Shown here: positions 1 to 64,000 of the stretch, one piece after another | How positions within the stretch are numbered: position 1 is the first letter of the stretch | Layout: each line of letters starts with the position of its first letter | Assembly (NCBI GenBank): GCA_902769585.1 | Contig: CACXPT010000004.1 | Coordinates: 1,689 to 65,688 of the forward strand | Direction of reading: 5' to 3' | DNA length: 64,000 nt | Source: an uncultured bacterium | GTDB taxonomy: Bacteria > Verrucomicrobiota > Kiritimatiellia > RFP12 > UBA1067 | Notes under the pieces: model-generated | Seen by the model: only the letters and a program-made list of their open reading frames with translations | Database searches by the model: none | What the model was told of the DNA's origin: nothing | Translations under genes and position numbers: made by a program

Positions 1-402
1 CGCGGCGTCGGCGGCGTGGAAGGGGCAGTCGACCGGCTGCATGAACACGCGTCCGTGCAGGTTGAGTACGGCGAAGCGGCAGATCGGGGTGGTGATCAGC
101 CGCCAGCCCTTGCCGGGAGCCTCGGGAGCGAAGTTGGCGGGGCGCACCAGGTTCTGGAGCTGCCCGATGGTAGGCGCGAACTCCTTCTGTCCCCAAGTGT
201 GGTCGCCCATCGTGATGGCGTCGACGCCGGCGGCGGAAAGCTCGTTCGCGATGGCGACGGTGATGCCGGATCCGGCGGCGGCGTTCTCGGCGTTGGCGAT
301 GACGGCGGCAAGGCCAAGCTCCTTACGGATCCCCGCGAGCTTCTCCTTGATGATGCGTCGGCCGGGGCTGCCGACCACGTCGCCTAGCATGAGAATCTTC
401 AT
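1..402 (-). CDS. YmdB-like metallophosphoesterase (TIGR00282-type), N-terminal 134 codons; 3' end lies outside the window
   Basis: Absent from the ORF track because it is open at the window edge. My reverse-complement translation from the ATG at 402 reads MKILMLGDVVGSPGRRIIKEKLAGIRKELGLAAVIANAENAAAGSGITVAIANELSAAGVDAITMGDHTWGQKEF. The GD-x-vG, ANxENaaaGxGit and GDH motifs are typical of the YmdB family. The + strand ORFs 16..387 and 41..406 are antisense artefacts. Confidence 0.75.
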   Translation of the reverse strand, partial: MKILMLGDVVGSPGRRIIKEKLAGIRKELGLAAVIANAENAAAGSGITVAIANELSAAGVDAITMGDHTWGQKEFAPTIGQLQNLVRPANFAPEAPGKGWRLITTPICRFAVLNLHGRVFMQPVDCPFHAADAA

Positions 403-947
403 GTGAGACCGCATGCTGAAAGGGCCACGAACAGTCCGCCTACGGCGGTGCAGATCGCTCCTGCGGCGCGGACGCGCGCGGGCGACGAGGCGAGCCAGGC
501 GAGCGCCTGGCGGATGCGCCACGGGTAGAACATGCCGTACATGCCGACCACGATGCACACGTATGCGAACACCACGAGGGTGAGGCGCCACTGCGTGTCG
601 CAGAGGCGGATGACGGGAAACATCTCTGCCGGGAAGAGCATGAAGAGCGCGCACACGCCGCGTATCGGCAGCAGGTTCGGCATCCACCAGCACGTCAGGA
701 TGGTGAGGACGATGGCGAGGATGGGAAGTTCCATGGGAAACGCCTTGAGGAACTTGTCGAACACGTCGATGCCGATGGTGTGGCACTCGTATGCGGTCCA
801 TATCCAGCCCACGGCGCAGAGGATCCAGCCTGCGATGACGTTCCGGGGAAATGTGCGGCAGAGATCCCCCGCGCGTGCGGTGAAGACGAGAGCGAACAAC
901 CCCGCCGCTAGGGTGGGCAAACCGAGAATTAGAAACCAAGCTGTCAT
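399..947 (-). CDS. Hypothetical polytopic membrane protein (182 aa)
   Basis: ORF 399..989(-); about five hydrophobic helices. I prefer the start MTAWFLILG at 947 because an extended -10 box sits 7 nt upstream. Its stop overlaps the ymdB-like start (ATGTGA), which suggests a two-gene operon. Confidence 0.6.
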   Translation of the reverse strand: MTAWFLILGLPTLAAGLFALVFTARAGDLCRTFPRNVIAGWILCAVGWIWTAYECHTIGIDVFDKFLKAFPMELPILAIVLTILTCWWMPNLLPIRGVCALFMLFPAEMFPVIRLCDTQWRLTLVVFAYVCIVVGMYGMFYPWRIRQALAWLASSPARVRAAGAICTAVGGLFVALSACGLT

Positions 948-954
948 GGCGGCT

Positions 955-963
955 ATTCTACCA
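955..963 (-). promoter_or_regulatory. Extended -10 box TGGTAGAAT, 7 nt upstream of the ATG at 947 (leaderless-type promoter)
   Basis: The minus strand reads aaatatGGTAGAATagccgccATGacagc. There is no Shine-Dalgarno. The same architecture occurs at five other genes in this window. Confidence 0.45.
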
Positions 964-1042
964 TATTTTCCCGTGGGTTGCGGAAACATTTGCCGTCGGC
1001 CGAAAAATCGCGTAAGATTTCCGGGCTCGGCGCGAGTAACGT

Positions 1043-3253
1043 ATGAGACCAGGTATGCAAAAGACCACGAAACGGCTGCTAATTGCGGGCGGCGTCCTTG
1101 CGGGCGCGGTCGCGGCGGCGCTTTGCGCTGCGTGGTTCGGCATAGACTGGACGGACGAGGGGTCCGACGACTATGCCGGCGGAGTGGTGCTGCGCGACGC
1201 GGGAGGGGAGGTGCTGCGCGTGTCCTTGGGCGAGAACGACGTGGACTGCCGCCCGTACTATGTGGCCGATCTCGACGACTGGATCGTCAAGGCGCTCGTG
1301 GCGTCCGAGGACGGGACGTTCTGGGAGCATTGCGGGGTCCGTCCGCTCAGCATTCTCCGCGCGACATTGCAGAACCTCTTCTACCGGCGGCGAATCTCCG
1401 GGGCGTCCACCATCACTATGCAGGCCGTGCGGCTGATCCGTCCGCATCGCAAGACGCTGTGGTGGAAGTTCAAGGAGGCGGTGATGGCGCTCAAGATGGA
1501 GCGGGCGAAGGACAAGAGGTGGATACTTTCCCAGTACCTCAACCGCGCGCCGTACGGGTCCAACTTCATCGGCATAGAGGCGGCGGCGAACGGCTGGTTC
1601 GGGAAGGGCGCGAAGCAGCTGGGGCTTGGCGAGGCGGCGATGCTGGCGGGGATGGTGCAGGCACCGAGCCGGTTCCGGCCGGACCGCGGCTTCGAGCGGG
1701 CCATCAGGCGGCGCGACTACGTGCTGGGGCGCATGAAGGCGCTCGGCATGATAACCGACGACCAGATGCGCGGGGCGCAGTCGGTCCGCCCGGTCGTATG
1801 CCGCGCGCCTCGTCCGTTCCGGCATCCCTACTTCTGCGACTGGGCGTTGCGCCATCTCGGTCGCGACCGCGCCGCGCAGCGGCATGGCGGCGACTACGTG
1901 ACGACACTGGACGCCGACGTTCAGGAAATCTGCGACAAGGCCGTGGCCGAGGCGGCTGAGAAGGGCGGCTACTCGGTGGCAGCAGTCGTGATGCGTGTCG
2001 ACACAGGCGCGGTGACGGCTCTCGCCTGCAGCGGCGACTACCTTGGCGGCGAGGCGGGACAGGTGAACACGGCGCTCGCGCCTCGTCCGGCGGGATCCAC
2101 GCTCAAGCCGTTCCTCGTGGCGCTCGCGCTCGATCGCGGCTTCGTGACGCCGGAGGAGCGCCTTGCCGACGTTCCGACTGCCTTCAAGGGGTATCGCCCA
2201 GCGAACTTCGACGCGAGGCACCGTGGCATGGTGACGGCCCGCGACGCGCTCGTCCTCTCGCTCAACATCCCGTTCGTGCGCCTGCTGAAGGATGTGGGGA
2301 TCGAGCTTTTCGGGAGCACGCTGCGCGACCTCGGCCTCTCGAACATGCACGAGCCGGACGGCGCGTTCGGTCTGGGCATGGCCATCGGCAACGTGGAGGT
2401 GACGCTCATGGAGCTGGTGACGGCGTACGCGGCGGTGGCACGCGGGGGGATATGGAAGCATCCGTGCGCCTTCGTGCGCGAGGCTGAGGCGGGGCAGGAA
2501 GGCAGGCGCGTATTCTCCGGCGGCGCGTGCTATCTCGTGAGCGACATGCTCTCGGGAGACGAGCGCAGCGCGGCGGCGCTGGGGCATGTGGCGGACGTGG
2601 CGGCTTCGCGGTTCGCGTGGAAGACCGGTACGAGCGCCGCGTATCGGGATGCGTGGACGGTGGCCTGGAACCCGGACTACGTGGTGGGCGTGTGGTGCGG
2701 ACACGTGTCGGGAGGTTTCGGGGACACGACGCTCGTGGGCGTGAAGGCGGCCGCGCCGCTCGCGTGGCGCATCGCGCGAGCACTCTATCCGCGCAACGAC
2801 GGGCCGTGGTTCGTGGAGCCGGGCGAGGTGATCCACAGGCGCGTCTGCTCGGTGACGGGCCTTCCGGCGAACGCGGACTGTCCGGCGACGGAGGACGGGC
2901 GGGCGCTCGCTGCGCGGAGCGGTACGGCGCTCTGCGGGGTCCATTACCGCGATTTGGACGGGAACGTGAAGGAAAGGCCGCGGGCTGGGTCTGCGCTTGC
3001 CATCTCCAGGCCGGAGGACGGGGCCGTGTTCAAGGTGGTGCCGGGCGGGATCCGCCAGAGGATCGTATGCCAGGTGGCTGGCAATCAGGCCGGTTCGCGA
3101 CTCTGGTGGTTCGTGGACGGACAGCCGGCAGGCGAGAGCGTCGGTTCCGAGCCGTTCGCTGTGGAGCCGACGCCCGGCCGGCACGCCGTCACTTGCACCA
3201 CCGCGTCCGGCGACAGCGCCACTGTGACCATCCAGGTCGGCGACACACTGTGA
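1043..3253 (+). CDS. pbpC: Penicillin-binding protein 1C (bifunctional transglycosylase/transpeptidase)
   Basis: 736 aa. N-terminal TM anchor; GT51 motifs (EDGTFWEHCGV, STITMQ, RKxxE); transpeptidase region (GSTLKPF, KTGTS). The C-terminal extension with VCSVTGLPANADCP resembles the PBP1C C-terminal domain. Confidence 0.85.
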   Translation: MRPGMQKTTKRLLIAGGVLAGAVAAALCAAWFGIDWTDEGSDDYAGGVVLRDAGGEVLRVSLGENDVDCRPYYVADLDDWIVKALVASEDGTFWEHCGVRPLSILRATLQNLFYRRRISGASTITMQAVRLIRPHRKTLWWKFKEAVMALKMERAKDKRWILSQYLNRAPYGSNFIGIEAAANGWFGKGAKQLGLGEAAMLAGMVQAPSRFRPDRGFERAIRRRDYVLGRMKALGMITDDQMRGAQSVRPVVCRAPRPFRHPYFCDWALRHLGRDRAAQRHGGDYVTTLDADVQEICDKAVAEAAEKGGYSVAAVVMRVDTGAVTALACSGDYLGGEAGQVNTALAPRPAGSTLKPFLVALALDRGFVTPEERLADVPTAFKGYRPANFDARHRGMVTARDALVLSLNIPFVRLLKDVGIELFGSTLRDLGLSNMHEPDGAFGLGMAIGNVEVTLMELVTAYAAVARGGIWKHPCAFVREAEAGQEGRRVFSGGACYLVSDMLSGDERSAAALGHVADVAASRFAWKTGTSAAYRDAWTVAWNPDYVVGVWCGHVSGGFGDTTLVGVKAAAPLAWRIARALYPRNDGPWFVEPGEVIHRRVCSVTGLPANADCPATEDGRALAARSGTALCGVHYRDLDGNVKERPRAGSALAISRPEDGAVFKVVPGGIRQRIVCQVAGNQAGSRLWWFVDGQPAGESVGSEPFAVEPTPGRHAVTCTTASGDSATVTIQVGDTL

Positions 3254-3343
3254 AAAACGCATGCGCCCCGTCTCCGCCAGTGCTGACCGGATCGGTGCGC
3301 AAGCATTCTGGAAATTTGATATACTTTGCCGTGGAGACAAGGC

Positions 3344-4132
3344 ATGAGTCAACGTATTTTCATCAGTAGCGTCCAACGCGAGTTCGCAAAGGAACGCAAA
3401 GCGCTCGCCGAGTATGTGCGCAAGGACGCGATACTCGGGCGATTCTTTGACGTGTTCCTTTTCGAGGAAGTCCCGGCGCAAGAGCGCAAGGCTGACGGCG
3501 TCTATTTGGCGGAAGTTGACGCATGCGACATCTATCTCGGCATTTTCGGCCACACGTACGGCAACGTTGATTCATCCGGCGTCTCGGCTACCGAGCGTGA
3601 ATATCTGCGGGCGGCGAAGCGCCACAAGACACGGGCGATGTATCTCAAGGGCTACATTGAGAAGTCCGGTACTGGTGACATGATTGCGAAGTGTGCCAGT
3701 TGGGGAGTTCCGGCGCCCGAATGGTACGAGGACGACCCCGACGACTTTCGCGTTGTCCTGAAACGCCCTGTTCCCGAAGTCGGGGCGGAAAAAATGGAAC
3801 AGGAAAGTAGGGTGAAAAGTTCGGTGAAAACTAGGGTGAAAAGCAGAGGCGAGAATTGCAAGAAAGTCTTTGGAAATAACGGCGAACGCACGCAATGTGG
3901 AAAACGGGGCGGTGGAAAAAGTTCGGTGAAAAGTTCGGTGAAAAAGTTGTCGAGCGCAGAGAAGATAGTGGCATATCTTCGCACTACTCCAACTGCATCA
4001 GCACATGAACTGTCGATAGTTGTTAATCTCACAGTTAGGGCAGTCGAGAAGAATCTAAGGACGTTAAGAGAATCTGGTCGTCTCCGCCGCGTCGGCCCCG
4101 ACAAAGGCGGCCATTGGGAGGTGATCGGATGA
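3344..4132 (+). CDS. DUF4062 N-terminal domain joined directly to the C-terminal tail and wHTH of a Schlafen/AlbA_2-HATPase_c_4-type putative DNA-binding protein; probable internal-deletion remnant
   Basis: MSQRIFISSVQREFAKERKAL..CDIYLGIFGHTYG..SATEREY matches the DUF4062 pattern. It is followed at once by YIEKSGTGDMIAKCASWGVPAPEWYEDDPDDFRVVLKRP, which resembles the end of the HATPase_c_4 module. Then come an SSVK repeat linker and a wHTH (EKIVAYLRTTPTASAHELS...GRLRRVGPDKGGHWEV). The AlbA_2 domain and the ATPase core are missing. Confidence 0.6.
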   Translation: MSQRIFISSVQREFAKERKALAEYVRKDAILGRFFDVFLFEEVPAQERKADGVYLAEVDACDIYLGIFGHTYGNVDSSGVSATEREYLRAAKRHKTRAMYLKGYIEKSGTGDMIAKCASWGVPAPEWYEDDPDDFRVVLKRPVPEVGAEKMEQESRVKSSVKTRVKSRGENCKKVFGNNGERTQCGKRGGGKSSVKSSVKKLSSAEKIVAYLRTTPTASAHELSIVVNLTVRAVEKNLRTLRESGRLRRVGPDKGGHWEVIG

Positions 4133-4247
4133 AATCCGCCAATCGCACAATATTTATCGCGCCGAAGTGCACTGCACGAAGGCGGATCGCGGGCATGGGC
4201 ACGTCCCCGTCGGAGCTGACGGAGACGGAATTTAAAGAGGGACTTGC

Positions 4248-5423
4248 ATGAAGAAGGTAACGCGAACGAAAAGCTCGACTCTGGTGAAGAGCAGCGGAGA
4301 GGCGCAATCCTATTCCTCGTGGATTGCCGACCTCAAGCGCAGGTACCGCGCAACGCAGATCAAGGCGGCGGTTGCCGTCAATTCTGCGTTGATCGAATTC
4401 TACTGGAACCTCGGTAAGGACATTAGTGAGAAGTATCCTGGAAAGAAAAGGAATATCGCTTTCTTCGCAAATCTGAGTAGAGACCTTTGTTCTGGAATGT
4501 CCGACATCAGTGGTTTGTCCGAGAGAAATATTCGGTATTCGCTTGCCTTTTACGAGTTGTATGGTTATCTGCCACAACTTGTGGCAGATAAGAAAACTGG
4601 TGTTTATCGTCCGCAAGTTGTTGACGATAGCGGACATGAGGCTTATCTGCCACAAGCTGTGGCAGATAATGAATTAATTGTGCAGCAACTTGTTGCACAA
4701 TTGGTATCTGTTCCATGGGGGCATCATCGTACAATCATCGACAAGTGCAAGAGGAATCGCGACAAGGCGCTTTTCTATGTGCGGCGCACGATCCAGAACG
4801 GGTGGAGCCGAAACTCGCTCTTGAACTGGCTTTCAACCGACCTCTACGAGCGTGAGGGCAAGGCGCAGACGAACTTTGACCTGACGATGCCGTCCGACGA
4901 CTGCGACCTTGCGCGGCAGCTCGTGAAGGATCCGCAGAAATTCGAGGTTTTCGGATTGAGCGAGGAGTATTCGGAGAAGGAGCTCAAGGCCGCCATCGTC
5001 GCCAACATCGAGTCCACGCTCCTTTCATTCGGCAAGGGCGTCGCGTTTCTTGGGAAAGAGTACCCTGTTGAAGTTGGCGGCGAGACAAAGAACATCGATC
5101 TGCTCTTCTACATCGTGCCGTTGCATCGCTATCTCGTCGTGGAGGTCAAGACCGGCAAGTACGAGCCTGCCGATCTCGGACAGCTGAGCGGCTACATGGC
5201 GATTGCGAAGCATGTCTTGAACACGCCGGTCGACAACCAGCCCGTCGGGCTTCTCATCTGCAGGGAACACAACCGCATCCTCGCCAAGTACCATTTGGAG
5301 GAACTTGGCCTGCCGATGGGCATCACCGACTACGAGCTCAAGAAGGTACTCCCCACCAAGGCGCAGTTGGCCAAGTGCGTCGCCGACGCAGAACGGCAAA
5401 TCGCCGCAACGAAAGGCGTGTAA
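4248..5423 (+). CDS. YhcG-family PD-(D/E)XK nuclease (DUF1016)
   Basis: 391 aa. N-terminal IKAAVAVNSALIEFYWNLGKDI, then VSVPWGHH..II, LFYV..TIQNGWSRN.L; C-terminal nuclease core IDLLFY..LHRYLVVEVKTGKYEPADLGQLSGYM. This is the typical DUF1016 layout. Confidence 0.85.
   Translation: MKKVTRTKSSTLVKSSGEAQSYSSWIADLKRRYRATQIKAAVAVNSALIEFYWNLGKDISEKYPGKKRNIAFFANLSRDLCSGMSDISGLSERNIRYSLAFYELYGYLPQLVADKKTGVYRPQVVDDSGHEAYLPQAVADNELIVQQLVAQLVSVPWGHHRTIIDKCKRNRDKALFYVRRTIQNGWSRNSLLNWLSTDLYEREGKAQTNFDLTMPSDDCDLARQLVKDPQKFEVFGLSEEYSEKELKAAIVANIESTLLSFGKGVAFLGKEYPVEVGGETKNIDLLFYIVPLHRYLVVEVKTGKYEPADLGQLSGYMAIAKHVLNTPVDNQPVGLLICREHNRILAKYHLEELGLPMGITDYELKKVLPTKAQLAKCVADAERQIAATKGV
4565..4591. repeat. 27-bp perfect palindrome TTATCTGCCACAA-C-TTGTGGCAGATAA inside the YhcG gene
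   Basis: Read directly: 13-bp arms with a 1-nt centre. It encodes YLPQLVADK. Confidence 0.9.
4643..4669. repeat. Second copy of the palindrome, TTATCTGCCACA-AGC-TGTGGCAGATAA
   Basis: Read directly: 12-bp arms with a 3-nt centre, 78 bp downstream of the first copy. It encodes YLPQAVADN. Confidence 0.9.
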
Positions 5424-5663
5424 GATTTGCACGGTTTATCCGAGTAACAATTAGGACACCGAAACGTTATGGCATCTTGGAGCAAAGAAGAAATCAAAAT
5501 CTCGGGCGGTACGGAAGTACTGGCTCAGATGTCTGACATCTTCCAAAGGCGTTCCGCAGTCCGTGTTTGTTGCGAGGTGTCATTGAATGGATCTCTCGCT
5601 GCGAAAAGGGCGCTGAGGCCGGGGCGTTTAAATGTGCAAAGTACGAGAAAGGATAATTAAACT

Positions 5664-7802
5664 ATGGCTTTAAAAGTCTGGATAGGTGAGAATCTTGATC
5701 GAAGACACGAACAGGAGCAGATGAAGGAATTCCTGTCGTTGATGCATGCCTATTACGATAATCAACCGGCAACTGTTCATGTGTTGTGCAATTTTATATG
5801 TGGGGGGAGTCAGATTGATGCCGCTGTTGTAAAGACCGATGCTTTTATTCCAATAGAGTTCAAGACGGCAGGGGGGCCAGTCTATGGTTCTGAGAACGGG
5901 AAGTGGAAGTTTGAAGATCCCGATACGTGTCGTGAAATCCAACTTGGCGGCGGGTCGCATGCGTCCAATCCATACAACCAGGTTGCTAATGCGCGAACTG
6001 CGGTAGCGCAAAAATTGGAGGTAAACGAGAATGTGTTTTTCCGTCGTCATGAATGTGATCGTGTTGCGGATTGGCGGCATTTCGTTCATGGGCTTGTAGT
6101 CCTCGCGCCAAATCTTGATCAGGGACTTGAGGACGAGATTGATGTCGACTTCTACGCGAAACCTTGGTTCGACTGCTGTCGAATGAAGGATGTTGCTGAG
6201 GTGGTGTCAAAGACGACAACTCGTGACGGGGATTTGTCGAACAAAAATATTCTCAAGATTATAAGTCAAGTTCTGCATCTTGAGAGTGCAGAGATGCGTG
6301 ACGGGGTGCCCGTGCTTCAAGGAACCATGGATTTCGAGGGCGAGTCTGAATCTGATGCGCCGTTGACTAAGTCTGCTGACAATTTTGGACAGACATTGGG
6401 AGATCTGTTTCCAGGACAGCCTCAATCGGATGCGAAGGAACCGGCTTCGCCGAAACCCTTGCCGAAGAAGCAGGTTATCAAGGCTCCCACTCCTGTAGAA
6501 ACAAAATCGTTGCTGTCAGTAAAGCCGGGAGCGAAGCCGTTACAGCCACCACCGCCGCCGCCAGGAACCACTCCTGCGGCCGTGACGAGGAAACTGCCGA
6601 TTGACGATCCGCAAGTGACGACGTCCTTGGAGAATATCAAAGGGTTCGTGTGCGAGGATTTGCCAGAATATGTTGAAAACAATGTCGTTGCATGTGCCAA
6701 GCCGAATGCTGCCGATCTTCCTGTTCCGATCGAGGGTGATTGGGATTATGTGATTGAATTGAAGTTCAAGGGCGATGCAAAGCGTGCTTTAGCGGAGGTG
6801 AACAAGTATTGGGCTTGTCCATATACGCATCCGTATATTGCTGATGATGTCATTGTGTGGAGATTCCCCGAGGCGAGTAGTGTTGAGAGCAAGGAGAATG
6901 ATGAAATACGAAGTGTGGCACTACAGGGAATCGGCTTTCTGCCGCCGATTATAGAAGATTTTATATCCGAACATCCCAATGCTCGGTATAGCCCAGATGC
7001 TTTGACGGCATCGTCTAATCTGACGGCTGACGCACAGCGAGCCGAATGGTACCTCGGGACTTATTTCCCGCGGAGCTTCTGTGAGACGTTTGCGATTTTC
7101 GATTACATTTTTGCTAAAAAGTATGATGAATTGAAGATCAGCGATAGACTTTCCATCTTGGATGTCGGAATCGGATCGGGTGGAGCGACATATGGCTTGA
7201 TTTGGGCCCTGCGGAAGTGGTTTAAGAATCAGATAAAAGAGGTCAACGTTATTGGTTATGATGGCAATGATCACGCGCTAGAATTGTGCGGAGATATTGC
7301 GTGCGTATTGGCATCGAGCTGGGAGGCGCCTTTGAACGTCAGCATATCTAATGTACAGATCACCTGGGACGCTATGAACGTTATTGGAAATCAGAAGTTT
7401 GATTTCGTCCTCGCATCAAAAGCCATTCAAGAGATGACCGGAAGGTTTGTGTACGATGATTATGTGTCGCTCTCGAAATCCGTTTTAAAGCCTACCGGTG
7501 TAGCCATGTTGTTGGAGATTTTCAGTGAGGTTCGGCAGTCTCAGATCAGGGCATCGTTGAAAGCGCTTAATACCGATTTTCGACTTTTGCTATCGTCACT
7601 AGAGGCCCCGGCTGGTGCTACTTTTGGCGTGATTTCAAATCTTACGACACAGATTATGGAGGAGGCGATTTCGTTTGCCGCATGGGGGGGCAGCGAACTT
7701 TCCGCCGAAGAAAAGTCTGAAATCGAAGTGGTGTGTCGCAAACCGCGGAAGAAAGCTGGTAAGCGTAAATCAAACATCCCGTCAATCATTCCGTCAGTAT
7801 AA
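5664..7802 (+). CDS. NERD (nuclease-related) domain + Pro-rich linker + Rsm22-like class I SAM-methyltransferase-fold protein (gene 1 of the 5-gene operon)
   Basis: 712 aa. NERD-like core ..HVLCNFICGGSQIDAAVVKTDAFIPIEFK.. (about 5814-5864). Linker KPLQPPPPPPGTTPAA. C-terminal WYLGTYFPRSF...LSILDVGIGSGGATYGL (motif I at 7158-7184), VIGYDGND, FDFVLASKAIQEM. No NPPY/DPPY or PC motif is visible. Confidence 0.65.
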   Translation: MALKVWIGENLDRRHEQEQMKEFLSLMHAYYDNQPATVHVLCNFICGGSQIDAAVVKTDAFIPIEFKTAGGPVYGSENGKWKFEDPDTCREIQLGGGSHASNPYNQVANARTAVAQKLEVNENVFFRRHECDRVADWRHFVHGLVVLAPNLDQGLEDEIDVDFYAKPWFDCCRMKDVAEVVSKTTTRDGDLSNKNILKIISQVLHLESAEMRDGVPVLQGTMDFEGESESDAPLTKSADNFGQTLGDLFPGQPQSDAKEPASPKPLPKKQVIKAPTPVETKSLLSVKPGAKPLQPPPPPPGTTPAAVTRKLPIDDPQVTTSLENIKGFVCEDLPEYVENNVVACAKPNAADLPVPIEGDWDYVIELKFKGDAKRALAEVNKYWACPYTHPYIADDVIVWRFPEASSVESKENDEIRSVALQGIGFLPPIIEDFISEHPNARYSPDALTASSNLTADAQRAEWYLGTYFPRSFCETFAIFDYIFAKKYDELKISDRLSILDVGIGSGGATYGLIWALRKWFKNQIKEVNVIGYDGNDHALELCGDIACVLASSWEAPLNVSISNVQITWDAMNVIGNQKFDFVLASKAIQEMTGRFVYDDYVSLSKSVLKPTGVAMLLEIFSEVRQSQIRASLKALNTDFRLLLSSLEAPAGATFGVISNLTTQIMEEAISFAAWGGSELSAEEKSEIEVVCRKPRKKAGKRKSNIPSIIPSV

Positions 7803-7820
7803 CAAACAAGGAGACAATCA

Positions 7821-9092
7821 ATGAAGCCTATCTATGTTCCCGAATCGAAACTTGATAAAAATCAGCAAACTGTGTACGATCTGAAACTTGATGCCAGCTT
7901 CATCGTCCAAGGCTGTGCCGGTAGTGGGAAAACCTCGCTGGCCATGTTGAGGATGCAGCAGAAGCTTGCGGAGGATAGAGCATCCGATGTGACAAAGTTC
8001 TATTACATCGCGTTCGTCCGCGAGTTGGTAGAGTGCATTCGTCGAGACATTCGCAACTGTCCTCAGCTTCGGGATGTTGCGCAGAAAGATGATTTCTTGA
8101 TTACCTACAGCAATTGGGAAGACGGAGTAATTTCAGATTGGATGAGAAAGAAATTCAATATTAATCCCCGAGATGGCATGCGCCGGGCCCGCGAGCGTGA
8201 ATGGAGGGGGCGTATTTACCAGAATGTGGATATCGCTATTAATAAACAACCTGATTATCTCTTTGTCGATGAGTGTCAGGATTTGGAGATGAATGATATT
8301 CAGGACCTCGTGAATAGTGTTAGGGTCGGTATTGCATTTTATGGCGATGACGCGCAGCACATTATGAACTGGACGGATCGTACCCCGGTACTGCTTGAAG
8401 ACATTAAGAGAGCGTATCCAGATAAGTTTCCCGTGATTCATCAATTACTGAGAAACTATCGACTGCCCAAGGAGATTGCGGCATTTGCCCAGGAGATCGG
8501 GGGTAAGAGTAATCTGGCGGCGCACTGCAGGAGTCCATACCATGAAAAGCCGGTGCTGAAGTGCATGCCGTCTCCGGATGCGGCTGTAGAATATATGGTG
8601 GAGCGCATACGCAATCTTGATTTACAAGATGTGGCTGTTGTCGTGCCGACCAATGAGGATTCAAAGGCGGTTTACGAAGTCATGTCTCGACTGCTTGGTA
8701 GCAGTGCCGTTTCTGCATCGTGGGACATTGACCATGAGGCTGGGGCGGTTGAAGGCGAGGATTATTCTTACCTTCGCGACACGCGTGTAAAGGTGATGAC
8801 CTATGAGAAGGTCAAGGGACAGCAGTTTGAAACGGTATTCCTTTCAGTGTATGATGAGATGGGTGCGGAGCAAATCAAACGCTTTTATGTTGGTATTACT
8901 CGTGCCGAACGCTTCTTGTATGTACTATACACTGATCCGATGCCTGCCTGTTTGCGGCAGGTTCCGCGTGACTTGTATAACACGACAGACGAAGTTTTGA
9001 ATTTTGAAGGACTTTACCGTCCAGGATCAAATAACGCTGAAGAAAACGCGACGGAGGCAGCCGCCATGGTAGAAGAAGGAGAAGATTGGTAA
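7821..9092 (+). CDS. Compact UvrD/Rep-like SF1 ATPase/helicase (gene 2)
   Basis: 423 aa. Walker A GCAGSGKTS (7911-7937); motif II LFVDECQDL (DECQD at 8268-8282); YGDDAQ; C-terminal VMTYEKVKGQQFETVFL and FYVGITRAERFLYVLY (UvrD_C-like motifs V/VI). AAGGAG Shine-Dalgarno lies upstream. Confidence 0.75.
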   Translation: MKPIYVPESKLDKNQQTVYDLKLDASFIVQGCAGSGKTSLAMLRMQQKLAEDRASDVTKFYYIAFVRELVECIRRDIRNCPQLRDVAQKDDFLITYSNWEDGVISDWMRKKFNINPRDGMRRAREREWRGRIYQNVDIAINKQPDYLFVDECQDLEMNDIQDLVNSVRVGIAFYGDDAQHIMNWTDRTPVLLEDIKRAYPDKFPVIHQLLRNYRLPKEIAAFAQEIGGKSNLAAHCRSPYHEKPVLKCMPSPDAAVEYMVERIRNLDLQDVAVVVPTNEDSKAVYEVMSRLLGSSAVSASWDIDHEAGAVEGEDYSYLRDTRVKVMTYEKVKGQQFETVFLSVYDEMGAEQIKRFYVGITRAERFLYVLYTDPMPACLRQVPRDLYNTTDEVLNFEGLYRPGSNNAEENATEAAAMVEEGEDW

Positions 9093-10792
9093 TGAAGGTC
9101 TATTTCCCGACAAGCACATTGAACTTTTCGAGTATCATCTCGGCACAGAGGATACTGCCTGTTCAATATTACGTCGAGGGGGCGCTTTGGTGGAATCGGT
9201 ATGTGAAGACTGTAGCCGAGAAGGATGCGGTAACGATTTTGTATAATCGCTTTCCGGTTTGGGAAATCAACGATCCTGACAGAGATAACTATCCACTTGT
9301 CATTGTTTTTGATGGGTGTCCAGTGGCTAAGAAATCTCGGGTTGATCTGAACTGTGAGGCTGGTGGCAAAAAACTGACGGCATTCTTCACTAATGTCCCG
9401 GTCGCGGTCTCGGCAAAGGATATCTTGGCAGGTAAGATTGAGTTTGTCTTCAGAAACGAAGATGAGAAACGACGTATTCTGTTGAAGGCCGAAAGCGGAG
9501 TGGATGAGTGCAAGGTCCTGGGCTTGTTGATGACCGCGAGGCCAGAAGCCTTTATAGCCGGGATGGCCAGAAACATTAAAAATGAGGTGAGACTTCCTGT
9601 TGAAGAGGCGTTACATCCGCAGTTCGAAGAAGCGGAGCGTAAAGTTCTTGAGAACAAGTTCAATTGGGAGGATTTGGTCCACGAGGAGCGACTTAGAGGT
9701 GCGGAGTTAGGTTTTGAATTGGGGTGTTATATTAGATCGCTACGCGGCGGCGTGTTCAGTGGCGCATTTCGTGAACGAATGGAATTCGGCGATTGGCGCA
9801 ATGACGTCCTGCCTCCGTCCTTCAATTCAATCCTCGAGGGATTCATAAAACGTCCTGCGATGGCATGGGATCCCAATCGTAGTGTGGTACTAGCATTGGT
9901 AGATAAGATTATGGCCGATTTTGCAAAAGACAAGTCGGTTGACAAGTCGGTGAAGAATACGTTTCTTGTTCTTCACAATCACTGGGGCAGCGCCGAACAA
10001 CGGTTTAAGATATCCGAGATCGAAGACGTATATTTGCAGGCATTCGCTGCGTTCCTCGAATGTGGAGCGATGCCAGGGAAGTATCCGCGCTATTTGAAGA
10101 GTATGAAGCTGAAGAGTCCGGAATTCATGCTGGCGCTTTATGGAGCTGTTGTCGGTTATACATCTTTCTCACGCTCCCTTATGATCAATGAGAATTATCT
10201 GCCGCAGCCACCTGCGGTAGAACCGAGTTTCGGGATGACTAAGGTGGTTGGCGGTGCGCCTGCTCCCACGCCAGTGGAGACAGGAGAATCTAACGCGACA
10301 GGTATGTCGTCTTCGCAAGTAAAAACGCCTCCTAGATCAGATATTCTCTTCGTGCAGAAGATCGCCGAAGAACGTAAAGCGGAGGCAAAAAAAGAGAAAA
10401 AACCTGAACAGGGAGATTTGTTCGCTGAAATGACTCTTGGTGCGGGTACGCAGAAGGTGACTGCGGCGGCTACACCGCCCATTGTTGGTCCAATCGAGGA
10501 TGGAGGATGGATCAATGCATGCGCTTCGGTCATTGATGATTTAAAAGCTAGAAAAACATTTATAAATGATATGACGTGGTTTGTGGGGAACCACAAAGCT
10601 ACCTTTGTCGATAAAGATGGCATAACTAAAAAGGGTCGTTATTACGACACGGAGTATAGAGTAACACTCGAGAGTGTTGAACGTCACATGTTCAATAGCT
10701 TGAATAGTGGCCCTGACTCGGTGCGAATCGACTATCAGAAGGTCCCGATCAAGAAAGTAATGGCAATCTTAAGGCAACACTATGGCCAGTGA
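9092..10792 (+). CDS. Hypothetical protein with no recognisable domain (gene 3)
   Basis: 566 aa. The start ATG overlaps the stop of gene 2 (TAATG). There is a central Pro/Lys-rich low-complexity linker (PQPPAVEPS..APAPTPVE..KKEKKPEQ). I recognise no catalytic motifs. Confidence 0.6.
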   Translation: MKVYFPTSTLNFSSIISAQRILPVQYYVEGALWWNRYVKTVAEKDAVTILYNRFPVWEINDPDRDNYPLVIVFDGCPVAKKSRVDLNCEAGGKKLTAFFTNVPVAVSAKDILAGKIEFVFRNEDEKRRILLKAESGVDECKVLGLLMTARPEAFIAGMARNIKNEVRLPVEEALHPQFEEAERKVLENKFNWEDLVHEERLRGAELGFELGCYIRSLRGGVFSGAFRERMEFGDWRNDVLPPSFNSILEGFIKRPAMAWDPNRSVVLALVDKIMADFAKDKSVDKSVKNTFLVLHNHWGSAEQRFKISEIEDVYLQAFAAFLECGAMPGKYPRYLKSMKLKSPEFMLALYGAVVGYTSFSRSLMINENYLPQPPAVEPSFGMTKVVGGAPAPTPVETGESNATGMSSSQVKTPPRSDILFVQKIAEERKAEAKKEKKPEQGDLFAEMTLGAGTQKVTAAATPPIVGPIEDGGWINACASVIDDLKARKTFINDMTWFVGNHKATFVDKDGITKKGRYYDTEYRVTLESVERHMFNSLNSGPDSVRIDYQKVPIKKVMAILRQHYGQ

Positions 10793-11834
10793 GAAGATAA
10801 CGATTCGCACTGATACGGGGGAAGTGGTCGAGGCGATGGCGCCGGTTATCATCTCCGCTAGTCGTTCGACGGACATCCCGGCGTTCTATGCGAAGTGGTT
10901 CTTCAACCGGCTTGAGAAGGGGTATTGTGTCTGGTATAATCCCTTCAATCAGAAGCCGGGTTATGTTTCCTTCTCCAAGTGCAAAGTGGTTGTGTTCTGG
11001 ACGAAGAATCCAGAGCCAATCATCCAGTATCTGCCGGAACTCGATAAACGCGGCATTCATTATTATTTCCAGGTTACCTTGAATGATTATGTACGCGAGG
11101 GGTTTGAGCCGAACGTTCCGTCGGTCGAAGAACGTGTCGAGACGTTCAAGAAACTTGTTAAGATAATTGGCAAGGAGCGTGTGATCTGGCGCTTCGACCC
11201 GTTGATTGTGACTAAGGAGATTACGCCAAGAGAGTTGTTGAAACGAATTTGGGATGTCGGCAATCTTCTCAAAGGGTGTACAGAGAAGCTGGTGTTCAGT
11301 TTTGTGGATGTCCGCGCGTATCGGAAGGTACAGAATAATCTCGTTAAGGAGACCAGGTCCTTCGATAAAGACACTGTTGAATCAGCGGAGATGTCCGAGA
11401 TACAACGACAGAAAATGATCGAGGGGCTTGTAAAGATCCGTGAGGCCTGGGCAAAGGATGGATGGGATGTCACTATGGCCACATGTGGTGAGGATTTCGA
11501 TTATGATGCGTATGGTATCGAGCACAACCGTTGCATTGACGGCGAGTTGATGGAGCGGGTATTCGGAGAAGACAAGGCGCTTGTTTACTATCTACGTACC
11601 GGAAAACTTGCGGAGCCGGATCTTTTCGGGGAGTTGCCGCCCATTCCTGCCGCGTGTAAGAATCTTAAGGACAAAGGCCAGCGCAAGGCCTGTGGATGCA
11701 TGATTAGCAAGGATATCGGCATGTACAACACGTGTCGCCATCTCTGCGTATACTGCTATGCGAATACGAGCAAGGAATGCGTGTTGAAGAATGCGGAGAA
11801 ACACAACGATCAAAGCGAAAGCATCATTGGATAA
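10782..11834 (+). CDS. DUF1848 family protein with a C-terminal Cys cluster (gene 4)
   Basis: 350 aa. ISASRSTDIPAFYAKWFFNRLEKGYCVWYNPFN...VVFWTKNP...IWRFDPLI matches my memory of DUF1848. The C-terminus reads KACGCMISKDIGMYNTCRHLCVYCYAN, with CX3CX2C at 11733-11756. It overlaps gene 3 by 11 nt. Confidence 0.75.
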   Translation: MASEKITIRTDTGEVVEAMAPVIISASRSTDIPAFYAKWFFNRLEKGYCVWYNPFNQKPGYVSFSKCKVVVFWTKNPEPIIQYLPELDKRGIHYYFQVTLNDYVREGFEPNVPSVEERVETFKKLVKIIGKERVIWRFDPLIVTKEITPRELLKRIWDVGNLLKGCTEKLVFSFVDVRAYRKVQNNLVKETRSFDKDTVESAEMSEIQRQKMIEGLVKIREAWAKDGWDVTMATCGEDFDYDAYGIEHNRCIDGELMERVFGEDKALVYYLRTGKLAEPDLFGELPPIPAACKNLKDKGQRKACGCMISKDIGMYNTCRHLCVYCYANTSKECVLKNAEKHNDQSESIIG

Positions 11835-11836
11835 AA

Positions 11837-14800
11837 ATGACAGAGCTACAAAAGAGATACTTTGAAGAACTCGCAAGGCGGCGCAAGGTGATTGCTGACG
11901 CGCTTGATGATCCTGCGGCGGGTGGATTGCGGGAAGGAACGTCTGATAAGTATTCTGATGAAGCTCATTTCGTTTACGAGTTATTGCAGAATGCTGATGA
12001 TGTAGGTGCAACACGGGCCGAATTTGAGCTTAAACCAGGTGAGCTGATTTTTCGTCACAATGGGATTGTGCATTTCACGATTACTGATCCGGCGAATGAA
12101 CGAGAAGATTTTAAAAATCACACGGCCGGACACGTGAACTCTATTACGGCATATGGAGGACGCAATAAGCAGTCGCAGAATGATGAAGGAAATGTAATCG
12201 GAAAATTTGGACTGGGATTCAAATCAGTTTTCCTTTACACGAATTCGCCGTCAATTTATGATCGCGATGTTCGATTTAGTTTGGAACGCGAAATCATTCC
12301 ACACCCGTTGGAGAATGATTTTCCTGGACGCTTGCCAGAAGAAACAGTGTTTCGTTTTCCGTTTGACAAGTCTGGGCTTGAGTCGCCGGCAGCAGATGTT
12401 AGTCGTAAGTTTGCGTCTTTGATATTCCCAAATCTCTTCTTGAATCATCTAAAGGTTATTAGATTGAAGAATGGTTCGGATTTCTGTGAGTATGTTAAGA
12501 CAGTCCTTGATGAGCATGATTTCTCTGATGAAGATTCTTTTTCAACGAAGGCTCAACTTATAGAATTCCAGAAGATAACTGTCATCAGTAGGGAAACGAC
12601 GAGACTTTGGTTGTTTTCGCGTCGAGGATCAACAAATCATAGGTATTCAATTGGCTATGTTCTTGATGATAGTGGAGTGCCAAGACCGGTAAACTTTAAG
12701 GCCTTTTGTTTCTTTCCGACGAAACATGCTACGGGTTTGAAGTTTCTAATGCATGCACCGTTTCTGTTGAATGATAGCCGAGAGAATATTAAGGCCAAAG
12801 AAGGGCATAACGTTACATTAATAAATAAGTTGGCTGATTTGGCGGGTGACAGTCTTGAATATCTGCGAGATATTGGAGAGAAAGATGGAAGAAATCTCAT
12901 AACAGATGCTATTCTTGATGTGATTCCGTTGTCTGCTGAAAATGAAGTGGAGGACGAGATCTCTTTTAATGCGTTTTATCAGCGCATCCTTGAAAAATTC
13001 TTTGACAAACGTTTAATACCGACAGCGGCAGGTTGCATTGATCGTCTCCGCGCCTATTGGCCGATCTCAAAACAAGTTCTGACGATTTTCCCCGACGATA
13101 TCCTCCAGGAGCTATACCACCATGGTTGTGAAGATGGCGAGGCGCTTGCTGATATTCATTGGGCTTTCGTTTCTCGATGGTCGTCTCCGTCAATGGATAA
13201 GAGACAGAGTGCATTTATTGACCATTGTATTCGCGCTCGTCCGACAGAAATTGAACTTTTGGATAATGTCACGGCGGGGTTTATAAAGAATCGTTCTAAA
13301 GAGTGGCTGTCGGCATTTTACGCGTGGATTGACGAAAGTGAAGAACGGCGTAAGAAAGCGAGGCGGTTACCAATATTCTTGAATCAACATTGTAAAGCAG
13401 TAGCGGCATTCGATCAACGAGATCAGCACATCCTCTTCCTTCCGGCTCATGGGGCTGATAATTATGAGACGATAAATGAGGAACTGCTTAGGGATGAGCA
13501 TACTAAGGAACTGGTAGAGCGGTACAAGATATCAGAACCATCCCGCGAGGATCGGATTCGCTATATTATTTCCAGAAGGCTTTCGAACTGCGACGGTGAT
13601 GAGGCAGGGGGCTTGTTCAAGGAAGTTGTGGCGTATTATGCTTCTCTCCCGCAAGATGATAAAACACGTCTTGTAAATGAGATGACAGGGAATGTGCACC
13701 TTAAGAGTGTTGACCTTAAGACTGGGGAGAAAAACTACAGGCCTCCGCACGGACAGTATTTGCCGTCTGAGTTTATCCGAGAGTATTTTGGTATGAAGTA
13801 TAATGCGCTCATGGTTGATATGGAGTACTACCATGGGTTAATTGAACAGCGAATGTGGAAGGATCTTGATGATTTGCTTCTTCGACTTGGAGTCGGCACA
13901 ATGCCAGTCATTATGTCCCAAGAGATGGCGTACACGGAATGGTCTCCTTTCAAACAGCGGTGTAGTAAGCTTGACCTTAGTTTTTCAGATCCGGCCGATC
14001 GGTATTATTACGACCAGAAGTTTACGAAGCAATATATTCATGGCGCATCCACATTTCTCAAGCGGATACTTGAGGAGGAGAATCTGGACGCGAAAAGGAA
14101 ACTATCTTTAATGTTGTGGAAGGTTCTTCGGTATCACGCCGATAACTTCAAGGAAGTGTCGTCATGCAAGTTTAATGGCATAGATCTTTCGTCGATATAT
14201 TCTGGTTCATGTAACTTGTTCGGACATCGCGTGTATTCTTTTGTTAGTAAGGACAAGAACAGAGGGAATTTTTTAAGTGGGCTTCATGCTTATTCTTATC
14301 GCGGAATGAATTACGAAGGTTTTGATAGTCCTCAGTTGCTAGACTTGCGGTCGGCAAGATGGATTGCGGTGGATGAGGGAACATATTATTCGCCAGATGG
14401 GCTCCCCATAAATCGCTTGCCAGATGAGTATGAGCATGGCGACGAGAATGATCCGCTTATTCGGATGCTCGGGATCGGTCCCAAGGAAGTGCCGATAGAG
14501 GTGAGGGGGGAGATTGAGGCCAGAACAAAAGCGCAAGCGGAGGCAGAAGCTCGTGATCGGCTTTCCGAGGATCAGAAGCGGACAATGGATATTGGCGAAA
14601 AAGCGAGACGCCTTGGGCTTGATGAGGCCGATCTTGAGGAAATGGCCCGGCGAAAACGCGAAAAGAAGATGACCGAAGATAAGACCGCTTATGGTACGGG
14701 ACATCCTCGCCCTAAATCAGATTCGCTGATGAGCAGAATTGAAAGAGATGTCCAAGAATATAAGGAAGGCTTAGAAAAGCATACCTCGCCTCCCCCGTTG

Positions 14801-17116
14801 CCGAATCCGGAAGAGGAGTTTGAGGATGACGATGAACTTACTCCGAAGGCTGTAAATTTCGCAGATCGGATAAAGAAGCGTGAGCAGAGGCAGGCTGCTG
14901 AGATCGCTGAGCTGGAACGCGGTGATGAATTGCAGCAGAAAGCACAATCTCAGGAGCGGTATACCTTTGGCTGGTTTAAGGGATTGCTTGAGTTGGAGAT
15001 GCTCGGGAAGGAGAAGGATGCTGAAAATCAACGAGAGCTATCAATTTGTTTCACGAAGATGGAACATGAGTCTGGTACGGAGCGAACATTCATTCTGAAG
15101 CGTCCCAATCGTAACATTCCTGCATGGGTCGAGGATCTTTCGGGTATTCCTCTGCACATGATTATCGATAACAAGTCCGTTCAGGCGATTATCGAGGTGA
15201 TGAGTGTGCAGTCGTTCAACCTTCGGGTGAAGCTGAAGGCAAGTGCAGTGCTTGATCATTTGAACTTATCCGGACTGATGGAGGCGAAGATTCAAGCACA
15301 GTGTCCGACATTTCTTCTTAATGAGTTGAAGCGTGGGTTTGAGGGTCTTCCTTTTGAAGACTCCAAGAATCTTAAATTGGATCTAACAAAGGATATTGAG
15401 TTCATCTTTGGCCCTCCCGGGACCGGTAAGACAACCTTTCTTGCAGCCAATCGAATTATCCCGATAATGCAACGGGATAAGGACTGTCGAGTACTAGTAC
15501 TCGCTCCGACTAACAAAGCCGCAGATGTATTGGCGGCACGAATCATTTCGGAGGTCGGTGACGATTCGTATCGTGATTGGTTGATCCGGTTCGGGAATAC
15601 GGCAGATGAACAGTTAGAACGTGCAGGGGTTTGCCCCGGTAAGGATGTGGATCTAAAGAAGTATCCACGGCACACTGTTATTGCCACGATTGCTCGTTTC
15701 CCGTATGATAAGTGCATTACAGGGAATTCTGAGCCTATGCCGTTAGTCGATCAGGAGTGGGAGTACATCGTAATTGACGAGGCGTCGATGATTCCGTTGG
15801 TGAATATCATCTATCCTCTTTATAAAAAAATCGGGACTCAATTTATCATTGCCGGAGATCCGCTTCAGATAGAGCCCATTATTTCGAATGATTTATGGAA
15901 GGATGAAAACATTTATACGATGGTTGGCCTAAAAGACTTTGAGCTTCCGAAAACCGAGCCACATAATTACAAGGTTACTCGATTGGCAACACAGTATCGT
16001 AGTGTCCCCTCTGTAGGAAAGATTTTCAGTACGTATAGTTACAAGGGTGTCCTGCGCCATCATCGATATGAAGCTGACATTCGCCCACTTGAGGTTGAGG
16101 GGTTGCCAGAGATAAGGCCTCTTACGAAGGTCATGTTCCCGGTGAGTCCCTATGAAAGCATCTATCGCCTTAAACGCCTTGGGTTAAAGGGCGGGTCATC
16201 ATATCAGATATATTCGGCGTTGTTTGCCTTTGAGTTAGTGTGCGCAGTTGCGAAGAGAATGAGACAGCAGCAGAAGAAGTTCCGAATAGGTGTGATTTCT
16301 CCTTATCGTGCGCAAGCCGACTTGGTGCAGAAGCTCGTTGAGTCTGAAAAGCTTCCGGAGTACATAGACATCTCAGCTGGGACTGTGCATGGATTCCAGG
16401 GGGATGAGTGTGAGATGATTGTAGCTTTGTTCAATCCTCCACCTGGGATATCAGACCGTGCAGGATCGTTCATTAATAAGAAGAATATTATAAATGTTGC
16501 GGTAAGTAGAGCGAAAGATTATCTGGTAATGTTGATGCCGGATGATAAGACGCAGAATTTAGGAAATATGCATGAGGTACGTCGGATTGAGGCGATTATG
16601 CGGTGCGATCCCGAACACTTCATTCAGCATACAAGCGCAGAGTTTGAAAAAGCTATCTTTGGTGATGATAGGTTTATTGAGAAGAATGCTTTTTCGACCG
16701 GTCATCAAATGGTGAATGTCTATGGTATTCCAGACGCAATATATGAGGTGCGATCTGAGGATACAGCCGTTGATGTTCAGATTCACAAAGCGACGGTCGT
16801 TAAAAGAGTTCCATTGCAAGCTCTTGATGAAGGGGTGGTAACATCTCAAGATCATATAGGTGCGACAGAATTTGCTACGTTTGCGATGCGGCAAAATCCT
16901 GAAGCTCTGAATCTGGCAAGGAAGTACCAGTCTGCAATGCAAAAGATTGCGACCGCCCAGGCAACGAAAGATCGCTTGACTATGATCATGGCAGAGTTTG
17001 AGTTGAAGAAGTATGTGCCGTTGCTAAATGATCTATATCGTGCCTATTGTGCGACGTTCAAAGTGAATGTTTCATTTGAAACTGCAATGTCGGATCTTTT
17101 GCAAAAGAGAAGCTGA
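11837..17116 (+). CDS. 1759-aa fusion: sacsin/paraMORC-type GHKL (Bergerat) ATPase N-terminus + long middle region with a charged coiled-coil + Upf1/DNA2-like SF1 helicase C-terminus (gene 5)
   Basis: The start at 11837 (MTELQKRYF) lies 2 nt after the gene 4 stop; the track start at 11732 would overlap gene 4. HFVYELLQNADDVGA (ELLQNADD at 11978-12001), GKFGLGFKSVF. K/E-rich segment at about 14500-15000. Helicase motifs: FIFGPPGTGKTT (15411-15437), VLAPTNKAAD, IVIDEASMI (DE at 15776-15781), IIAGDPLQIEPI, LATQYRS, GTVHGFQGDECEMIV, INVAVSRAKDYL. Confidence 0.8.
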   Translation: MTELQKRYFEELARRRKVIADALDDPAAGGLREGTSDKYSDEAHFVYELLQNADDVGATRAEFELKPGELIFRHNGIVHFTITDPANEREDFKNHTAGHVNSITAYGGRNKQSQNDEGNVIGKFGLGFKSVFLYTNSPSIYDRDVRFSLEREIIPHPLENDFPGRLPEETVFRFPFDKSGLESPAADVSRKFASLIFPNLFLNHLKVIRLKNGSDFCEYVKTVLDEHDFSDEDSFSTKAQLIEFQKITVISRETTRLWLFSRRGSTNHRYSIGYVLDDSGVPRPVNFKAFCFFPTKHATGLKFLMHAPFLLNDSRENIKAKEGHNVTLINKLADLAGDSLEYLRDIGEKDGRNLITDAILDVIPLSAENEVEDEISFNAFYQRILEKFFDKRLIPTAAGCIDRLRAYWPISKQVLTIFPDDILQELYHHGCEDGEALADIHWAFVSRWSSPSMDKRQSAFIDHCIRARPTEIELLDNVTAGFIKNRSKEWLSAFYAWIDESEERRKKARRLPIFLNQHCKAVAAFDQRDQHILFLPAHGADNYETINEELLRDEHTKELVERYKISEPSREDRIRYIISRRLSNCDGDEAGGLFKEVVAYYASLPQDDKTRLVNEMTGNVHLKSVDLKTGEKNYRPPHGQYLPSEFIREYFGMKYNALMVDMEYYHGLIEQRMWKDLDDLLLRLGVGTMPVIMSQEMAYTEWSPFKQRCSKLDLSFSDPADRYYYDQKFTKQYIHGASTFLKRILEEENLDAKRKLSLMLWKVLRYHADNFKEVSSCKFNGIDLSSIYSGSCNLFGHRVYSFVSKDKNRGNFLSGLHAYSYRGMNYEGFDSPQLLDLRSARWIAVDEGTYYSPDGLPINRLPDEYEHGDENDPLIRMLGIGPKEVPIEVRGEIEARTKAQAEAEARDRLSEDQKRTMDIGEKARRLGLDEADLEEMARRKREKKMTEDKTAYGTGHPRPKSDSLMSRIERDVQEYKEGLEKHTSPPPLPNPEEEFEDDDELTPKAVNFADRIKKREQRQAAEIAELERGDELQQKAQSQERYTFGWFKGLLELEMLGKEKDAENQRELSICFTKMEHESGTERTFILKRPNRNIPAWVEDLSGIPLHMIIDNKSVQAIIEVMSVQSFNLRVKLKASAVLDHLNLSGLMEAKIQAQCPTFLLNELKRGFEGLPFEDSKNLKLDLTKDIEFIFGPPGTGKTTFLAANRIIPIMQRDKDCRVLVLAPTNKAADVLAARIISEVGDDSYRDWLIRFGNTADEQLERAGVCPGKDVDLKKYPRHTVIATIARFPYDKCITGNSEPMPLVDQEWEYIVIDEASMIPLVNIIYPLYKKIGTQFIIAGDPLQIEPIISNDLWKDENIYTMVGLKDFELPKTEPHNYKVTRLATQYRSVPSVGKIFSTYSYKGVLRHHRYEADIRPLEVEGLPEIRPLTKVMFPVSPYESIYRLKRLGLKGGSSYQIYSALFAFELVCAVAKRMRQQQKKFRIGVISPYRAQADLVQKLVESEKLPEYIDISAGTVHGFQGDECEMIVALFNPPPGISDRAGSFINKKNIINVAVSRAKDYLVMLMPDDKTQNLGNMHEVRRIEAIMRCDPEHFIQHTSAEFEKAIFGDDRFIEKNAFSTGHQMVNVYGIPDAIYEVRSEDTAVDVQIHKATVVKRVPLQALDEGVVTSQDHIGATEFATFAMRQNPEALNLARKYQSAMQKIATAQATKDRLTMIMAEFELKKYVPLLNDLYRAYCATFKVNVSFETAMSDLLQKRS

Positions 17117-17419
17117 TTTTCTGTGAGATACGGTAGATGAATAATATTACCATTGAAGTCAATGTTGAACAAAAGAGTCTCTGTAGAGTTTTCTGTGGCG
17201 AATGAGGGCATATGAGGGACACGTGCCCCTACCGATGACGGGGGCTGAGAACGGATGTATATCTTGGGATAGCGACCATTCCGTATCGTTGGTGGTGGCG
17301 AGATTGGTAACGGGAAGGCTGGAACTGTAAGAAATCGCGGGTTGGCATGTTCTGTGCTTATGGCAGCACGTAAGATTGCGCTGCGAGAGACGAGTAAGGG
17401 ACAAAGACAGGAAAGGAAA

Positions 17420-17791
17420 ATGCTGATGTACGAGTTTATCGGAAAGGTAAAGGCAGTCGGCGAGCTGCAGACGTTCGCGAGCGGGTTCTCGAAGCGGGAG
17501 CTGGTCGTCGAGGAAGAGCGCGACGGCAGGTGGTCGAATGTGGTGGCGTTCTCGTTCAAGAAGGACAACGCCGCCCTGCTGGACGGGATGTTGCCGGGTG
17601 TGCGCGTGAAGGTGGGATTCGCGGTGGACGGACGCGAGTGGACAGATCCCAAGACAGGGAAGGTGCGGTACTTCTCGGATTTGACGGCGCTGAGGCTGGA
17701 GCGGCTTGACGGGGTGGTGGAGGTGCCGGAGCCGGCTGTCCCTGACAACGTGACATCCGGGCGCGATGATGACCCCGAAATCCCATTCTGA
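17420..17791 (+). CDS. DUF3127 domain protein (OB-fold-like)
   Basis: MLMYEFIGKVKAVGELQTFASGFSKRELVVEEE...VAFSFKKDNAALLDGMLPGVRVKVGFAVDGREW...KVRYFSDLTALRLE follows the DUF3127 pattern. AGGAAA lies just upstream of the ATG at 17420. The track start at 17342 is probably too far upstream. Confidence 0.7.
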   Translation: MLMYEFIGKVKAVGELQTFASGFSKRELVVEEERDGRWSNVVAFSFKKDNAALLDGMLPGVRVKVGFAVDGREWTDPKTGKVRYFSDLTALRLERLDGVVEVPEPAVPDNVTSGRDDDPEIPF

Positions 17792-17970
17792 GGTCATGCA
17801 GACTGACAAAGACATTTTCTGGGGACACCGTAGCGGCCTGCCGAGGGCAGGAATCCAGCGGAAACAAAGGCTGAATGCCGCAAGGCAGGATGCTCCCGCG
17901 ATAATGTGGTTCGGATTCGCGGTCCTGAAACACGGGCCATTCATCCGCAGCGGTCAATCCCCGTTTATTT

Positions 17971-18070
17971 AGGGAATAGGAAATAGGGAATAGGAAATAG
18001 GGAATAGGAAATAGGGAATAGGAAAGAGGGAATAGGAAAGAGGGAATAGGAAAGAGGGAATAGGGAATAG
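17971..18070. repeat. Purine-rich tandem repeat with a 14-bp unit: (AGGGAATAGGAAAT)x3, (AGGGAATAGGAAAG)x3, then AGGGAAT AGGGAATAGG
   Basis: Read directly from the sequence. It ends 33 bp upstream of the RT ORF start. The top strand contains no C. Confidence 0.95.
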
Positions 18071-18102
18071 GTTCGAGGGGATGTGAATAGTTGGAGGAGT
18101 GA

Positions 18103-19725
18103 ATGTGTGAGGTGAGGAAAGATGAGACAGTAGGAGATCTTGCGGGGTATATCTCGCTGGATGAGGTGGCGATGGCGCTCGCCAAGATGCGGATGCGCCG
18201 GACGGTCAGGAACGCCGGCGAGGAGTTCGTGCGGCGGTACATGTCCGTAGGCGGTGCGTCCGAGAACAAGAGCCCCGCCTGCGCTTTTCTGCCGCCGAGG
18301 CGGCAGTGGGTGCGCCAGGGACCGTGCGCGCGCCGGAGGAAAAGTTCGGCGCAGTTGCAGGTGGGCGCGATCATGCGTTGCGTCCGTGCCTGCGAAAGGA
18401 ATGGCTCGCTCGAGAAGACGGAGTGGGGACGGCGTCTCATCGGCCTTGTGGAGAATCTGCAGGGGCAGGTGGCGCGGCAGGAGTTTACCGTCGTGCCGCC
18501 GCGCAGCGCCAAGGTTCCGAAGCTCTCCGTGGACGGGACGCGTGGCGAGCGCGAGATTTCCGTCTTCGACGACCCCGCGACGGCGGTCCTGATCTCGCGC
18601 ACGGGCGCGTACCTCCGCGACTGGTTCGAGCCTGTCTTGAAACGCGGCAGGTGCTGTTACTCGTTCAGGAAGAATCCGAAGATCAGTCATCAGTCCGCGG
18701 TCAGGGATCTCTGCGCGTGGCGGAAGGCGCATGTGGACGCGTCCGCGTTCGTCGCCGAATGTGACATCCGGAAGTTTTTCGACAACATCCGACACGACGT
18801 GGTTGAAGAATCGATCCGACACTACATCGCCGAACTCGGCGCACCCGATTCGTCCGCCATGGGCGTTGTGTGCGCGTACTTGGCGTGTTACTGCAAGGAC
18901 GAGTCGGACGGCATCCGGCGTGGCATCCCGCAGGGCGGTGCGCTTTCGCCGACTCTCGCCAACATCGTCATGGCGCGGGCCGACGACACGGTGCTCGCGG
19001 CTGTGCAGCGGAATGCGTTCTACGCCCGGTACTGCGACGACATGGTGATCGCGTCCGTCGATGAGGGCGTCTGCCATTGCGCCATGGAAGCGTATCTCGG
19101 CGCGCTTGACGCGCTGGGCCTTCCTCCGCATCCCATGACGGAATTCGCCTATGGCCTTGAGTACTTCGAGGCGAAGAGCAAGGGCCCGTTCCGCTGGGAC
19201 TGGGCGAAGGCCGGCGAGCGGAACGTAGCGCCGTGGGTTTCCTTTCTCGGCAACCAGGTCAGGTGCGACGGCGAGGTGCGCGTGCGCGGGGACACCGTGG
19301 CGAAGCATGTGCTGAAGCTGAAGAAAGAGACGGGCGAGACGATCAACCGTCTCGCGAACGAGGGCGTATCTCTTCGCGCAGGAATGAATCCACGGAAGTT
19401 CTACACGGCGTTCATGCGCCGGATCGTCGCGAAGGGCGTGGGGTACATGAGGTCGGGGACGATCCCGAGCGACGGCCTCTGCTGGGCGGCGGCGTTTCCG
19501 AACATGACGAAGAACGCGGCCTGTGCGCGGCAGATGAGGATGCTGGATCGCGTGCGGTCGCGTTGCCTCGGGGCGCTGCGGCGGGTGTTGGGCCTGAAGG
19601 GGGCGGTCGTGCGTTTCGCCGGGCGTCCGTACAGCTATTTCGGCTACTTGATGAAGATGATGCGCCCGGCACGCGGCCCGAGAAGGACGCCTATGGTCGT
19701 GCGCCTGCCATATTCGGAGCTGTGA
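18103..19725 (+). CDS. Stand-alone reverse transcriptase (RVT_1-type) with a roughly 200-aa N-terminal extension
   Basis: 540 aa. RT motifs: PKLSVDGTRGEREISV (1/2), DIRKFFDNI (18763-18789), GIPQGGALSPTLAN (18922-18963), YARYCDDMVI (YCDD at 19030-19041), FLGNQV. There is a C-terminal thumb-like region. No endonuclease or other fused effector domain was recognised. The exact start is uncertain. Confidence 0.8.
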   Translation: MCEVRKDETVGDLAGYISLDEVAMALAKMRMRRTVRNAGEEFVRRYMSVGGASENKSPACAFLPPRRQWVRQGPCARRRKSSAQLQVGAIMRCVRACERNGSLEKTEWGRRLIGLVENLQGQVARQEFTVVPPRSAKVPKLSVDGTRGEREISVFDDPATAVLISRTGAYLRDWFEPVLKRGRCCYSFRKNPKISHQSAVRDLCAWRKAHVDASAFVAECDIRKFFDNIRHDVVEESIRHYIAELGAPDSSAMGVVCAYLACYCKDESDGIRRGIPQGGALSPTLANIVMARADDTVLAAVQRNAFYARYCDDMVIASVDEGVCHCAMEAYLGALDALGLPPHPMTEFAYGLEYFEAKSKGPFRWDWAKAGERNVAPWVSFLGNQVRCDGEVRVRGDTVAKHVLKLKKETGETINRLANEGVSLRAGMNPRKFYTAFMRRIVAKGVGYMRSGTIPSDGLCWAAAFPNMTKNAACARQMRMLDRVRSRCLGALRRVLGLKGAVVRFAGRPYSYFGYLMKMMRPARGPRRTPMVVRLPYSEL

Positions 19726-19977
19726 AGAAGATGTGCGGGCCATTGTCTTCACGCGGGAGACATTTGCCGGGTGGTGCGTTGAAACGGGTACGGGTATAGT
19801 ATCATATCCACCGCCAAGGCGACAGGTTTCTGTCCGCGGTTGGATGGAGTCGCATGGCAAGATGAACAGAAAGGTTATTAATGAGAGAGTTATGGGTTAC
19901 GGTAGGGGCAATGGTCCTGGGATACTTGATGTATCTCGGGTTGAGGTCTATGTTCAAGAAGTGAAAGGAGTCTGGAG

Positions 19978-20061
19978 ATGGAACGTTGGCTTGCCTATAC
20001 GATTGCGTTTGCAATCATAGCGTTGATCGGGATCATCGCATCTGTTTTCCGCAAGAAATGA
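19978..20061 (+). CDS. Possible 27-aa single-TM mini-protein MERWLAYTIAFAIIALIGIIASVFRKK
   Basis: Below the ORF-track length cutoff; found by reading. A good Shine-Dalgarno (AAAGGAG) lies about 8 nt upstream. It has a hydrophobic core and a basic tail. It sits in the lower-GC spacer between the RT and the Sel1 gene. Confidence 0.3.
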   Translation: MERWLAYTIAFAIIALIGIIASVFRKK

Positions 20062-20140
20062 GTTCGCGTGGCGGCGTCGGCGAAGGACGTGATCGTGGTC
20101 GTGCCGTTCCCCGGCGTCGCCTTCCAATGAGGAGTCTGAA

Positions 20141-21691
20141 ATGTTGGATTCGTATGAGGATGATTTCGAAGAAGAGGATATCCCTGATGAAGAGGTGGAC
20201 TGTCCTGATAGGTCACGAAGAGAATTCCAGCAGGCGAAGCTGGACTTCGAGACGTCGGGCAGGGACAAATACGATTCCATGCTGGACGAAGTCCGGCGCT
20301 CGCCGTCCTCAAACGGCATGGTCTTGCCTATGCCAGAAGAGACTGCCTGGATGACGGAGGAGGAGCGGCGGTGCGTGGAATGGTTTGACCGTCGCGAGTA
20401 CGACACGTTCATGAAGCGCTCCGCTTGGTACGAGGGCGACGGGTGGATCGTTCCCTATTGTCGCATGGTCTGCGAGGAGTTCAAGCGGGCGTCGCCGGAG
20501 CTGCTGGAGGATTACGCAAATGACTACATCAAGTGCTTTTGGTGGCCGGAAGATCTTGGGGGCAATATCTATGTTGGTGGCGAGATGTCGCGCAAAGACC
20601 GGTTCCTCCGCGTCGCCGACAAGATTTTCGAGGCGGCAAGGGGCGGAAATGCGCGGGCGCAGAATGTCGTGGGGACGTTCTGCGAAAGCGGGCGGCCGGA
20701 GTACGTCGTGCCAGTCGTAGAGAAGCAGCTGGGTATCAAGTTGTGCGATGGCCCTGCCGCGCGCGAGTGGTACAGGAAATCTGCCGAGGGCGGATGTCTC
20801 CAAGGGCAGCGGAACTACGCGAGGGCCCTGTTGAAGGGAATCGGCGGGGGATGGCGCACCATTGAAGAGTCGGGTAGCACCACGTGGCATCGGGACAGGA
20901 TTCTTGCCGACAGGCAACTTGGCGTGGAATGGTACCGAAAGGTCGCGGATCGCGGTGACGGGAGGACGCAATACTGCTTGGCGTGCCTGTACGCGGACAA
21001 CAGGACACTTCCCCGTGACGTGGCAAAGTGTGCGGAATGGATGCGGCGAGCAGCCGCGAGCGGATGGAAGCAGGCTACCGACATCATAGAGACTGCCGGC
21101 GGCGATATGTCCGATGAACGTATCAGCGTCGAACTTCTGATTGCTTGGGCGAAAGAGGGGATTCGGAGATCGCAACAGGGTGACGTGCATGATGTCGCTT
21201 ACTGCATCGGCAACATCCCTCCGGCGGAACGGCGCGATCCGGCGAAGGAACGTGACAAGGAATGGCTTTTGAAGGACAAGCCGGAAGGAACCGTGGTGCC
21301 GCCGGCAAGCAGTCGCGAGACGGTGCGAACGCCCAATCTTACGAGCGCCAATCCGTCGTTCGCGGCACAGCTGATCATATACGTCCGTGACAGGTTCGGC
21401 GGCGACGCACCGCTTGTCTATCGTGCCGCGCAGGTCAGCCGCAAGACGTATTCGTCCATTGTGAGCAATGAGCTGCGTCCGGTCTCGAAGCGGACGGCCA
21501 TGGCCTTTGCGCTTGCGCTGAAACTCTCATGGATCGAATCGTTCAGGCTTCTGAAGGCTGCTGGATTCTCGTTTTCCGACTTCCTCTTGGAGGACATGAT
21601 TGTTCGCGCCTGCATCATTTCCGGCATTTATGACGTGCAGAGGGTCAACGAGATCCTGAAGGCCCATGGCGCCGAGCCGTTGGGTTGCTAA
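20141..21691 (+). CDS. Sel1-like repeat protein with an acidic N-terminus and a C-terminal HTH-like module
   Basis: 516 aa. Repeats of the form A.EWYRKSAEGG..GQ.NYA / GVEWYRKVADRGD..TQYCLA / CAEWMRRAAASG. The C-terminus SFAAQLIIYVRDRFGGDAPLVYRAAQVSRKTYSSIVSNELRPVSKRTAMAFALALKL resembles a common XRE-like C-terminal module. Confidence 0.65.
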   Translation: MLDSYEDDFEEEDIPDEEVDCPDRSRREFQQAKLDFETSGRDKYDSMLDEVRRSPSSNGMVLPMPEETAWMTEEERRCVEWFDRREYDTFMKRSAWYEGDGWIVPYCRMVCEEFKRASPELLEDYANDYIKCFWWPEDLGGNIYVGGEMSRKDRFLRVADKIFEAARGGNARAQNVVGTFCESGRPEYVVPVVEKQLGIKLCDGPAAREWYRKSAEGGCLQGQRNYARALLKGIGGGWRTIEESGSTTWHRDRILADRQLGVEWYRKVADRGDGRTQYCLACLYADNRTLPRDVAKCAEWMRRAAASGWKQATDIIETAGGDMSDERISVELLIAWAKEGIRRSQQGDVHDVAYCIGNIPPAERRDPAKERDKEWLLKDKPEGTVVPPASSRETVRTPNLTSANPSFAAQLIIYVRDRFGGDAPLVYRAAQVSRKTYSSIVSNELRPVSKRTAMAFALALKLSWIESFRLLKAAGFSFSDFLLEDMIVRACIISGIYDVQRVNEILKAHGAEPLGC

Positions 21692-21804
21692 CGGCGGCTC
21701 GTTCGCCAGATGTGAAAGCGAGAAATGCAATGATCGGCGCGGCGCAACCTCGGCATTCTCTTTGAGAATCGCGGTGAAGCGGACAAAGCGAAGGTTACTG
21801 AGAA

Positions 21805-22845
21805 ATGAAGAAGAAAATGACGTTGGCGGACTGGATCTTGGTTTCGATCCTGGTTTTGTTGGCCGTTCCGGTTCTCGCTATTATGGTAATCGCATCGCCT
21901 GTCTTGGGTATTTCCGTTCCAATCTGCGGGCTTTTGCTTGCATTCAGGCGGCGTCTGGGACGGTTGAAGGTCGGTTTGATCCTGCTGGTGCTGGGAATCG
22001 CGCTTGCGGTTGCGGCGTTGACAAGCTCCGAGGAGTGGGAAAGAGCGGAAGACAATGAATACCGTGCTTGGGTTGCCGACCGTCGGCGCAGCCCGTGCGG
22101 ACCACGGGAGGCTATGTTGCTCCTCGCGGCTATCTTTCTGGCTGGCGGCGGCGGGATGGCGGTGGCCGGGAAGTTCGTCGGTCCAAAGACATTGAAAGAA
22201 AGGAAAAAAGAAATGAGCGGAAATGGAAATAATGGGGCGGATTGCCCGCAGGAGACATTGGAGAAGCGCTTTGAAGCGCTGCTGAGGCAGACGGGACGGA
22301 GGGGAATCGAGAACGTGCTGGCGGAGCTGGGGACGTTGGGTTTCTTCTCCGCTCCCGCTTCGGCCAGGTTCCACGGCAATTATCCGGGGGGACTGCTGGA
22401 GCATTCGCTGAATGTCTATGACGAAGCGATGCTTGTGCGTGATGCGCAGTTGGGGCTGAAGCCGGACATCGCCGCGCGGCTTCCGTTGGACAGCATCGCC
22501 ATTGCGACGCTTCTGCACGACGTCTGCAAGGCAGAAGTATACAAGGAGATGGAGAAGTTTCGCAAGGACAAGTATGGAGAGTGGGAGAAGTATAACGCCT
22601 ACGGTGTTGATTATACCGGTTTTCCGCTCGGGCACGGCGAGAAGTCGGTAATTCGTCTTCTGCGCTGGGGGCTGGAGATGACGGACGACGAGATCATGGC
22701 GATCCGCTGGCACATGTCGGGGTTCGACCTCGCGTTCCAGAGTCCGGAAATCCGGAACAACTACCACGAAGCGGCGGGGAAATGTCCGCTCCTCGCCATC
22801 CTGAAGGCCGCCGACGGACTCGCCTCGCATGTGCTGGGAACCTGA
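21805..22845 (+). CDS. HD-domain phosphohydrolase with an N-terminal 3-4 TM region
   Basis: 346 aa. The N-terminal roughly 130 aa are hydrophobic helices. The C-terminal part reads ...SARFHGNYPGGLLEHSLNVY...ATLLHDVCK...GHGEKSV...IRWHMSGFD (HD superfamily). The HD part could start independently at an internal Met (KEMSGNG). Confidence 0.65.
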   Translation: MKKKMTLADWILVSILVLLAVPVLAIMVIASPVLGISVPICGLLLAFRRRLGRLKVGLILLVLGIALAVAALTSSEEWERAEDNEYRAWVADRRRSPCGPREAMLLLAAIFLAGGGGMAVAGKFVGPKTLKERKKEMSGNGNNGADCPQETLEKRFEALLRQTGRRGIENVLAELGTLGFFSAPASARFHGNYPGGLLEHSLNVYDEAMLVRDAQLGLKPDIAARLPLDSIAIATLLHDVCKAEVYKEMEKFRKDKYGEWEKYNAYGVDYTGFPLGHGEKSVIRLLRWGLEMTDDEIMAIRWHMSGFDLAFQSPEIRNNYHEAAGKCPLLAILKAADGLASHVLGT

Positions 22846-22856
22846 AAAGATTCGGC

Positions 22857-22876
22857 GGTCGCGCAGGAGCGCGACC
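22857..22876. repeat. GC hairpin GGTCGCGC-AGGA-GCGCGACC followed by CCTCCCC (REP-like; possibly a terminator for the HD gene)
   Basis: Read directly, 12 nt after the stop at 22845. No U-tract follows. A structurally similar hairpin + CCCTACC occurs at 24371-24396. Confidence 0.5.
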
Positions 22877-23052
22877 CTCCCCTAAGCATCCTTTAATTTT
22901 CGGGAATGGAATCGTTTAATTTTTCGGGAACGGGATTGACACCTGTTGGCTTTAAACGGCTTAATACTTGCAATCTCATCTGAAAATAATTATTTAAAAA
23001 TAAAGAAGGTGGTGGTTTCAACGGGCAAGATGCCCGTTGTTCCAGTGCGCCG

Positions 23053-23210
23053 CCAAGATGGCGGCTGCCCCAGCCAGAAAGCCGTCGGGACGTTCTGTTT
23101 TACGCGAGATAATTTTGAGACAAATTTGAGACATCTTTGAGACAATTCGGTGCCGGGGAACTGATATCCTGTTGCGCGTCGGCACAAAGCCGGCGGAAGC
23201 GAAGGATGCA
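23053..23210 (+). repeat. 158-bp upstream cassette, copy 1 (AAGATGGCGGC hairpin head + three TTTGAGACA boxes + 5' UTR/RBS)
   Basis: Aligned by eye with 24485-24642. I saw only about 6 mismatches (for example gagAcaaat/gagGcaaat, ctgAtatcc/ctgGtatcc, ttgCgcg/ttgTgcg, cggCGgaaG/cggTAgaaA). Confidence 0.9.
23114..23144 (+). promoter_or_regulatory. Three direct TTTGAGACA boxes at exact 11-bp spacing (operator/iteron-like)
   Basis: The boxes start at 23114, 23125 and 23136. The same array is at 24546, 24557 and 24568 in copy 2, where the first box is TTTGAGGCA. Confidence 0.55.
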
Positions 23211-23214
23211 GAAC

Positions 23215-24192
23215 ATGAAGAAAAGCACAATCTCGTTACAAGCGAATGGTCTCGCAGCCACGGAGAGAATGCCAATGGCCGATCTGACAGTCATTGAATC
23301 GGCAAGTGCCGACGTCATACGCTCGCGAATCCTCACGATTCGCGGCGTTCAGGTTTTGCTTGACCGCGACCTTGCGGCGCTTTATGGAGTAGAGGTGGGG
23401 CAACTCAATCGACAGGTTAAACGCAATCTTGAACGGTTTCCTGATGATTTTATGTTTCAGTTAAGTCATGAAGAATGTTCAAGATGCCAAATTGGCACCT
23501 TGAACGGAGGGCGCGGCAGTAACATAAAATATCTTCCATACGTCTTTACGGAAAACGGCGTGGCGATGTTGAGCGGTGTCCTACGATCACCCCGTGCAAT
23601 CGCCGCAAACATTCAAATCATGCGGGCGTTTGTCGCTATGCGCAAGGCTCTCGCGTCCATCGCGCCGCTTCTTGCCCGTATAGATGCAACCGAACGGCGG
23701 CAGATTGCGGATCAGGCGAAAAACGACGCCAATCAGGTCCGTAACGAAGAACGCTTCAAGCTGATACTGGACGCGATGCGGGACAAGAAGTTTCCACCGC
23801 AGAAGGTGTTCTACGACGGGCAGATATACGACGCTTTCGAGCAGATGAAGAAATTCGTGCGTATGGCGCGGACGGAACTGATCGTCATCGACCCGTACTT
23901 CGACGACTCTGTCCTGCCGCTCATCGCGCAAAAGCGTCTGGGCGTGTCGGTTCTCGTGGTGAAGAACACGCGGAACAAGCTACTTCATGCCGTCGATGTG
24001 GCAAGGTTCAACGCGCAGTACGCCAACTCGCTCACGGTCATGACCTCCGATAAGTTCCACGACCGTTTCCTCATAATCGACAAGGCGGTGCTCATCCACG
24101 TGGGCGCATCGCTGAACCACCTTGGCAAGAAGTGCTTCGCCTTCTCGTCAATGGACAAGTCCAATATCCCCGACATTCTGGCGAAGATATGA
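23215..24192 (+). CDS. ORF6N (KilA-N-related) DNA-binding domain protein with a C-terminal HxR..D..GASxN PLD-like module
   Basis: Start at MKKSTISL (GAAGGA Shine-Dalgarno). The N-terminus IRSRILTIRGVQVLLDRDLAALYGVEVGQLNRQVKRNLERFPDDFMFQL is a typical ORF6N pattern. The C-terminus contains FHDRFLIIDKAVLIHVGASLNHLG (24058-24117). Confidence 0.75.
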   Translation: MKKSTISLQANGLAATERMPMADLTVIESASADVIRSRILTIRGVQVLLDRDLAALYGVEVGQLNRQVKRNLERFPDDFMFQLSHEECSRCQIGTLNGGRGSNIKYLPYVFTENGVAMLSGVLRSPRAIAANIQIMRAFVAMRKALASIAPLLARIDATERRQIADQAKNDANQVRNEERFKLILDAMRDKKFPPQKVFYDGQIYDAFEQMKKFVRMARTELIVIDPYFDDSVLPLIAQKRLGVSVLVVKNTRNKLLHAVDVARFNAQYANSLTVMTSDKFHDRFLIIDKAVLIHVGASLNHLGKKCFAFSSMDKSNIPDILAKI

Positions 24193-24370
24193 GGTACGAA
24201 CTTAGCGAATGACCGTGAATACTTAGATGCTTGGCAATGCGGCGCTGATGGCGTTGCCGAAGGTTGCGTTTCTTTCGTCGCGGAGGGTTGCGCCTGCGGC
24301 GGTGATGCGGTGTTATGACTGGGCGACGGGGATGCGCGGCGGCGGTCGCGGGGCAACCGCCCTACCAAGC

Positions 24371-24391
24371 GGTCACGCGGGACGCGTGACC
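24371..24391. repeat. GC hairpin GGTCACGCG-GGA-CGCGTGACC followed by CTACC (REP-like)
   Basis: Read directly. It has the same hairpin + CCCTMCC design as 22857-22883. Confidence 0.5.
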
Positions 24392-24484
24392 CTACCACCA
24401 GACTTTGCGAAATGCGGTGGTAGTCGGCGGGAGGTTGAAAGCGCCGCCAAGATGGCGGCTATCCCAGTCAGGGTGTGGACGCTT

Positions 24485-24642
24485 CCAAGATGGCGGCTGC
24501 CCCAGCCAGAAAGCCGTCGGGACGTTCTGTTTTACGCGAGATAATTTTGAGGCAAATTTGAGACATCTTTGAGACAATTCGGTGCCGGGGAACTGGTATC
24601 CTGTTGTGCGTCGGCACAAAGCCGGTAGAAACGAAGGATGCA
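24485..24642 (+). repeat. 158-bp upstream cassette, copy 2
   Basis: See copy 1. It ends at the start codon of the RhuM-type gene. Confidence 0.9.
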
Positions 24643-25631
24643 TGAAGAAAAGCACAGTATCGGCACAGACAGTTCCCCAGCCCGCCACGGCGCGGAACGA
24701 GATCGTCGTCTACCAGCCGGACGAGACCATACGGCTGGATGTCCGCCTTGAGAACGAGACGGTGTGGTTGACTCAAGAGCAGATAGCCAACCTGTTCGGG
24801 ACGAAAAGACCTGCAATAACAAAACACCTTGCAAACATCTACAAGAGTGGCGAATTGGAACGCGAGGGCACATGTTCCATTTTGGAACACATGGGCAATG
24901 ACGGGAAACAGGTGTATCGAACTAGGTTCTATAATCTTGATGCCATCCTGTCTGTAGGTTATCGCGTCAATAGTCGCAATGCAACTGTGTTCCGACGCTG
25001 GGCGACGCAAGTCCTTAAGGACTATCTTCTCAAAGGGTACGCATTTAGCCAGCGCCTGAACCAGCTGGAGGACAAGGTCGACCGGCGGCTTGCACAACAT
25101 GACCATGAGATCGTCGAACTGAAGGACAAGGTCGATTTCTTCGTCCAGACTTCTCTGCCCCCTGTGCGGGGCGTGTTCTACAATGATCAGGTGTTCGACG
25201 CGAGCGTGTTCGCGGCGCGTCACATCCTCTCCGCGAAGAAGTCGATCTTCCTCATCGACAGCTGGGTGGACGTGGTGACGCTGGAGCTTCTTGCGAAGAA
25301 GGCGAAGGGCGTGACTGTGGAGATCGTCACGTCGCGGCGCGGCAACAAGATATCGACTAGCGACATCGCGAAGTTCAACGCGCAGCACGGCGGCCTTCTG
25401 GTTCGCACGAGTAAGAACTTCCATGACCGTTTCCTGATCATAGACGATACGACGCTCTTCCTTGTGGGCGCGTCGCTGAAGGACCTCGGCTGCAAGTGTT
25501 TCGCCTTCGCGAAGCTCGACGCATCATTCATTCCAGCCCTGAAGGCGAGGGTATGGAAAAGGCGAAGCCGCCAAGATGGCGGCTGTCCCAGCCATAAAGC
25601 CGTCGGGACGTTGTGGCGGGTTGGTTTATAA
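24642..25631 (+). CDS. RhuM-family protein with the same C-terminal PLD-like module
   Basis: Start at MKKSTVSA. IVVYQPDETIRLDVRLENETVWLTQEQIANLFGTKRPAITKHLANIYKSGEL...YNLDAILSVGYRVNSRNATVFRRWATQVLKDYLLKGY matches the RhuM signature. The C-terminus contains FHDRFLIIDDTTLFLVGASLKDLG (from 25422). The last roughly 25 codons run into a copy of the AAGATGGCGGC repeat. Confidence 0.8.
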   Translation: MKKSTVSAQTVPQPATARNEIVVYQPDETIRLDVRLENETVWLTQEQIANLFGTKRPAITKHLANIYKSGELEREGTCSILEHMGNDGKQVYRTRFYNLDAILSVGYRVNSRNATVFRRWATQVLKDYLLKGYAFSQRLNQLEDKVDRRLAQHDHEIVELKDKVDFFVQTSLPPVRGVFYNDQVFDASVFAARHILSAKKSIFLIDSWVDVVTLELLAKKAKGVTVEIVTSRRGNKISTSDIAKFNAQHGGLLVRTSKNFHDRFLIIDDTTLFLVGASLKDLGCKCFAFAKLDASFIPALKARVWKRRSRQDGGCPSHKAVGTLWRVGL

Positions 25632-25704
25632 TGTATAAAAAGAGGCGATGAGCGTCATGGATTACCTGATAAGTATGTAGTGAAAAGTTTCATCTGCTTT
25701 CGGC

Positions 25705-25733
25705 TTGCGGGTGGGGGCATCTTTTGCTATACT
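25705..25733 (+). promoter_or_regulatory. Candidate sigma70-type promoter for rpoBC: TTGCGG - 17 nt - TATACT
   Basis: Read directly. It would give a roughly 140-nt leader before rpoB. No experimental support. Confidence 0.4.
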
Positions 25734-25877
25734 TTAAGCTTCACCGCCGAAACAGTTAACAAAGTGGTCGCTTACCACACTTCATTCGCGGTGAAATGTC
25801 GATTTCAGGTAAAAAAAACGAACGGCGTGGACCCTTGAGCGTGCGAGAGGGCGAGCGCAACAGACAAAGGTAAGCTA

Positions 25878-29828
<3,951 letters not shown>

Positions 29829-29867
29829 CGTCAACAAGTCAATTTCGCGAACAGGAGAAGCGTTCAC

Positions 29868-34283
<4,416 letters not shown>

Positions 34284-34320
34284 AGAGGCATAGGCCACTG
34301 AACAGTCGTTAGACTGCATC

Positions 34321-34360
34321 AAAAAGGATTCCCCTCCTGGTGGAGCGGGAATCCTTTTTT
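34321..34360 (+). terminator. Rho-independent terminator after rpoC
   Basis: AAAAAGGATTCCC-ctcctggtggagc-GGGAATCCTTTTTT. The A-tract / U-tract symmetry suggests it could act bidirectionally. Confidence 0.75.
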
Positions 34361-34410
34361 GCGCCGGCCCTATGCGCGATGCCGTCCGTCGTCCACTGAC
34401 CACGAAATTG

Positions 34411-34419
34411 TGGTATACT
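34411..34419 (+). promoter_or_regulatory. Extended -10 TGGTATACT, 7 nt upstream of the ATG at 34427 (leaderless-type)
   Basis: ttgTGGTATACTaggcggcATGgag; no Shine-Dalgarno. Confidence 0.5.
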
Positions 34420-34426
34420 AGGCGGC

Positions 34427-36031
34427 ATGGAGAAAATTGCAACAGACACCTATTCGTTCGCCGACATCCGTAAGGGCGGGTTCGTGTACGTCGACAAGAC
34501 GGCGATTCTGAAGATTCTTGCCGATGGCTCGATCGGCAAGCAGTTCTTCATTGCGCGCCCGCGGCGGTTCGGGAAGTCGCTCGCGATCTCCACGCTCCAG
34601 TGCCTGTTCGAGGGGCGGCGCGAGCTTTTCAAGGGGCTTGCGATCGAGCCGGAGTGGGACTGGACGGAGACGTATCCCGTCCTGAAGCTCGACATGGGAT
34701 CCTGCCAGGCCGCATCCGTCTCCGAGCTCTGGACGAAGATAAACACGATGCTCAAGGCGGAATCCGAGCGTCTGGGCGTGCCACTCCGGGCGGACGAGCC
34801 GACTTCGGGGAAGTTCCGCTTCCTCATGTCCGACATGATCGCCGCAGCCGACCGCCAGGCGAAGGCGAAGGATCCGCAGGCGCACGTCGACAAGATGGTG
34901 CTGCTCGTCGACGAGTACGACAAGCCGCTCCTCGGGCATTTGGGCAGGAGCGACGTCGATGAGATTCGCGACGCGCTCAAGGAGTTCTATTCGGTCATCA
35001 AGACGTGCGAAGGATTCCAGCGCTTCGCGTTCATCACGGGCGTCAGCAAGTTCTCCAAGGTATCGATCTTCTCCGACCTCAACAACCTCAACGAGTTCTC
35101 GATGGATGCGCGGGTCGCGACGCTCTTCGGCTACACGCACGAGGAGGTGAAGGCGAATTTCCCCGAATCGCTCAAGGCGCTCGGAGACAAGCGCGATTTG
35201 GATGCCGAGGGGACTTTCGCGAAGCTGGTGCAGTGGTACGACGGATACCGCTTCCATCATGAGGCACAGCCGGTCTTCAATCCGGTCTCAGTCGGCAAGT
35301 GCCTGTCCACACGGCAGTTCGACGCGTACTGGTTCGAGACGGGGACGCCCGCGTTTCTCCTGAAGCTCATGGAGCAGAACCCGGTGACGATGGACGACGT
35401 CGAGATTCCGCAGACGGCATTCTCGGTCTACGAGCCCGCAAGGCCAGGACTGATGCCCATCCTCTACCAGACGGGCTACCTTACCATCAAGAGCGCGCGA
35501 GACGACGGCGGCATTCGCCTCTACCGCCTCGTCCAGCCGAACTTCGAGGTCGCGACGGCGTTCAGCCAGTCGCTGTCCGCCGAATTCGCGCACCTCGACG
35601 AGCTGGAGCACGCCACGCTCCTCACGCAGATGGTCGAGGCGCTCCGCCACGACGACGTGAACGACATGCTCGACGCGCTGTCGTGCTTCTTCGCGAACAT
35701 CCCCGCGAACATCACGGTGAAGCGCGAGAAGTACTACCAGACGCTCTTCTACGCGGTGTTCGTCCTGATCGGCGCGCGCACGCGCGCCGAGTGCTGGACG
35801 AACCGGGGGCGCATCGACGCCGTGGTGGAGACGCCCTGCGGGATCTACGTCTTCGAGTTCAAGCTGAACGACACGGCCTCCGCCGCGCTCGCGCAGATCA
35901 AAGCGAAGGGCTACCACGAGAAGTACCTCCGCAGCGGAAAGAAGGTGACGCTCGTCGGCGCGGCCTTCGACGCGGAGATGCGCAACCTCTCCGACCGCCA
36001 GATCGAGATTTGCGCGGAGGTCTTGAAGTAG
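34427..36031 (+). CDS. AAA-ATPase-like protein with a C-terminal PD-(D/E)XK (PDDEXK_9-type) domain
   Basis: 534 aa. FADIRKGGFVYVDKTAILKIL...FFIARPRRFGKSLAISTL...VLLVDEYDKPL at the N-terminus. RIDAVVETPCGIYVFEFKLN...AL.QIKAKGYHEKY at the C-terminus. This is the typical architecture of the family. Confidence 0.8.
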   Translation: MEKIATDTYSFADIRKGGFVYVDKTAILKILADGSIGKQFFIARPRRFGKSLAISTLQCLFEGRRELFKGLAIEPEWDWTETYPVLKLDMGSCQAASVSELWTKINTMLKAESERLGVPLRADEPTSGKFRFLMSDMIAAADRQAKAKDPQAHVDKMVLLVDEYDKPLLGHLGRSDVDEIRDALKEFYSVIKTCEGFQRFAFITGVSKFSKVSIFSDLNNLNEFSMDARVATLFGYTHEEVKANFPESLKALGDKRDLDAEGTFAKLVQWYDGYRFHHEAQPVFNPVSVGKCLSTRQFDAYWFETGTPAFLLKLMEQNPVTMDDVEIPQTAFSVYEPARPGLMPILYQTGYLTIKSARDDGGIRLYRLVQPNFEVATAFSQSLSAEFAHLDELEHATLLTQMVEALRHDDVNDMLDALSCFFANIPANITVKREKYYQTLFYAVFVLIGARTRAECWTNRGRIDAVVETPCGIYVFEFKLNDTASAALAQIKAKGYHEKYLRSGKKVTLVGAAFDAEMRNLSDRQIEICAEVLK

Positions 36032-36183
36032 GATCGGTCAGAAAGTAGGATCGGTCAGAGCGAATTGAACTTCGGCTGTCGCGAATTTCGGCTTGCGCGA
36101 AAAGTCTGGAATATGATATGATTACCCCGTCTACAATCCTAGGAAGGTAACTTATGCGCGCCGAAGAGAAATCGAGCAGAGAG

Positions 36184-38364
36184 ATGAAGAAACTGGCCTT
36201 TGTGGTGTGCCTGGCGGCGGCGCTGGCTTACGGCGCCGATGTCGTCTATATGCCGAACGCGAAGGAGAACGGCATCTACGACTGGAGAACGGTGGGCAAC
36301 TGGTATACGGTCAACGGCGGCGCGTTGGGGGCGTTGCCGACGGCTGACGATACCGTGTATGTCACGAACACGACGTTCGCCACGGAATGGGTGGTCATAC
36401 CATCCGCCGCCGAAATCTCGATCAAGGCGCTCTATCTGCAAATGTACAAGAGCGGGAGCCCGCACGGTATCCGCATGAAGATCGACGGCGGCACGCTGAA
36501 TACGACAGCTTCGTCATTCGTGGGCCATCAGTATCCGGATACCGTCCTGTCCATCGAGAACGGCGGCAGGTGGAACGCCTCTTCTGACGTGCGCGTCGGG
36601 TACGGCGCGGCATCGAACTGCGTGTTGAGCATAGACAAGGACAGTGCGTTATATTGCAAGAACCTCTACATACACTACGGCGGCGGGACGGGCCCTACCG
36701 GTTGTCTTGCCGGGCGGGTGGAGAACCACGGTACCGTCTCGCTCACGGGAAAGTTTTGGATGTCGCACCGCGACAATGCCAGCAGCGCATACGGTTCTCG
36801 ACTTGACAACTATGGATCCTTCACGACGGCGAACTCGGAATTCCTCATCGGGCACGTGCACAGGTCGCACGCGGTGATCTGTAACCATGCAGGCGCGACG
36901 ATGACGATCGGCGCTGCGACGGCGTATATCGCCTATCAGACCAATTCGACGGCTTGCGTGACGAACGACGGAACCATGGCGGTGAAAAACTTCTCGCTGG
37001 GAGAGCGGGGCGGCTCCGTCGGCATTTTCAGGAACAATGGACAGTTGACAATCGACGCGGCCGGCGTCGTGTCGGTCGGCGGCGGTTCCGAAGCGGACGC
37101 GTCAGGCATTTTCGAGAACTACGGCACGGTTCTGTTTGGACAATCGCCTCAGCAGTTCAACATCGGGAACTACGGTTACGGGCGTTTCGTGGTTGCACAC
37201 GACATGAACTATCCTGACTGCACAAACGAAGGCAAGAGAAAAACCATTTACCTTGGCGTGAAAGCGGACTGCAACGCATACGGCGAGCTGATCATCACGA
37301 ACGGCGCGACGCTGACGATGACGAACGGATATGTCTCCATCGGCCAGCAGACATTGGGGACTGGCGTGGTGGAACTGCACGAAGGATCTCGCCTGGAGGC
37401 GCCCTGCTCGGTCACCGTCGGCCCTTCGGCAGGTTCAATCAACAACGTCCTGCGCATGCGCGGCGGAGAATTGCTCCTGCTGAACAATGCGACGGCAGCT
37501 TCATTTTCCCCCACGAACAAAAGCATTGCGGCCCTGACCGTAGGATCGCCTACGCATAATGCCGATCTCAGCAACGGCTTGTTGGAGGGTTGGGGCGTAA
37601 TCGGCAAGACGGATCCGGCGTCCAGCTCCGGAAACAACAAGGTTGGGCTTGTCCTCTACAACGGCGTGGTACGGGCAGACGGTGCCGGCGTGGCCCGGGA
37701 CTTGGACATGAGGTTGTTCCAAGACATGAACAAGACAGCCCCGTCGTCGAATTCGTGCGCTACGAACGGCTGGTATGCAGTGGGCAGGGGGCGTCTCCGC
37801 TATCCTGCGCGTTACCACGGCAGGGGAACGGCGCGCATCATCGGCGATTGCGCGACGCGTACCATCTCGACGGAGAACCTGCCGCTCGTCAACTCCTTTG
37901 GCGTCACGTTTCCCACGACGGACGATCAACTGCTCGCCAACCGCGCCATCTACGCGGATCTGTACGCGTCAGACCGCACGGACATGCCCGCCGGTCTGCC
38001 AGAAGCCTATCCGGGAGCGACGGCGCTCGGCGTGTGGCACATGGCCTTGTCCAGCGACGTAACGGAACCGAAGTCCAACAAAAAGGTCACAGGGTTCGGC
38101 TCGGCCGACATCCTGCTCCACTACGACAGGGTCAAGTTGATGAATCTGAAGAAGAATGGCGCGTGGCCGGGCGACTTGCAGCTGGCGTTCTGCGTCCATG
38201 ACGGCACGGCGGCGGGCGGCTGGCGCACGGTGGCGTGCGTGCAGCCGAGCGACAATTCGCCGTTCATCACGGGACGCGTGACCGAATCGAGCGAGACGTG
38301 GAACCTCGGCTGGTTTGCCGTCGTGCCGGTCCGGCAAGCCGGAACCATGGTCATCTTCCGCTAA
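36184..38364 (+). CDS. Secreted repeat protein (signal peptide; probably beta-helix/adhesin-like)
   Basis: Start at MKKLAFVVCLAAALAYG (signal peptide). Gly/Asn/Thr-rich repeats. No catalytic motif recognised. Confidence 0.55.
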   Translation: MKKLAFVVCLAAALAYGADVVYMPNAKENGIYDWRTVGNWYTVNGGALGALPTADDTVYVTNTTFATEWVVIPSAAEISIKALYLQMYKSGSPHGIRMKIDGGTLNTTASSFVGHQYPDTVLSIENGGRWNASSDVRVGYGAASNCVLSIDKDSALYCKNLYIHYGGGTGPTGCLAGRVENHGTVSLTGKFWMSHRDNASSAYGSRLDNYGSFTTANSEFLIGHVHRSHAVICNHAGATMTIGAATAYIAYQTNSTACVTNDGTMAVKNFSLGERGGSVGIFRNNGQLTIDAAGVVSVGGGSEADASGIFENYGTVLFGQSPQQFNIGNYGYGRFVVAHDMNYPDCTNEGKRKTIYLGVKADCNAYGELIITNGATLTMTNGYVSIGQQTLGTGVVELHEGSRLEAPCSVTVGPSAGSINNVLRMRGGELLLLNNATAASFSPTNKSIAALTVGSPTHNADLSNGLLEGWGVIGKTDPASSSGNNKVGLVLYNGVVRADGAGVARDLDMRLFQDMNKTAPSSNSCATNGWYAVGRGRLRYPARYHGRGTARIIGDCATRTISTENLPLVNSFGVTFPTTDDQLLANRAIYADLYASDRTDMPAGLPEAYPGATALGVWHMALSSDVTEPKSNKKVTGFGSADILLHYDRVKLMNLKKNGAWPGDLQLAFCVHDGTAAGGWRTVACVQPSDNSPFITGRVTESSETWNLGWFAVVPVRQAGTMVIFR

Positions 38365-38404
38365 CCTGCGCCCTGTAAGGAAGTTATAGAAGAGGAGGAT
38401 GCAC

Positions 38405-40510
38405 ATGAAGATGATGCTGGCTGTTTGCCTCGCGGGTGCGTGCTGCGCCGCAGGTGCGGAGGGCGAGACTGGCAAGGTGTTCGGCAAGCCCGTGAAGGTG
38501 GAGGGAACCGCGTCCAAGATGATGGCGGTGTGTCTGGACGGCAATCGCCTCTATGCAGGCGGCGGGCCGGATTTCTACGTGTTCGACGTGGCCGAGCCGC
38601 TCAAGCTGAAGATGCTAGGGCACCTGGACGGGCTTGCGGGCGTGCGGCAGATCGCGGTGCGTAACGGCATGGCGTACGTCTCCGCGCGCGAGGCGGGGCT
38701 GTGGATCATCGACGCCACGGATCCTGCGCACCCGCGCGTCCGCTCGCGCTTCGACTGCTGCGAGCTCGCGACGGGGGTGGACGTGGCGGGCGACGTGGTA
38801 TTCCTCGGCCAGCGGCAGAACGGCGTGGAGTTCATCGACGTGTCCGATCCCGACAACCCTGCGCACATAGCCATGCGCAAGACGGACGAGTCGCAGAGCG
38901 TGAAGTACAGGGACGGCTACGTCTACTCCGGCGACTGGGGGTCGGGCAAGCTGACGGTGTTCGACGCGCGCGACATGAAGAACATCCGGCAGGTGGCCTA
39001 CGAGGATCTTTGGGGATATGGCGATGGCGTGTGGCTGAAGGGGAAGTACCTATACGCCTCGACGGGGCACCACGCGAAGCACCGCGACCTCGCGACGCTC
39101 CCGTACAAGGGTGTCGATTCGGAGGCATTGCGCCTTCATGGCGGCGCGGGTCCGGGCGCGGGATGCGGACACGGCCTCGATATCTTCGACGTGTCCGATC
39201 CCACGCATCCGCAGCGAGTGGGGCGCGCGGACTACCCGCCCATGTACGAGCGCGGTCTCGACATGTGGACGCCGCGCACGAGCGCGAACTCGGACATCGT
39301 GTTCTGCGCGGCCACGCACAACGGCCTCTTCGCCGTCGACTGCTCCAACCCCGCGAAGCCGAAGGTGGTGGACCGCTGGACGTCGCCAGAGGCGGACCAT
39401 CCCGAAAAGCCCAGCTGCTGCATCGGCTCCGTGGCCGTGGGCAATGGATGCGTGTACGTGGCCGGCATGGGCTGCGGGCTCGTGGTGATGCCCGCGAAAG
39501 GCGCGGCGCAGGAGACGTTTGACCAGGGCGTGCTGCCCGCGAACGCCTCGTTCCGCGAGCCGTATCCCACGGACGAGGGGGAGTTCTGGGTGTGGAAGCC
39601 CTCCAAGCCAGGCCAGGCGCGCGCCGTGGCGGTGGCAGGCGACGTGGTGTACGCCGCCTGCGGCGACGCGGGACTTCATGTGCTGAAGGTGAAGCCGGAA
39701 GGGGGCTTCGAAAAGATCGGCGAGCTGGTTGGGCATCCGCGCGTCTTCGACGTGCAGGTGGACGGCACGCGCCTCTATACGGCGGAGGGACTGGACGGCT
39801 TCGGCTTCTACGAGATTGACGGTCCGACGGGGTTCCGCGAGATCGGCCGCCTGCCGCAGATCGGGTCCGCCCACAACGTGGCGCTCTGCGTGTGGACCGC
39901 GGACCGCGACCATCTGGTGCTGTCATCGCGAAACGGCGGATGCCGTCTGTTCGACATTTCCGATATTACGCATCCGAAGGACCTCTGCCGCTTCGGGAAG
40001 TGTCCGGGCTGGGACAAGTACATGATGGACGAGCCGATTGGCGGCGGGCAGTACATAGCGTACAACAGCGCGAACAACAACATCACGTGGATCGATCTCC
40101 TTGCCCAGCCGAAGCCGCGCGTCTCGACCATCACGAAGTACAACTACATCTCGCTGAGCAACGGCATCTGCCGCTTCGACGACAGTCGGGCGCTCGCGAC
40201 GAAGGGGGCTGGTTACATGTTCATCGCGCCGAACCAGGGCGATCCGCCCGATCATTCGCGCTGGAAGGTAAATCCGTTGCCAGGACCTCACCTGAGCGGC
40301 ATTCCGCGCAAGGATCCTAACGGCACGCGCGTGGTGAAGACGTGCCGCATCAATCGCGAAGTTGCGCTCTACGATTTCGCCGATCCGGAGAAGCCCCTGT
40401 TCCTGAAGCATTGGAAGGTGTCCGGCAATCCCGACATCGCTGCCTTCCACAAGGGAAAGGTCATCATCCCCTGCGGGCACCAGGGCGTCCTGCTCCAGAA
40501 GAAGAAATGA
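38405..40510 (+). CDS. Secreted beta-propeller protein with LVIVD-like repeats
   Basis: A GGAGG Shine-Dalgarno lies 6 nt before the ATG at 38405 (MKMMLAVCLAGACCAAG). Repeats include LYAGGGPDFYVFDVAEPLKLKML, GLWIIDATDPAHPRV, GVEFIDVSDPDNPAH, GLDIFDVSDPTHPQRV and CRLFDISDITHPKD. Confidence 0.65.
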   Translation: MKMMLAVCLAGACCAAGAEGETGKVFGKPVKVEGTASKMMAVCLDGNRLYAGGGPDFYVFDVAEPLKLKMLGHLDGLAGVRQIAVRNGMAYVSAREAGLWIIDATDPAHPRVRSRFDCCELATGVDVAGDVVFLGQRQNGVEFIDVSDPDNPAHIAMRKTDESQSVKYRDGYVYSGDWGSGKLTVFDARDMKNIRQVAYEDLWGYGDGVWLKGKYLYASTGHHAKHRDLATLPYKGVDSEALRLHGGAGPGAGCGHGLDIFDVSDPTHPQRVGRADYPPMYERGLDMWTPRTSANSDIVFCAATHNGLFAVDCSNPAKPKVVDRWTSPEADHPEKPSCCIGSVAVGNGCVYVAGMGCGLVVMPAKGAAQETFDQGVLPANASFREPYPTDEGEFWVWKPSKPGQARAVAVAGDVVYAACGDAGLHVLKVKPEGGFEKIGELVGHPRVFDVQVDGTRLYTAEGLDGFGFYEIDGPTGFREIGRLPQIGSAHNVALCVWTADRDHLVLSSRNGGCRLFDISDITHPKDLCRFGKCPGWDKYMMDEPIGGGQYIAYNSANNNITWIDLLAQPKPRVSTITKYNYISLSNGICRFDDSRALATKGAGYMFIAPNQGDPPDHSRWKVNPLPGPHLSGIPRKDPNGTRVVKTCRINREVALYDFADPEKPLFLKHWKVSGNPDIAAFHKGKVIIPCGHQGVLLQKKK

Positions 40511-40535
40511 TGCCCTGCATCTGACGCGCCGGATT

Positions 40536-40544
40536 TGGTAAACT
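40536..40544 (+). promoter_or_regulatory. Extended -10 TGGTAAACT, 7 nt upstream of the ATG at 40552 (leaderless-type)
   Basis: ggatTTGGTAAACTatccggcATGaaa; no Shine-Dalgarno. Confidence 0.45.
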
Positions 40545-40551
40545 ATCCGGC

Positions 40552-42942
40552 ATGAAACCAAGTTTTCGCGAAGACGCCGTAGTAATTCTCGCAGCCTCGT
40601 TCATAGCCACCGTGCTCGCGGTGCATGCCGTGCCTGATCCCGAAGCCGTTTTCCGCAATCCGCCGCAGAGCGCCAAGACAGGCGTATGGTGGCACTGGAT
40701 GGGCTGTAACGTCACGAAGGAGGGGATCGTCAAGGATCTCGACTGGTTCAAGGAAGTTGGCATCGGTGCCGCGACGATATTCGGCATGGCGGACATCTGC
40801 TCGCCGTGGGCCACGAAGATCAAGAACAGCCCCACGGACGGACTGGTCGCGTTTACGCCGGAGTGGTGGGGGCTCGTGCGCTTCGCCTGCGAGGAAGCGG
40901 AGAGGCGCGGCATCGAGATTGGCGTCCACAACTGCCCTGGCTACACCTCGACGGGCGGACCGTGGATCCCGCCGCGCCTCGCGATGCGCGAGCTCGTGTT
41001 CAACGTCACGAACGCCGAGGCGCAGATATCGCTCTCCGCACACGCGGCGTTTCCAGTTCAGGACGGCGCGACGGGCGAATTCAAGAAGCCCGATATTCCA
41101 AGTCGTCGTACGGACCTTCAGGAAATCGCCGTTGTGGAGGGCGTCCGCGTCCAGCACATCCCGATGGGCTCCTTCACGCAGCCCAACCAGTGGGAGACGT
41201 TCGGCCTCGAGTGCGACAAGATGAACCCGGAGGCGGTGGCGTTCCACCTCGACCGTGTCCTCGGCGACATGAGGAAATACGTCGGCGACCAGATGGGAAG
41301 GGGACTCAAATTCGTCCTGCTCGACTCATACGAGGCCGGCAGGCCCACCTGGACGCCCAACATGCGCGCCGAGTTCAAGGCGCGGCGCGGATACGATCCG
41401 CTGCCGTATCTGCCGATTCTCGGAGGGTTCAAGGTGTCCGTCGCGAAGGACAAGGCGGCGGAGAAGAAGTTCCGAGACGACTACGACCGCACGATCAAGG
41501 ATTTGTACCGCGATGTCCTGTTCAAGATTATGCACGAGAAGCTTGCGGCGGCAGGCCTTGAATTTGCCTGCGAACCGTACACAGGACCGTTCGAGAGCCG
41601 CGAATGCGCCGCGCACGTGGATCGGCTGATGACCGAGTTTTGGTTCCGTCCGCAGCTCGACCGCAAGATCCCCGGTCCGCTTGGATGGGACCAATGGACG
41701 GGTCCGGGCGGCAAGCGCCACAACGTCATCGAGGCGGAAGCGTTCACGTCCGGCCCGCCGTCGTGCAACTGGGACGAGACGCCGTATCTCCTGAAGGCCG
41801 CGTCGGACACGCAGTTCGACCGAGGCGTGAACCGCATGACGCTCCATACGTGTCCGCTCCAGCCGTGGGGCGACGACGTTCTCCCCGGCAAGGTGATGGG
41901 ACGCTGGGGCACGCACTTCGGGCGCACCCAGACGTGGGCGACGAGCGGCAGGGGCTGGTTCACGTACCTCAACCGCTGCCAGGCGCTTCTCCAGTGGGGC
42001 GAGCCAAGCCAGGCGAAGATCGACGGACTCGACATCACCCCTCGCGGAACGCCACTTACTGCCCGCGCACGCGAGGCGGACGGCAATCTCGTGTTCTTCG
42101 TGGTGAACCACTCCGACCATCCCGCTTCCATGAACATGCGTCTGCCCGACGTGGGCAAGGCGGCGGAGTGGTTCGACCCAGTCACGGGGTGCATCGCCCC
42201 GCTTGCGATCGTGAACAGGTGCGCCGCCATCCAGCTCGCGCCGTGCGGCAGCGGGTTCCTCGTCCTGCGCAAGCCCGCCGACTCGCTCGCGCCGAACGCG
42301 GACAGCGACTACTACCAGAAGCTCGCCAAGCCGTTCGCGAACAGCGACACGGGCGACGCGCTCCGCCTTGTGCGTCCATGGCGCGTCACGTTTGGCGGGA
42401 AGACGGTGGAGATGGCGGCGCTCTGCGACTGGACTTCCCACGTTGACCATGACGTGAAGTATTTCAGCGGCACGGCAGTCTATCGCACGAGTTTTACTGT
42501 TGAACGTCGGCAGGCGACTGCCGGTCTATCGGTCTTGTCGCTTGGGAATTGCAACGGGCAGATTGCGAAGGTGATTCTCAACGGCAAGGCGTTCGAGCCG
42601 GTGTGGTGCGAGCCGTACGAGGTGCGTCTTGCGGAGGGCGACATGAAGGAGGGCGGGAACACGCTGGAAATCGAGTTCACGAACGTGTGGGCGAACAGGC
42701 TCATTGGCGACGAGCAGGAACCGTCAGACTGCACGTTCGTGAAGGCCCCATATCCCGGCGGATGGTACCTTGAGGGGTTTCCGGGCTGGTTCAAGGAAGG
42801 GATGTCGGCGCGTCCGTTGAAGGGGCGCAAGTGCTTCACCGACTGGAACTACTTCACGAAGGATTCCAAGCTCACGCCTTCCGGGCTGCTCGGGCCAGTG
42901 ACTGTACGGGAGTTCAAGATCGTCAACATCCAGGTGCGGTGA
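40552..42942 (+). CDS. Secreted glycoside hydrolase (GH106-like TIM-barrel type with a galactose-binding-like C-terminal domain)
   Basis: 796 aa. Signal/anchor, then FRNPPQSAKTGVWWHWMGCNVTKEGIVKDLDWFKEVGIGAATIF. This resembles the N-terminal signature I associate with GH106-type and related large Bacteroides-type hydrolases. The family assignment is from memory only. Confidence 0.5.
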   Translation: MKPSFREDAVVILAASFIATVLAVHAVPDPEAVFRNPPQSAKTGVWWHWMGCNVTKEGIVKDLDWFKEVGIGAATIFGMADICSPWATKIKNSPTDGLVAFTPEWWGLVRFACEEAERRGIEIGVHNCPGYTSTGGPWIPPRLAMRELVFNVTNAEAQISLSAHAAFPVQDGATGEFKKPDIPSRRTDLQEIAVVEGVRVQHIPMGSFTQPNQWETFGLECDKMNPEAVAFHLDRVLGDMRKYVGDQMGRGLKFVLLDSYEAGRPTWTPNMRAEFKARRGYDPLPYLPILGGFKVSVAKDKAAEKKFRDDYDRTIKDLYRDVLFKIMHEKLAAAGLEFACEPYTGPFESRECAAHVDRLMTEFWFRPQLDRKIPGPLGWDQWTGPGGKRHNVIEAEAFTSGPPSCNWDETPYLLKAASDTQFDRGVNRMTLHTCPLQPWGDDVLPGKVMGRWGTHFGRTQTWATSGRGWFTYLNRCQALLQWGEPSQAKIDGLDITPRGTPLTARAREADGNLVFFVVNHSDHPASMNMRLPDVGKAAEWFDPVTGCIAPLAIVNRCAAIQLAPCGSGFLVLRKPADSLAPNADSDYYQKLAKPFANSDTGDALRLVRPWRVTFGGKTVEMAALCDWTSHVDHDVKYFSGTAVYRTSFTVERRQATAGLSVLSLGNCNGQIAKVILNGKAFEPVWCEPYEVRLAEGDMKEGGNTLEIEFTNVWANRLIGDEQEPSDCTFVKAPYPGGWYLEGFPGWFKEGMSARPLKGRKCFTDWNYFTKDSKLTPSGLLGPVTVREFKIVNIQVR

Positions 42943-43028
42943 AAAGCGACAGATCGGCGTTCGCGAGTGTCGCGAGTTGTGCCAGGGGGTGGGTTGTGGT
43001 AAAATGAGCGCGAAAGGAATAGAAGAAA

Positions 43029-44268
43029 ATGATGCGTAAAACGATTTCTTCGGTCTTGGCGGTCGCTGCGTGCGTCGCCGCGTACGCGGGCGGACTCAAG
43101 TTCGACATCACGTCCGACCATGAGGACGCCACGTACAAGCTGGGCGAGCAGGCGGTGTTCACCGTGAAGGTGCTGGACGCCTCCGGCGCGCCGGCGAAGA
43201 GCGGTCGCGTGAAGTGGAACCTGAACAACTTCGGCGCCAAGGTGTTCGCCTCGGGCGAGGAGGACCTTTCCGCGAACGGCAGCACATTCACCGTGAAGGG
43301 CGCGCAGACGGAGCCGGGATTCCTGCGGCTGGATATCACCGAGGTGGGGAAGAAGCCGTCCTCGGCGAAGTGGGGCGTTGCGTTCGAGCCGAAGAAGATC
43401 GTGCCCGGCACGCCGTATCCGGCGGACTTCATGGACTTCTGGCGTTCGGCGATCGCGAAGTACGACCGTGAGGTCACCGAACCCATCCGCGTGACGGAGG
43501 TGAAGCGTACCGCGGCTTCCGTGATGTACGAGCTGCGCATCCCGTCCACGCAGGGCCGCTACGTGTGGGGCTACTTCTCGGAGCCCGTCGACAAGACGAA
43601 GGGACCGTTCCCCTGCGGTGCTGAGGGGCGAGCCGCACAAGAGCGCGAAGTGCCTGTCCGTGCAGAAGGAAGAGGATCAGGCGTATGCGAAGAAGTATCC
43701 GGTGAAGACCGTCCGCTACACGCAGTGCGGCATCGCGGCTTCGCGCGAGGACTACTTCTACTACGGCGTGATCCTCGCGGCGAATCGCGCGGTGGACTGG
43801 GCGGCGTCGCGTCCGGGCGTGGACCCCAAGCACGTGCGCTACACCGGCGGCAGCCAGGGCGGCGGCTTCGGCCTGATCCTCACGGGCCTCAACAAGCACA
43901 TCCGCCTCGCGCAAATCGGCGTGCCGGCGATCACGGACCTGCTGGGCGACCGGGTGTCGTCGCGCGAGGCCGGCTGGCCGCGCCTCATCGACGCGCAGCT
44001 GCCCGAGAACAGGGAGGCGGCCAGCAAGAACGCGCCGTACTTCTGCGGGGTGAACTTCGCGCGGCAGATCGACGTGCCCGTCGGTTTCGTGGTGGGCTTC
44101 ATCGACACCGTCTGTCCGCCCCATGCGGGATACGCCGCCTACAACGTGTGCCCGTCCAAGAAGAAGGCGATCTTCGACTCGATCGGCTGGGGCCACGACG
44201 CCTCCAAGGGCAAGGGCGGTCCGGCCCTCACGAAGTGGATCAGCGAGCAGGACAAGGCGGCGGACTGA
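43029..44268 (+). pseudogene. Acetyl-xylan-esterase/cephalosporin-C-deacetylase-like (AXE1) serine esterase, interrupted by a +1 frameshift in a C4 run at 43610-43613
   Basis: Frame 0 gives the signal peptide ...DFMDFWRSAIAKYDREV...KTKGPFP, then becomes nonsense. The next frame (track ORF 43618..44268) continues AVLRGEPH...YTGGSQGGGFGL (GxSxG nucleophile elbow)...GWGHD. Removing one C restores GPFPAVLRGEPH. Confidence 0.7.
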
Positions 44269-44288
44269 ACCCGAGAAAGGCAGACCCC

Positions 44289-45482
44289 ATGACAACAGGA
44301 AAAGCGCATTGCAAGTTCTCACGCCGTACATTCCTTGGCATGACCGCCGCGACCGCTGCCGCACGTCTCCACGCCACATCCGTCTCCGCCTGGTCGGTCG
44401 ATGGCATTCCGTTGCCCGAATGGGCGGTGGCGGCGATTCGGGACGGGACTGCCCGTTACAGGGCGTGGAAGGGCACCGACGAGACGGTGGCGTTTCCGCT
44501 CATCACGGACATCCACTCGCACGCCCCCGGCTTCAACGCCGAGGCGCCGAACTGGAGGGATTCCAAGAGCCACGTCATCTTCCAGCGGGCGATCGCGCAC
44601 GCCACGGAATCCGACTTTCTCGCCAATCTGGGCGACATGGACTTCGACGTGAACATCCTCGGCTCCGCCCCGGAATGGGACAAGGTGCAGCCGGTCATTG
44701 ACGGGTTCGTGAAGGTGTACGAGAAGGAGCCGCTACCGACTCTCTTCAGCATGGGCAACCACGACCATGCGAGGGGCCGCTATACCTCGAAGCAGTTCGG
44801 CGACACCTTCAACCGCGGCATAAACAAGGGGAAGGGGCACGACATCGTGCTCTCCGAATGCGGCACGTGGGGCTACTACGACATCCCCGCGAAGAAGTTC
44901 CGCATGGTGTTCCTCAACACGTCGGACGAAGGGTACGGCGGCATGTCGCGCGAACAGCTCCAGTTTCTTGCGGACACCTTCCTCGCCGCGCCGGAGGGAT
45001 GGCACGTGGCCCTGATGCAGCACATTCAGGCGCCGCACATCCTCGGCTGCTGGCGCCGGTTCCTGGAACCGTCGTCGATGAAGCGCGAGATGATCTTCAT
45101 GCAGATCGTGGACGACTTCGCGCACCATCGCGGCGACCTCGTGCAGGGATTCCACAACCCGCCGATCACCGGCGAGTACGACAAGATCAAGTGGGACTTC
45201 TCCAACGCCAAGGCGTCGTTCGTGGGCGCGTTCTTCGGGCACACGCACCTGGAGCGGCACATGAACATCGACGGCGTGAACTGGACCACGCGCCCCGGCT
45301 ACGGTACCACCCCGCGCGACTGCATCGTGATGGGCGCGCGGTGTCCGAAGATCGAGCTCAAGTTCGACCGCTCGCGCGACATGATGATCGACCTCGTGGC
45401 GGTGAAGCCCGCAAAGCGCACCGTACATATCTTCCGGTTCGGATGCGGCGGCCCGAAGAGCGAGCTTGAGTTCACGTACTGA
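44289..45482 (+). CDS. TAT-signal metallophosphoesterase (calcineurin-like)
   Basis: MTTGKAHCKFSRRTFLGMTAATAAA (twin-arginine motif); ITDIHSH, GDMDFD, MGNHDH, GHTH. The track fuses it to the upstream esterase frame (43029..45482). Confidence 0.7.
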   Translation: MTTGKAHCKFSRRTFLGMTAATAAARLHATSVSAWSVDGIPLPEWAVAAIRDGTARYRAWKGTDETVAFPLITDIHSHAPGFNAEAPNWRDSKSHVIFQRAIAHATESDFLANLGDMDFDVNILGSAPEWDKVQPVIDGFVKVYEKEPLPTLFSMGNHDHARGRYTSKQFGDTFNRGINKGKGHDIVLSECGTWGYYDIPAKKFRMVFLNTSDEGYGGMSREQLQFLADTFLAAPEGWHVALMQHIQAPHILGCWRRFLEPSSMKREMIFMQIVDDFAHHRGDLVQGFHNPPITGEYDKIKWDFSNAKASFVGAFFGHTHLERHMNIDGVNWTTRPGYGTTPRDCIVMGARCPKIELKFDRSRDMMIDLVAVKPAKRTVHIFRFGCGGPKSELEFTY

Positions 45483-45559
45483 CTATCTCGTCCGATGAAG
45501 TACCGCGCCAAGGCGTGGAACCTCATTGCCGTTTGAGGAGGGCGCATGGTCTTTCCGTG

Positions 45560-45988
45560 ATGGTCGCCTGTGCACTGGTCTGCGGCGCGGCCGGCGCGAA
45601 AGACCTGACATGGACTGGCGCGACGGGCGCGGACGGCGACACCGTCCTGATCGAATCTGGCAAGTACACGACCCCCTCGATCATGATGACTCGGCACACC
45701 AAGCCAGGCGATGTCGTGTTCGACATCGACGACACGTTTGCCTTCGGCTGGGGAAGCAAGAACACATACGGCTTGGATGTGGACACGAAATCGTTCACCA
45801 AGCGCGGTGCAGGGACGCTTTTGCTGACGGCTGCGTTGAACGGATCGGTGGTAAATGCCGGTGGCGATACGCGGTTCAGAAACGCGCTGACGTGCGGCGT
45901 GGAGATCGTGGAGGGCGAGATCGCCTGCAAAGAACGCAACAGCCATAATTTCCTCGGTCCCCGGACTATTCTCTACTGGGTACTGTAA
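45560..45988 (+). CDS. Small secreted protein; resembles the N-terminal fragment of an adhesin/autotransporter-repeat protein
   Basis: MVACALVCGAAGAKDLTWTGATGADGD...FTKRGAGTLLLTAALNGSVVNAGGDT. It is short and may be a gene remnant. Its stop abuts the next ATG (TAAATG). Confidence 0.35.
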   Translation: MVACALVCGAAGAKDLTWTGATGADGDTVLIESGKYTTPSIMMTRHTKPGDVVFDIDDTFAFGWGSKNTYGLDVDTKSFTKRGAGTLLLTAALNGSVVNAGGDTRFRNALTCGVEIVEGEIACKERNSHNFLGPRTILYWVL

Positions 45989-46846
45989 ATGAATGTTGGA
46001 AGAAGAGGTTTTCTGGGCGGGATTGCGGCGGTGGTCGCGACGGCGGGCGGGTCGCAGCCCGTGCAGCAGGGAAAATCGGCGCTGCGCATCGCGCATGTTG
46101 GCGATCCGCAGTTCGGGTTCATCACGAGCCGGCCGTCGATGAAACACCGCGCCAAGGAGCGGTTCGAGGAAAACTACCGGGACGACTTCGCGCGACTCGA
46201 GCGCGCGTTGGCGCGCGTGAACGAGCTGAAGCCCGACCTGCTCGTCTTCGGCGGCGATATGACGCAGCGTCCCGGCGACATCGAAAAGGAGTGGCCCGCG
46301 CTCCTGAAGCGCGTGCAGGTCCCGTTCGTCGTCACGCCCGGAAACCACGACATGGGCAACCGACTGACCTTCGAAAACCTCGAAAGTTTCCGGAAGGTGT
46401 TCGGACGCGACTACGGCGCATTTGACGTGAAGGGCTGGCGGATCGTCGCCGGCAACTCGCAGTACTGGCACAAGACCGAGGCGAAGGACGAGCAGGCGAA
46501 GTACGAGGCGTGGGTGAAGGCGGAGCTGGAGGAGGCGAAGTCGCGGAACGGCCGCGTGATCCTCGCCACGCACATTCCGCCGTTCGCGTTCGCGTCCGAC
46601 GAGAAGGACTCCTACGACAACTACCCGCTTGCCGGACGCGCGGCGCGGCTCGAGGCGTATGCGGCGTGCGGCGCGCGCTTCTTCCTCACGGCGCACCTCC
46701 ACCGTCTTGCCGTGCGCGGCTACAAGGACGTGACGATGCTCGGCGTGGAGGCAGTCTGCGCCAACTTCGATGCGCGTCCTCCGGGTTTCCGCCTGCTCGA
46801 GGTCAACGACGACTTCTCCTACTCTTGGAACTTCATCGCCGTGTGA
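45989..46846 (+). CDS. TAT-signal metallophosphoesterase
   Basis: [17 protein letters not shown]; AHVGDPQFG; [10 protein letters not shown]; TPGNHDMGN; ATHIPPF; TAHLH. Confidence 0.75.
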
Positions 46847-46920
46847 GGAACAAGCACCAATTCTTCGGCTCTTTTTGGTATACTACACCCTACGTAGCCA
46901 AAGGCAAAGGACATAAAACG

Positions 46921-49647
46921 ATGAAACAACTGTTTTGGATCGTGGTGGCGGTCGCGGCGAGCGCGACGCTCCTGGGCGCGGAGCGCGCGGTGGTGTCGGG
47001 CGGCAAGGCCGTGGGTCTTGTCGGCGAGAATGGCGCAAAGGTGGAGGCCGGCGACGGGTGCGTCGTGCTGTCCGACCACAAGGCGCTCTACTACGCCTCG
47101 GGCGTGCCGGAGGGACCCGACGTGGAGGTGCGCGTCAAGATGGCGATCGACGGCCTTGCGAAGAGCGCGGCCATCCTGAAGCTGGGCGACCAGTTCTACG
47201 GATTTGAGGGAGCCGACGGCTCGGTCTTCTCGGGGGGCGGCGTTTTGGCGAAGGCGAAACTGCGCGGCCAGCCGCCAGCGGTCCGGGACGGGCGTGTCTT
47301 CGAGCTGGTCGTCATGCGGGTGGGCGGACGCATGCGCCTCGCAATCGACGGCAAGGAGCTGTTCAACGTGCCGGATCGGCGCAGCACGTTTGGACCGGTG
47401 GCGTTGCGTCCGTGGCGCAGCACGATGCGCGTGTACGAATTTACGATGAAGGCCGGGCTGTTCGCGTCCACCGAGGAGCTGTTCGCGCGCGAGAAGGAGA
47501 CGGCGCGCATCGCCGAGACGTTCCCGTGGGTGGACCTCTCGGGCGACAAGACGAAGGACGTGATCGTGGCCGAGGGGCGTCCCGACCTCTATCAGGGACA
47601 TCCCACAACGGCGCTCCTGCCGGACGGGCGGATTATCGCGGTGTGGTGCACGCCGCACGGCGGCTGGTGCGGTCCGGCGGCGGAGTCTGCCGACGGCGGC
47701 TACACTTGGACGCGCATTGACGATCGCTTCCCGGAAGGGTACAAGCGGCACGTGAACTGTCCGAGCATCTACCGTCTGGTCGGGCCTGACGGCAAGGCGC
47801 GTCTCTGGGTGTGGAGTCAGGCGAAGATGCGACCGGACGCGAAGGACTACCGCGACCACCGTGAATGGGGTGAGGCGATGCCGTCCGTGATGAGCGAGGA
47901 CGAGGGGAAGACGTGGAAGGAGATGCCGGCGCTCGGCCGCAAGTTCCTCTGTATCATGACGTTCTCGTCGATCGTGCAGTTGAAGGACGGTTCGTACCTG
48001 GGCCTCTATCACACGGGGCCGGACGGAATCGACCGTTCGCCGCTGGGCGTGCTGCAGAGCGTGTCGAAGGACGGCGGCTTCACGTGGAGTGAGCCGAGGT
48101 CGGTCTGCGCGGTGAAGGGCAAGGATCCGTGCGAGCCGTACGTGTTCCGCTCGCCGGACGGCGGCGAGCTCTGCTGCCTCATCCGCGAGAACACGCACAC
48201 GGGCTGCAGCCTGATGATGTTCAGCCGCGACGAGGGCAAGACGTGGTCTAAGCCGGAGGACACGCCGTGGGCGCTTTCTGGCGACCGCCACCAGGGCGTG
48301 CAGCTGCCTGACGGGCGGCTCGTGGTGGTGTTCCGCGACATGGCGCCGAAGTCACCCACGCGCGGGCATTTCGTCGCGTGGGTGGGTCCGTACGCGGCGA
48401 TCAAGTCGAAGGAGACGAAGGGCACGTACCGCGTGAAGCTCCTGCACAGCTACGCGGGGGGCGACTGCGGCTATCCGGGCATCCACCTGCTGCCGGACGG
48501 CACGGTGGTGGCGACCACGTACATCAAGTACTGGGACGATGCGCGCAAGCAGTCGGTCGTCTGCACGCGCTTCCGCGTGGACGAGACGGACAGGCGCATC
48601 GGGCTGGACGACAAGCCGGCGCGCGTGTACCTCGACGCAAAGGGACCGGGCTCGTGCGGCGCGTGTCTCTTTGCGCGCAAGGACGGCGGGATCGTCTGCG
48701 GCATCAAGGGCTGGTACCGCAAGAGCGACGACGGCGGCCGTACGTGGCGCAAGCTCTACCCCTACGCGCGCTCGGAGGGCGCGCCGACGTCCGGTGGCGG
48801 CACGAATCCGCTGCGCCTCAAGGACGGGCGGCTCATGAACGTGTGGAGCACGCCCGCGCAGAACATCCTCTCGAACAAGCTCGGCGCGGCGAACTTCTAC
48901 GTGTCGTTTTCGAAGGACGAAGGCAAGACATGGGAGGGGAAGGTGCCGCTCTCGGAGGACAACCGCCGGCTCTACCTGATGAACGACCGCCCGATCCGCC
49001 TCTCGACGGGACGCATCCTCGTCTCGTTCTCCATCCACCCGAACGAGTTGCTGGGGAAGAAGCTGGAGACGGTCGGCTGGGTGAATGCGTTCTACTCGGA
49101 TGACGAGGGCCAGACGTGGCATGAGGGCAAGTGGCTCAAGACCACGGTCGCGGACCAGCTCTGCGAGCCGACGACGTTCGAATGCAAGGACGGCACGATC
49201 AAGATGCTCGCGCGCACGGGGAAGGGCTACCTGTACGAGACCGAGTCGCGCGACGGCGGCGAGACGTGGTGCACGGAGCGTCCCACGACGCTGAAGAGCC
49301 CGTGCGCGCCGTATTTCCTGCGGAAGGACCCCTACACGGGCTGGGTGTTCATCGCGTGGGACAACTCGTTTCCAGGTCCGCAGCACCAGTATCCGCGTAC
49401 CCCGCTCTCCCTCGGCGTGAGCCGCGACGACGGCAAGACGTGGGAGTTTGTCTGCGACATCGAGAACGACCCGATGAGCAGCTACGGCTACCCGTCGATC
49501 TTCTTCACGAAGGACAGCGTCCTCGTCTCCTACTACGAGGAGCTCGGGCACCGTCCGTTCCGTCCAGAGGAGCAGCGCTGCAAGCTCTCGATCTTCCGCC
49601 GCGCCGACCTCACGGTCGACCGCGTGACGAAAGTCCCGCTGCGCTAG
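46921..49647 (+). CDS. Secreted protein with an N-terminal lectin/LamG-like domain and two BNR (sialidase-like) beta-propellers
   Basis: Start at [19 protein letters not shown]; the track start at 46510 overlaps the previous gene. Nine Asp-box SxDxGxTW motifs: [72 protein letters not shown]. Confidence 0.75.
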
Positions 49648-49670
49648 CGGCGACGCGGCGCGCGACTTTG

Positions 49671-49679
49671 TGGTATAAT
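49671..49679 (+). promoter_or_regulatory. Extended -10 TGGTATAAT, 9 nt upstream of the ATG at 49689 (leaderless or very short leader)
   Basis: gactttgTGGTATAATatccgcgccATGatt; no Shine-Dalgarno. Confidence 0.5.
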
Positions 49680-49688
49680 ATCCGCGCC

Positions 49689-50444
49689 ATGATTCGGTTT
49701 GAAAACGTCGTGAAGCGGTTCGACGGCAGGGAAGTCCTTGCCGGCGTGTCCTTCACTGTCGAGAAGGGCGAGGTTGTTGCGCTCGTGGGACCGTCCGGCA
49801 CTGGCAAGTCCGTGACGCTGAAGCATTTCGTCCGTCTCCTGACGCCGACGTCCGGGAGCGTGTGGCTGGACGACACTGAGATTTCCTCTGCGCGCGGCAA
49901 GACTCTGGAGGCGATCCGCGCAAGGATCGGCTATCTGTTCCAGGGCGGCGCGCTGCTGGGCTGGCTCACGGTGGGCGAGAACGTGGCGCTGCCGCTCAGG
50001 GAGCGGACGAATCTGGACGACATCGCAATTGATCGGCGCGTGGCGGATGCGCTTGCGGCTGTGGACCTCTCGGGCGCGGCAGACCTCTATCCGGCCGAGA
50101 TATCCGGCGGAATGCAGAAGCGCGCGGGCCTCGCGCGCGTGCTGGTGCGCGAATGCGACATCGTGCTTTACGACGAGCCGACTTCGGGCCTGGATCCTGT
50201 GACGTCGACCACGATCAACCGCCTGATCCGCAAGCTGAACAAGGAGCGCGGAGTCACCTCCATCGTGGTGACGCACGACCTGCAGGGTGCGCTCCTCTTC
50301 GCGGACAAGGTCCTCATGCTTAAGAACGGGCACGTGGTGGAGATGGCGCCCCCCGCGGAGTTCGTGCGTTCGTCAAATCCCGAAGTGCGCGAGTTCTTGG
50401 AGGCGCAGTTCATCACGCCTGACTTGCTGGAGAAGAAACTATGA
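49689..50444 (+). CDS. mlaF: ABC transporter ATP-binding protein, MlaF-like
   Basis: MIRFENVVKRFDGREVLAGVSFTVEKGEVVALVGPSGTGKSV; signature ISGGMQKRAGLAR; Walker B IVLYDEPTSGLDP. The track start at 49131 is a read-through artefact. Confidence 0.8.
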   Translation: MIRFENVVKRFDGREVLAGVSFTVEKGEVVALVGPSGTGKSVTLKHFVRLLTPTSGSVWLDDTEISSARGKTLEAIRARIGYLFQGGALLGWLTVGENVALPLRERTNLDDIAIDRRVADALAAVDLSGAADLYPAEISGGMQKRAGLARVLVRECDIVLYDEPTSGLDPVTSTTINRLIRKLNKERGVTSIVVTHDLQGALLFADKVLMLKNGHVVEMAPPAEFVRSSNPEVREFLEAQFITPDLLEKKL

Positions 50445-51592
50445 GCAGAAAAAACAGTGATGTCTTTGCGGAAGTGATAGTCGGCATCTTCATGGTGGCG
50501 GTGCTGGCGCTTCTGGCGTACTTCACGATCGTTATATCGGGCGTGGACCTCCTGCTGGGCCGCGCGAAGACATCGGCGACGTTCGTGTTTCGAGACGTCG
50601 GCGGGCTGAAGGAGCGCGACAGCGTGATGTACCGCGGCATGAAGGTGGGTGCAGTGGAGCGCATCGAGCTGGGATCGTCCAACATCACGGTGCGCGTGAA
50701 GGTGGACAGCAGCGTCGTGATGCGCGAGACGGGGCAGGCGTCGGTGGCGGCGCTTTCGCTTCTCGGCGGCAACTATCTGCTGCTTGAGGAGGGCAAGGGA
50801 AATGTGAGACCGCTCGAGACGACAGTATTCCATGGCGAGCCGCCGGTGGACTGGATGCGCGATCTCGGCGAGATAGCGCGCAACCTAAGCGATCTCACGT
50901 CAGAGGGCAGCCTGAAGAACATCGTGACAAACTTCGAGGAGACTGCCAAGAACCTCAACATCATCGTTTCGCGCGTGGAGCGCGGCGAGGGTACGGTGGG
51001 CAAACTCCTCTCCAGCGACAACTCGCTCTACGGCGACCTCACGAACACCGTCGCCAGCGCACGGCAGACGTTCGACAACGCGGCGGCGATCTCCGAGCGT
51101 CTGGAGAAGGGCGAGGGGACGCTCGGCAAGCTGCTGTCTAGGGACGAGGCGGCCTACGGCGACCTGACGAACGCCGTGGCGAGCATAAAGGAGACGTTCG
51201 CGCACGCGGCGTCCGTGGCCGAGCGGCTCGAGAAGGGCGAGGGCACGCTTGGCCGCCTGCTGGCGAAGGACGATGCGCTTTGGGGCGACCTCACGAACAC
51301 CGTTGCCAACATCCGCGCGGCCTCCGAGAAGCTTAAGAACGGCGAAGGGCTGCTTGGGAAGATCATGGACGACAAGGAGCTGGCCGACAACGCCTCGAAG
51401 CTCATGGAGAACCTGAAGGCGGTGTCCGACAAGCTCGCGAAGGGCGAAGGGACGCTCGGCAAGCTGACGACTGACCAGGAGATGTACGACGAGGTCAACG
51501 GCCTCATAAAGGACGTGCGCCAGATCGTGGACAACTACCGCGACACGACACCCATCTCGACATTCGGCTCCCTGATAATGGGTGGACTCTGA
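50441..51592 (+). CDS. mlaD: MCE/MlaD-family substrate-binding protein with a C-terminal repeat region
   Basis: ATGA overlap with mlaF. TM anchor, then an MCE core (VFRDVGGLKERDSVMYRGMKVGAVERIEL). Five roughly 35-aa repeats are centred on (E/K)(K/R)GEGT(L/V)GKLL. Confidence 0.75.
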   Translation: MSRKNSDVFAEVIVGIFMVAVLALLAYFTIVISGVDLLLGRAKTSATFVFRDVGGLKERDSVMYRGMKVGAVERIELGSSNITVRVKVDSSVVMRETGQASVAALSLLGGNYLLLEEGKGNVRPLETTVFHGEPPVDWMRDLGEIARNLSDLTSEGSLKNIVTNFEETAKNLNIIVSRVERGEGTVGKLLSSDNSLYGDLTNTVASARQTFDNAAAISERLEKGEGTLGKLLSRDEAAYGDLTNAVASIKETFAHAASVAERLEKGEGTLGRLLAKDDALWGDLTNTVANIRAASEKLKNGEGLLGKIMDDKELADNASKLMENLKAVSDKLAKGEGTLGKLTTDQEMYDEVNGLIKDVRQIVDNYRDTTPISTFGSLIMGGL

Positions 51593-51595
51593 CGC

Positions 51596-53989
51596 ATGGC
51601 CTGGTTCACTTTCCGAAGGGCATGGATGCTGGCAGGGTTCGTCGCCGCCGGCATGGGCGACTGGTTCCTTGCTGTAAAAGGCGCGCCTAGCCGCTCGACG
51701 GAGTTCCTATGCGGCGTAGTCTGCTTCTCGCTGGCGCAGGTCCTTTGGGCGGTCGGCCAGCTGCGCGAGGCACGTCCGGACTGGCGCATGGCGCTCGCGA
51801 TCGCCTTGCCTCTCGGGATATTCGCTGGCGTTAGGCTGGCGCCTGTGCTGCCGATCGCCACGGGCGTCGCAGTCGGCGCATATGCGGTCCTTACCGCCAT
51901 CGCATTCTCTCTCGCGTACGCCACGCGGCGCGTGTTCTACGCCTGCGGAATCGGCATTCTGTGCGTCTCCGACCTCATGATCGGCGGCGGTCTGCTGCGC
52001 ATGCCAGGCTGCCACATGCTGGCCGGTCCCACGTACCTGCTGGCAGAGATATGTCTGCTGCTCTCGTGGATCTTGCCGCGGGAATGGCGTTTCGCCCCGG
52101 AGAAGCGCAACGTGTGGACGATGGCTGCGCTGGGGGGCTCGGCGGCGTTCCTCCTGTTCGTGCTTGCGGCGGCATGCTATCCGGGCGGGGGGTACAACCC
52201 GTTCATGAAGATGCTTAGCGCTCTAGGGCGCACCGAGGTGCGCGGAGTTGCGTATCCCTGGTGCCACTATCTCTTCATCGCTGGGCTAGGATGCGCCGCG
52301 CTGTCGGTCGCGCACGTGTGGGCGTATCTGGTGCGTCGTAGAGAAGGTGGTTGGCGCGGACAGGCAATCGCGTACGGCACGGCGGCTAACGTCGCGGGGC
52401 TGTGCACCATCGCGCTCGTGCCGGAGAACGTGAACATGCTGTTCCACAACGCGGGCTGCCACATGGCGGCCCTTGGAGGAGCGGGAGTGCTGTTCGCCCG
52501 GACTCGCAAGGACGCGAGGCGCGATCTCGTATGGATGTGCGTCCTGCTGGCCATCATCTCGTTTTTCGCTGCCTTCCTTTTCCTGCACGATGTTGACGTG
52601 TTGCCGTTCTCGCCGTGGGTGACGGCAACGCAGAAGTTCCTGATCGTGTCGTTCGCCGTGTGGGTGGGCGACATCGCCTGGCGCGAGCGCCCCGCGCCGC
52701 TTCGCCGTTGGCAGAAGGTGGTGCTTGTCGCGATTCTGGCGGCGGGGATGGCGGCGTTGGCGGCGGGCACGACTGGGACAACGGGCGTCTCGCCCGTTGC
52801 GTTTGAAGACGATGGGCCGAACAATGAACGGGCGGGACGCCCGTTCTCCCAAGGCAAGGCTCCCCTCGCCGAAGACGAGCTGGCTGCGCTCCGCTGGCTC
52901 GACCACGTGACCGGCAAGCTGCCGCCAGCGGAGGAGAAGTCCTGGTGGGACATCGGCGGCACGCAGCACGGGAATTTCTCCAAGCGCTACCACATCGCCT
53001 TCTGCGGGTATGCGGCGGCGGCGCTGGGGATGCGCGGCGACGCTGCCCAGCGCAAGACGGTTGCGCGCATCCTCGGCAACTGCATAGAGCGCTACCTGAA
53101 GAGAGACGTGTGGGCGTATTCGATGAGCAAGAACTATTGGGGACGCAAGCCCTGGGCTCCGGATCCATGCTATCGCGAGAACGTGATGTACACCGGTCAT
53201 CTGCTCCAGCTCCTCGCGCTCTACGAGACGTTCACCGGCGACAAGCGGTACTGGCGCGACGGCTTCGACTTCGTGTGGAAGGACGGGAAACGCGTGCACT
53301 ACGACGTGAAGAAGCTCATCGACGTGACGGTGTTCCAGATGCGGAACGGTCCTAACGGCGGCATCACGTGCGAGCCAGGGCTCATGTTCTTCCCATGCAA
53401 CAATCATCCTCACGTGGCACTGTCGCTTTTCTCGAGGCTCGGCTACGGAGACTGGTCGAAGGATGCACGCCGGTGGGAGAAGTGGGCGCTTTCCAAGTAC
53501 GTTGGCCCCATGTTCGGCGGCGGCGCGATGAAGCTCGTGTACCACGTAAGGTCGGGAATCTTCTACCCGCGCGGCGACGGCGCGCTGGACGGCTGGTCGC
53601 TGCTCTGGTACGAACCGTGGGCGGCAGACCGGCGGACGGCCGTGGCGCTATGGCGCAAGGCTGCGGAGAAGATAGACTGGGAAGGCCTCGAGACGAGGCC
53701 CGACGTCGGCAACGAGGATTTCACTTGCTGTCGGCCGGTTGACGTGCCTCCGGTCGCCGCGGCATCGTTCCTCGCCGCCGCCTCGCGGGCGTGCGACGAC
53801 GACGAGACGGCGGATCGCCTCGACGCCATCGCGGACAAGTTCCTCGTCCGCGAAGGCGGCATGCTCCGGATCGAGGCTGGTCGCGACTGGCGCATCGGCG
53901 CCACGGCCAACCGCATCATTTCGCTCGCCGAGAAGAACGGCAGCCGTCTCAGGGAGCTCGTGCAGGGACGAGGCCCGTTCAAGTTTTAA
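51596..53989 (+). CDS. Polytopic membrane protein: YhhN-like N-terminal region + further TM helices + large C-terminal soluble domain of unknown function
   Basis: 797 aa. GMGDWFLAV and ILCVSDLMIGGG resemble the two conserved YhhN (lysoplasmalogenase family) motifs. I did not recognise the C-terminal roughly 380 aa. Confidence 0.5.
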   Translation: MAWFTFRRAWMLAGFVAAGMGDWFLAVKGAPSRSTEFLCGVVCFSLAQVLWAVGQLREARPDWRMALAIALPLGIFAGVRLAPVLPIATGVAVGAYAVLTAIAFSLAYATRRVFYACGIGILCVSDLMIGGGLLRMPGCHMLAGPTYLLAEICLLLSWILPREWRFAPEKRNVWTMAALGGSAAFLLFVLAAACYPGGGYNPFMKMLSALGRTEVRGVAYPWCHYLFIAGLGCAALSVAHVWAYLVRRREGGWRGQAIAYGTAANVAGLCTIALVPENVNMLFHNAGCHMAALGGAGVLFARTRKDARRDLVWMCVLLAIISFFAAFLFLHDVDVLPFSPWVTATQKFLIVSFAVWVGDIAWRERPAPLRRWQKVVLVAILAAGMAALAAGTTGTTGVSPVAFEDDGPNNERAGRPFSQGKAPLAEDELAALRWLDHVTGKLPPAEEKSWWDIGGTQHGNFSKRYHIAFCGYAAAALGMRGDAAQRKTVARILGNCIERYLKRDVWAYSMSKNYWGRKPWAPDPCYRENVMYTGHLLQLLALYETFTGDKRYWRDGFDFVWKDGKRVHYDVKKLIDVTVFQMRNGPNGGITCEPGLMFFPCNNHPHVALSLFSRLGYGDWSKDARRWEKWALSKYVGPMFGGGAMKLVYHVRSGIFYPRGDGALDGWSLLWYEPWAADRRTAVALWRKAAEKIDWEGLETRPDVGNEDFTCCRPVDVPPVAAASFLAAASRACDDDETADRLDAIADKFLVREGGMLRIEAGRDWRIGATANRIISLAEKNGSRLRELVQGRGPFKF

Positions 53990-54019
53990 GGACAAGTTCA
54001 AGGAAAGGAACAACACATC

Positions 54020-56020
54020 ATGCGTACGACATTATTCTTCGCGCTCGCGGTCGCGGGCATTGCGTCTGCGGGCTTCGGAAAGCTCCTGCCGGTCGAGATA
54101 TACGAGAAGGGCGGCGGTGACGTCGACTGTGCGGCCAAGTACACCGTCCAGGAATGCGTGCGCGAGGCGAAGGGCGCGCCGGCCGGCTGCAAGCTCTTCA
54201 CGCGTCTCGTGAAGGTGACCAACCACTCCAACGAGTCCCGCACGTTCCAGGTGGCCGTGCGTGCGGACACCTCCTTCAAGCCGACGAACTGGGTGATCCC
54301 CGGCGTCATCTACGGCGACAACAAGTTCGGATCGCAGGTCTCTCCGAGCGGGCTCGAGCGCGACGGCGAGCCGTGGGTGTTCGGCTACGACCGCGCGGCC
54401 ATCCCGTCCTGCACGCTCTCCGAGACGAAGGACGACCTGTTCGCGATGTACGCCTCGGACCGCGACGCGGCGTCGCTGGAGAGTATCTACCCGATCCGCG
54501 AAAGTCCGGTGAGCTACACGTTCAAGTACAGCTACACGGGACGCTACGACACGTGGATCACCCTGCCGCCGGGCGGAAGTTTCGAGGCGGAGTCCTACTA
54601 CATGGAGGGACGCCCTCGCTACGAGAACGCCGGCTACCGCGAGGTGATGATGGCGGCGATGGCCACGCTCAAGCACGACCACCCGGTTCCGGCGCTCGAC
54701 GCCAAGACGGTCTACGAGGTCTCGCACCGGTGGCTCCGCGACTGCTGCGAGTATTTTGTGGACCAGGGCAAGTCCGAGGGCGCGGCTGGCACGGACATCT
54801 CGTTCCGCCTCGGCTACACCGCCCGCACGAACAAGATCAACCTCCCCGCGTGGATGACGCCCGAGGAGAAGAAGCTCACGCTCGCCGACCTCGAACGCGA
54901 CCCGAAGCTCAACCGCGGCATTCTGCGCACGTTCTGGATGGACGAGATGGGCTTCGCGGGACAGAACTTCATGTCCCACCGACTTGCGTACATGGACGCG
55001 GTGAAGCGCGGCGACAAGGACTTCGCGAAGTGGTGCATCGACGACCTCGACGACTGGGTGAACAGGCAGGTGAAGGAGGGCCCGTCCGCCGGCCTCTGCA
55101 CCACGCACCGTCGCCGCAAGGTGGTGGACCGCCTGAGTGTCACGGAACTCGGCTGGGGTGTGGGCGAGATCGCGAAGATGTGGAAGATGCTCAAGGACCG
55201 CGGCATCGACCATCCGAGCTACCTTGAGTTCGGCAAGCGGATGGCGGACTTCTTCGTCGACCACTATGACGAGCAGGATCCGTTCGGACGCATCTGGTCG
55301 CTCAAGACCGGCGCGAAGCTCGAGGGTGGCGGCGACGGCGGTGGGTTCATGGTGAAGGGCATGCTGGAGTTGCACGCGGTGTGCGGCGACAAGCGCTACC
55401 TCGACTGCGCGCGCAAGGCGTTCGACCGCTATTTCGAGATGGACCTCGGCAAGTTCCGCTGCGTGGCGGGCGCGGACGACTGCAACTGCGTGGACAAGGA
55501 ATCGTCGTTCCCCTACATCTACGCCGCGCTCGAGCTCTACCGCCAGACTGGCGAGAAGAAGTACCTCGAAAGCGCCGAGCGCGTGGCGGCGTACTTCTGC
55601 TCGTGGATGCTCACCTACGACGCGCTCTACACGCAGGCGAGCGAGTTCGGCCGCTTCGGCTACCACACGAGCGGCGGCACGCTCGTCTCGGCGGAGCACC
55701 AGTGCATCGACCCGTACGCGACGGTGGCGGTGCCCGACCTCTTCGATCTTGCGGACGCGAGTGGCAACGAAGTGTGGCGCGAGTGCGGACGGCTAATCTG
55801 GGTGAACGCGATCCAGGACGTGGCCGGTCCGGACGGCAGCGTGATGAACGGCATCCGCCGCACGCCGGGCGCGCAGTGCGAGGCGCACGCGCAGACGCGC
55901 TGGTCCAAGTACCGCAGCGACCCGATCGCGGCGCGCGGCAACTTCAACAACCAGTGCACCGCGTTCGTCGTGACCTACCGCCTTTACGCGCTCGACCGTC
56001 TCGGCGATCCCATGCGCTGA
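54020..56020 (+). CDS. Secreted hypothetical protein (possibly an alpha/alpha-barrel glycan-active enzyme)
   Basis: 666 aa. Signal peptide MRTTLFFALAVAGIASAG; AAGGAAAGG Shine-Dalgarno. No motif recognised. The functional guess rests on context only. Confidence 0.5.
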   Translation: MRTTLFFALAVAGIASAGFGKLLPVEIYEKGGGDVDCAAKYTVQECVREAKGAPAGCKLFTRLVKVTNHSNESRTFQVAVRADTSFKPTNWVIPGVIYGDNKFGSQVSPSGLERDGEPWVFGYDRAAIPSCTLSETKDDLFAMYASDRDAASLESIYPIRESPVSYTFKYSYTGRYDTWITLPPGGSFEAESYYMEGRPRYENAGYREVMMAAMATLKHDHPVPALDAKTVYEVSHRWLRDCCEYFVDQGKSEGAAGTDISFRLGYTARTNKINLPAWMTPEEKKLTLADLERDPKLNRGILRTFWMDEMGFAGQNFMSHRLAYMDAVKRGDKDFAKWCIDDLDDWVNRQVKEGPSAGLCTTHRRRKVVDRLSVTELGWGVGEIAKMWKMLKDRGIDHPSYLEFGKRMADFFVDHYDEQDPFGRIWSLKTGAKLEGGGDGGGFMVKGMLELHAVCGDKRYLDCARKAFDRYFEMDLGKFRCVAGADDCNCVDKESSFPYIYAALELYRQTGEKKYLESAERVAAYFCSWMLTYDALYTQASEFGRFGYHTSGGTLVSAEHQCIDPYATVAVPDLFDLADASGNEVWRECGRLIWVNAIQDVAGPDGSVMNGIRRTPGAQCEAHAQTRWSKYRSDPIAARGNFNNQCTAFVVTYRLYALDRLGDPMR

Positions 56021-56109
56021 CGCAAAAATGATTTTCCCGAAATTCCCCATTGATTTCCGCTAAGATTTTTCGTAAATTATGCGCCCTCAGATTGGAAGGA
56101 CATAAAAGA

Positions 56110-58704
56110 ATGAGCAAGAAACTCCTAATCGTCGAGTCGCCTGCCAAGGCAAAGACGATCGGCAAGTACCTGGAGGGCGACTTCACCGTCGCGGCCTCCG
56201 TGGGGCACATACGCGATTTGCCGAAGAAAGGCCTGTCGATAAAGATAGAGCCGGACAAGGCTCGTGCTGGCGACTGGACGTTCACCCCCAGCTACGAGAT
56301 CTCGCCGGAAAAGAAGAAGGTGGTTGAAGAGCTGCGCAAGGCGGCGCGGCAGAGCCAGGAGGTTTATCTCGCGCCCGATCCTGACCGCGAGGGAGAGGCG
56401 ATCGCGTGGCATCTGGCCACGGTGCTGGCGGACGTCACGAAGGGCAAGCCCGTCCATCGCGTGACCTACAACGAGATCACCAAGACTGCGGTTCGCCAGG
56501 CTGTGGCGAATCCCGGAGAGATCGACCTTGCGCGCGTCGACGCGCAGCAGGCGCGCCGCATTCTCGACCGTCTCGTCGGCTTCAAGGTGTCGCCGCTCCT
56601 CTGGAAGAACCTGCAGTACGGCTACTCGCTCTCGGCGGGCCGTGTGCAGAGCGTGGCGCTTCGCCTGCTCGTGGAGCGCGAGCGCGAGATCACGGCGTTC
56701 AACCCTGTCGCGTACTGGGTGCTCGGGGTGGAGGCGTCGAAGGGCAGCAAGGAGACGGCCTTCATTGCAAAGCTCTCGCGGCTGGACGGCGAGAAGCCGG
56801 ACGTCAAGAGCTCAGAGCAGGCGGTGACGCTGGTGGACGATCTTGACGGGGCTGGTCTGCGCGTCGTATCCGTGAAGGAGCAGCCGAAGACGCGCCATCC
56901 GTATCCGCCGTTCACCACGTCCACGCTGCAGCAGGCGGCGTCCAGCGTTTGCGGATTCTCGCCGCAGAAGACGATGTCGGTGGCGCAGAAGCTGTACGAG
57001 GCGGGCCTGATCACCTACATGCGAACCGACAGCGTGAACATCGCGGAGGTGGCGCGCGCTGCGGCGAAGGACCTGATCGCGGGCGAGTTCGGTCCGCAGT
57101 ACGTGCCCGAGAAGCCTAACTTCTACAAGTCCAAGGAGGGTGCGCAGCAGGCGCACGAGGCGATCCGTCCGACGGACGTGACGCAAAAGCCTGGCGAATT
57201 GGTGCTGGACTCCGCAGGAGCGAAGCTCTACGACCTCATCTGGCGGCGGTTCGTCGCCTCGCAGATGGCGGAGGCGAAGCTGATCCAGAGGACGGTGGGC
57301 ATCGAGGCCGAGAAGGACAGCCTGCGCCACACCTACCTCTTCACGGCCTCCAACACGGCCGTGACGTTCGACGGCTTCCTCGCCGCTATGAAGCAACCTT
57401 CGAAGAAGGCGAAGGAGGAGATCGACGAGGACTCCGACGAGGTGAAGTCCCTGCCGCCGCTCGCCGAGGGAGAGTCGCTCGTGCCGATGCGCTGGCTCTC
57501 GGACCGCAAGGAGACCAAGCCGCCGCCGCGCTTCTCTGAGGCATCGCTCGTGAAGGCGCTAGAGGAGAACGGCGTGGGGCGTCCGTCCACGTACGCGCAG
57601 ACGATCGAGGTGCTGGTGGACCGCCAGTACGCCACGCGCGAGTCGCGCCAGCTCATTCCGACGCAGCGCGGCATGGACGTGAACGACTGGCTGGTGAAGA
57701 AGCTTGAGCCGCTCTTCAACGTGGGCTACACCGCGCAGATGGAGGACGCGCTCGACAAGGTGGAGGAGGGGCGCGAGAACGGAAACGGGATGCTCTCCGA
57801 CTTCTACCGCAAGTTCACCGCCTGGGTGGAGGCCGCGAAGGATCCGCCGCCGCCAATGGAGAAGTTCACCGCGCTGTTCGCGCTGCTTGACGAGGTCAAG
57901 AAGTGGAAGGCACCTGTCGGCGAGGGCCGGAGAATCTACGACGACCACGGGTTCGTGGAGTCCGTGAGGAAGCAGATGTCCGAAGCGCCGGAGAAGCTTT
58001 CCGATCGGCAGTTGCAGGCTCTCGTGAAGCTTGCGATCGCATACCGCGAGCAGATTCCGGACGGCGAGCTGCGCCTCATCGATCTTGGCTACGGGCCGGA
58101 GCTCGACCGGGTGAAGAACTCGCCGTCGAACGACCTTGTGAAGTGGTGCTTCCTGACGATCGACCGCATCGGCGGGCTGACGAAGAACCCGTTCCTCAAC
58201 TCCCTGCGCGAGCAGGTGGATCGTGGTCGCGTGCTTTCCCCGAAGCAGTTCTCCATCCTCGCGCGCAGCGTGGGCGAGAACGCAGGCGCCTTGCCGGACG
58301 CCGACCAGGTTCGCGCGCGGCTCGCCCCATACGTGCCGGGCGGGTTCGAGATCGCGCCGGTGGACCCTGCCGTGCCGGAGCTGCTGAGCCTGCTCGACAA
58401 GGTGACGGCGTGGAAGGAGCCTGCGCGCCGCGGACGCCGCACCTACAACGACGCAGAGTTCGTCTCGTCCTTGCGCGACCAGTATGCGCGCCGCAGCTCG
58501 CTCTCGCCGCGCCAGGTGCTGGCTCTGCGCCGCGTGTGCGTGAACTACAAGGACCAGATTCCTGGTTTCGACGAGGTGGCCGAACGCCTCGGGCTCAACG
58601 ACCTGCCTACACACGAGAAGGCGGCCGAGGCCGAGAAGGACGCGAAGGCCGACGCCCTTGCCGAGAAGAAGAGGAGAGGGCGCGGTTCGCGCAGAAAGGC
58701 GTGA
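56110..58704 (+). CDS. topA: DNA topoisomerase I with a non-Zn-finger repeat C-terminus
   Basis: Start at MSKKLLIVESPAKAKTIGKYL (Toprim). DPDREGEAIAWH; active-site region GLITYMRTDS; GVGRPSTYA. The C-terminal roughly 270 aa have only 2 Cys and contain two long repeats plus a K/R-rich tail. Confidence 0.92.
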   Translation: MSKKLLIVESPAKAKTIGKYLEGDFTVAASVGHIRDLPKKGLSIKIEPDKARAGDWTFTPSYEISPEKKKVVEELRKAARQSQEVYLAPDPDREGEAIAWHLATVLADVTKGKPVHRVTYNEITKTAVRQAVANPGEIDLARVDAQQARRILDRLVGFKVSPLLWKNLQYGYSLSAGRVQSVALRLLVEREREITAFNPVAYWVLGVEASKGSKETAFIAKLSRLDGEKPDVKSSEQAVTLVDDLDGAGLRVVSVKEQPKTRHPYPPFTTSTLQQAASSVCGFSPQKTMSVAQKLYEAGLITYMRTDSVNIAEVARAAAKDLIAGEFGPQYVPEKPNFYKSKEGAQQAHEAIRPTDVTQKPGELVLDSAGAKLYDLIWRRFVASQMAEAKLIQRTVGIEAEKDSLRHTYLFTASNTAVTFDGFLAAMKQPSKKAKEEIDEDSDEVKSLPPLAEGESLVPMRWLSDRKETKPPPRFSEASLVKALEENGVGRPSTYAQTIEVLVDRQYATRESRQLIPTQRGMDVNDWLVKKLEPLFNVGYTAQMEDALDKVEEGRENGNGMLSDFYRKFTAWVEAAKDPPPPMEKFTALFALLDEVKKWKAPVGEGRRIYDDHGFVESVRKQMSEAPEKLSDRQLQALVKLAIAYREQIPDGELRLIDLGYGPELDRVKNSPSNDLVKWCFLTIDRIGGLTKNPFLNSLREQVDRGRVLSPKQFSILARSVGENAGALPDADQVRARLAPYVPGGFEIAPVDPAVPELLSLLDKVTAWKEPARRGRRTYNDAEFVSSLRDQYARRSSLSPRQVLALRRVCVNYKDQIPGFDEVAERLGLNDLPTHEKAAEAEKDAKADALAEKKRRGRGSRRKA

Positions 58705-59705
58705 GCGGGAACGACCATCTTCCCTCCAACCGGGCGGCGCACGACGACGAGGCCGTGCGCCGCTTCCGTTCACACCTGCTTGCCGAGCGAAACGCCTCAG
58801 ACCACACGGCGGCCGGATACGAGCAGGACATCTCGCAGTTTGCCGCCTTCCGCTGGGGCGCAGACGTGCAGCCGCCCTTCGAATGGGCGCGCGTCACGCC
58901 AGAGGATGCACGCAACTTCCTGATGGCGTTCGCCGGGGATGGCGCAAAGGCGACCACGACGCGCCGCAAGCTCGCGTCGATGCGCGCCTTCTTCCGCCAC
59001 CTCGTGCGCACTGGCGCGGTGGAGGCAAACCCGTTCGCGGGGCTGCGAGGGCCGAAGCTGCCCAAGCCGCTGCCGCGCACGCTCTCCGTCGCAGACGTGA
59101 CGCGCTTTCTCAAGGCGCCGGAGGAGGAACTGAATCGGCGGCGTAAGGCCGGTCTTCCGGTTTCGCCAGAGCAGGTCTACGCGAGCCTCTGCGACACCGC
59201 GCTATTCGAGGCTCTATACTCGACGGGGTGCCGCATATCCGAGGTGGTGCCGCTCGTCTGGCGGCAGATCAACTTCTCTTCGGGCGCAGTGATCGTGACG
59301 GGCAAGGGCGCCAAGCAGCGCCTCTGCATTCTAGGCAAGCCCGCCCTCAAGGCTTTGCGGAATCTGCGCGAGAAGGCTGCGGAGCGCTGGCCAGACGGCG
59401 GCGCGGATGCGACCGCGATCTTCCTCAACGAGAGGGGGCGTCCGCTCGGTCCGCGCGACGCGCAGCGGCGCATGAAGAAGTGGCTGGCGGTCGCCGGGCT
59501 GCCTACGGACCTCACCCCGCACAAGCTCCGCCACAGCTTCGCGACGCACCTTCTGGACGCGGGGGCGGACCTGCGCAGCGTGCAGGAGATGCTTGGGCAC
59601 TCGTCGCTTGCGACGACGCAAATCTACACGCACGTGTCGGTGGAGCACCTGAAGGACGAGTACATGAAGGCGCATCCGCTGGCGCAACGGAGGAACGACG
59701 AATGA
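58701..59705 (+). CDS. Tyrosine site-specific recombinase, XerC/XerD family
   Basis: The GTG start overlaps the topA stop (GTGA). FRSHLLAERNASDHTAAGYEQDI (SAM-like N-domain); C-terminal GCRISEV, HKLRHSFATHLLDAGADLRSVQEMLGHSSLATTQIYTHV. The track start at 57903 is a read-through artefact. Confidence 0.85.
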   Translation: MSGNDHLPSNRAAHDDEAVRRFRSHLLAERNASDHTAAGYEQDISQFAAFRWGADVQPPFEWARVTPEDARNFLMAFAGDGAKATTTRRKLASMRAFFRHLVRTGAVEANPFAGLRGPKLPKPLPRTLSVADVTRFLKAPEEELNRRRKAGLPVSPEQVYASLCDTALFEALYSTGCRISEVVPLVWRQINFSSGAVIVTGKGAKQRLCILGKPALKALRNLREKAAERWPDGGADATAIFLNERGRPLGPRDAQRRMKKWLAVAGLPTDLTPHKLRHSFATHLLDAGADLRSVQEMLGHSSLATTQIYTHVSVEHLKDEYMKAHPLAQRRNDE

Positions 59706-61087
59706 AAAACGCATACAAGTGGCTGCTGCTGGCGATGCTGAGCTTCGCCTTCTTCTTCCATCAGGCTGACCGGGCGCTGTTCGGTCTCCTGACGATCCCG
59801 ATCCAGGAGGAGCTGCACCTGACGGACGTGCAGATCGGCTGGATCAACACAGTGCTGTCATGGACGCTAGCGCTGATGACGACGGTGGCCGGTTTCTGCG
59901 GCGACAGGTTCAGCCGGAAGTGGCTCATCACCGGCTCACTGATGTTCTGGTCGCTGATGACGGTGGGCATGGGCTTCGTGGGGAACTTCACGCTCCTGGG
60001 GATAGGCATATCTGCATACGCGTGCGTGATGTTCTTCCGCTCGATCGCCACTGGCGGCGGCGAGTCGTTCTACGCGCCTAGCGCGTACGCGCTCATAGCG
60101 GTGCACCACAAGGAGACGCGCTCCGTGGCGCTTTCGGTGCATCAGGCGGCGCTATACATCGGGCTCATGACGAGCGGCGCGCTCGTCGCGTGGATCCTCC
60201 ACGGGCTTAAGGGCAGCGCATGGGTGGAGTCGTGCTTCGGCACGCTCGGCTACTGGCGGCCCGTGTTCATCATCTTCGGCGCGCTCGGCTTCTTCCTCGG
60301 CATACTCTTCGTTTTCTTCCTCAAGGATGCCAAGGACCTTGACGCCCCTAATGCCCCTAAAAACCTTAAAACCCCTAACGACCTTAACGACCCTAATGAC
60401 CTTAAAGATTCCAGTGATCTTGCCCCTGCCCAAAAGCCGCCGCTACTGGAGGGACTGAAGGCCTACTTCTGCAATCCGTCAGCGCTCCTGGCGACGAGCG
60501 GATTCATCGCGATCGTGTTCGTGAACAACGCTTATCTCTTCTGGGCGCCGAAATTCGTGGCGCAGAAGTTCGCGACGGAGCTGGGAGACTCCGCGGTGGC
60601 CACTGCGGGTAACGGCACGATGCTCTATCACCACGTCTGCGCGTTCGCGGCGATCATGGCGGGCGGTTTCCTCACGGACGCGCTGGTGAAGCGCTATCCG
60701 CGCTTCCGCCTGCTGTTCCAGTCCTGCGCGCTTTTCCTCGGCGCGCCGGCGCTCGTGTTCGTGGCCTACGCGCCTAGCGTGTCCGCCACATGGGCGGCGG
60801 TGGCGCTGTACGGCGTGTTCCGCGGCTTCTTCGAAGTGAACACGCACGCCTCTCTCTTCGACGTGGTTGCGCCAAAGTACCGCTCGACGGCGGTGGGGCT
60901 GCTCAACATGCTGGCGTTCTTCTTCGGTGGCCTCTCGGGCATCCTGATGGGGCATCTTTCAAGGTCGCAGGGCGTGGCCGGGTTCGAGCTCGGCTTCGCG
61001 CTCATGGGCGGCGTCTACGCCGTGGCCGGATGCCTGATGCTCTGCTCGCTTTTCTTCACGTTCAAGAAAAACCGCGTGATGGAATAG
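59702..61087 (+). CDS. MFS transporter
   Basis: ATGA overlap with the recombinase stop. About 12 TM helices and GDRFSRK (an MFS motif A-like loop). The central loop carries a low-complexity insert DLDAPNAPKNLKTPNDLNDPNDLKDSSDL. Confidence 0.8.
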   Translation: MKNAYKWLLLAMLSFAFFFHQADRALFGLLTIPIQEELHLTDVQIGWINTVLSWTLALMTTVAGFCGDRFSRKWLITGSLMFWSLMTVGMGFVGNFTLLGIGISAYACVMFFRSIATGGGESFYAPSAYALIAVHHKETRSVALSVHQAALYIGLMTSGALVAWILHGLKGSAWVESCFGTLGYWRPVFIIFGALGFFLGILFVFFLKDAKDLDAPNAPKNLKTPNDLNDPNDLKDSSDLAPAQKPPLLEGLKAYFCNPSALLATSGFIAIVFVNNAYLFWAPKFVAQKFATELGDSAVATAGNGTMLYHHVCAFAAIMAGGFLTDALVKRYPRFRLLFQSCALFLGAPALVFVAYAPSVSATWAAVALYGVFRGFFEVNTHASLFDVVAPKYRSTAVGLLNMLAFFFGGLSGILMGHLSRSQGVAGFELGFALMGGVYAVAGCLMLCSLFFTFKKNRVME

Positions 61088-61151
61088 GGCGTTGCGCAAA
61101 GCAACGAGAGCACATGTGATCACGAACCACCTAGACGGATTTCTGGGTGTG

Positions 61152-61160
61152 TGGTAGAAT
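61152..61160 (+). promoter_or_regulatory. Extended -10 TGGTAGAAT, 7 nt upstream of the ATG at 61168 (leaderless-type)
   Basis: gtgTGGTAGAATctcgcccATGcga; no Shine-Dalgarno. Confidence 0.5.
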
Positions 61161-61167
61161 CTCGCCC

Positions 61168-62157
61168 ATGCGAATAGTGTTTATGGGTTCATCTTCCGCC
61201 TCGGCCATGTGCCTGAAGGCGATTCTGCGGCTCCCCGGCCTGCAGGTCGTGGGCGTCGTAACGCAGCCCGACCGTCCGGCCGGGCGCGGGCGCGGCGTCA
61301 CGCCTTGCCCTTGCCGTGCATATGCGAGGGAGCGGGGCATCACGTCGTGCATCACGCCGGAGGACGTGAACTCTCCAGAGGCGCTGGCGCAGATCCGCGC
61401 GTGGAAGCCGGATGTCATCGCGGTCGTCGCCTTCGGGCAGTTCCTCAAGGAGGAGCTGCTCACGCTCCCGCCGCTCGGTTGCGTCAACTGCCATTTCTCG
61501 CTGCTGCCGAAGTACCGCGGCGCCGCGCCTGTGACGGCGGCGATCATCGCCGGAGACGAGCTCTCGGGAGTCTCCATCATCAAGATGGGGATGGGCATGG
61601 ATGATGGGCCTATCCTCATGAAGCAGATCGAGCCGATCTACTCTGACGACACTGGCGAGACGCTGATGGACAAGCTCTCCATCTGCGGCGGGGTCACGCT
61701 CGCAAAGACGCTCAAGCTCATGGCGGCGAAGAACCTGCCGCCTCCCACCGAGCAGGAGGACGCAAAGGCGACGTACGCCCACAAGATCAAGAAGACCGAC
61801 GGGCTCATCGACTGGGCGAAGCGTTCGCAGGAGATCGAGCGGATACTGCGTGCGTACACGCCCTGGCCAGGCTGCTACACGTTCCTGCCGATGCGCTTCC
61901 GCAAGAAGGGGTTCTCCGGGCGAGTGGTGGTGACGGACGTGGAGTTCCTCAAGACCGACCAGATAAAGCCCGTCTGGAGAAGCGAGCTGCCGGGAACCAT
62001 CCTGGCGACAACGGGCCGCGGCCCGATCGTCCGTACGGGCGACAGCGCGCTGCTGCTTCCTTCGCTGAAGGCGGAGGGCGCGAGAGAGATGGACGGCGGC
62101 TCTTTCCTGCGGGGGCGTCCGCTCCAGCCGCTATCGGACATGCTGCTCCGCGCATGA
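61168..62157 (+). CDS. fmt: Methionyl-tRNA formyltransferase
   Basis: MRIVFMGSS..A...L..L......VVGVVTQPDRPAGRGR; NCHFSLLPKYRGAAPV (the HxSLLPxxRG signature); GVSIIKM; C-terminal Formyl_trans_C-like region. Confidence 0.9.
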   Translation: MRIVFMGSSSASAMCLKAILRLPGLQVVGVVTQPDRPAGRGRGVTPCPCRAYARERGITSCITPEDVNSPEALAQIRAWKPDVIAVVAFGQFLKEELLTLPPLGCVNCHFSLLPKYRGAAPVTAAIIAGDELSGVSIIKMGMGMDDGPILMKQIEPIYSDDTGETLMDKLSICGGVTLAKTLKLMAAKNLPPPTEQEDAKATYAHKIKKTDGLIDWAKRSQEIERILRAYTPWPGCYTFLPMRFRKKGFSGRVVVTDVEFLKTDQIKPVWRSELPGTILATTGRGPIVRTGDSALLLPSLKAEGAREMDGGSFLRGRPLQPLSDMLLRA

Positions 62158-62169
62158 CACGCCGCTTTT

Positions 62170-62178
62170 TGCTATACT
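62170..62178 (+). promoter_or_regulatory. Extended -10 TGCTATACT, 7 nt upstream of the ATG at 62186 (leaderless-type)
   Basis: ttttTGCTATACTttgagccATGgaa; no Shine-Dalgarno. Confidence 0.45.
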
Positions 62179-62185
62179 TTGAGCC

Positions 62186-62809
62186 ATGGAAAAGAATCTG
62201 CTTGAAGATGTTGCCGAGGCCCTGCGCAAGCGGGGGTTCGCCGCAGAGTGCTTCGCGACGGGGGCCGATGCCGCCGCTCGCGTGATGGAGCTGGCCGCTG
62301 ACGCAAAGAGCGTCGGTTTCGGTGGAAGCGTGACGGTGGCGACGCTCGACCTTGCCGAGACGCTTGCCGCTGCGGGCAAGGAGATATGGCGGCACGGCGA
62401 CCCGAAGTGGAAGCCAGAGGAGAAGATGGGCGTCATGCGGCACGAGCTGACATGCGACCTCTTCCTCACGAGCGCGAACGCGCTCACGGCAGACGGCAGG
62501 CTGGTGAACATCGACGGCAACGGCAACCGCGTGGCGGCGTCCATATTCGGCCCGGGGCGCGTGGTGTTCGTGGTGGGGCGCAACAAGATCGTGGACGGCG
62601 GGATCGACGCCGCGATCGCGCGCGTCAAGCGCGAGGCGTGTCCGCCCAACTGCCGCCGGCTCGGCAAGAAGACGCCGTGCGCCGCCACCGGCGAGTGCGC
62701 CGACTGCTCGTCGCCCGACCGCATCTGCAGCGTGACGGTGGTGATGGACCGGCGGCCCTCGCGCACCGACGTGCACGTGCTGCTGGTGGACGAGGATCTC
62801 GGCTACTGA
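62186..62809 (+). CDS. LUD-domain (lactate-utilisation LutC/YkgG-like, DUF162) protein
   Basis: 207 aa. VGFGGSVT...LFLTSANALTADGRLVNIDGNGNRVAA..FGP..V.FVVG.NKIV, with a C-terminal Cys-rich segment CPPNCRRLGKKTPCAATGECADCSSPDRIC. Confidence 0.7.
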   Translation: MEKNLLEDVAEALRKRGFAAECFATGADAAARVMELAADAKSVGFGGSVTVATLDLAETLAAAGKEIWRHGDPKWKPEEKMGVMRHELTCDLFLTSANALTADGRLVNIDGNGNRVAASIFGPGRVVFVVGRNKIVDGGIDAAIARVKREACPPNCRRLGKKTPCAATGECADCSSPDRICSVTVVMDRRPSRTDVHVLLVDEDLGY

Positions 62810-62880
62810 CGGGAAATGGTGGTGCGTCGCGACGCGATTTAGTGTAGAATACAGGTGTTCCAAACGGAGGACAAGAAAAG

Positions 62881-63486
62881 ATGACGTTGCAGGAGTTCAA
62901 GGACGTGTGGAAGCGGGCGGCGGAGAAGATCGCCGCGCGCGAGAACGACTATTCGGCGCTGGATGCCGCCGCGGGCGGCGACGGCGACCACGGCGAGGCC
63001 ATAGTGGCGGCGACGCGCGCGCTGGCCGCCGCGGAGGGGAGTGACTTCAAGTCGCTGCTCGAGGACATGGTGTCGCACCTGGAGTCCGACGTGAGCGGCT
63101 CCACCAGCTCGCTGTACGGCACGCTCTTCGAGGGAATGGCCGACGCCGTGGACGCGGGCAAGGTCGAGCTGTCCGCGCCGGAGATCGCCGATCTCTTCGC
63201 CGCCGGACTGGAGGAGCTTGGCTTCGCCACGAAGGCGAAGGTGGGTGACAAGACGTTCATGGACGCCCTCATCCCGGCCGTGGAGGCTCTGAAGGCGCAT
63301 GCGGCAGAGGGCGAGGCCGCGATGTTCGCGGCGGCCGCGGCTGCGGCTAAGGCCGGCAGCGACGCGACCGCGCAGATGCAGGCGAAGTTCGGGCGCGCGA
63401 AGAACCTCGGCGAGCGCTCCATCGGCCCGATCGACGCGGGCAGCGCGTCCAACGCCGACATCTGGGGCTGCTTCGCAGCCGGTTAA
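62881..63486 (+). CDS. dhaL: Dihydroxyacetone kinase subunit L (ADP-binding)
   Basis: 201 aa. LDAAAGGDGDHG (the DhaL nucleotide/Mg site motif), GSTSSLYGTLF, GDKTFMDAL.PA, GRAKNLGERSIG..DAGS. Confidence 0.85.
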   Translation: MTLQEFKDVWKRAAEKIAARENDYSALDAAAGGDGDHGEAIVAATRALAAAEGSDFKSLLEDMVSHLESDVSGSTSSLYGTLFEGMADAVDAGKVELSAPEIADLFAAGLEELGFATKAKVGDKTFMDALIPAVEALKAHAAEGEAAMFAAAAAAAKAGSDATAQMQAKFGRAKNLGERSIGPIDAGSASNADIWGCFAAG

Positions 63487-63550
63487 AGTTGAGAAGTTGA
63501 GATGTTGAGATGTTGAGAAGTTGAGATGTTGAGAAGTTAAAAAGTTAAAG
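63487..63550. repeat. 8-bp tandem repeat: GTTGAGAW x6 followed by two degenerate units (GTTAAAAA, GTTAAAGG)
   Basis: Read directly. It starts right after the dhaL stop (63484-63486) and runs into the GGAG Shine-Dalgarno of the next gene. Confidence 0.95.
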
Positions 63551-63561
63551 GAGACAAAACA

Positions 63562-64000
63562 ATGGCAGACATGGATGGATTCCAGGAGGCGAAGGCCTAC
63601 GGGCTGGGGACGCCGCAGACGAACGAGTCGTTCTTCCTCAAGGGCAACGAGAACCGCGGCTGGGGCGTGAAGAACCGCCTCTCCCGCATCTTCAACAAGA
63701 AGAGCGGGCGCACGGTGATGCTCGCTTGCGACCACGGCTTCATCATGGGGCCGACGAGCGGCCTCGAGCGCGTTGACATCGCGATCAACCCGCTAATCGA
63801 GTACGCGGACTGCCTGATGTGCACGCGCGGCGTCCTGCGCAGCGTGATTCCGCCAACGATGTCGAAGCCCGTGTGCCTGCGCGCGGACGGCGGCACGTCG
63901 ATCCTCACCGACCTCAACCTGAACCGCCTCTACGACATCGAGGACGTGCTGCGCGTGAACGCGAGCGCGATGGCCCTGATGGTGGCGGTGGGCGACAAGG
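63562..64000 (+). CDS. Class I aldolase of the DhnA/FbaB/LsrF type, N-terminal 146 codons; 3' end outside the window
   Basis: Absent from the track because it is open at the window edge. My translation reads MADMDGFQEAKAYGLGTPQTNESFFLKGNENRGWGVKNRLSRIFNKKSGRTVMLACDHGFIMGPTSGLERVD...ADCLMCTRGVLRS. The MLA.DHG..mGP pattern is typical of the family. Confidence 0.65.
   Translation, partial: MADMDGFQEAKAYGLGTPQTNESFFLKGNENRGWGVKNRLSRIFNKKSGRTVMLACDHGFIMGPTSGLERVDIAINPLIEYADCLMCTRGVLRSVIPPTMSKPVCLRADGGTSILTDLNLNRLYDIEDVLRVNASAMALMVAVGDK

Follow-up and report, generated by a model that had tools for sequence, protein, structure and literature searches.

A giant bacterial protein joining a sacsin-type GHKL module to a Upf1-like SF1B helicase belongs to a widespread, unnamed fusion family

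A single bacterial gene encodes a protein of 1,759 amino acids that consists, in order, of a sacsin-type GHKL module, a Tiamat-like middle region, a charged linker, a Upf1-like SF1B helicase, and a C-terminal tail. It was found in a 64,000-nucleotide stretch of DNA from an uncultured bacterium of the Verrucomicrobiota (contig CACXPT010000004.1), and this whole stretch is called the window here. The GHKL-Upf1 fusion family to which it belongs is widespread, unnamed, and unstudied. On the basis of gene neighborhoods, the most likely role of the giant protein is defense. The mechanism that we infer, and to which we give a little less than an even chance, is that of a defense-island protein in which an ATP-gated clamp is combined with a translocase, acting alone or with a neighboring nuclease-helicase. 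The positions of all features are collected in Table 1.

Table 1. Features of the giant gene and of the cassette upstream (window coordinates)
Feature	Residues	Position	Strand	Basis or remark
Tightly packed cassette g1-g4		5664..11834	+	profiles; recurs without the giant
g1, NERD + SAM-methyltransferase-like		5664-7802	+	
g2, UvrD-like helicase		7821-9092	+	
g3, orphan		9086-10792	+	
g4, DUF1848		10782-11834	+	stop 2 nt before the giant's ATG
Whole giant gene	1,759 aa + stop	11837..17116	+	ORF list, homologue alignment, domain matches, family-wide collinearity
N-terminal helices	1-37	11837..11947	+	AlphaFold DSSP H3-23, H26-37; pLDDT 83-94
Bergerat (GHKL) ATP-binding fold	44-200	11966..12436	+	profiles, sacsin alignment, Foldseek, invariant residues
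Motif I, E48-L-L-Q-N52-A-D-D55	48-55	11978-12001	+	ExxxNxxD; E48, N52, D55 invariant in 68 sequences
Motif II, H74-N-G76, sacsin-type	within 44-200		+	H74, G76 invariant
G-rich motif III, G122-K-F-G125-L-G127-F-K-S	from 122	12200-12226	+	GxxGxG; G122, G125, G127 invariant
GLGFKS	from 125	12209-12226	+	part of motif III
Beta-rich second domain (Hsp90 middle/GyrB transducer region)	201-350	12437..12886	+	Foldseek, invariant columns
Invariant motif H306-A-P-F-L-L-x-D-S-R315-E316	306-316	12752-12784	+	homologue alignment
Middle region, mixed alpha/beta lobes	351-880	12887..14476	+	pLDDT mostly above 85
Charged, length-variable linker	881-1005	14477..14851	+	composition, low conservation
Stalk helices (1006-1065) and 1B beta-barrel (1066-1156)	1006-1156	14852..15304	+	DSSP of second model, Foldseek, high conservation
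RecA1	~1180-1360	15374..15916	+	profiles, motifs, conservation, Foldseek
Walker A, GPPGTGK1198T	from 1192	15410-15433	+	motif scan
Helicase motif II, D1314-E-A-S	from 1314	15776-15787 (DE 15776-15781)	+	motif scan
Helicase motif III, GDPLQ	from 1340	15854-15868	+	motif scan
RecA2	~1361-1590	15917..16606	+	profiles, MkoA match 1299-1565, motifs, Foldseek
QYRS	from 1386	15992-16003	+	motif scan
VHGFQGDE	from 1517	16385-16408	+	motif scan
VAVSRAK	from 1554	16496-16516	+	motif scan
Small polar segment	1595-1650	16619..16786	+	conservation 0.67-0.86; E..N.FST.HQ.VNVYG.PE..YE.R.E..A.D.Q
Optional helical tail	1651-1759	16787..17113	+	occupancy 0.42-0.47, about half of homologues; modelled helices 1676-1756

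In the ORF list, the open frame spans 11732/11837-17116 on the plus strand. A start at the ATG at 11837 is supported by alignment, because MTELQKRYF aligns with the near-invariant M1 of 67 homologues, and an NCBI/ENA record likewise gives 1,759 residues. The presence of two different ATPase modules in one polypeptide, described by the first-pass annotation, is real: of the 80 sampled species genomes, 71 have a helicase match, and every one of these shows the fusion in collinear form, the nine remaining loci lacking either such a match or sufficient DNA. Fusion is the rule in this family (71/80 loci), and the earlier remark that the modules are usually separate polypeptides does not apply to it. 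An assembly chimera, which had been put forward as a way in which the annotation could fail, is rejected because the same fusion recurs across the family, complete genomes included.

A database search for the same architecture, suggested at that stage, returned the collinear fusion from many phyla. More than 2,100 database entries match the family, and at least 542 matches were confirmed in a scan of 185,579 species genomes; the N-terminal module is matched by 421 clusters (50% identity) at E<=1e-30. The range covers many bacterial phyla and one archaeon, and it is patchy, with most species lacking the gene. GC content is 0.44-0.50 in the gene and 0.62-0.67 in the surrounding genome, and plasmid-borne copies occur in Chryseobacterium and Hymenobacter; both observations show that the gene was horizontally acquired. 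Phage genomes contained no homologue of the giant protein. A search of the literature on sacsin/GHKL-helicase fusions, prokaryotic sacsin-like immunity, and PDC-S68 returned no description of the fusion family.

The N-terminus is a sacsin-class GHKL fold followed by a modelled region that resembles the Hsp90 middle domain and the GyrB transducer. SACS was the sole GHKL match in Pfam at E<=0.01 (2.6e-10; 41.0 bits against a gathering threshold of 32.8), the NCBIfam profile NF047352 (sacsin N-terminal ATP-binding-like domain) scored 63 bits (cut-off 50), and the family profile matched sacsin SR1 structures with E-values of 9e-9 to 5e-8. These scores confirm the GHKL identity, on which the first-pass annotation had made its reading depend. 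Its label "sacsin/paraMORC class" holds for sacsin, the best profile; paraMORC membership was rejected, with no MORC or HATPase_c_3 match in Pfam at E<=0.01 and a module that is sacsin/Tiamat-like. Foldseek searches with the N-terminal model retrieved Hsp90/TRAP1 (N and M domains), GyrB 43K, ParE, and sacsin SR1 with E-values of 5e-8 to 2e-5, covering 490-590 columns of full-length Hsp90/TRAP1 and 368-438 columns of GyrB 43K and ParE. Searched against viral structures, this model matched GHKL proteins alone (RIIA and a topoisomerase II ATPase), with nothing significant beyond its GHKL portion. By analogy with GHKL dimers, the two helices ahead of the ATPase fold are a possible strap or dimerization element.

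In sequence, the ATP-binding fold is closest to sacsin SR1, over the first roughly 110 residues. The alignment pairs ELIQNAEDAGAT with ELLQNADDVGAT and GRFGIGFNSVYHITDVPSI with GKFGLGFKSVFLYTNSPSI, and motif III aligns with GRFGIGFNS of sacsin. Both proteins have a non-canonical motif II, which departs from the DxGxG adenine-binding Asp (HNG here, YNN at the aligned sacsin site), and both have a conserved Arg downstream. Arg315 is a candidate catalytic arginine by analogy with sacsin R474 and Hsp90 R380. Sacsin, by contrast, is an animal protein of 4,579 residues that lacks a helicase and carries UbL, DnaJ, and HEPN domains.

Instead of hydrolyzing ATP, the N-terminal module might serve to bind a ligand, because motif II lacks the canonical Asp and because the ATPase activity of sacsin itself is debated. 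A defense protein whose only motor is the helicase, with the sacsin-like module acting as a pseudo-ATPase sensor for a ligand or client, or as a scaffold, would fit the HNG motif as well as the low activity and short lid of isolated sacsin SR1. [quoted passage not shown] In 68 sequences with 33-55% identity to the window protein in the N-terminal segment and 44-84% in the helicase segment, there is no variation at E48, N52, D55, G122/125/127, R315, K1198, D1314/E1315, Q1344, R1388, or R1558. As far as sequence can show, the nucleotide-binding and helicase motifs are thus intact and the active sites are under selection.

The GHKL module and about 550 residues of the middle region are homologous to TmtA. 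Tiamat (TmtA) is a single-gene anti-phage system. The PADLOC profile PDLC03972 (TmtA) matched residues 36-735 at profile positions 35-722 of 1302 (2.1e-30), and five further TmtA profiles gave 6e-30 to 1e-21, the longest of the six matches covering 36-735 and 48-701. The middle region is thus common to TmtA only up to about residue 735, with roughly half of the profile covered. Tiamat-type relatives end in DUF3883 or PD-(D/E)XK domains, whereas the giant continues with the charged linker and the Upf1-like helicase; membership in Tiamat was rejected, as no TmtA match extends beyond residue 735, DUF3883 and nuclease domains are absent, and the C-terminus is a helicase. The middle region had no Pfam match at E<=1 and no conserved residues of catalytic type, and its invariant residues are nearly all aromatic or hydrophobic.

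The first-pass annotation had noted a K/E/R-rich stretch at about 14500-15000 and called it a coiled-coil. The composition agrees, with 46-58% charged residues in 50-residue windows across residues 876-975, and the coiled-coil is not supported. Residues 879-1022 are 46% K/R/D/E and are broken by 18 Pro/Gly, the longest Pro/Gly-free run being 28 residues; the linker is 126-187 residues long in homologues and is poorly conserved. A long coiled-coil was rejected in view of these breaks, the length variation, and the weak conservation. The segment looks like a flexible linker running into Upf1-type stalk helices.

At its C-terminus the protein carries a complete SF1B helicase, which is Upf1/Sen1/IGHMBP2-like and has both the stalk and the 1B barrel. 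The Upf1/DNA2-like SF1 helicase named earlier is borne out by complete motifs I, II, III, IV, V, and VI, all invariant or nearly so in homologues, by Pfam matches above cut-off (AAA_12, 2.5e-21, 76.6 bits against 27; AAA_11, 8e-14, 52.5 bits against 27), and by Foldseek. AlphaFold was run as two models, one on either side of residues 881-1000 (pLDDT 88.7 for the N-terminal and 82.5 for the helicase part), and the second shows helices at 1008-1064 and strands at 1068-1154. It matched Upf1, Sen1/SETX, IGHMBP2, Dna2, and ZNFX1 with E-values of 3e-23 to 4e-18 and TM scores up to 0.6 (target), over 645-725 columns for Upf1, Sen1/SETX, IGHMBP2, and Dna2; Upf1 was matched at 3e-23 over 650-680 columns. 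These proteins have the same fold, stalk and 1B barrel included, with all motifs; they differ in sequence (15-18% identity) and in their CH, nuclease, and zinc-finger accessory domains, which the giant lacks. The earlier coordinates of ELLQNADD and DE are correct, as is the placement of GLGFKS in the N-terminus and of GDPLQ, QYRS, VHGFQGDE, and VAVSRAK in the C-terminal part; Walker A is present, at 15410-15433 instead of 15411-15437.

Beyond the helicase, residues 1595-1650 include invariant E1604, N1617, H1623, Q1624, N1627, Y1629, E1637, R1639, and D1646; this segment had no sequence match in Pfam or the PDB, and model confidence is mixed. The middle region and this conserved C-terminal motif could hold an unrecognized activity. 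No nuclease domain was detectable in the giant protein in Pfam searches, as the first-pass annotation had stated, and neither nuclease nor DUF3883 was matched when sub-segments were included. Five of these (residues 142-355, 321-600, 501-880, 881-1180, and 1570-1759) gave nothing meaningful in Pfam at E<=1, and the family profile against PDB sequences gave only noise for residues 150-1100. Structure prediction beyond residue 150, proposed at the outset as a way to reveal hidden folds such as a transducer, DUF3883, or a nuclease, yielded a region resembling the Hsp90 middle domain and the GyrB transducer; Pfam gave neither DUF3883 nor a nuclease.

Other systems share parts of this architecture. 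Mokosh has a Upf1-like (COG1112-type) SF1B helicase, and its defense requires the ATP site of that helicase; PADLOC matched MkoA at 5.7e-35 over residues 1299-1565 and MkoC at 3.6e-20 in the RecA2 region. Mokosh (MkoA in type I, MkoC in type II) differs in lacking the GHKL module, and its PLD nuclease, fused or adjacent, and the STK of type I are absent here: the giant and g0-g4 had no Pfam match to PLDc or a Ser/Thr kinase, and membership was rejected on both counts. VcSduA and paraMORC3-type Shedu proteins likewise fuse an N-terminal GHKL and a clamp-like middle to a C-terminal effector, but VcSduA combines a paraMORC GHKL with a DUF4263 PD-(D/E)XK nuclease, in contrast to the sacsin GHKL and helicase described here. 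MORC/paraMORC loci resemble the giant in placing GHKL and a second domain among helicases, methylases, and nucleases. Iyer, Abhiman & Aravind (2008) described MORC/paraMORC in RM-like operons with superfamily II helicases, sacsin being unmentioned. There, the polypeptides are separate and the helicases belong to superfamily II, whereas a sacsin-type GHKL is fused to a superfamily I helicase here; an operon in which a restriction-fold nuclease, a methylase, and a superfamily II helicase surround the giant is absent from the window, though one of this kind accompanies a Bacteroidota clade of homologues, as described below.

Genes 1-5 of the window, the giant being the fifth, overlap or are separated by 2-18 nt, with no convincing terminator between them. 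This packing would suit an obligate five-gene operon in which sensing and translocation fall to the GHKL-helicase and cleavage to the NERD domain encoded by gene 1. The 2-nt junction of DUF1848 and the giant is also kept in locus L007, whose giant is 62% identical, and conserved in L008; on a Sulfuricurvum plasmid, the start of a Tiamat-like relative is overlapped by a NERD gene. The L007 junction would agree with a real functional link in the lineage of the window. We nevertheless consider an obligate operon quite improbable. Six other independent locus types (L093/94, L099, L100, L091/92, L095/96, L101/102) carry the g1-g4 cassette but no giant, with unrelated genes in the slot after it, and none of the 80 species loci has a g1-g4 homologue within 10 kb of the giant. 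The closest relative outside the lineage of the window (L009, 53% identity) stands alone. Moreover, the N-terminal nuclease of g1 is either NERD or HEPN, and because these interchange, it is taken as the cassette's own effector.

The suggestion that the NERD gene is the effector of the giant is thus not supported, and obligate NERD coupling was rejected, as each partner recurs alone. The cassette is probably a separate module, and the giant gene occupies a variable cargo slot, with predicted co-transcription with the NERD/UvrD/DUF1848 cassette and no dependence on it. Defense genes within the window are YhcG/PDC-S02, NERD, UvrD-like, DUF1848, RT_UG39, and two PDC-S05. No Rfam family was found over 3-26 kb of the window. 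A tandem repeat was rejected as a shared RT-linked element, because neither L091 nor L095 has it upstream of the RT.

In other genomes, a PDC-S68 helicase-nuclease lies directly upstream of the giant in 15 of 80 loci, from four phyla and several tree clades. A Bacteroidota clade sits inside Mod-Res type III-like operons, preceded by Mod and ResIII/RE_endonuc and followed by an additional helicase. The nearest neighbors elsewhere include pAgo, DISARM, Nhi/AbiO, BrxH, and MADS genes, in a census of 110 neighbor proteins that left out the PDC-S68 and Res proteins already identified. About a third of homologues directly adjoin a helicase-nuclease or RM module, and in this looser form the idea of a nuclease partner survives.

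The giant could instead serve the DNA or RNA metabolism of an element or cell, such as plasmid/ICE replication, transfer, repair, or RNA surveillance; defense genes would then be neighbors because both travel on mobile islands. Plasmid copies beside ParA and conjugation-type genes, serine recombinases and transposases in some neighborhoods, and the housekeeping roles of eukaryotic Upf1-like and Dna2-like helicases agree with such a function. It appears doubtful, with a low probability, in view of the patchy distribution noted above, immediate co-directional partners of defense type, an N-terminal module common to the experimentally named defense family Tiamat, and the absence of the gene from phage genomes.

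For the defense-island protein that we favor, a clamp-plus-translocase logic is reasonable. Residues 1 to about 880 would form the sensor or clamp (GHKL ATPase, transducer-like domain, and TmtA-shared lobes), joined by the flexible charged linker to the predicted 5'-3' SF1B helicase at about 1006-1650. At rest, the N-terminal module may restrain or mis-position the helicase, as the CH domain does on Upf1. A phage or plasmid cue, either a nucleic-acid intermediate or a protein, would trigger ATP-dependent closure or dimerization of the GHKL module, and, once closed, the module would place the helicase on single-stranded RNA or DNA. By translocating, the helicase might then strip or unwind replication or transcription intermediates; alternatively, the output could be ATP burning or the passing of substrate to a nuclease in trans. 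Autoinhibition, dimerization, and substrate are conjectural.

If the family is a defense system, it adds a widespread, unstudied one, with thousands of database members and the genome matches given above, and an unusual logic of two different ATP motors without a nuclease. The sensor half of Tiamat would be reusable, the GHKL and middle regions driving a helicase in the giant and PD-(D/E)XK in Tiamat. Candidate partners are PDC-S68 and type III-like RM modules, with which the family is repeatedly paired. A more speculative proposal, which we put forward tentatively and think less probable than not by a clear distance, is an autonomous, nuclease-free anti-phage or anti-plasmid system, in which a Upf1-like translocase, licensed by an ATP-gated sacsin-type clamp, directly blocks replication or expression of the invader. 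The sacsin repeat would then have its source in a prokaryotic conflict system and, together with Tiamat, the module would be a swappable immune sensor driving either nuclease or helicase. The family may also offer a bacterial model for the Hsp90-like repeat of sacsin, whose biochemical role in the human ataxia protein is still under dispute, and for the regulation of a Upf1-like helicase by an appended domain.

The giant gene (ORF 11732/11837-17116, plus strand) is the last member of a tightly packed run of plus-strand genes in an island of low GC content (0.44-0.52, approximately 4.2-17.3 kb) inside DNA with a GC content of 0.62-0.67. The ATG at 11837, which lies 2 nt past the stop codon of the preceding gene, is the supported start, because the N terminus aligns with a nearly invariant first methionine in 67 homologues and databases already contain the protein in its 1,759-aa form. 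The first-pass annotation described a fusion of a GHKL ATPase and an SF1 helicase, and its motifs were all found in place, with one correction: the Walker A box GPPGTGKT, put at 15411-15437, is present at 15410-15433.

The annotation's proposed database search for the same fusion architecture returned many full-length relatives with a wide phyletic spread. More than 2,100 relatives were retrieved, and the top 120 are full-length fusions (1,570-1,909 aa) with SACS plus AAA_11/AAA_12 domains. Some come from completely sequenced genomes, namely those of Desulfosporosinus orientis, Sulfobacillus acidophilus, and Bacillus/Paenibacillus species, where they bear no more specific name than “AAA domain-containing protein” or “DEAD/DEAH box helicase”. 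A scan with one genome per species gave at least 542 confirmed loci. The best 80 of these, used for all species-locus analyses, come from Bacillota, Bacteroidota, Planctomycetota, Spirochaetota, Acidobacteriota, delta- and gamma-proteobacterial lineages, and the archaeon Methanimicrococcus. In every locus of this set with a helicase match (71 of the 80), the helicase comes after the GHKL module and shares its strand. An assembly chimera was rejected on the basis of this conserved arrangement and of the full-length relatives in complete genomes; the fusion is neither a chimera nor rare. Full-length copies are also carried by two plasmids, and no homologue was found in the phage genomes searched. 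A search with the N-terminal module alone reached 421 clusters (50% identity) under a cut-off of E<=1e-30, a number that rises to 1,899 under E<=1e-10, and plasmid relatives of this module alone are labelled “DUF3883 domain-containing protein” or “molecular chaperone of HSP90 family”.

Profile searches bore out the N-terminal GHKL fold, with matches above curated cut-offs to Pfam SACS and the NCBIfam sacsin N-terminal ATP-binding-like domain. A family profile matched crystal structures of sacsin SR1 in the PDB (E 9e-9 to 5e-8), and residue alignment to sacsin revealed the common signatures ELLQNADDVGAT / ELIQNAEDAGAT and GKFGLGFKSVFLYTNSPSI / GRFGIGFNSVYHITDVPSI. For aa 1-880, AlphaFold with 68 input sequences gave a model with a mean pLDDT of 88.7. 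Foldseek aligned it with full-length Hsp90/TRAP1 (490-590 columns), GyrB 43K, ParE, and sacsin SR1, and these matches suggest a middle, transducer-like second domain after the Bergerat fold. The catalytic glutamate E48, the Mg-binding asparagine N52, the glycine loop, and the arginine of HAPFLLxDSR315E are invariant in the family alignment. Motif II is HNG and not DxGxG, non-canonical as in sacsin (YNN). In a modelling study of sacsin, the catalytic arginine (R474) was assigned to the equivalent region further downstream, which makes R315 a candidate catalytic arginine by analogy.

The region of approximately aa 350-880 is confidently folded in the AlphaFold model and matches no Pfam family even at E<=1 and no PDB sequence. 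PADLOC profiles for TmtA of the anti-phage system Tiamat match residues 36-735 (up to 2e-30), so one conserved supra-module, made up of the GHKL domain plus approximately 550 residues, is shared with Tiamat. Nearly all invariant residues of this middle region are aromatic or hydrophobic, a pattern that does not point to a conserved active site of the nuclease type. The view that the protein lacks its own nuclease was upheld, as none was detected in the chain. The charged stretch is real (46-58% K/R/D/E per 50-aa window, aa 876-975), yet its description as a coiled-coil did not survive: aa 879-1022 are 46% charged and contain 18 Pro/Gly, with a longest unbroken run of 28 residues. This segment varies from 126 to 187 aa among homologues, shows the lowest conservation in the protein, and is best read as a flexible charged linker.

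The C terminus exceeds the AAA_11 and AAA_12 profile cut-offs, and its sequence matches are Upf1/NAM7, SETX, IGHMBP2, and DNA2. A model of aa 1001-1759 (pLDDT 82.5) was matched by Foldseek to Upf1, Sen1/SETX, IGHMBP2, Dna2, and ZNFX1 (E 3e-23 to 4e-18, approximately 650-700 columns), including the stalk helices and the 1B barrel. Directly after the helicase, a short polar segment (aa 1595-1650) is strikingly conserved among homologues; its motif matched no known domain. It is followed by a helical tail that is optional among homologues.

The region around the giant gene in the window is a defence island. The features are listed in the table, in which PDC-S denotes PADLOC defence candidates and g1-g4 the cassette directly upstream of the giant gene.

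Features of the island around the giant gene (window positions)
Feature	Position	Remark
DUF4062-HTH	3326-4132	Upstream of island
g0, YhcG/DUF1016 (PDC-S02)	4248-5423	Defence candidate
g1, NERD + weak SAM-methyltransferase-like C terminus	5664-7802	
g2, UvrD/GajB-like helicase	7821-9092	
g3, no hits	9086-10792	
g4, DUF1848	10782-11834	PADLOC profile of RT-associated DUF1848 protein, 6e-40
Giant, polar motif E..N.FST.HQ.VNVYG.PE..YE.R.E..A.D.Q	16646-16780 (aa 1604-1648)	Mixed model confidence
DUF3127	17360-17791	Downstream
Reverse transcriptase (RT)	18103-19725	Downstream; PADLOC RT_UG39, 5e-94
Sel1-repeat protein	20141-21691	Downstream
Weak MobH-relaxase-like match, no other	21805-22845	Downstream; read from sequence as a putative HD-domain protein
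Two paralogous PDC-S05 genes	23137-24192, 24582-25631	Downstream; defence candidates
rpoB	25878-29828	Just beyond PDC-S05 genes

A 14-nt unit, TAGGGAATAGGAAA, is repeated in tandem at 17970-18071 (7.3 copies with 96% matches). The repeat stops approximately 30 nt 5' of the RT ORF and had no counterpart upstream of the homologous RT in two other cassette loci (L091 and L095) and no Rfam match. A DUF4062 + HATPase_c_4 + HTH gene also precedes the cassette in L091 (4204-5670), and since DUF4062 genes lie upstream in both loci, a common regulator or sensor may be involved. In the duplicate contig L008, otherwise 99-100% identical to the window, g1 (372-2460) consists of two ORFs, as the reading frame changes between the N-terminal and the C-terminal domain; this is either an assembly error or a genuine pseudogene.

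The NERD protein encoded by g1 had been put forward as a possible effector of the giant, and the cassette was traced elsewhere through g3, which is rare enough to serve as a marker (33 clusters in a set of 5.8 billion proteins). Cassettes of g1-g2-g3-g4 without the giant gene recur in contigs from animal-gut and other metagenomes. In these loci, the slot right after DUF1848 is occupied by an orphan of 284, 307, 173, or 527 aa, or by a second UvrD-like gene and a 557-aa orphan; an AlbA_2/HATPase_c_4 gene follows the slot genes in L099 and L101. Conversely, across the 80 best species loci (from at least 542), no homologue of g1-g4 lies within 10 kb of the giant gene. The nearest relative outside the window lineage (53% identity) stands alone and adjoins a toxin-antitoxin pair. 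The two are combined only in the window, L008, and L007, where the giant is 62% and DUF1848 90% identical to the window proteins. The cassette thus recurs without the giant and the giant without the cassette, and we conclude that the giant gene is cargo in a variable slot of this island, probably transcribed together with the cassette but not its obligate partner.

The same RT (31-38% identity) is found further along in several giant-less cassette loci, as in the window, and DUF3127 (L101) or a Sel1-repeat protein (L091/92) is also present in some of them. The N-terminal nuclease of g1 is exchangeable: NERD in the window is replaced by a weak HEPN_Swt1-like match in L091, the one variant scanned. 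Cassette and UG39-like RT together look like an undescribed RT-linked multigene defence locus (window 5664-11834 and 17360-21691; L091-L096 and L099-L102), reminiscent of two associations in the literature, UG25 (methylase-RT + DUF1848) and UG35 (methylase-RT + UvrD).

Neighbour counts are estimates, since they rely on our own crude ORF calling and on the 80 top loci from a set of at least 542. Clustering of the flanking ORFs revealed one dominant family of approximately 1,200 aa, which lies directly upstream and co-directional in 15 of the 80 loci and nearby in 5-6 more. It corresponds to the PADLOC candidate PDC-S68 (full-length matches, E = 0), a RecD-like SF1 helicase with a C-terminal stretch that reads as a putative restriction-fold nuclease motif. 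The pairing spans four phyla and several clades in a neighbour-joining tree built from the giant proteins, none of them the window's own. This immediate, co-directional position across four phyla suggests a two-gene system; PADLOC lists PDC-S68 as a single-gene candidate (L012-L070, e.g. L021:6309-9971 and L016:6278-9862).

In five Bacteroidota loci (L071, L074, L079, L085, and L088), the giant gene is directly preceded by genes for a type III-like methyltransferase and for a ResIII/RE_endonuc protein, and a further helicase gene follows it in three. A Chryseobacterium plasmid (NZ_MN657149, 3945-16322) likewise encodes, in this order, a methyltransferase, a DEAD/DEAH helicase family protein, the giant, and a further helicase. 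In D. orientis, PLD, a 1,101-aa orphan, and UvrD lie upstream. Other nearest neighbours match many defence families, such as pAgo, DISARM DrmA/D, Nhi/AbiO, BrxH, HmaA, and MADS mad3/mad8. Within the clade closest to the window protein (L001:6153-9927, L002), one giant is preceded by a 915-aa orphan and an ABC-type ATPase with weak mad3/mad8 similarity. A Tiamat-like relative combining the GHKL N-terminal module with DUF3883 lies on a Sulfuricurvum plasmid (NC_014754, 4231-7937), where a small NERD gene overlaps its start and a Qat system is directly downstream.

By definition, the giant belongs both to the sacsin class of the GHKL superfamily and to the Upf1-like SF1B helicases. It does not qualify in full as Tiamat or as Mokosh, since it lacks the DUF3883/PD-(D/E)XK half of the former and the PLD and kinase of the latter. 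The earlier paraMORC assignment was dropped, as no MORC/paraMORC profile matched; in the classic association, proteins of that class are encoded separately from their superfamily II helicase partners. PADLOC-DB 2.0 holds no full-length model for the giant, and a literature search of incomplete coverage found no description of a GHKL-helicase fusion. Its modules are known; we rate their combination as new, uncharacterised, and widespread.

Two nucleotide-dependent modules, intact as judged by their motifs, were shown in one chain, and the gene was shown to be horizontally mobile with defence-type neighbourhoods. The GHKL/middle module may serve as a clamp or sensor gated by ATP and, across the flexible linker, control the Upf1-like translocase. 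Upf1 itself is auto-inhibited by its own CH domain. After loading onto single-stranded nucleic acid, the helicase would disrupt replication or transcription intermediates of an invader; alternatively, it might deplete ATP or feed a nuclease encoded next door or elsewhere. GajB, the UvrD-like protein of Gabija, reportedly depletes nucleotides. A precedent for the GHKL part is the GHKL-nuclease Shedu protein VcSduA, in which mutation of the GHKL glutamate abolishes activity. The family is a clear, testable candidate that bears on the biochemistry of sacsin and on Upf1-like antiviral helicases.

Follow-up and report, generated by a model that had tools for sequence, protein, structure and literature searches.

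The window, a stretch of 64 kb of bacterial DNA analysed here as a whole, carries a gene for a reverse transcriptase (RT) inside a low-GC defence island. This island extends over ~3.3-25.6 kb and is bounded by a PBP1 gene and rpoB. It contains DUF4062, NERD, DUF1848, ORF6N and RhuM proteins, a YhcG-type PDDEXK nuclease and one or more SF1 helicases, and it also holds the neighbours of the RT: a 1794-aa SACS/HATPase + SF1 helicase protein (TmtA/MkoA-like by PADLOC), a DUF3127 protein, a Sel1-like protein and an HD protein. Which of these genes travel with the RT? The recurrent neighbours in related loci are DUF3127, DUF1848 (near the RT in ~10 of them), a TOTE-type TPR protein, DprA, HD and Sel1. 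The DUF3127 gene, directly upstream in the window, occurs in 17 related loci, before the RT in some and after it in others, and neighbour clustering describes it as a variable neighbour and no fixed part of the module. In ~9 loci (L009, L011, L094, L105 and others) it is replaced by a small acidic ORF sitting directly before the non-coding RNA (ncRNA) described below; the product of this ORF ends in ...GIWYDGYYCADA(S/T)DYEEAE(M/T)EYWNTH* and has no Pfam match. Another feature of the island is a pair of near-identical ~200-nt upstream regions (23000-23200 and 24430-24640), each with a GAGACAAATTT x3.6 array, which precede adjacent paralogous-looking genes for an ORF6N protein (23137-24192) and a RhuM/Bro-N protein (24582-25631).

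The RT has a YCDD active site and, judged from alignment columns, two invariant C-terminal tyrosines, Y512 and Y537, the second within a terminal LPYSEL. Over its full length Pfam finds RVT_1 alone and no known fused domain. A sequence search of solved structures returned generic RT-domain matches only (a group II intron RT, DRT2, DRT3a and a 499-residue 'RNA-dependent DNA polymerase'). PADLOC places the protein in RT_UG39 (E 4.7e-94), followed by Drt2 (E 7.9e-18), Drt9 (E 2.3e-17) and UG17 (E 4.1e-16). The same profile is the best match for 32 of 32 aligned relatives (best E 3.8e-112), with Drt9 second. Almost all relatives of the RT come from rumen or gut Kiritimatiellae and other uncultured bacteria. 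Work of Mestre et al. split UG39 from UG28, which is DRT9, and tied it to a VirE + PriCT-2 neighbour, cluster 64 (PMC9226505). No VirE or PriCT-2 domain was seen among the neighbours of the window RT or of the related loci, and thus the Kiritimatiellae clade is UG39-like by sequence with a different gene context. The features around the RT start are collected in Table 1.

Table 1. Features of the RT locus, in window coordinates, with the basis of each assignment.
Feature	Position	Strand	Basis or remark
DUF3127 gene directly upstream	17420-17791	+	Pfam PF11325, E 3.8e-15; gene calls on identical contigs L001/L002
Structured ncRNA, clade A form	17820-17969	+	nhmmer, RNAalifold, pair counts
P1 closing stem	17820-17825 / 17958-17963	+	Clade A consensus structure
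P1b	17828-17835 / 17946-17953	+	Clade A consensus structure
Hairpin SLa	17837-17851	+	Clade A consensus structure
SL5-like hairpin, loop UGAAACAC	17922-17937	+	Clade A consensus structure
Single-stranded linker AUUCAU	17940-17945	+	Clade A consensus structure
3' U-tract UUUAUU closing the ncRNA	17964-17969	+	Array begins at the next base
Heptad array	17970-18071	+	14 phased heptads, XAG-KK-RA
Degenerate purine-rich leader tail	18072-18102	+	Sequence
RT Shine-Dalgarno GGAGG	18093-18097	+	Homologues with comparable SD + ATG contexts
Reverse transcriptase, 540 aa, UG39-type	18103-19725	+	Pfam RVT_1; PADLOC RT_UG39

Immediately before the RT, and on its strand, lies what the first-pass annotation had described as a 14-bp, C-free, purine-rich tandem repeat, a description borne out by direct reading of the sequence and by TRF. 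The tract reads T + (AGGGAATAGGAAAT)x3 + (AGGGAATAGGAAAG)x3 + AGGGAATAGGGAATAGG, the end being spelled AGGGAATAGGGAATAGG after (AGGGAATAGGAAAG)3. TRF reports a period of 14 with 7.3 copies, 96% matches and a score of 176, or 14.6 copies at a period of 7. Read as heptads, TAGGGAA alternates with TAGGAAA, with three GAG variants. The distance to the RT ORF had been given as 33 bp; counted to the ATG it is 31 nt, the two counts ending the last partial unit at slightly different points. The C-free run covers 111 nt (17963-18073) and, after a single C at 18074, the sequence is again free of C up to 18127. As the G+C content of the window is 60%, a run of this length excludes chance.

What could such a sequence encode, fold into or bind? 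A UAG every 7 nt closes each of the three frames once per 21 nt, there is no start codon in the tract, and the complementary strand, which has no G, cannot hold ATG, GTG or TTG. DRT2 (UG2), one of the models first proposed, makes repetitive cDNA by rolling-circle synthesis of a 'neo' gene and also has an ncRNA upstream of its RT. A DRT2-like role is nevertheless excluded here, as the tract permits no ORF on either strand. Most arrays of related loci contain UGA and UAA in addition to UAG, the only stop of the window array, and a sensor of amber suppression was rejected on this ground. With no C and little U the tract cannot fold; it is predicted to be unpaired with a probability of 0.87, compared with 0.37 for the ncRNA. 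Is it then a docking site for ribosomes? Pairing of the arrays with the 3' end of 16S rRNA (mean -4.85 kcal/mol) is no better than that of composition-matched shuffles (-4.67 kcal/mol) and the strongest site is weaker (-7.9 vs -10.2 kcal/mol). The arrays avoid strong Shine-Dalgarno sites, and a Shine-Dalgarno-like standby site was discarded. So was a G-quadruplex, because GGG runs occur only in the TAGGGAA variant and not in the common TAGTGAA and TAGGTAA units, and most heptads do not match the motifs of CsrA (GGA) and Hfq (ARN). On the + strand no sigma-70 promoter or simple hairpin terminator was found in or beside the array; the sole promoter-like match lies upstream, at 17742-17770.

An ncRNA scaffold was another role suggested for the repeat, but the scaffold is a separate RNA just upstream, between the stop of DUF3127 (17791) and the first heptad. 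nhmmer finds this element directly upstream of 24 clade-A and 36 clade-B RT genes. A conserved structured ncRNA exists upstream of the RT, and the covariation is strong in sister clade B. For clade A, whose form is that of the window, RNAalifold and pair counts give 29 pairs, 99.4% paired, with 3 double-change pairs and little variation. For clade B, RNAalifold draws a 19-bp closing stem, a hairpin and a second stem bearing another hairpin, with ~30 nt single-stranded before the 3' strand of the closing stem. Its 44 pairs are 97.4% paired, and 16 of them show double changes, against 2-8 in slid controls, with a covariation score of 0.31 against 0.06-0.07. A covariance model of the clade-B form also matches, weakly and at the expected place, the clade-C loci L017, L066, L023, L021 and L043. 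Rfam has nothing for the ncRNA at gathering threshold and nothing at E<=10. Second copies of the clade-B ncRNA lie downstream of the clade-C RT in L135 (4624-4772) and L133 (6491-6636). The first of these is fused to a truncated C-terminal fragment of an RT and the second is followed by unrelated hairpin-rich DNA; both are decayed tandem RT modules.

In layout this RNA matches the ncRNAs described for DRT9 and DRT10: hairpins branch from a closing stem, a short linker precedes the stem's 3' strand and in those two systems holds the template, and the 3' end is rich in U (PMC12483538; PMC12632851), an end that is non-essential in DRT9 (PMC12483538). By comparison, the linker AUUCAU would occupy the position of the DRT9/DRT10 template. 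Internal direct repeats of the linkers have a mean best length of 4.26 nt, vs 3.64 nt in shuffles, in sequences that are mutually related. Alignments A2 and A3 show no invariant internal U4 in the ncRNA, the conserved U-tract being its 3' end, and a U-rich linker (GGUUUCUUUCC) occurs only in one array-less sub-clade. Could the heptads be a footprint of repetitive reverse transcription, as was also put forward? Read by hand, the ncRNA sequences contain no stretch that equals the heptad or is complementary to it, which leaves this origin without support.

Is the array a property of the RT or a habit of these genomes? Of 162 RT-homologue loci, 21 have an array within ~250 nt upstream of the RT by a strict rule (at least three phased heptads of TAG + 4 non-C); the flanking DNA, 1.33 Mb searched on both strands, contains a single other one, and the 64-kb window has no second TAG-heptad array. 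The array is thus specific to the RT, and neither chance nor a general genomic habit. The caveat raised earlier, that tandem repeats may be common in this DNA, holds in part: the other repeats of the window exist according to TRF, and one of them (63481-63554) is a C-free intercistronic repeat. It does not hold for TAG heptads. TRF on the 600 nt upstream of each homologue finds arrays of 7-nt period built of TAGTGAA, TAGGTAA, TAGGGAA and TAGTGGA, and relatives of 36-100% identity are preceded by analogous C-free, purine-rich heptads on the RT strand, as the first-pass annotation had wished to see checked. The repeat of the window is therefore the local form of a conserved (UAGNGAA)n tract lying between the ncRNA and the start of a UG39-type RT in many rumen Kiritimatiellae.

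The phasing of this tract is tight. A TAG-TAG spacing of 7 was counted in 80 cases in 89 unique upstream regions, against a flat control distribution. The in-phase logo is U.89 A.99 G1.0 K K A.75 A.92, where the X of XAG is mostly U and sometimes G. Superimposed is a 14-nt alternation of odd units TAG-TG-AA and even units TAG-GT-NA, of which TAGGGAA/TAGGAAA is the window version. The first heptad comes directly after a T-run in 11 of 12 arrays. The first four units (28 nt, UAGUGAA UAGGUAA ...) hardly differ between clade A, clade B and L066, and these four heptads beside the ncRNA are the best-conserved nucleotides of the whole locus across those clades, whose RTs share 36-44% identity with the window RT and whose ncRNAs cannot be aligned by nhmmer. 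Units nearer the ribosome-binding site are degenerate.

Could the array nevertheless be a neutral microsatellite, a slippage-prone and functionless filler tolerated in an untranslated gap? Copy numbers between 0 and ~15 would be expected of such a filler, and so would higher-order units of 14, 21 and 26 nt duplicated between close relatives (e.g. L121 vs L125); the nearly perfect units of the window imply a recent expansion. But the same heptads follow one another in the same order in clades that are this divergent in RT and ncRNA, and with 21 upstream arrays against a single one in the flanks the repeat is strictly strand- and RT-specific, which makes a neutral origin very unlikely.

On a neighbour-joining tree the arrays are scattered unevenly over the sister clades A and B, at 0 to ~15 units, with one more in L066; the deeper clades and all 58 loci below 30% identity have no array. 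About half of the close relatives in clades A and B keep RT and ncRNA intact and have no array. In a successful sub-clade without arrays (L011, L108, L112-L117, L145, L024) the RT starts 12-14 nt past the closing stem, and in L111, L119 and L120 a GC hairpin is found where others have the array. The array is therefore dispensable for the core function of enzyme and RNA. The leaders of array-less relatives contain C and hairpins, so freedom from C is no general requirement either. In L008 an insertion of ~100 nt, GC-rich, parts the ncRNA from residual heptads, which still adjoin the RT ATG. Two loci have other tracts after the ncRNA stem: L103 (488-586) carries, at the array position, a G-poor, CGTCT-type tract of ~7-nt period, and L010 (3142-3200) carries the short direct repeats GTTTTCATG and GTTTTCCTG, with GTTTTCNNN x2.

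Among samples of the same strain the picture is one of stability. Four other ENA contigs with the same RT carry the window array unchanged, as do the Logan contigs of 4 bovine metagenomes (runs X1-X4), with no length variants; in a fifth ENA contig, L003, a scaffold gap interrupts the array. Given this identity across the independent samples checked, the array is not hypervariable. This bears on a possible phase-variation (contingency) switch, in which frequent gain or loss of units would change RT expression among the members of a population. A short tandem repeat this close to perfect, directly before a defence gene, is what such a switch would look like, and a related strain in run X34 does have a different 65-nt tract in the array's place. 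The constancy of the array in the same-RT assemblies and runs argues against it, as do the imperfect arrays of most relatives, which disfavour frequent slippage, and a switch of this kind is highly improbable. Simple-sequence contingency loci also have a short tandem repeat just upstream of a phage-conflict gene, but differ from the present case in that here same-strain samples do not vary in length and the repeat is conserved across distant lineages.

Similar repeats exist away from RTs. In the phage contig L169, the first TAG of a (TAGGGAATAGGAAA)n array is the stop codon of the upstream ORF, and the array ends at the Shine-Dalgarno site of the next one. A (TAGGGAATAGGAAA)n array also runs up to an ORF start in the phage contig L168, and one phage family (9 contigs) has three heptads that directly follow a stop codon and precede a terminator. 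The viral contig collection contains no homologues of the RT. In the window, a C-free 8-mer array, (AAGTTGAG)~7.6, with a TGA in each unit (63481-63554), spans from the TAA of an ORF ending at 63486 to the GGAG + ATG of the next ORF, an architecture equal to that of the RT leader and of L169. Other C-free, TGA-rich leaders occur in related loci. The 9/18-nt repeat at 60354-60408 is not intergenic; it lies inside a 619-aa ORF (59228-61087) and codes for a peptide repeat of PN(A/D)(P/L)K type.

Is the array transcribed, and with what? The window locus is absent from all RNA runs searched, and the data come from related loci. A contig of the bovine metatranscriptome X39 (L093-type locus) covers the ncRNA together with 16 nt before it and the initial 33 nt of the array after it, leaving the RT ORF uncovered. 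The X38 RNA contig spans the latter half of the ncRNA, all of the array and the RT up to nt 100. At a depth of 2-4x, where DNA carry-over is possible, these contigs suggest that the array is co-transcribed with the ncRNA. Another contig of X39, 536 nt long and 8.4 deep, matches L093 383-418 and has the array twice, in opposite orientations ~30 nt apart; its flanks are unlike the RT locus and it could come from another genomic context or be a snap-back artefact of the library. Over 18033-18071, runs X34-X37 (rumen RNA and DNA) contain 37-nt unitigs at depth 18-46, the locus itself being at 0-3.5x. At k=31, unitigs of this length point to a perfect 7-nt repeat, (AGGGAAT)n. Array 31-mers turn up in marine poly-A RNA runs as well, and eukaryotic microsatellites are the likeliest source of the deep (AGGGAAT)n unitigs.

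How do these observations fit together? The tract most likely belongs to the untranslated leader of the RT rather than being a template for DNA synthesis. More specifically, and only tentatively, we favour a reading of the array as a leader that stays untranslated and insulates RT expression, within a defence module of a UG39-type RT and an ncRNA. The ncRNA would be transcribed first and would fold into a closed multi-helix structure ending in the U-tract, and transcripts running past this U-tract would carry the (UAGKGAA)n tract and then the ribosome-binding site of the RT. A tract that cannot fold, is closed in all frames and has neither a strong Shine-Dalgarno site nor a start codon could act as an inert single-stranded insulator between the RT start and the tightly folded, presumably RT-bound ncRNA. 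It might in this way help to set the amount of RT made from read-through transcripts. Its length could shift between lineages by slippage or by unequal exchange of 7-, 14-, 21- or 26-nt units. In this arrangement the template for cDNA is more probably to be sought within the ncRNA, in the linker that follows the SL5-like hairpin, if DRT9 and DRT10 are a guide. Of the options given by the first-pass annotation, a slippage-prone spacer tuning RT expression comes closest.

Several lines of evidence agree with an insulating leader. The array fills the gap from the U-tract of the ncRNA to the Shine-Dalgarno site and ATG of the RT, always on the RT strand, and can be missing from clade A/B members whose RT and ncRNA are intact. 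In L008 the heptads stay with the ATG despite the insertion. Analogues without an RT sit in intercistronic gaps (L169, L168, the phage family and the 8-mer array of the window). Predicted unpairedness is high and the strongest anti-Shine-Dalgarno site is weaker than in shuffles; RNA contigs join ncRNA to array (X39) and ncRNA to array and RT start (X38); and the array is invariant across the independent samples checked. Other findings fit less well. An inert spacer should not keep its sequence, yet the heptads proximal to the ncRNA are the most conserved, and an element of translation should be most constrained on the side of the ribosome-binding site, where the units degenerate. Freedom from C is not general in array-less leaders, the RNA contigs are shallow, come from related loci and may be DNA contamination, and the X39 contig, in which the RT ORF is uncovered, fits an ncRNA with a heptad tail just as well. 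No conserved partner has been identified. The strong conservation of the units on the ncRNA side calls for a specific partner, and this is the main difficulty of the leader.

What might such a partner be? The heptads could form a periodic XAG platform, that is, a single-stranded operator for an oligomeric RNA-binding protein, either the RT oligomer or a host factor, with one XAG per subunit at 7-nt spacing. Bound in this way, the protein would control translation of the RT, assembly of the ncRNA with the RT, or RNA stability. The cross-clade conservation would then have its reason, and the logo agrees, with the A and G of XAG kept at 0.99 and 1.0 and a strict period of 7. The window offers 14 XAG triplets at exactly 7 nt, predicted to be single-stranded, when an operator takes at least three. 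Precedents are HutP, which binds (UAG-N4)3, and TRAP, which binds (G/U)AG repeats. HutP is a hexamer that recognises A and G, its model RNA is (UUUAGUU)3, and its sites flank a GC-rich terminator stem (PMC2425495). The RT of DRT9, the closest relative to have been characterised, is itself a hexamer made of two trimers (PMC12483538), so an RT oligomer is the obvious candidate for the XAG binder. Against a platform, no HutP or TRAP domain was found in 15 proteins of the window or in 10 representatives of the neighbour families, and positions 6-7 (AA) and the 14-nt alternation are conserved, unlike the spacers of HutP sites. Relatives without the array would also have to manage without the operator. 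As the array lies 3' of the U-tract, antitermination at that site is impossible. All in all, a protein platform is unlikely.

The insulating leader also has to be weighed against a role in DNA synthesis. In this scheme the heptads would be a 3' tail of the ncRNA; the RT would copy the units beside the closing stem, which serves as template boundary, and the nascent DNA would re-anneal on the next unit in the A-B-A' style of DRT10 and telomerase, giving a long, G-free (TTCNCTA)n single-stranded product. Formally the tract has both properties of a DRT10 template, being a direct repeat and lying immediately 3' of a stable stem (PMC12632851). Conservation peaks in the units beside the stem, other repeat families occur at the same position in L103 (CGTCT-type) and L010 (GTTTTCNNN x2), and the X39 contig runs from ncRNA into array with the RT ORF uncovered. 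Why, then, is a template track quite unlikely? Many relatives with intact RT and ncRNA have no tail, and in some of them the RT starts almost at the stem. DRT9 and DRT10 have their templates inside the closing stem, where this ncRNA has an equivalent linker. Stem and heptads are separated in L008, a template would need far fewer than the up to 15 units present, and similar arrays occur in intergenic regions of phages that have no RT. Nor does the product show in DNA: depth over the array in DNA metagenomes is 1-2.5x that of the flanks, and 4.8x in one run, as k-mer multiplicity predicts, and there is no clear excess of heptad DNA, bearing in mind that single-stranded DNA would escape standard libraries. 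If the track were real, it would add a third flavour of repeat synthesis to the telomerase-related DRT9/DRT10 lineage, with a template that is multi-copy in the genome.

The kinship with ncRNA-using defence RTs that was suspected from the start is supported: the repeat is part of a module in which RT and ncRNA are paired as in DRT9 and DRT10. Among characterised defence RTs, DRT9 (a UG28 RT with an ncRNA; PMC12483538) is the second-best PADLOC match. Shared with DRT9 are a single RT gene without an extra domain, a structured ncRNA upstream on the same strand with a U-rich 3' region, tyrosines that are invariant near the C-terminus, and the setting of a defence island. The two differ in that no universally conserved internal U4 or poly-U template loop is evident here, and in that DRT9 has not been described with a repeat array between ncRNA and RT. 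DRT9 makes poly-dA by protein priming; the tyrosines of the present RT are Y512 and Y537. DRT10 (a UG17 RT with an ncRNA and SLATT; PMC12632851) is a Class 2 UG RT whose ncRNA, like the one here, has a large closing stem with hairpins. It makes tandem-repeat DNA from an A-B-A' direct repeat 3' of a stable stem, but its template amounts to 1.x copies inside the closing stem, against up to 15 copies outside it here. Moreover, no SLATT domain was found in the neighbours of the window RT or in the representatives of recurrent neighbour families, and many relatives here have no tract.

The resemblance to the operators of HutP and TRAP (PMC2425495) is of another kind. There, too, single-stranded (U/G)AG triplets stand at fixed spacing, exactly 7 nt in the case of HutP, with a GC-rich stem and its U-tract alongside and the regulated gene downstream. 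Here, however, the neighbouring genes include none for HutP or TRAP, the U-tract precedes the array, and the repeats, conserved in their spacers too, are far more numerous. The DRT literature that was searched makes no mention of a conserved heptad tract joined to an ncRNA. UG39, a Class 2 UG/Abi group, is a known but uncharacterised branch of defence RTs, and it now has a candidate ncRNA supported by covariation, together with an unusual conserved cis element, the phased (UAGKGAA)n tract. Insulator, protein platform or template track, this tract is a precise and mutable handle on how production of ncRNA and enzyme is coupled, in a branch most closely related to DRT9 and DRT10, which copy small RNA templates into homopolymers or into telomere-like repeat DNA.
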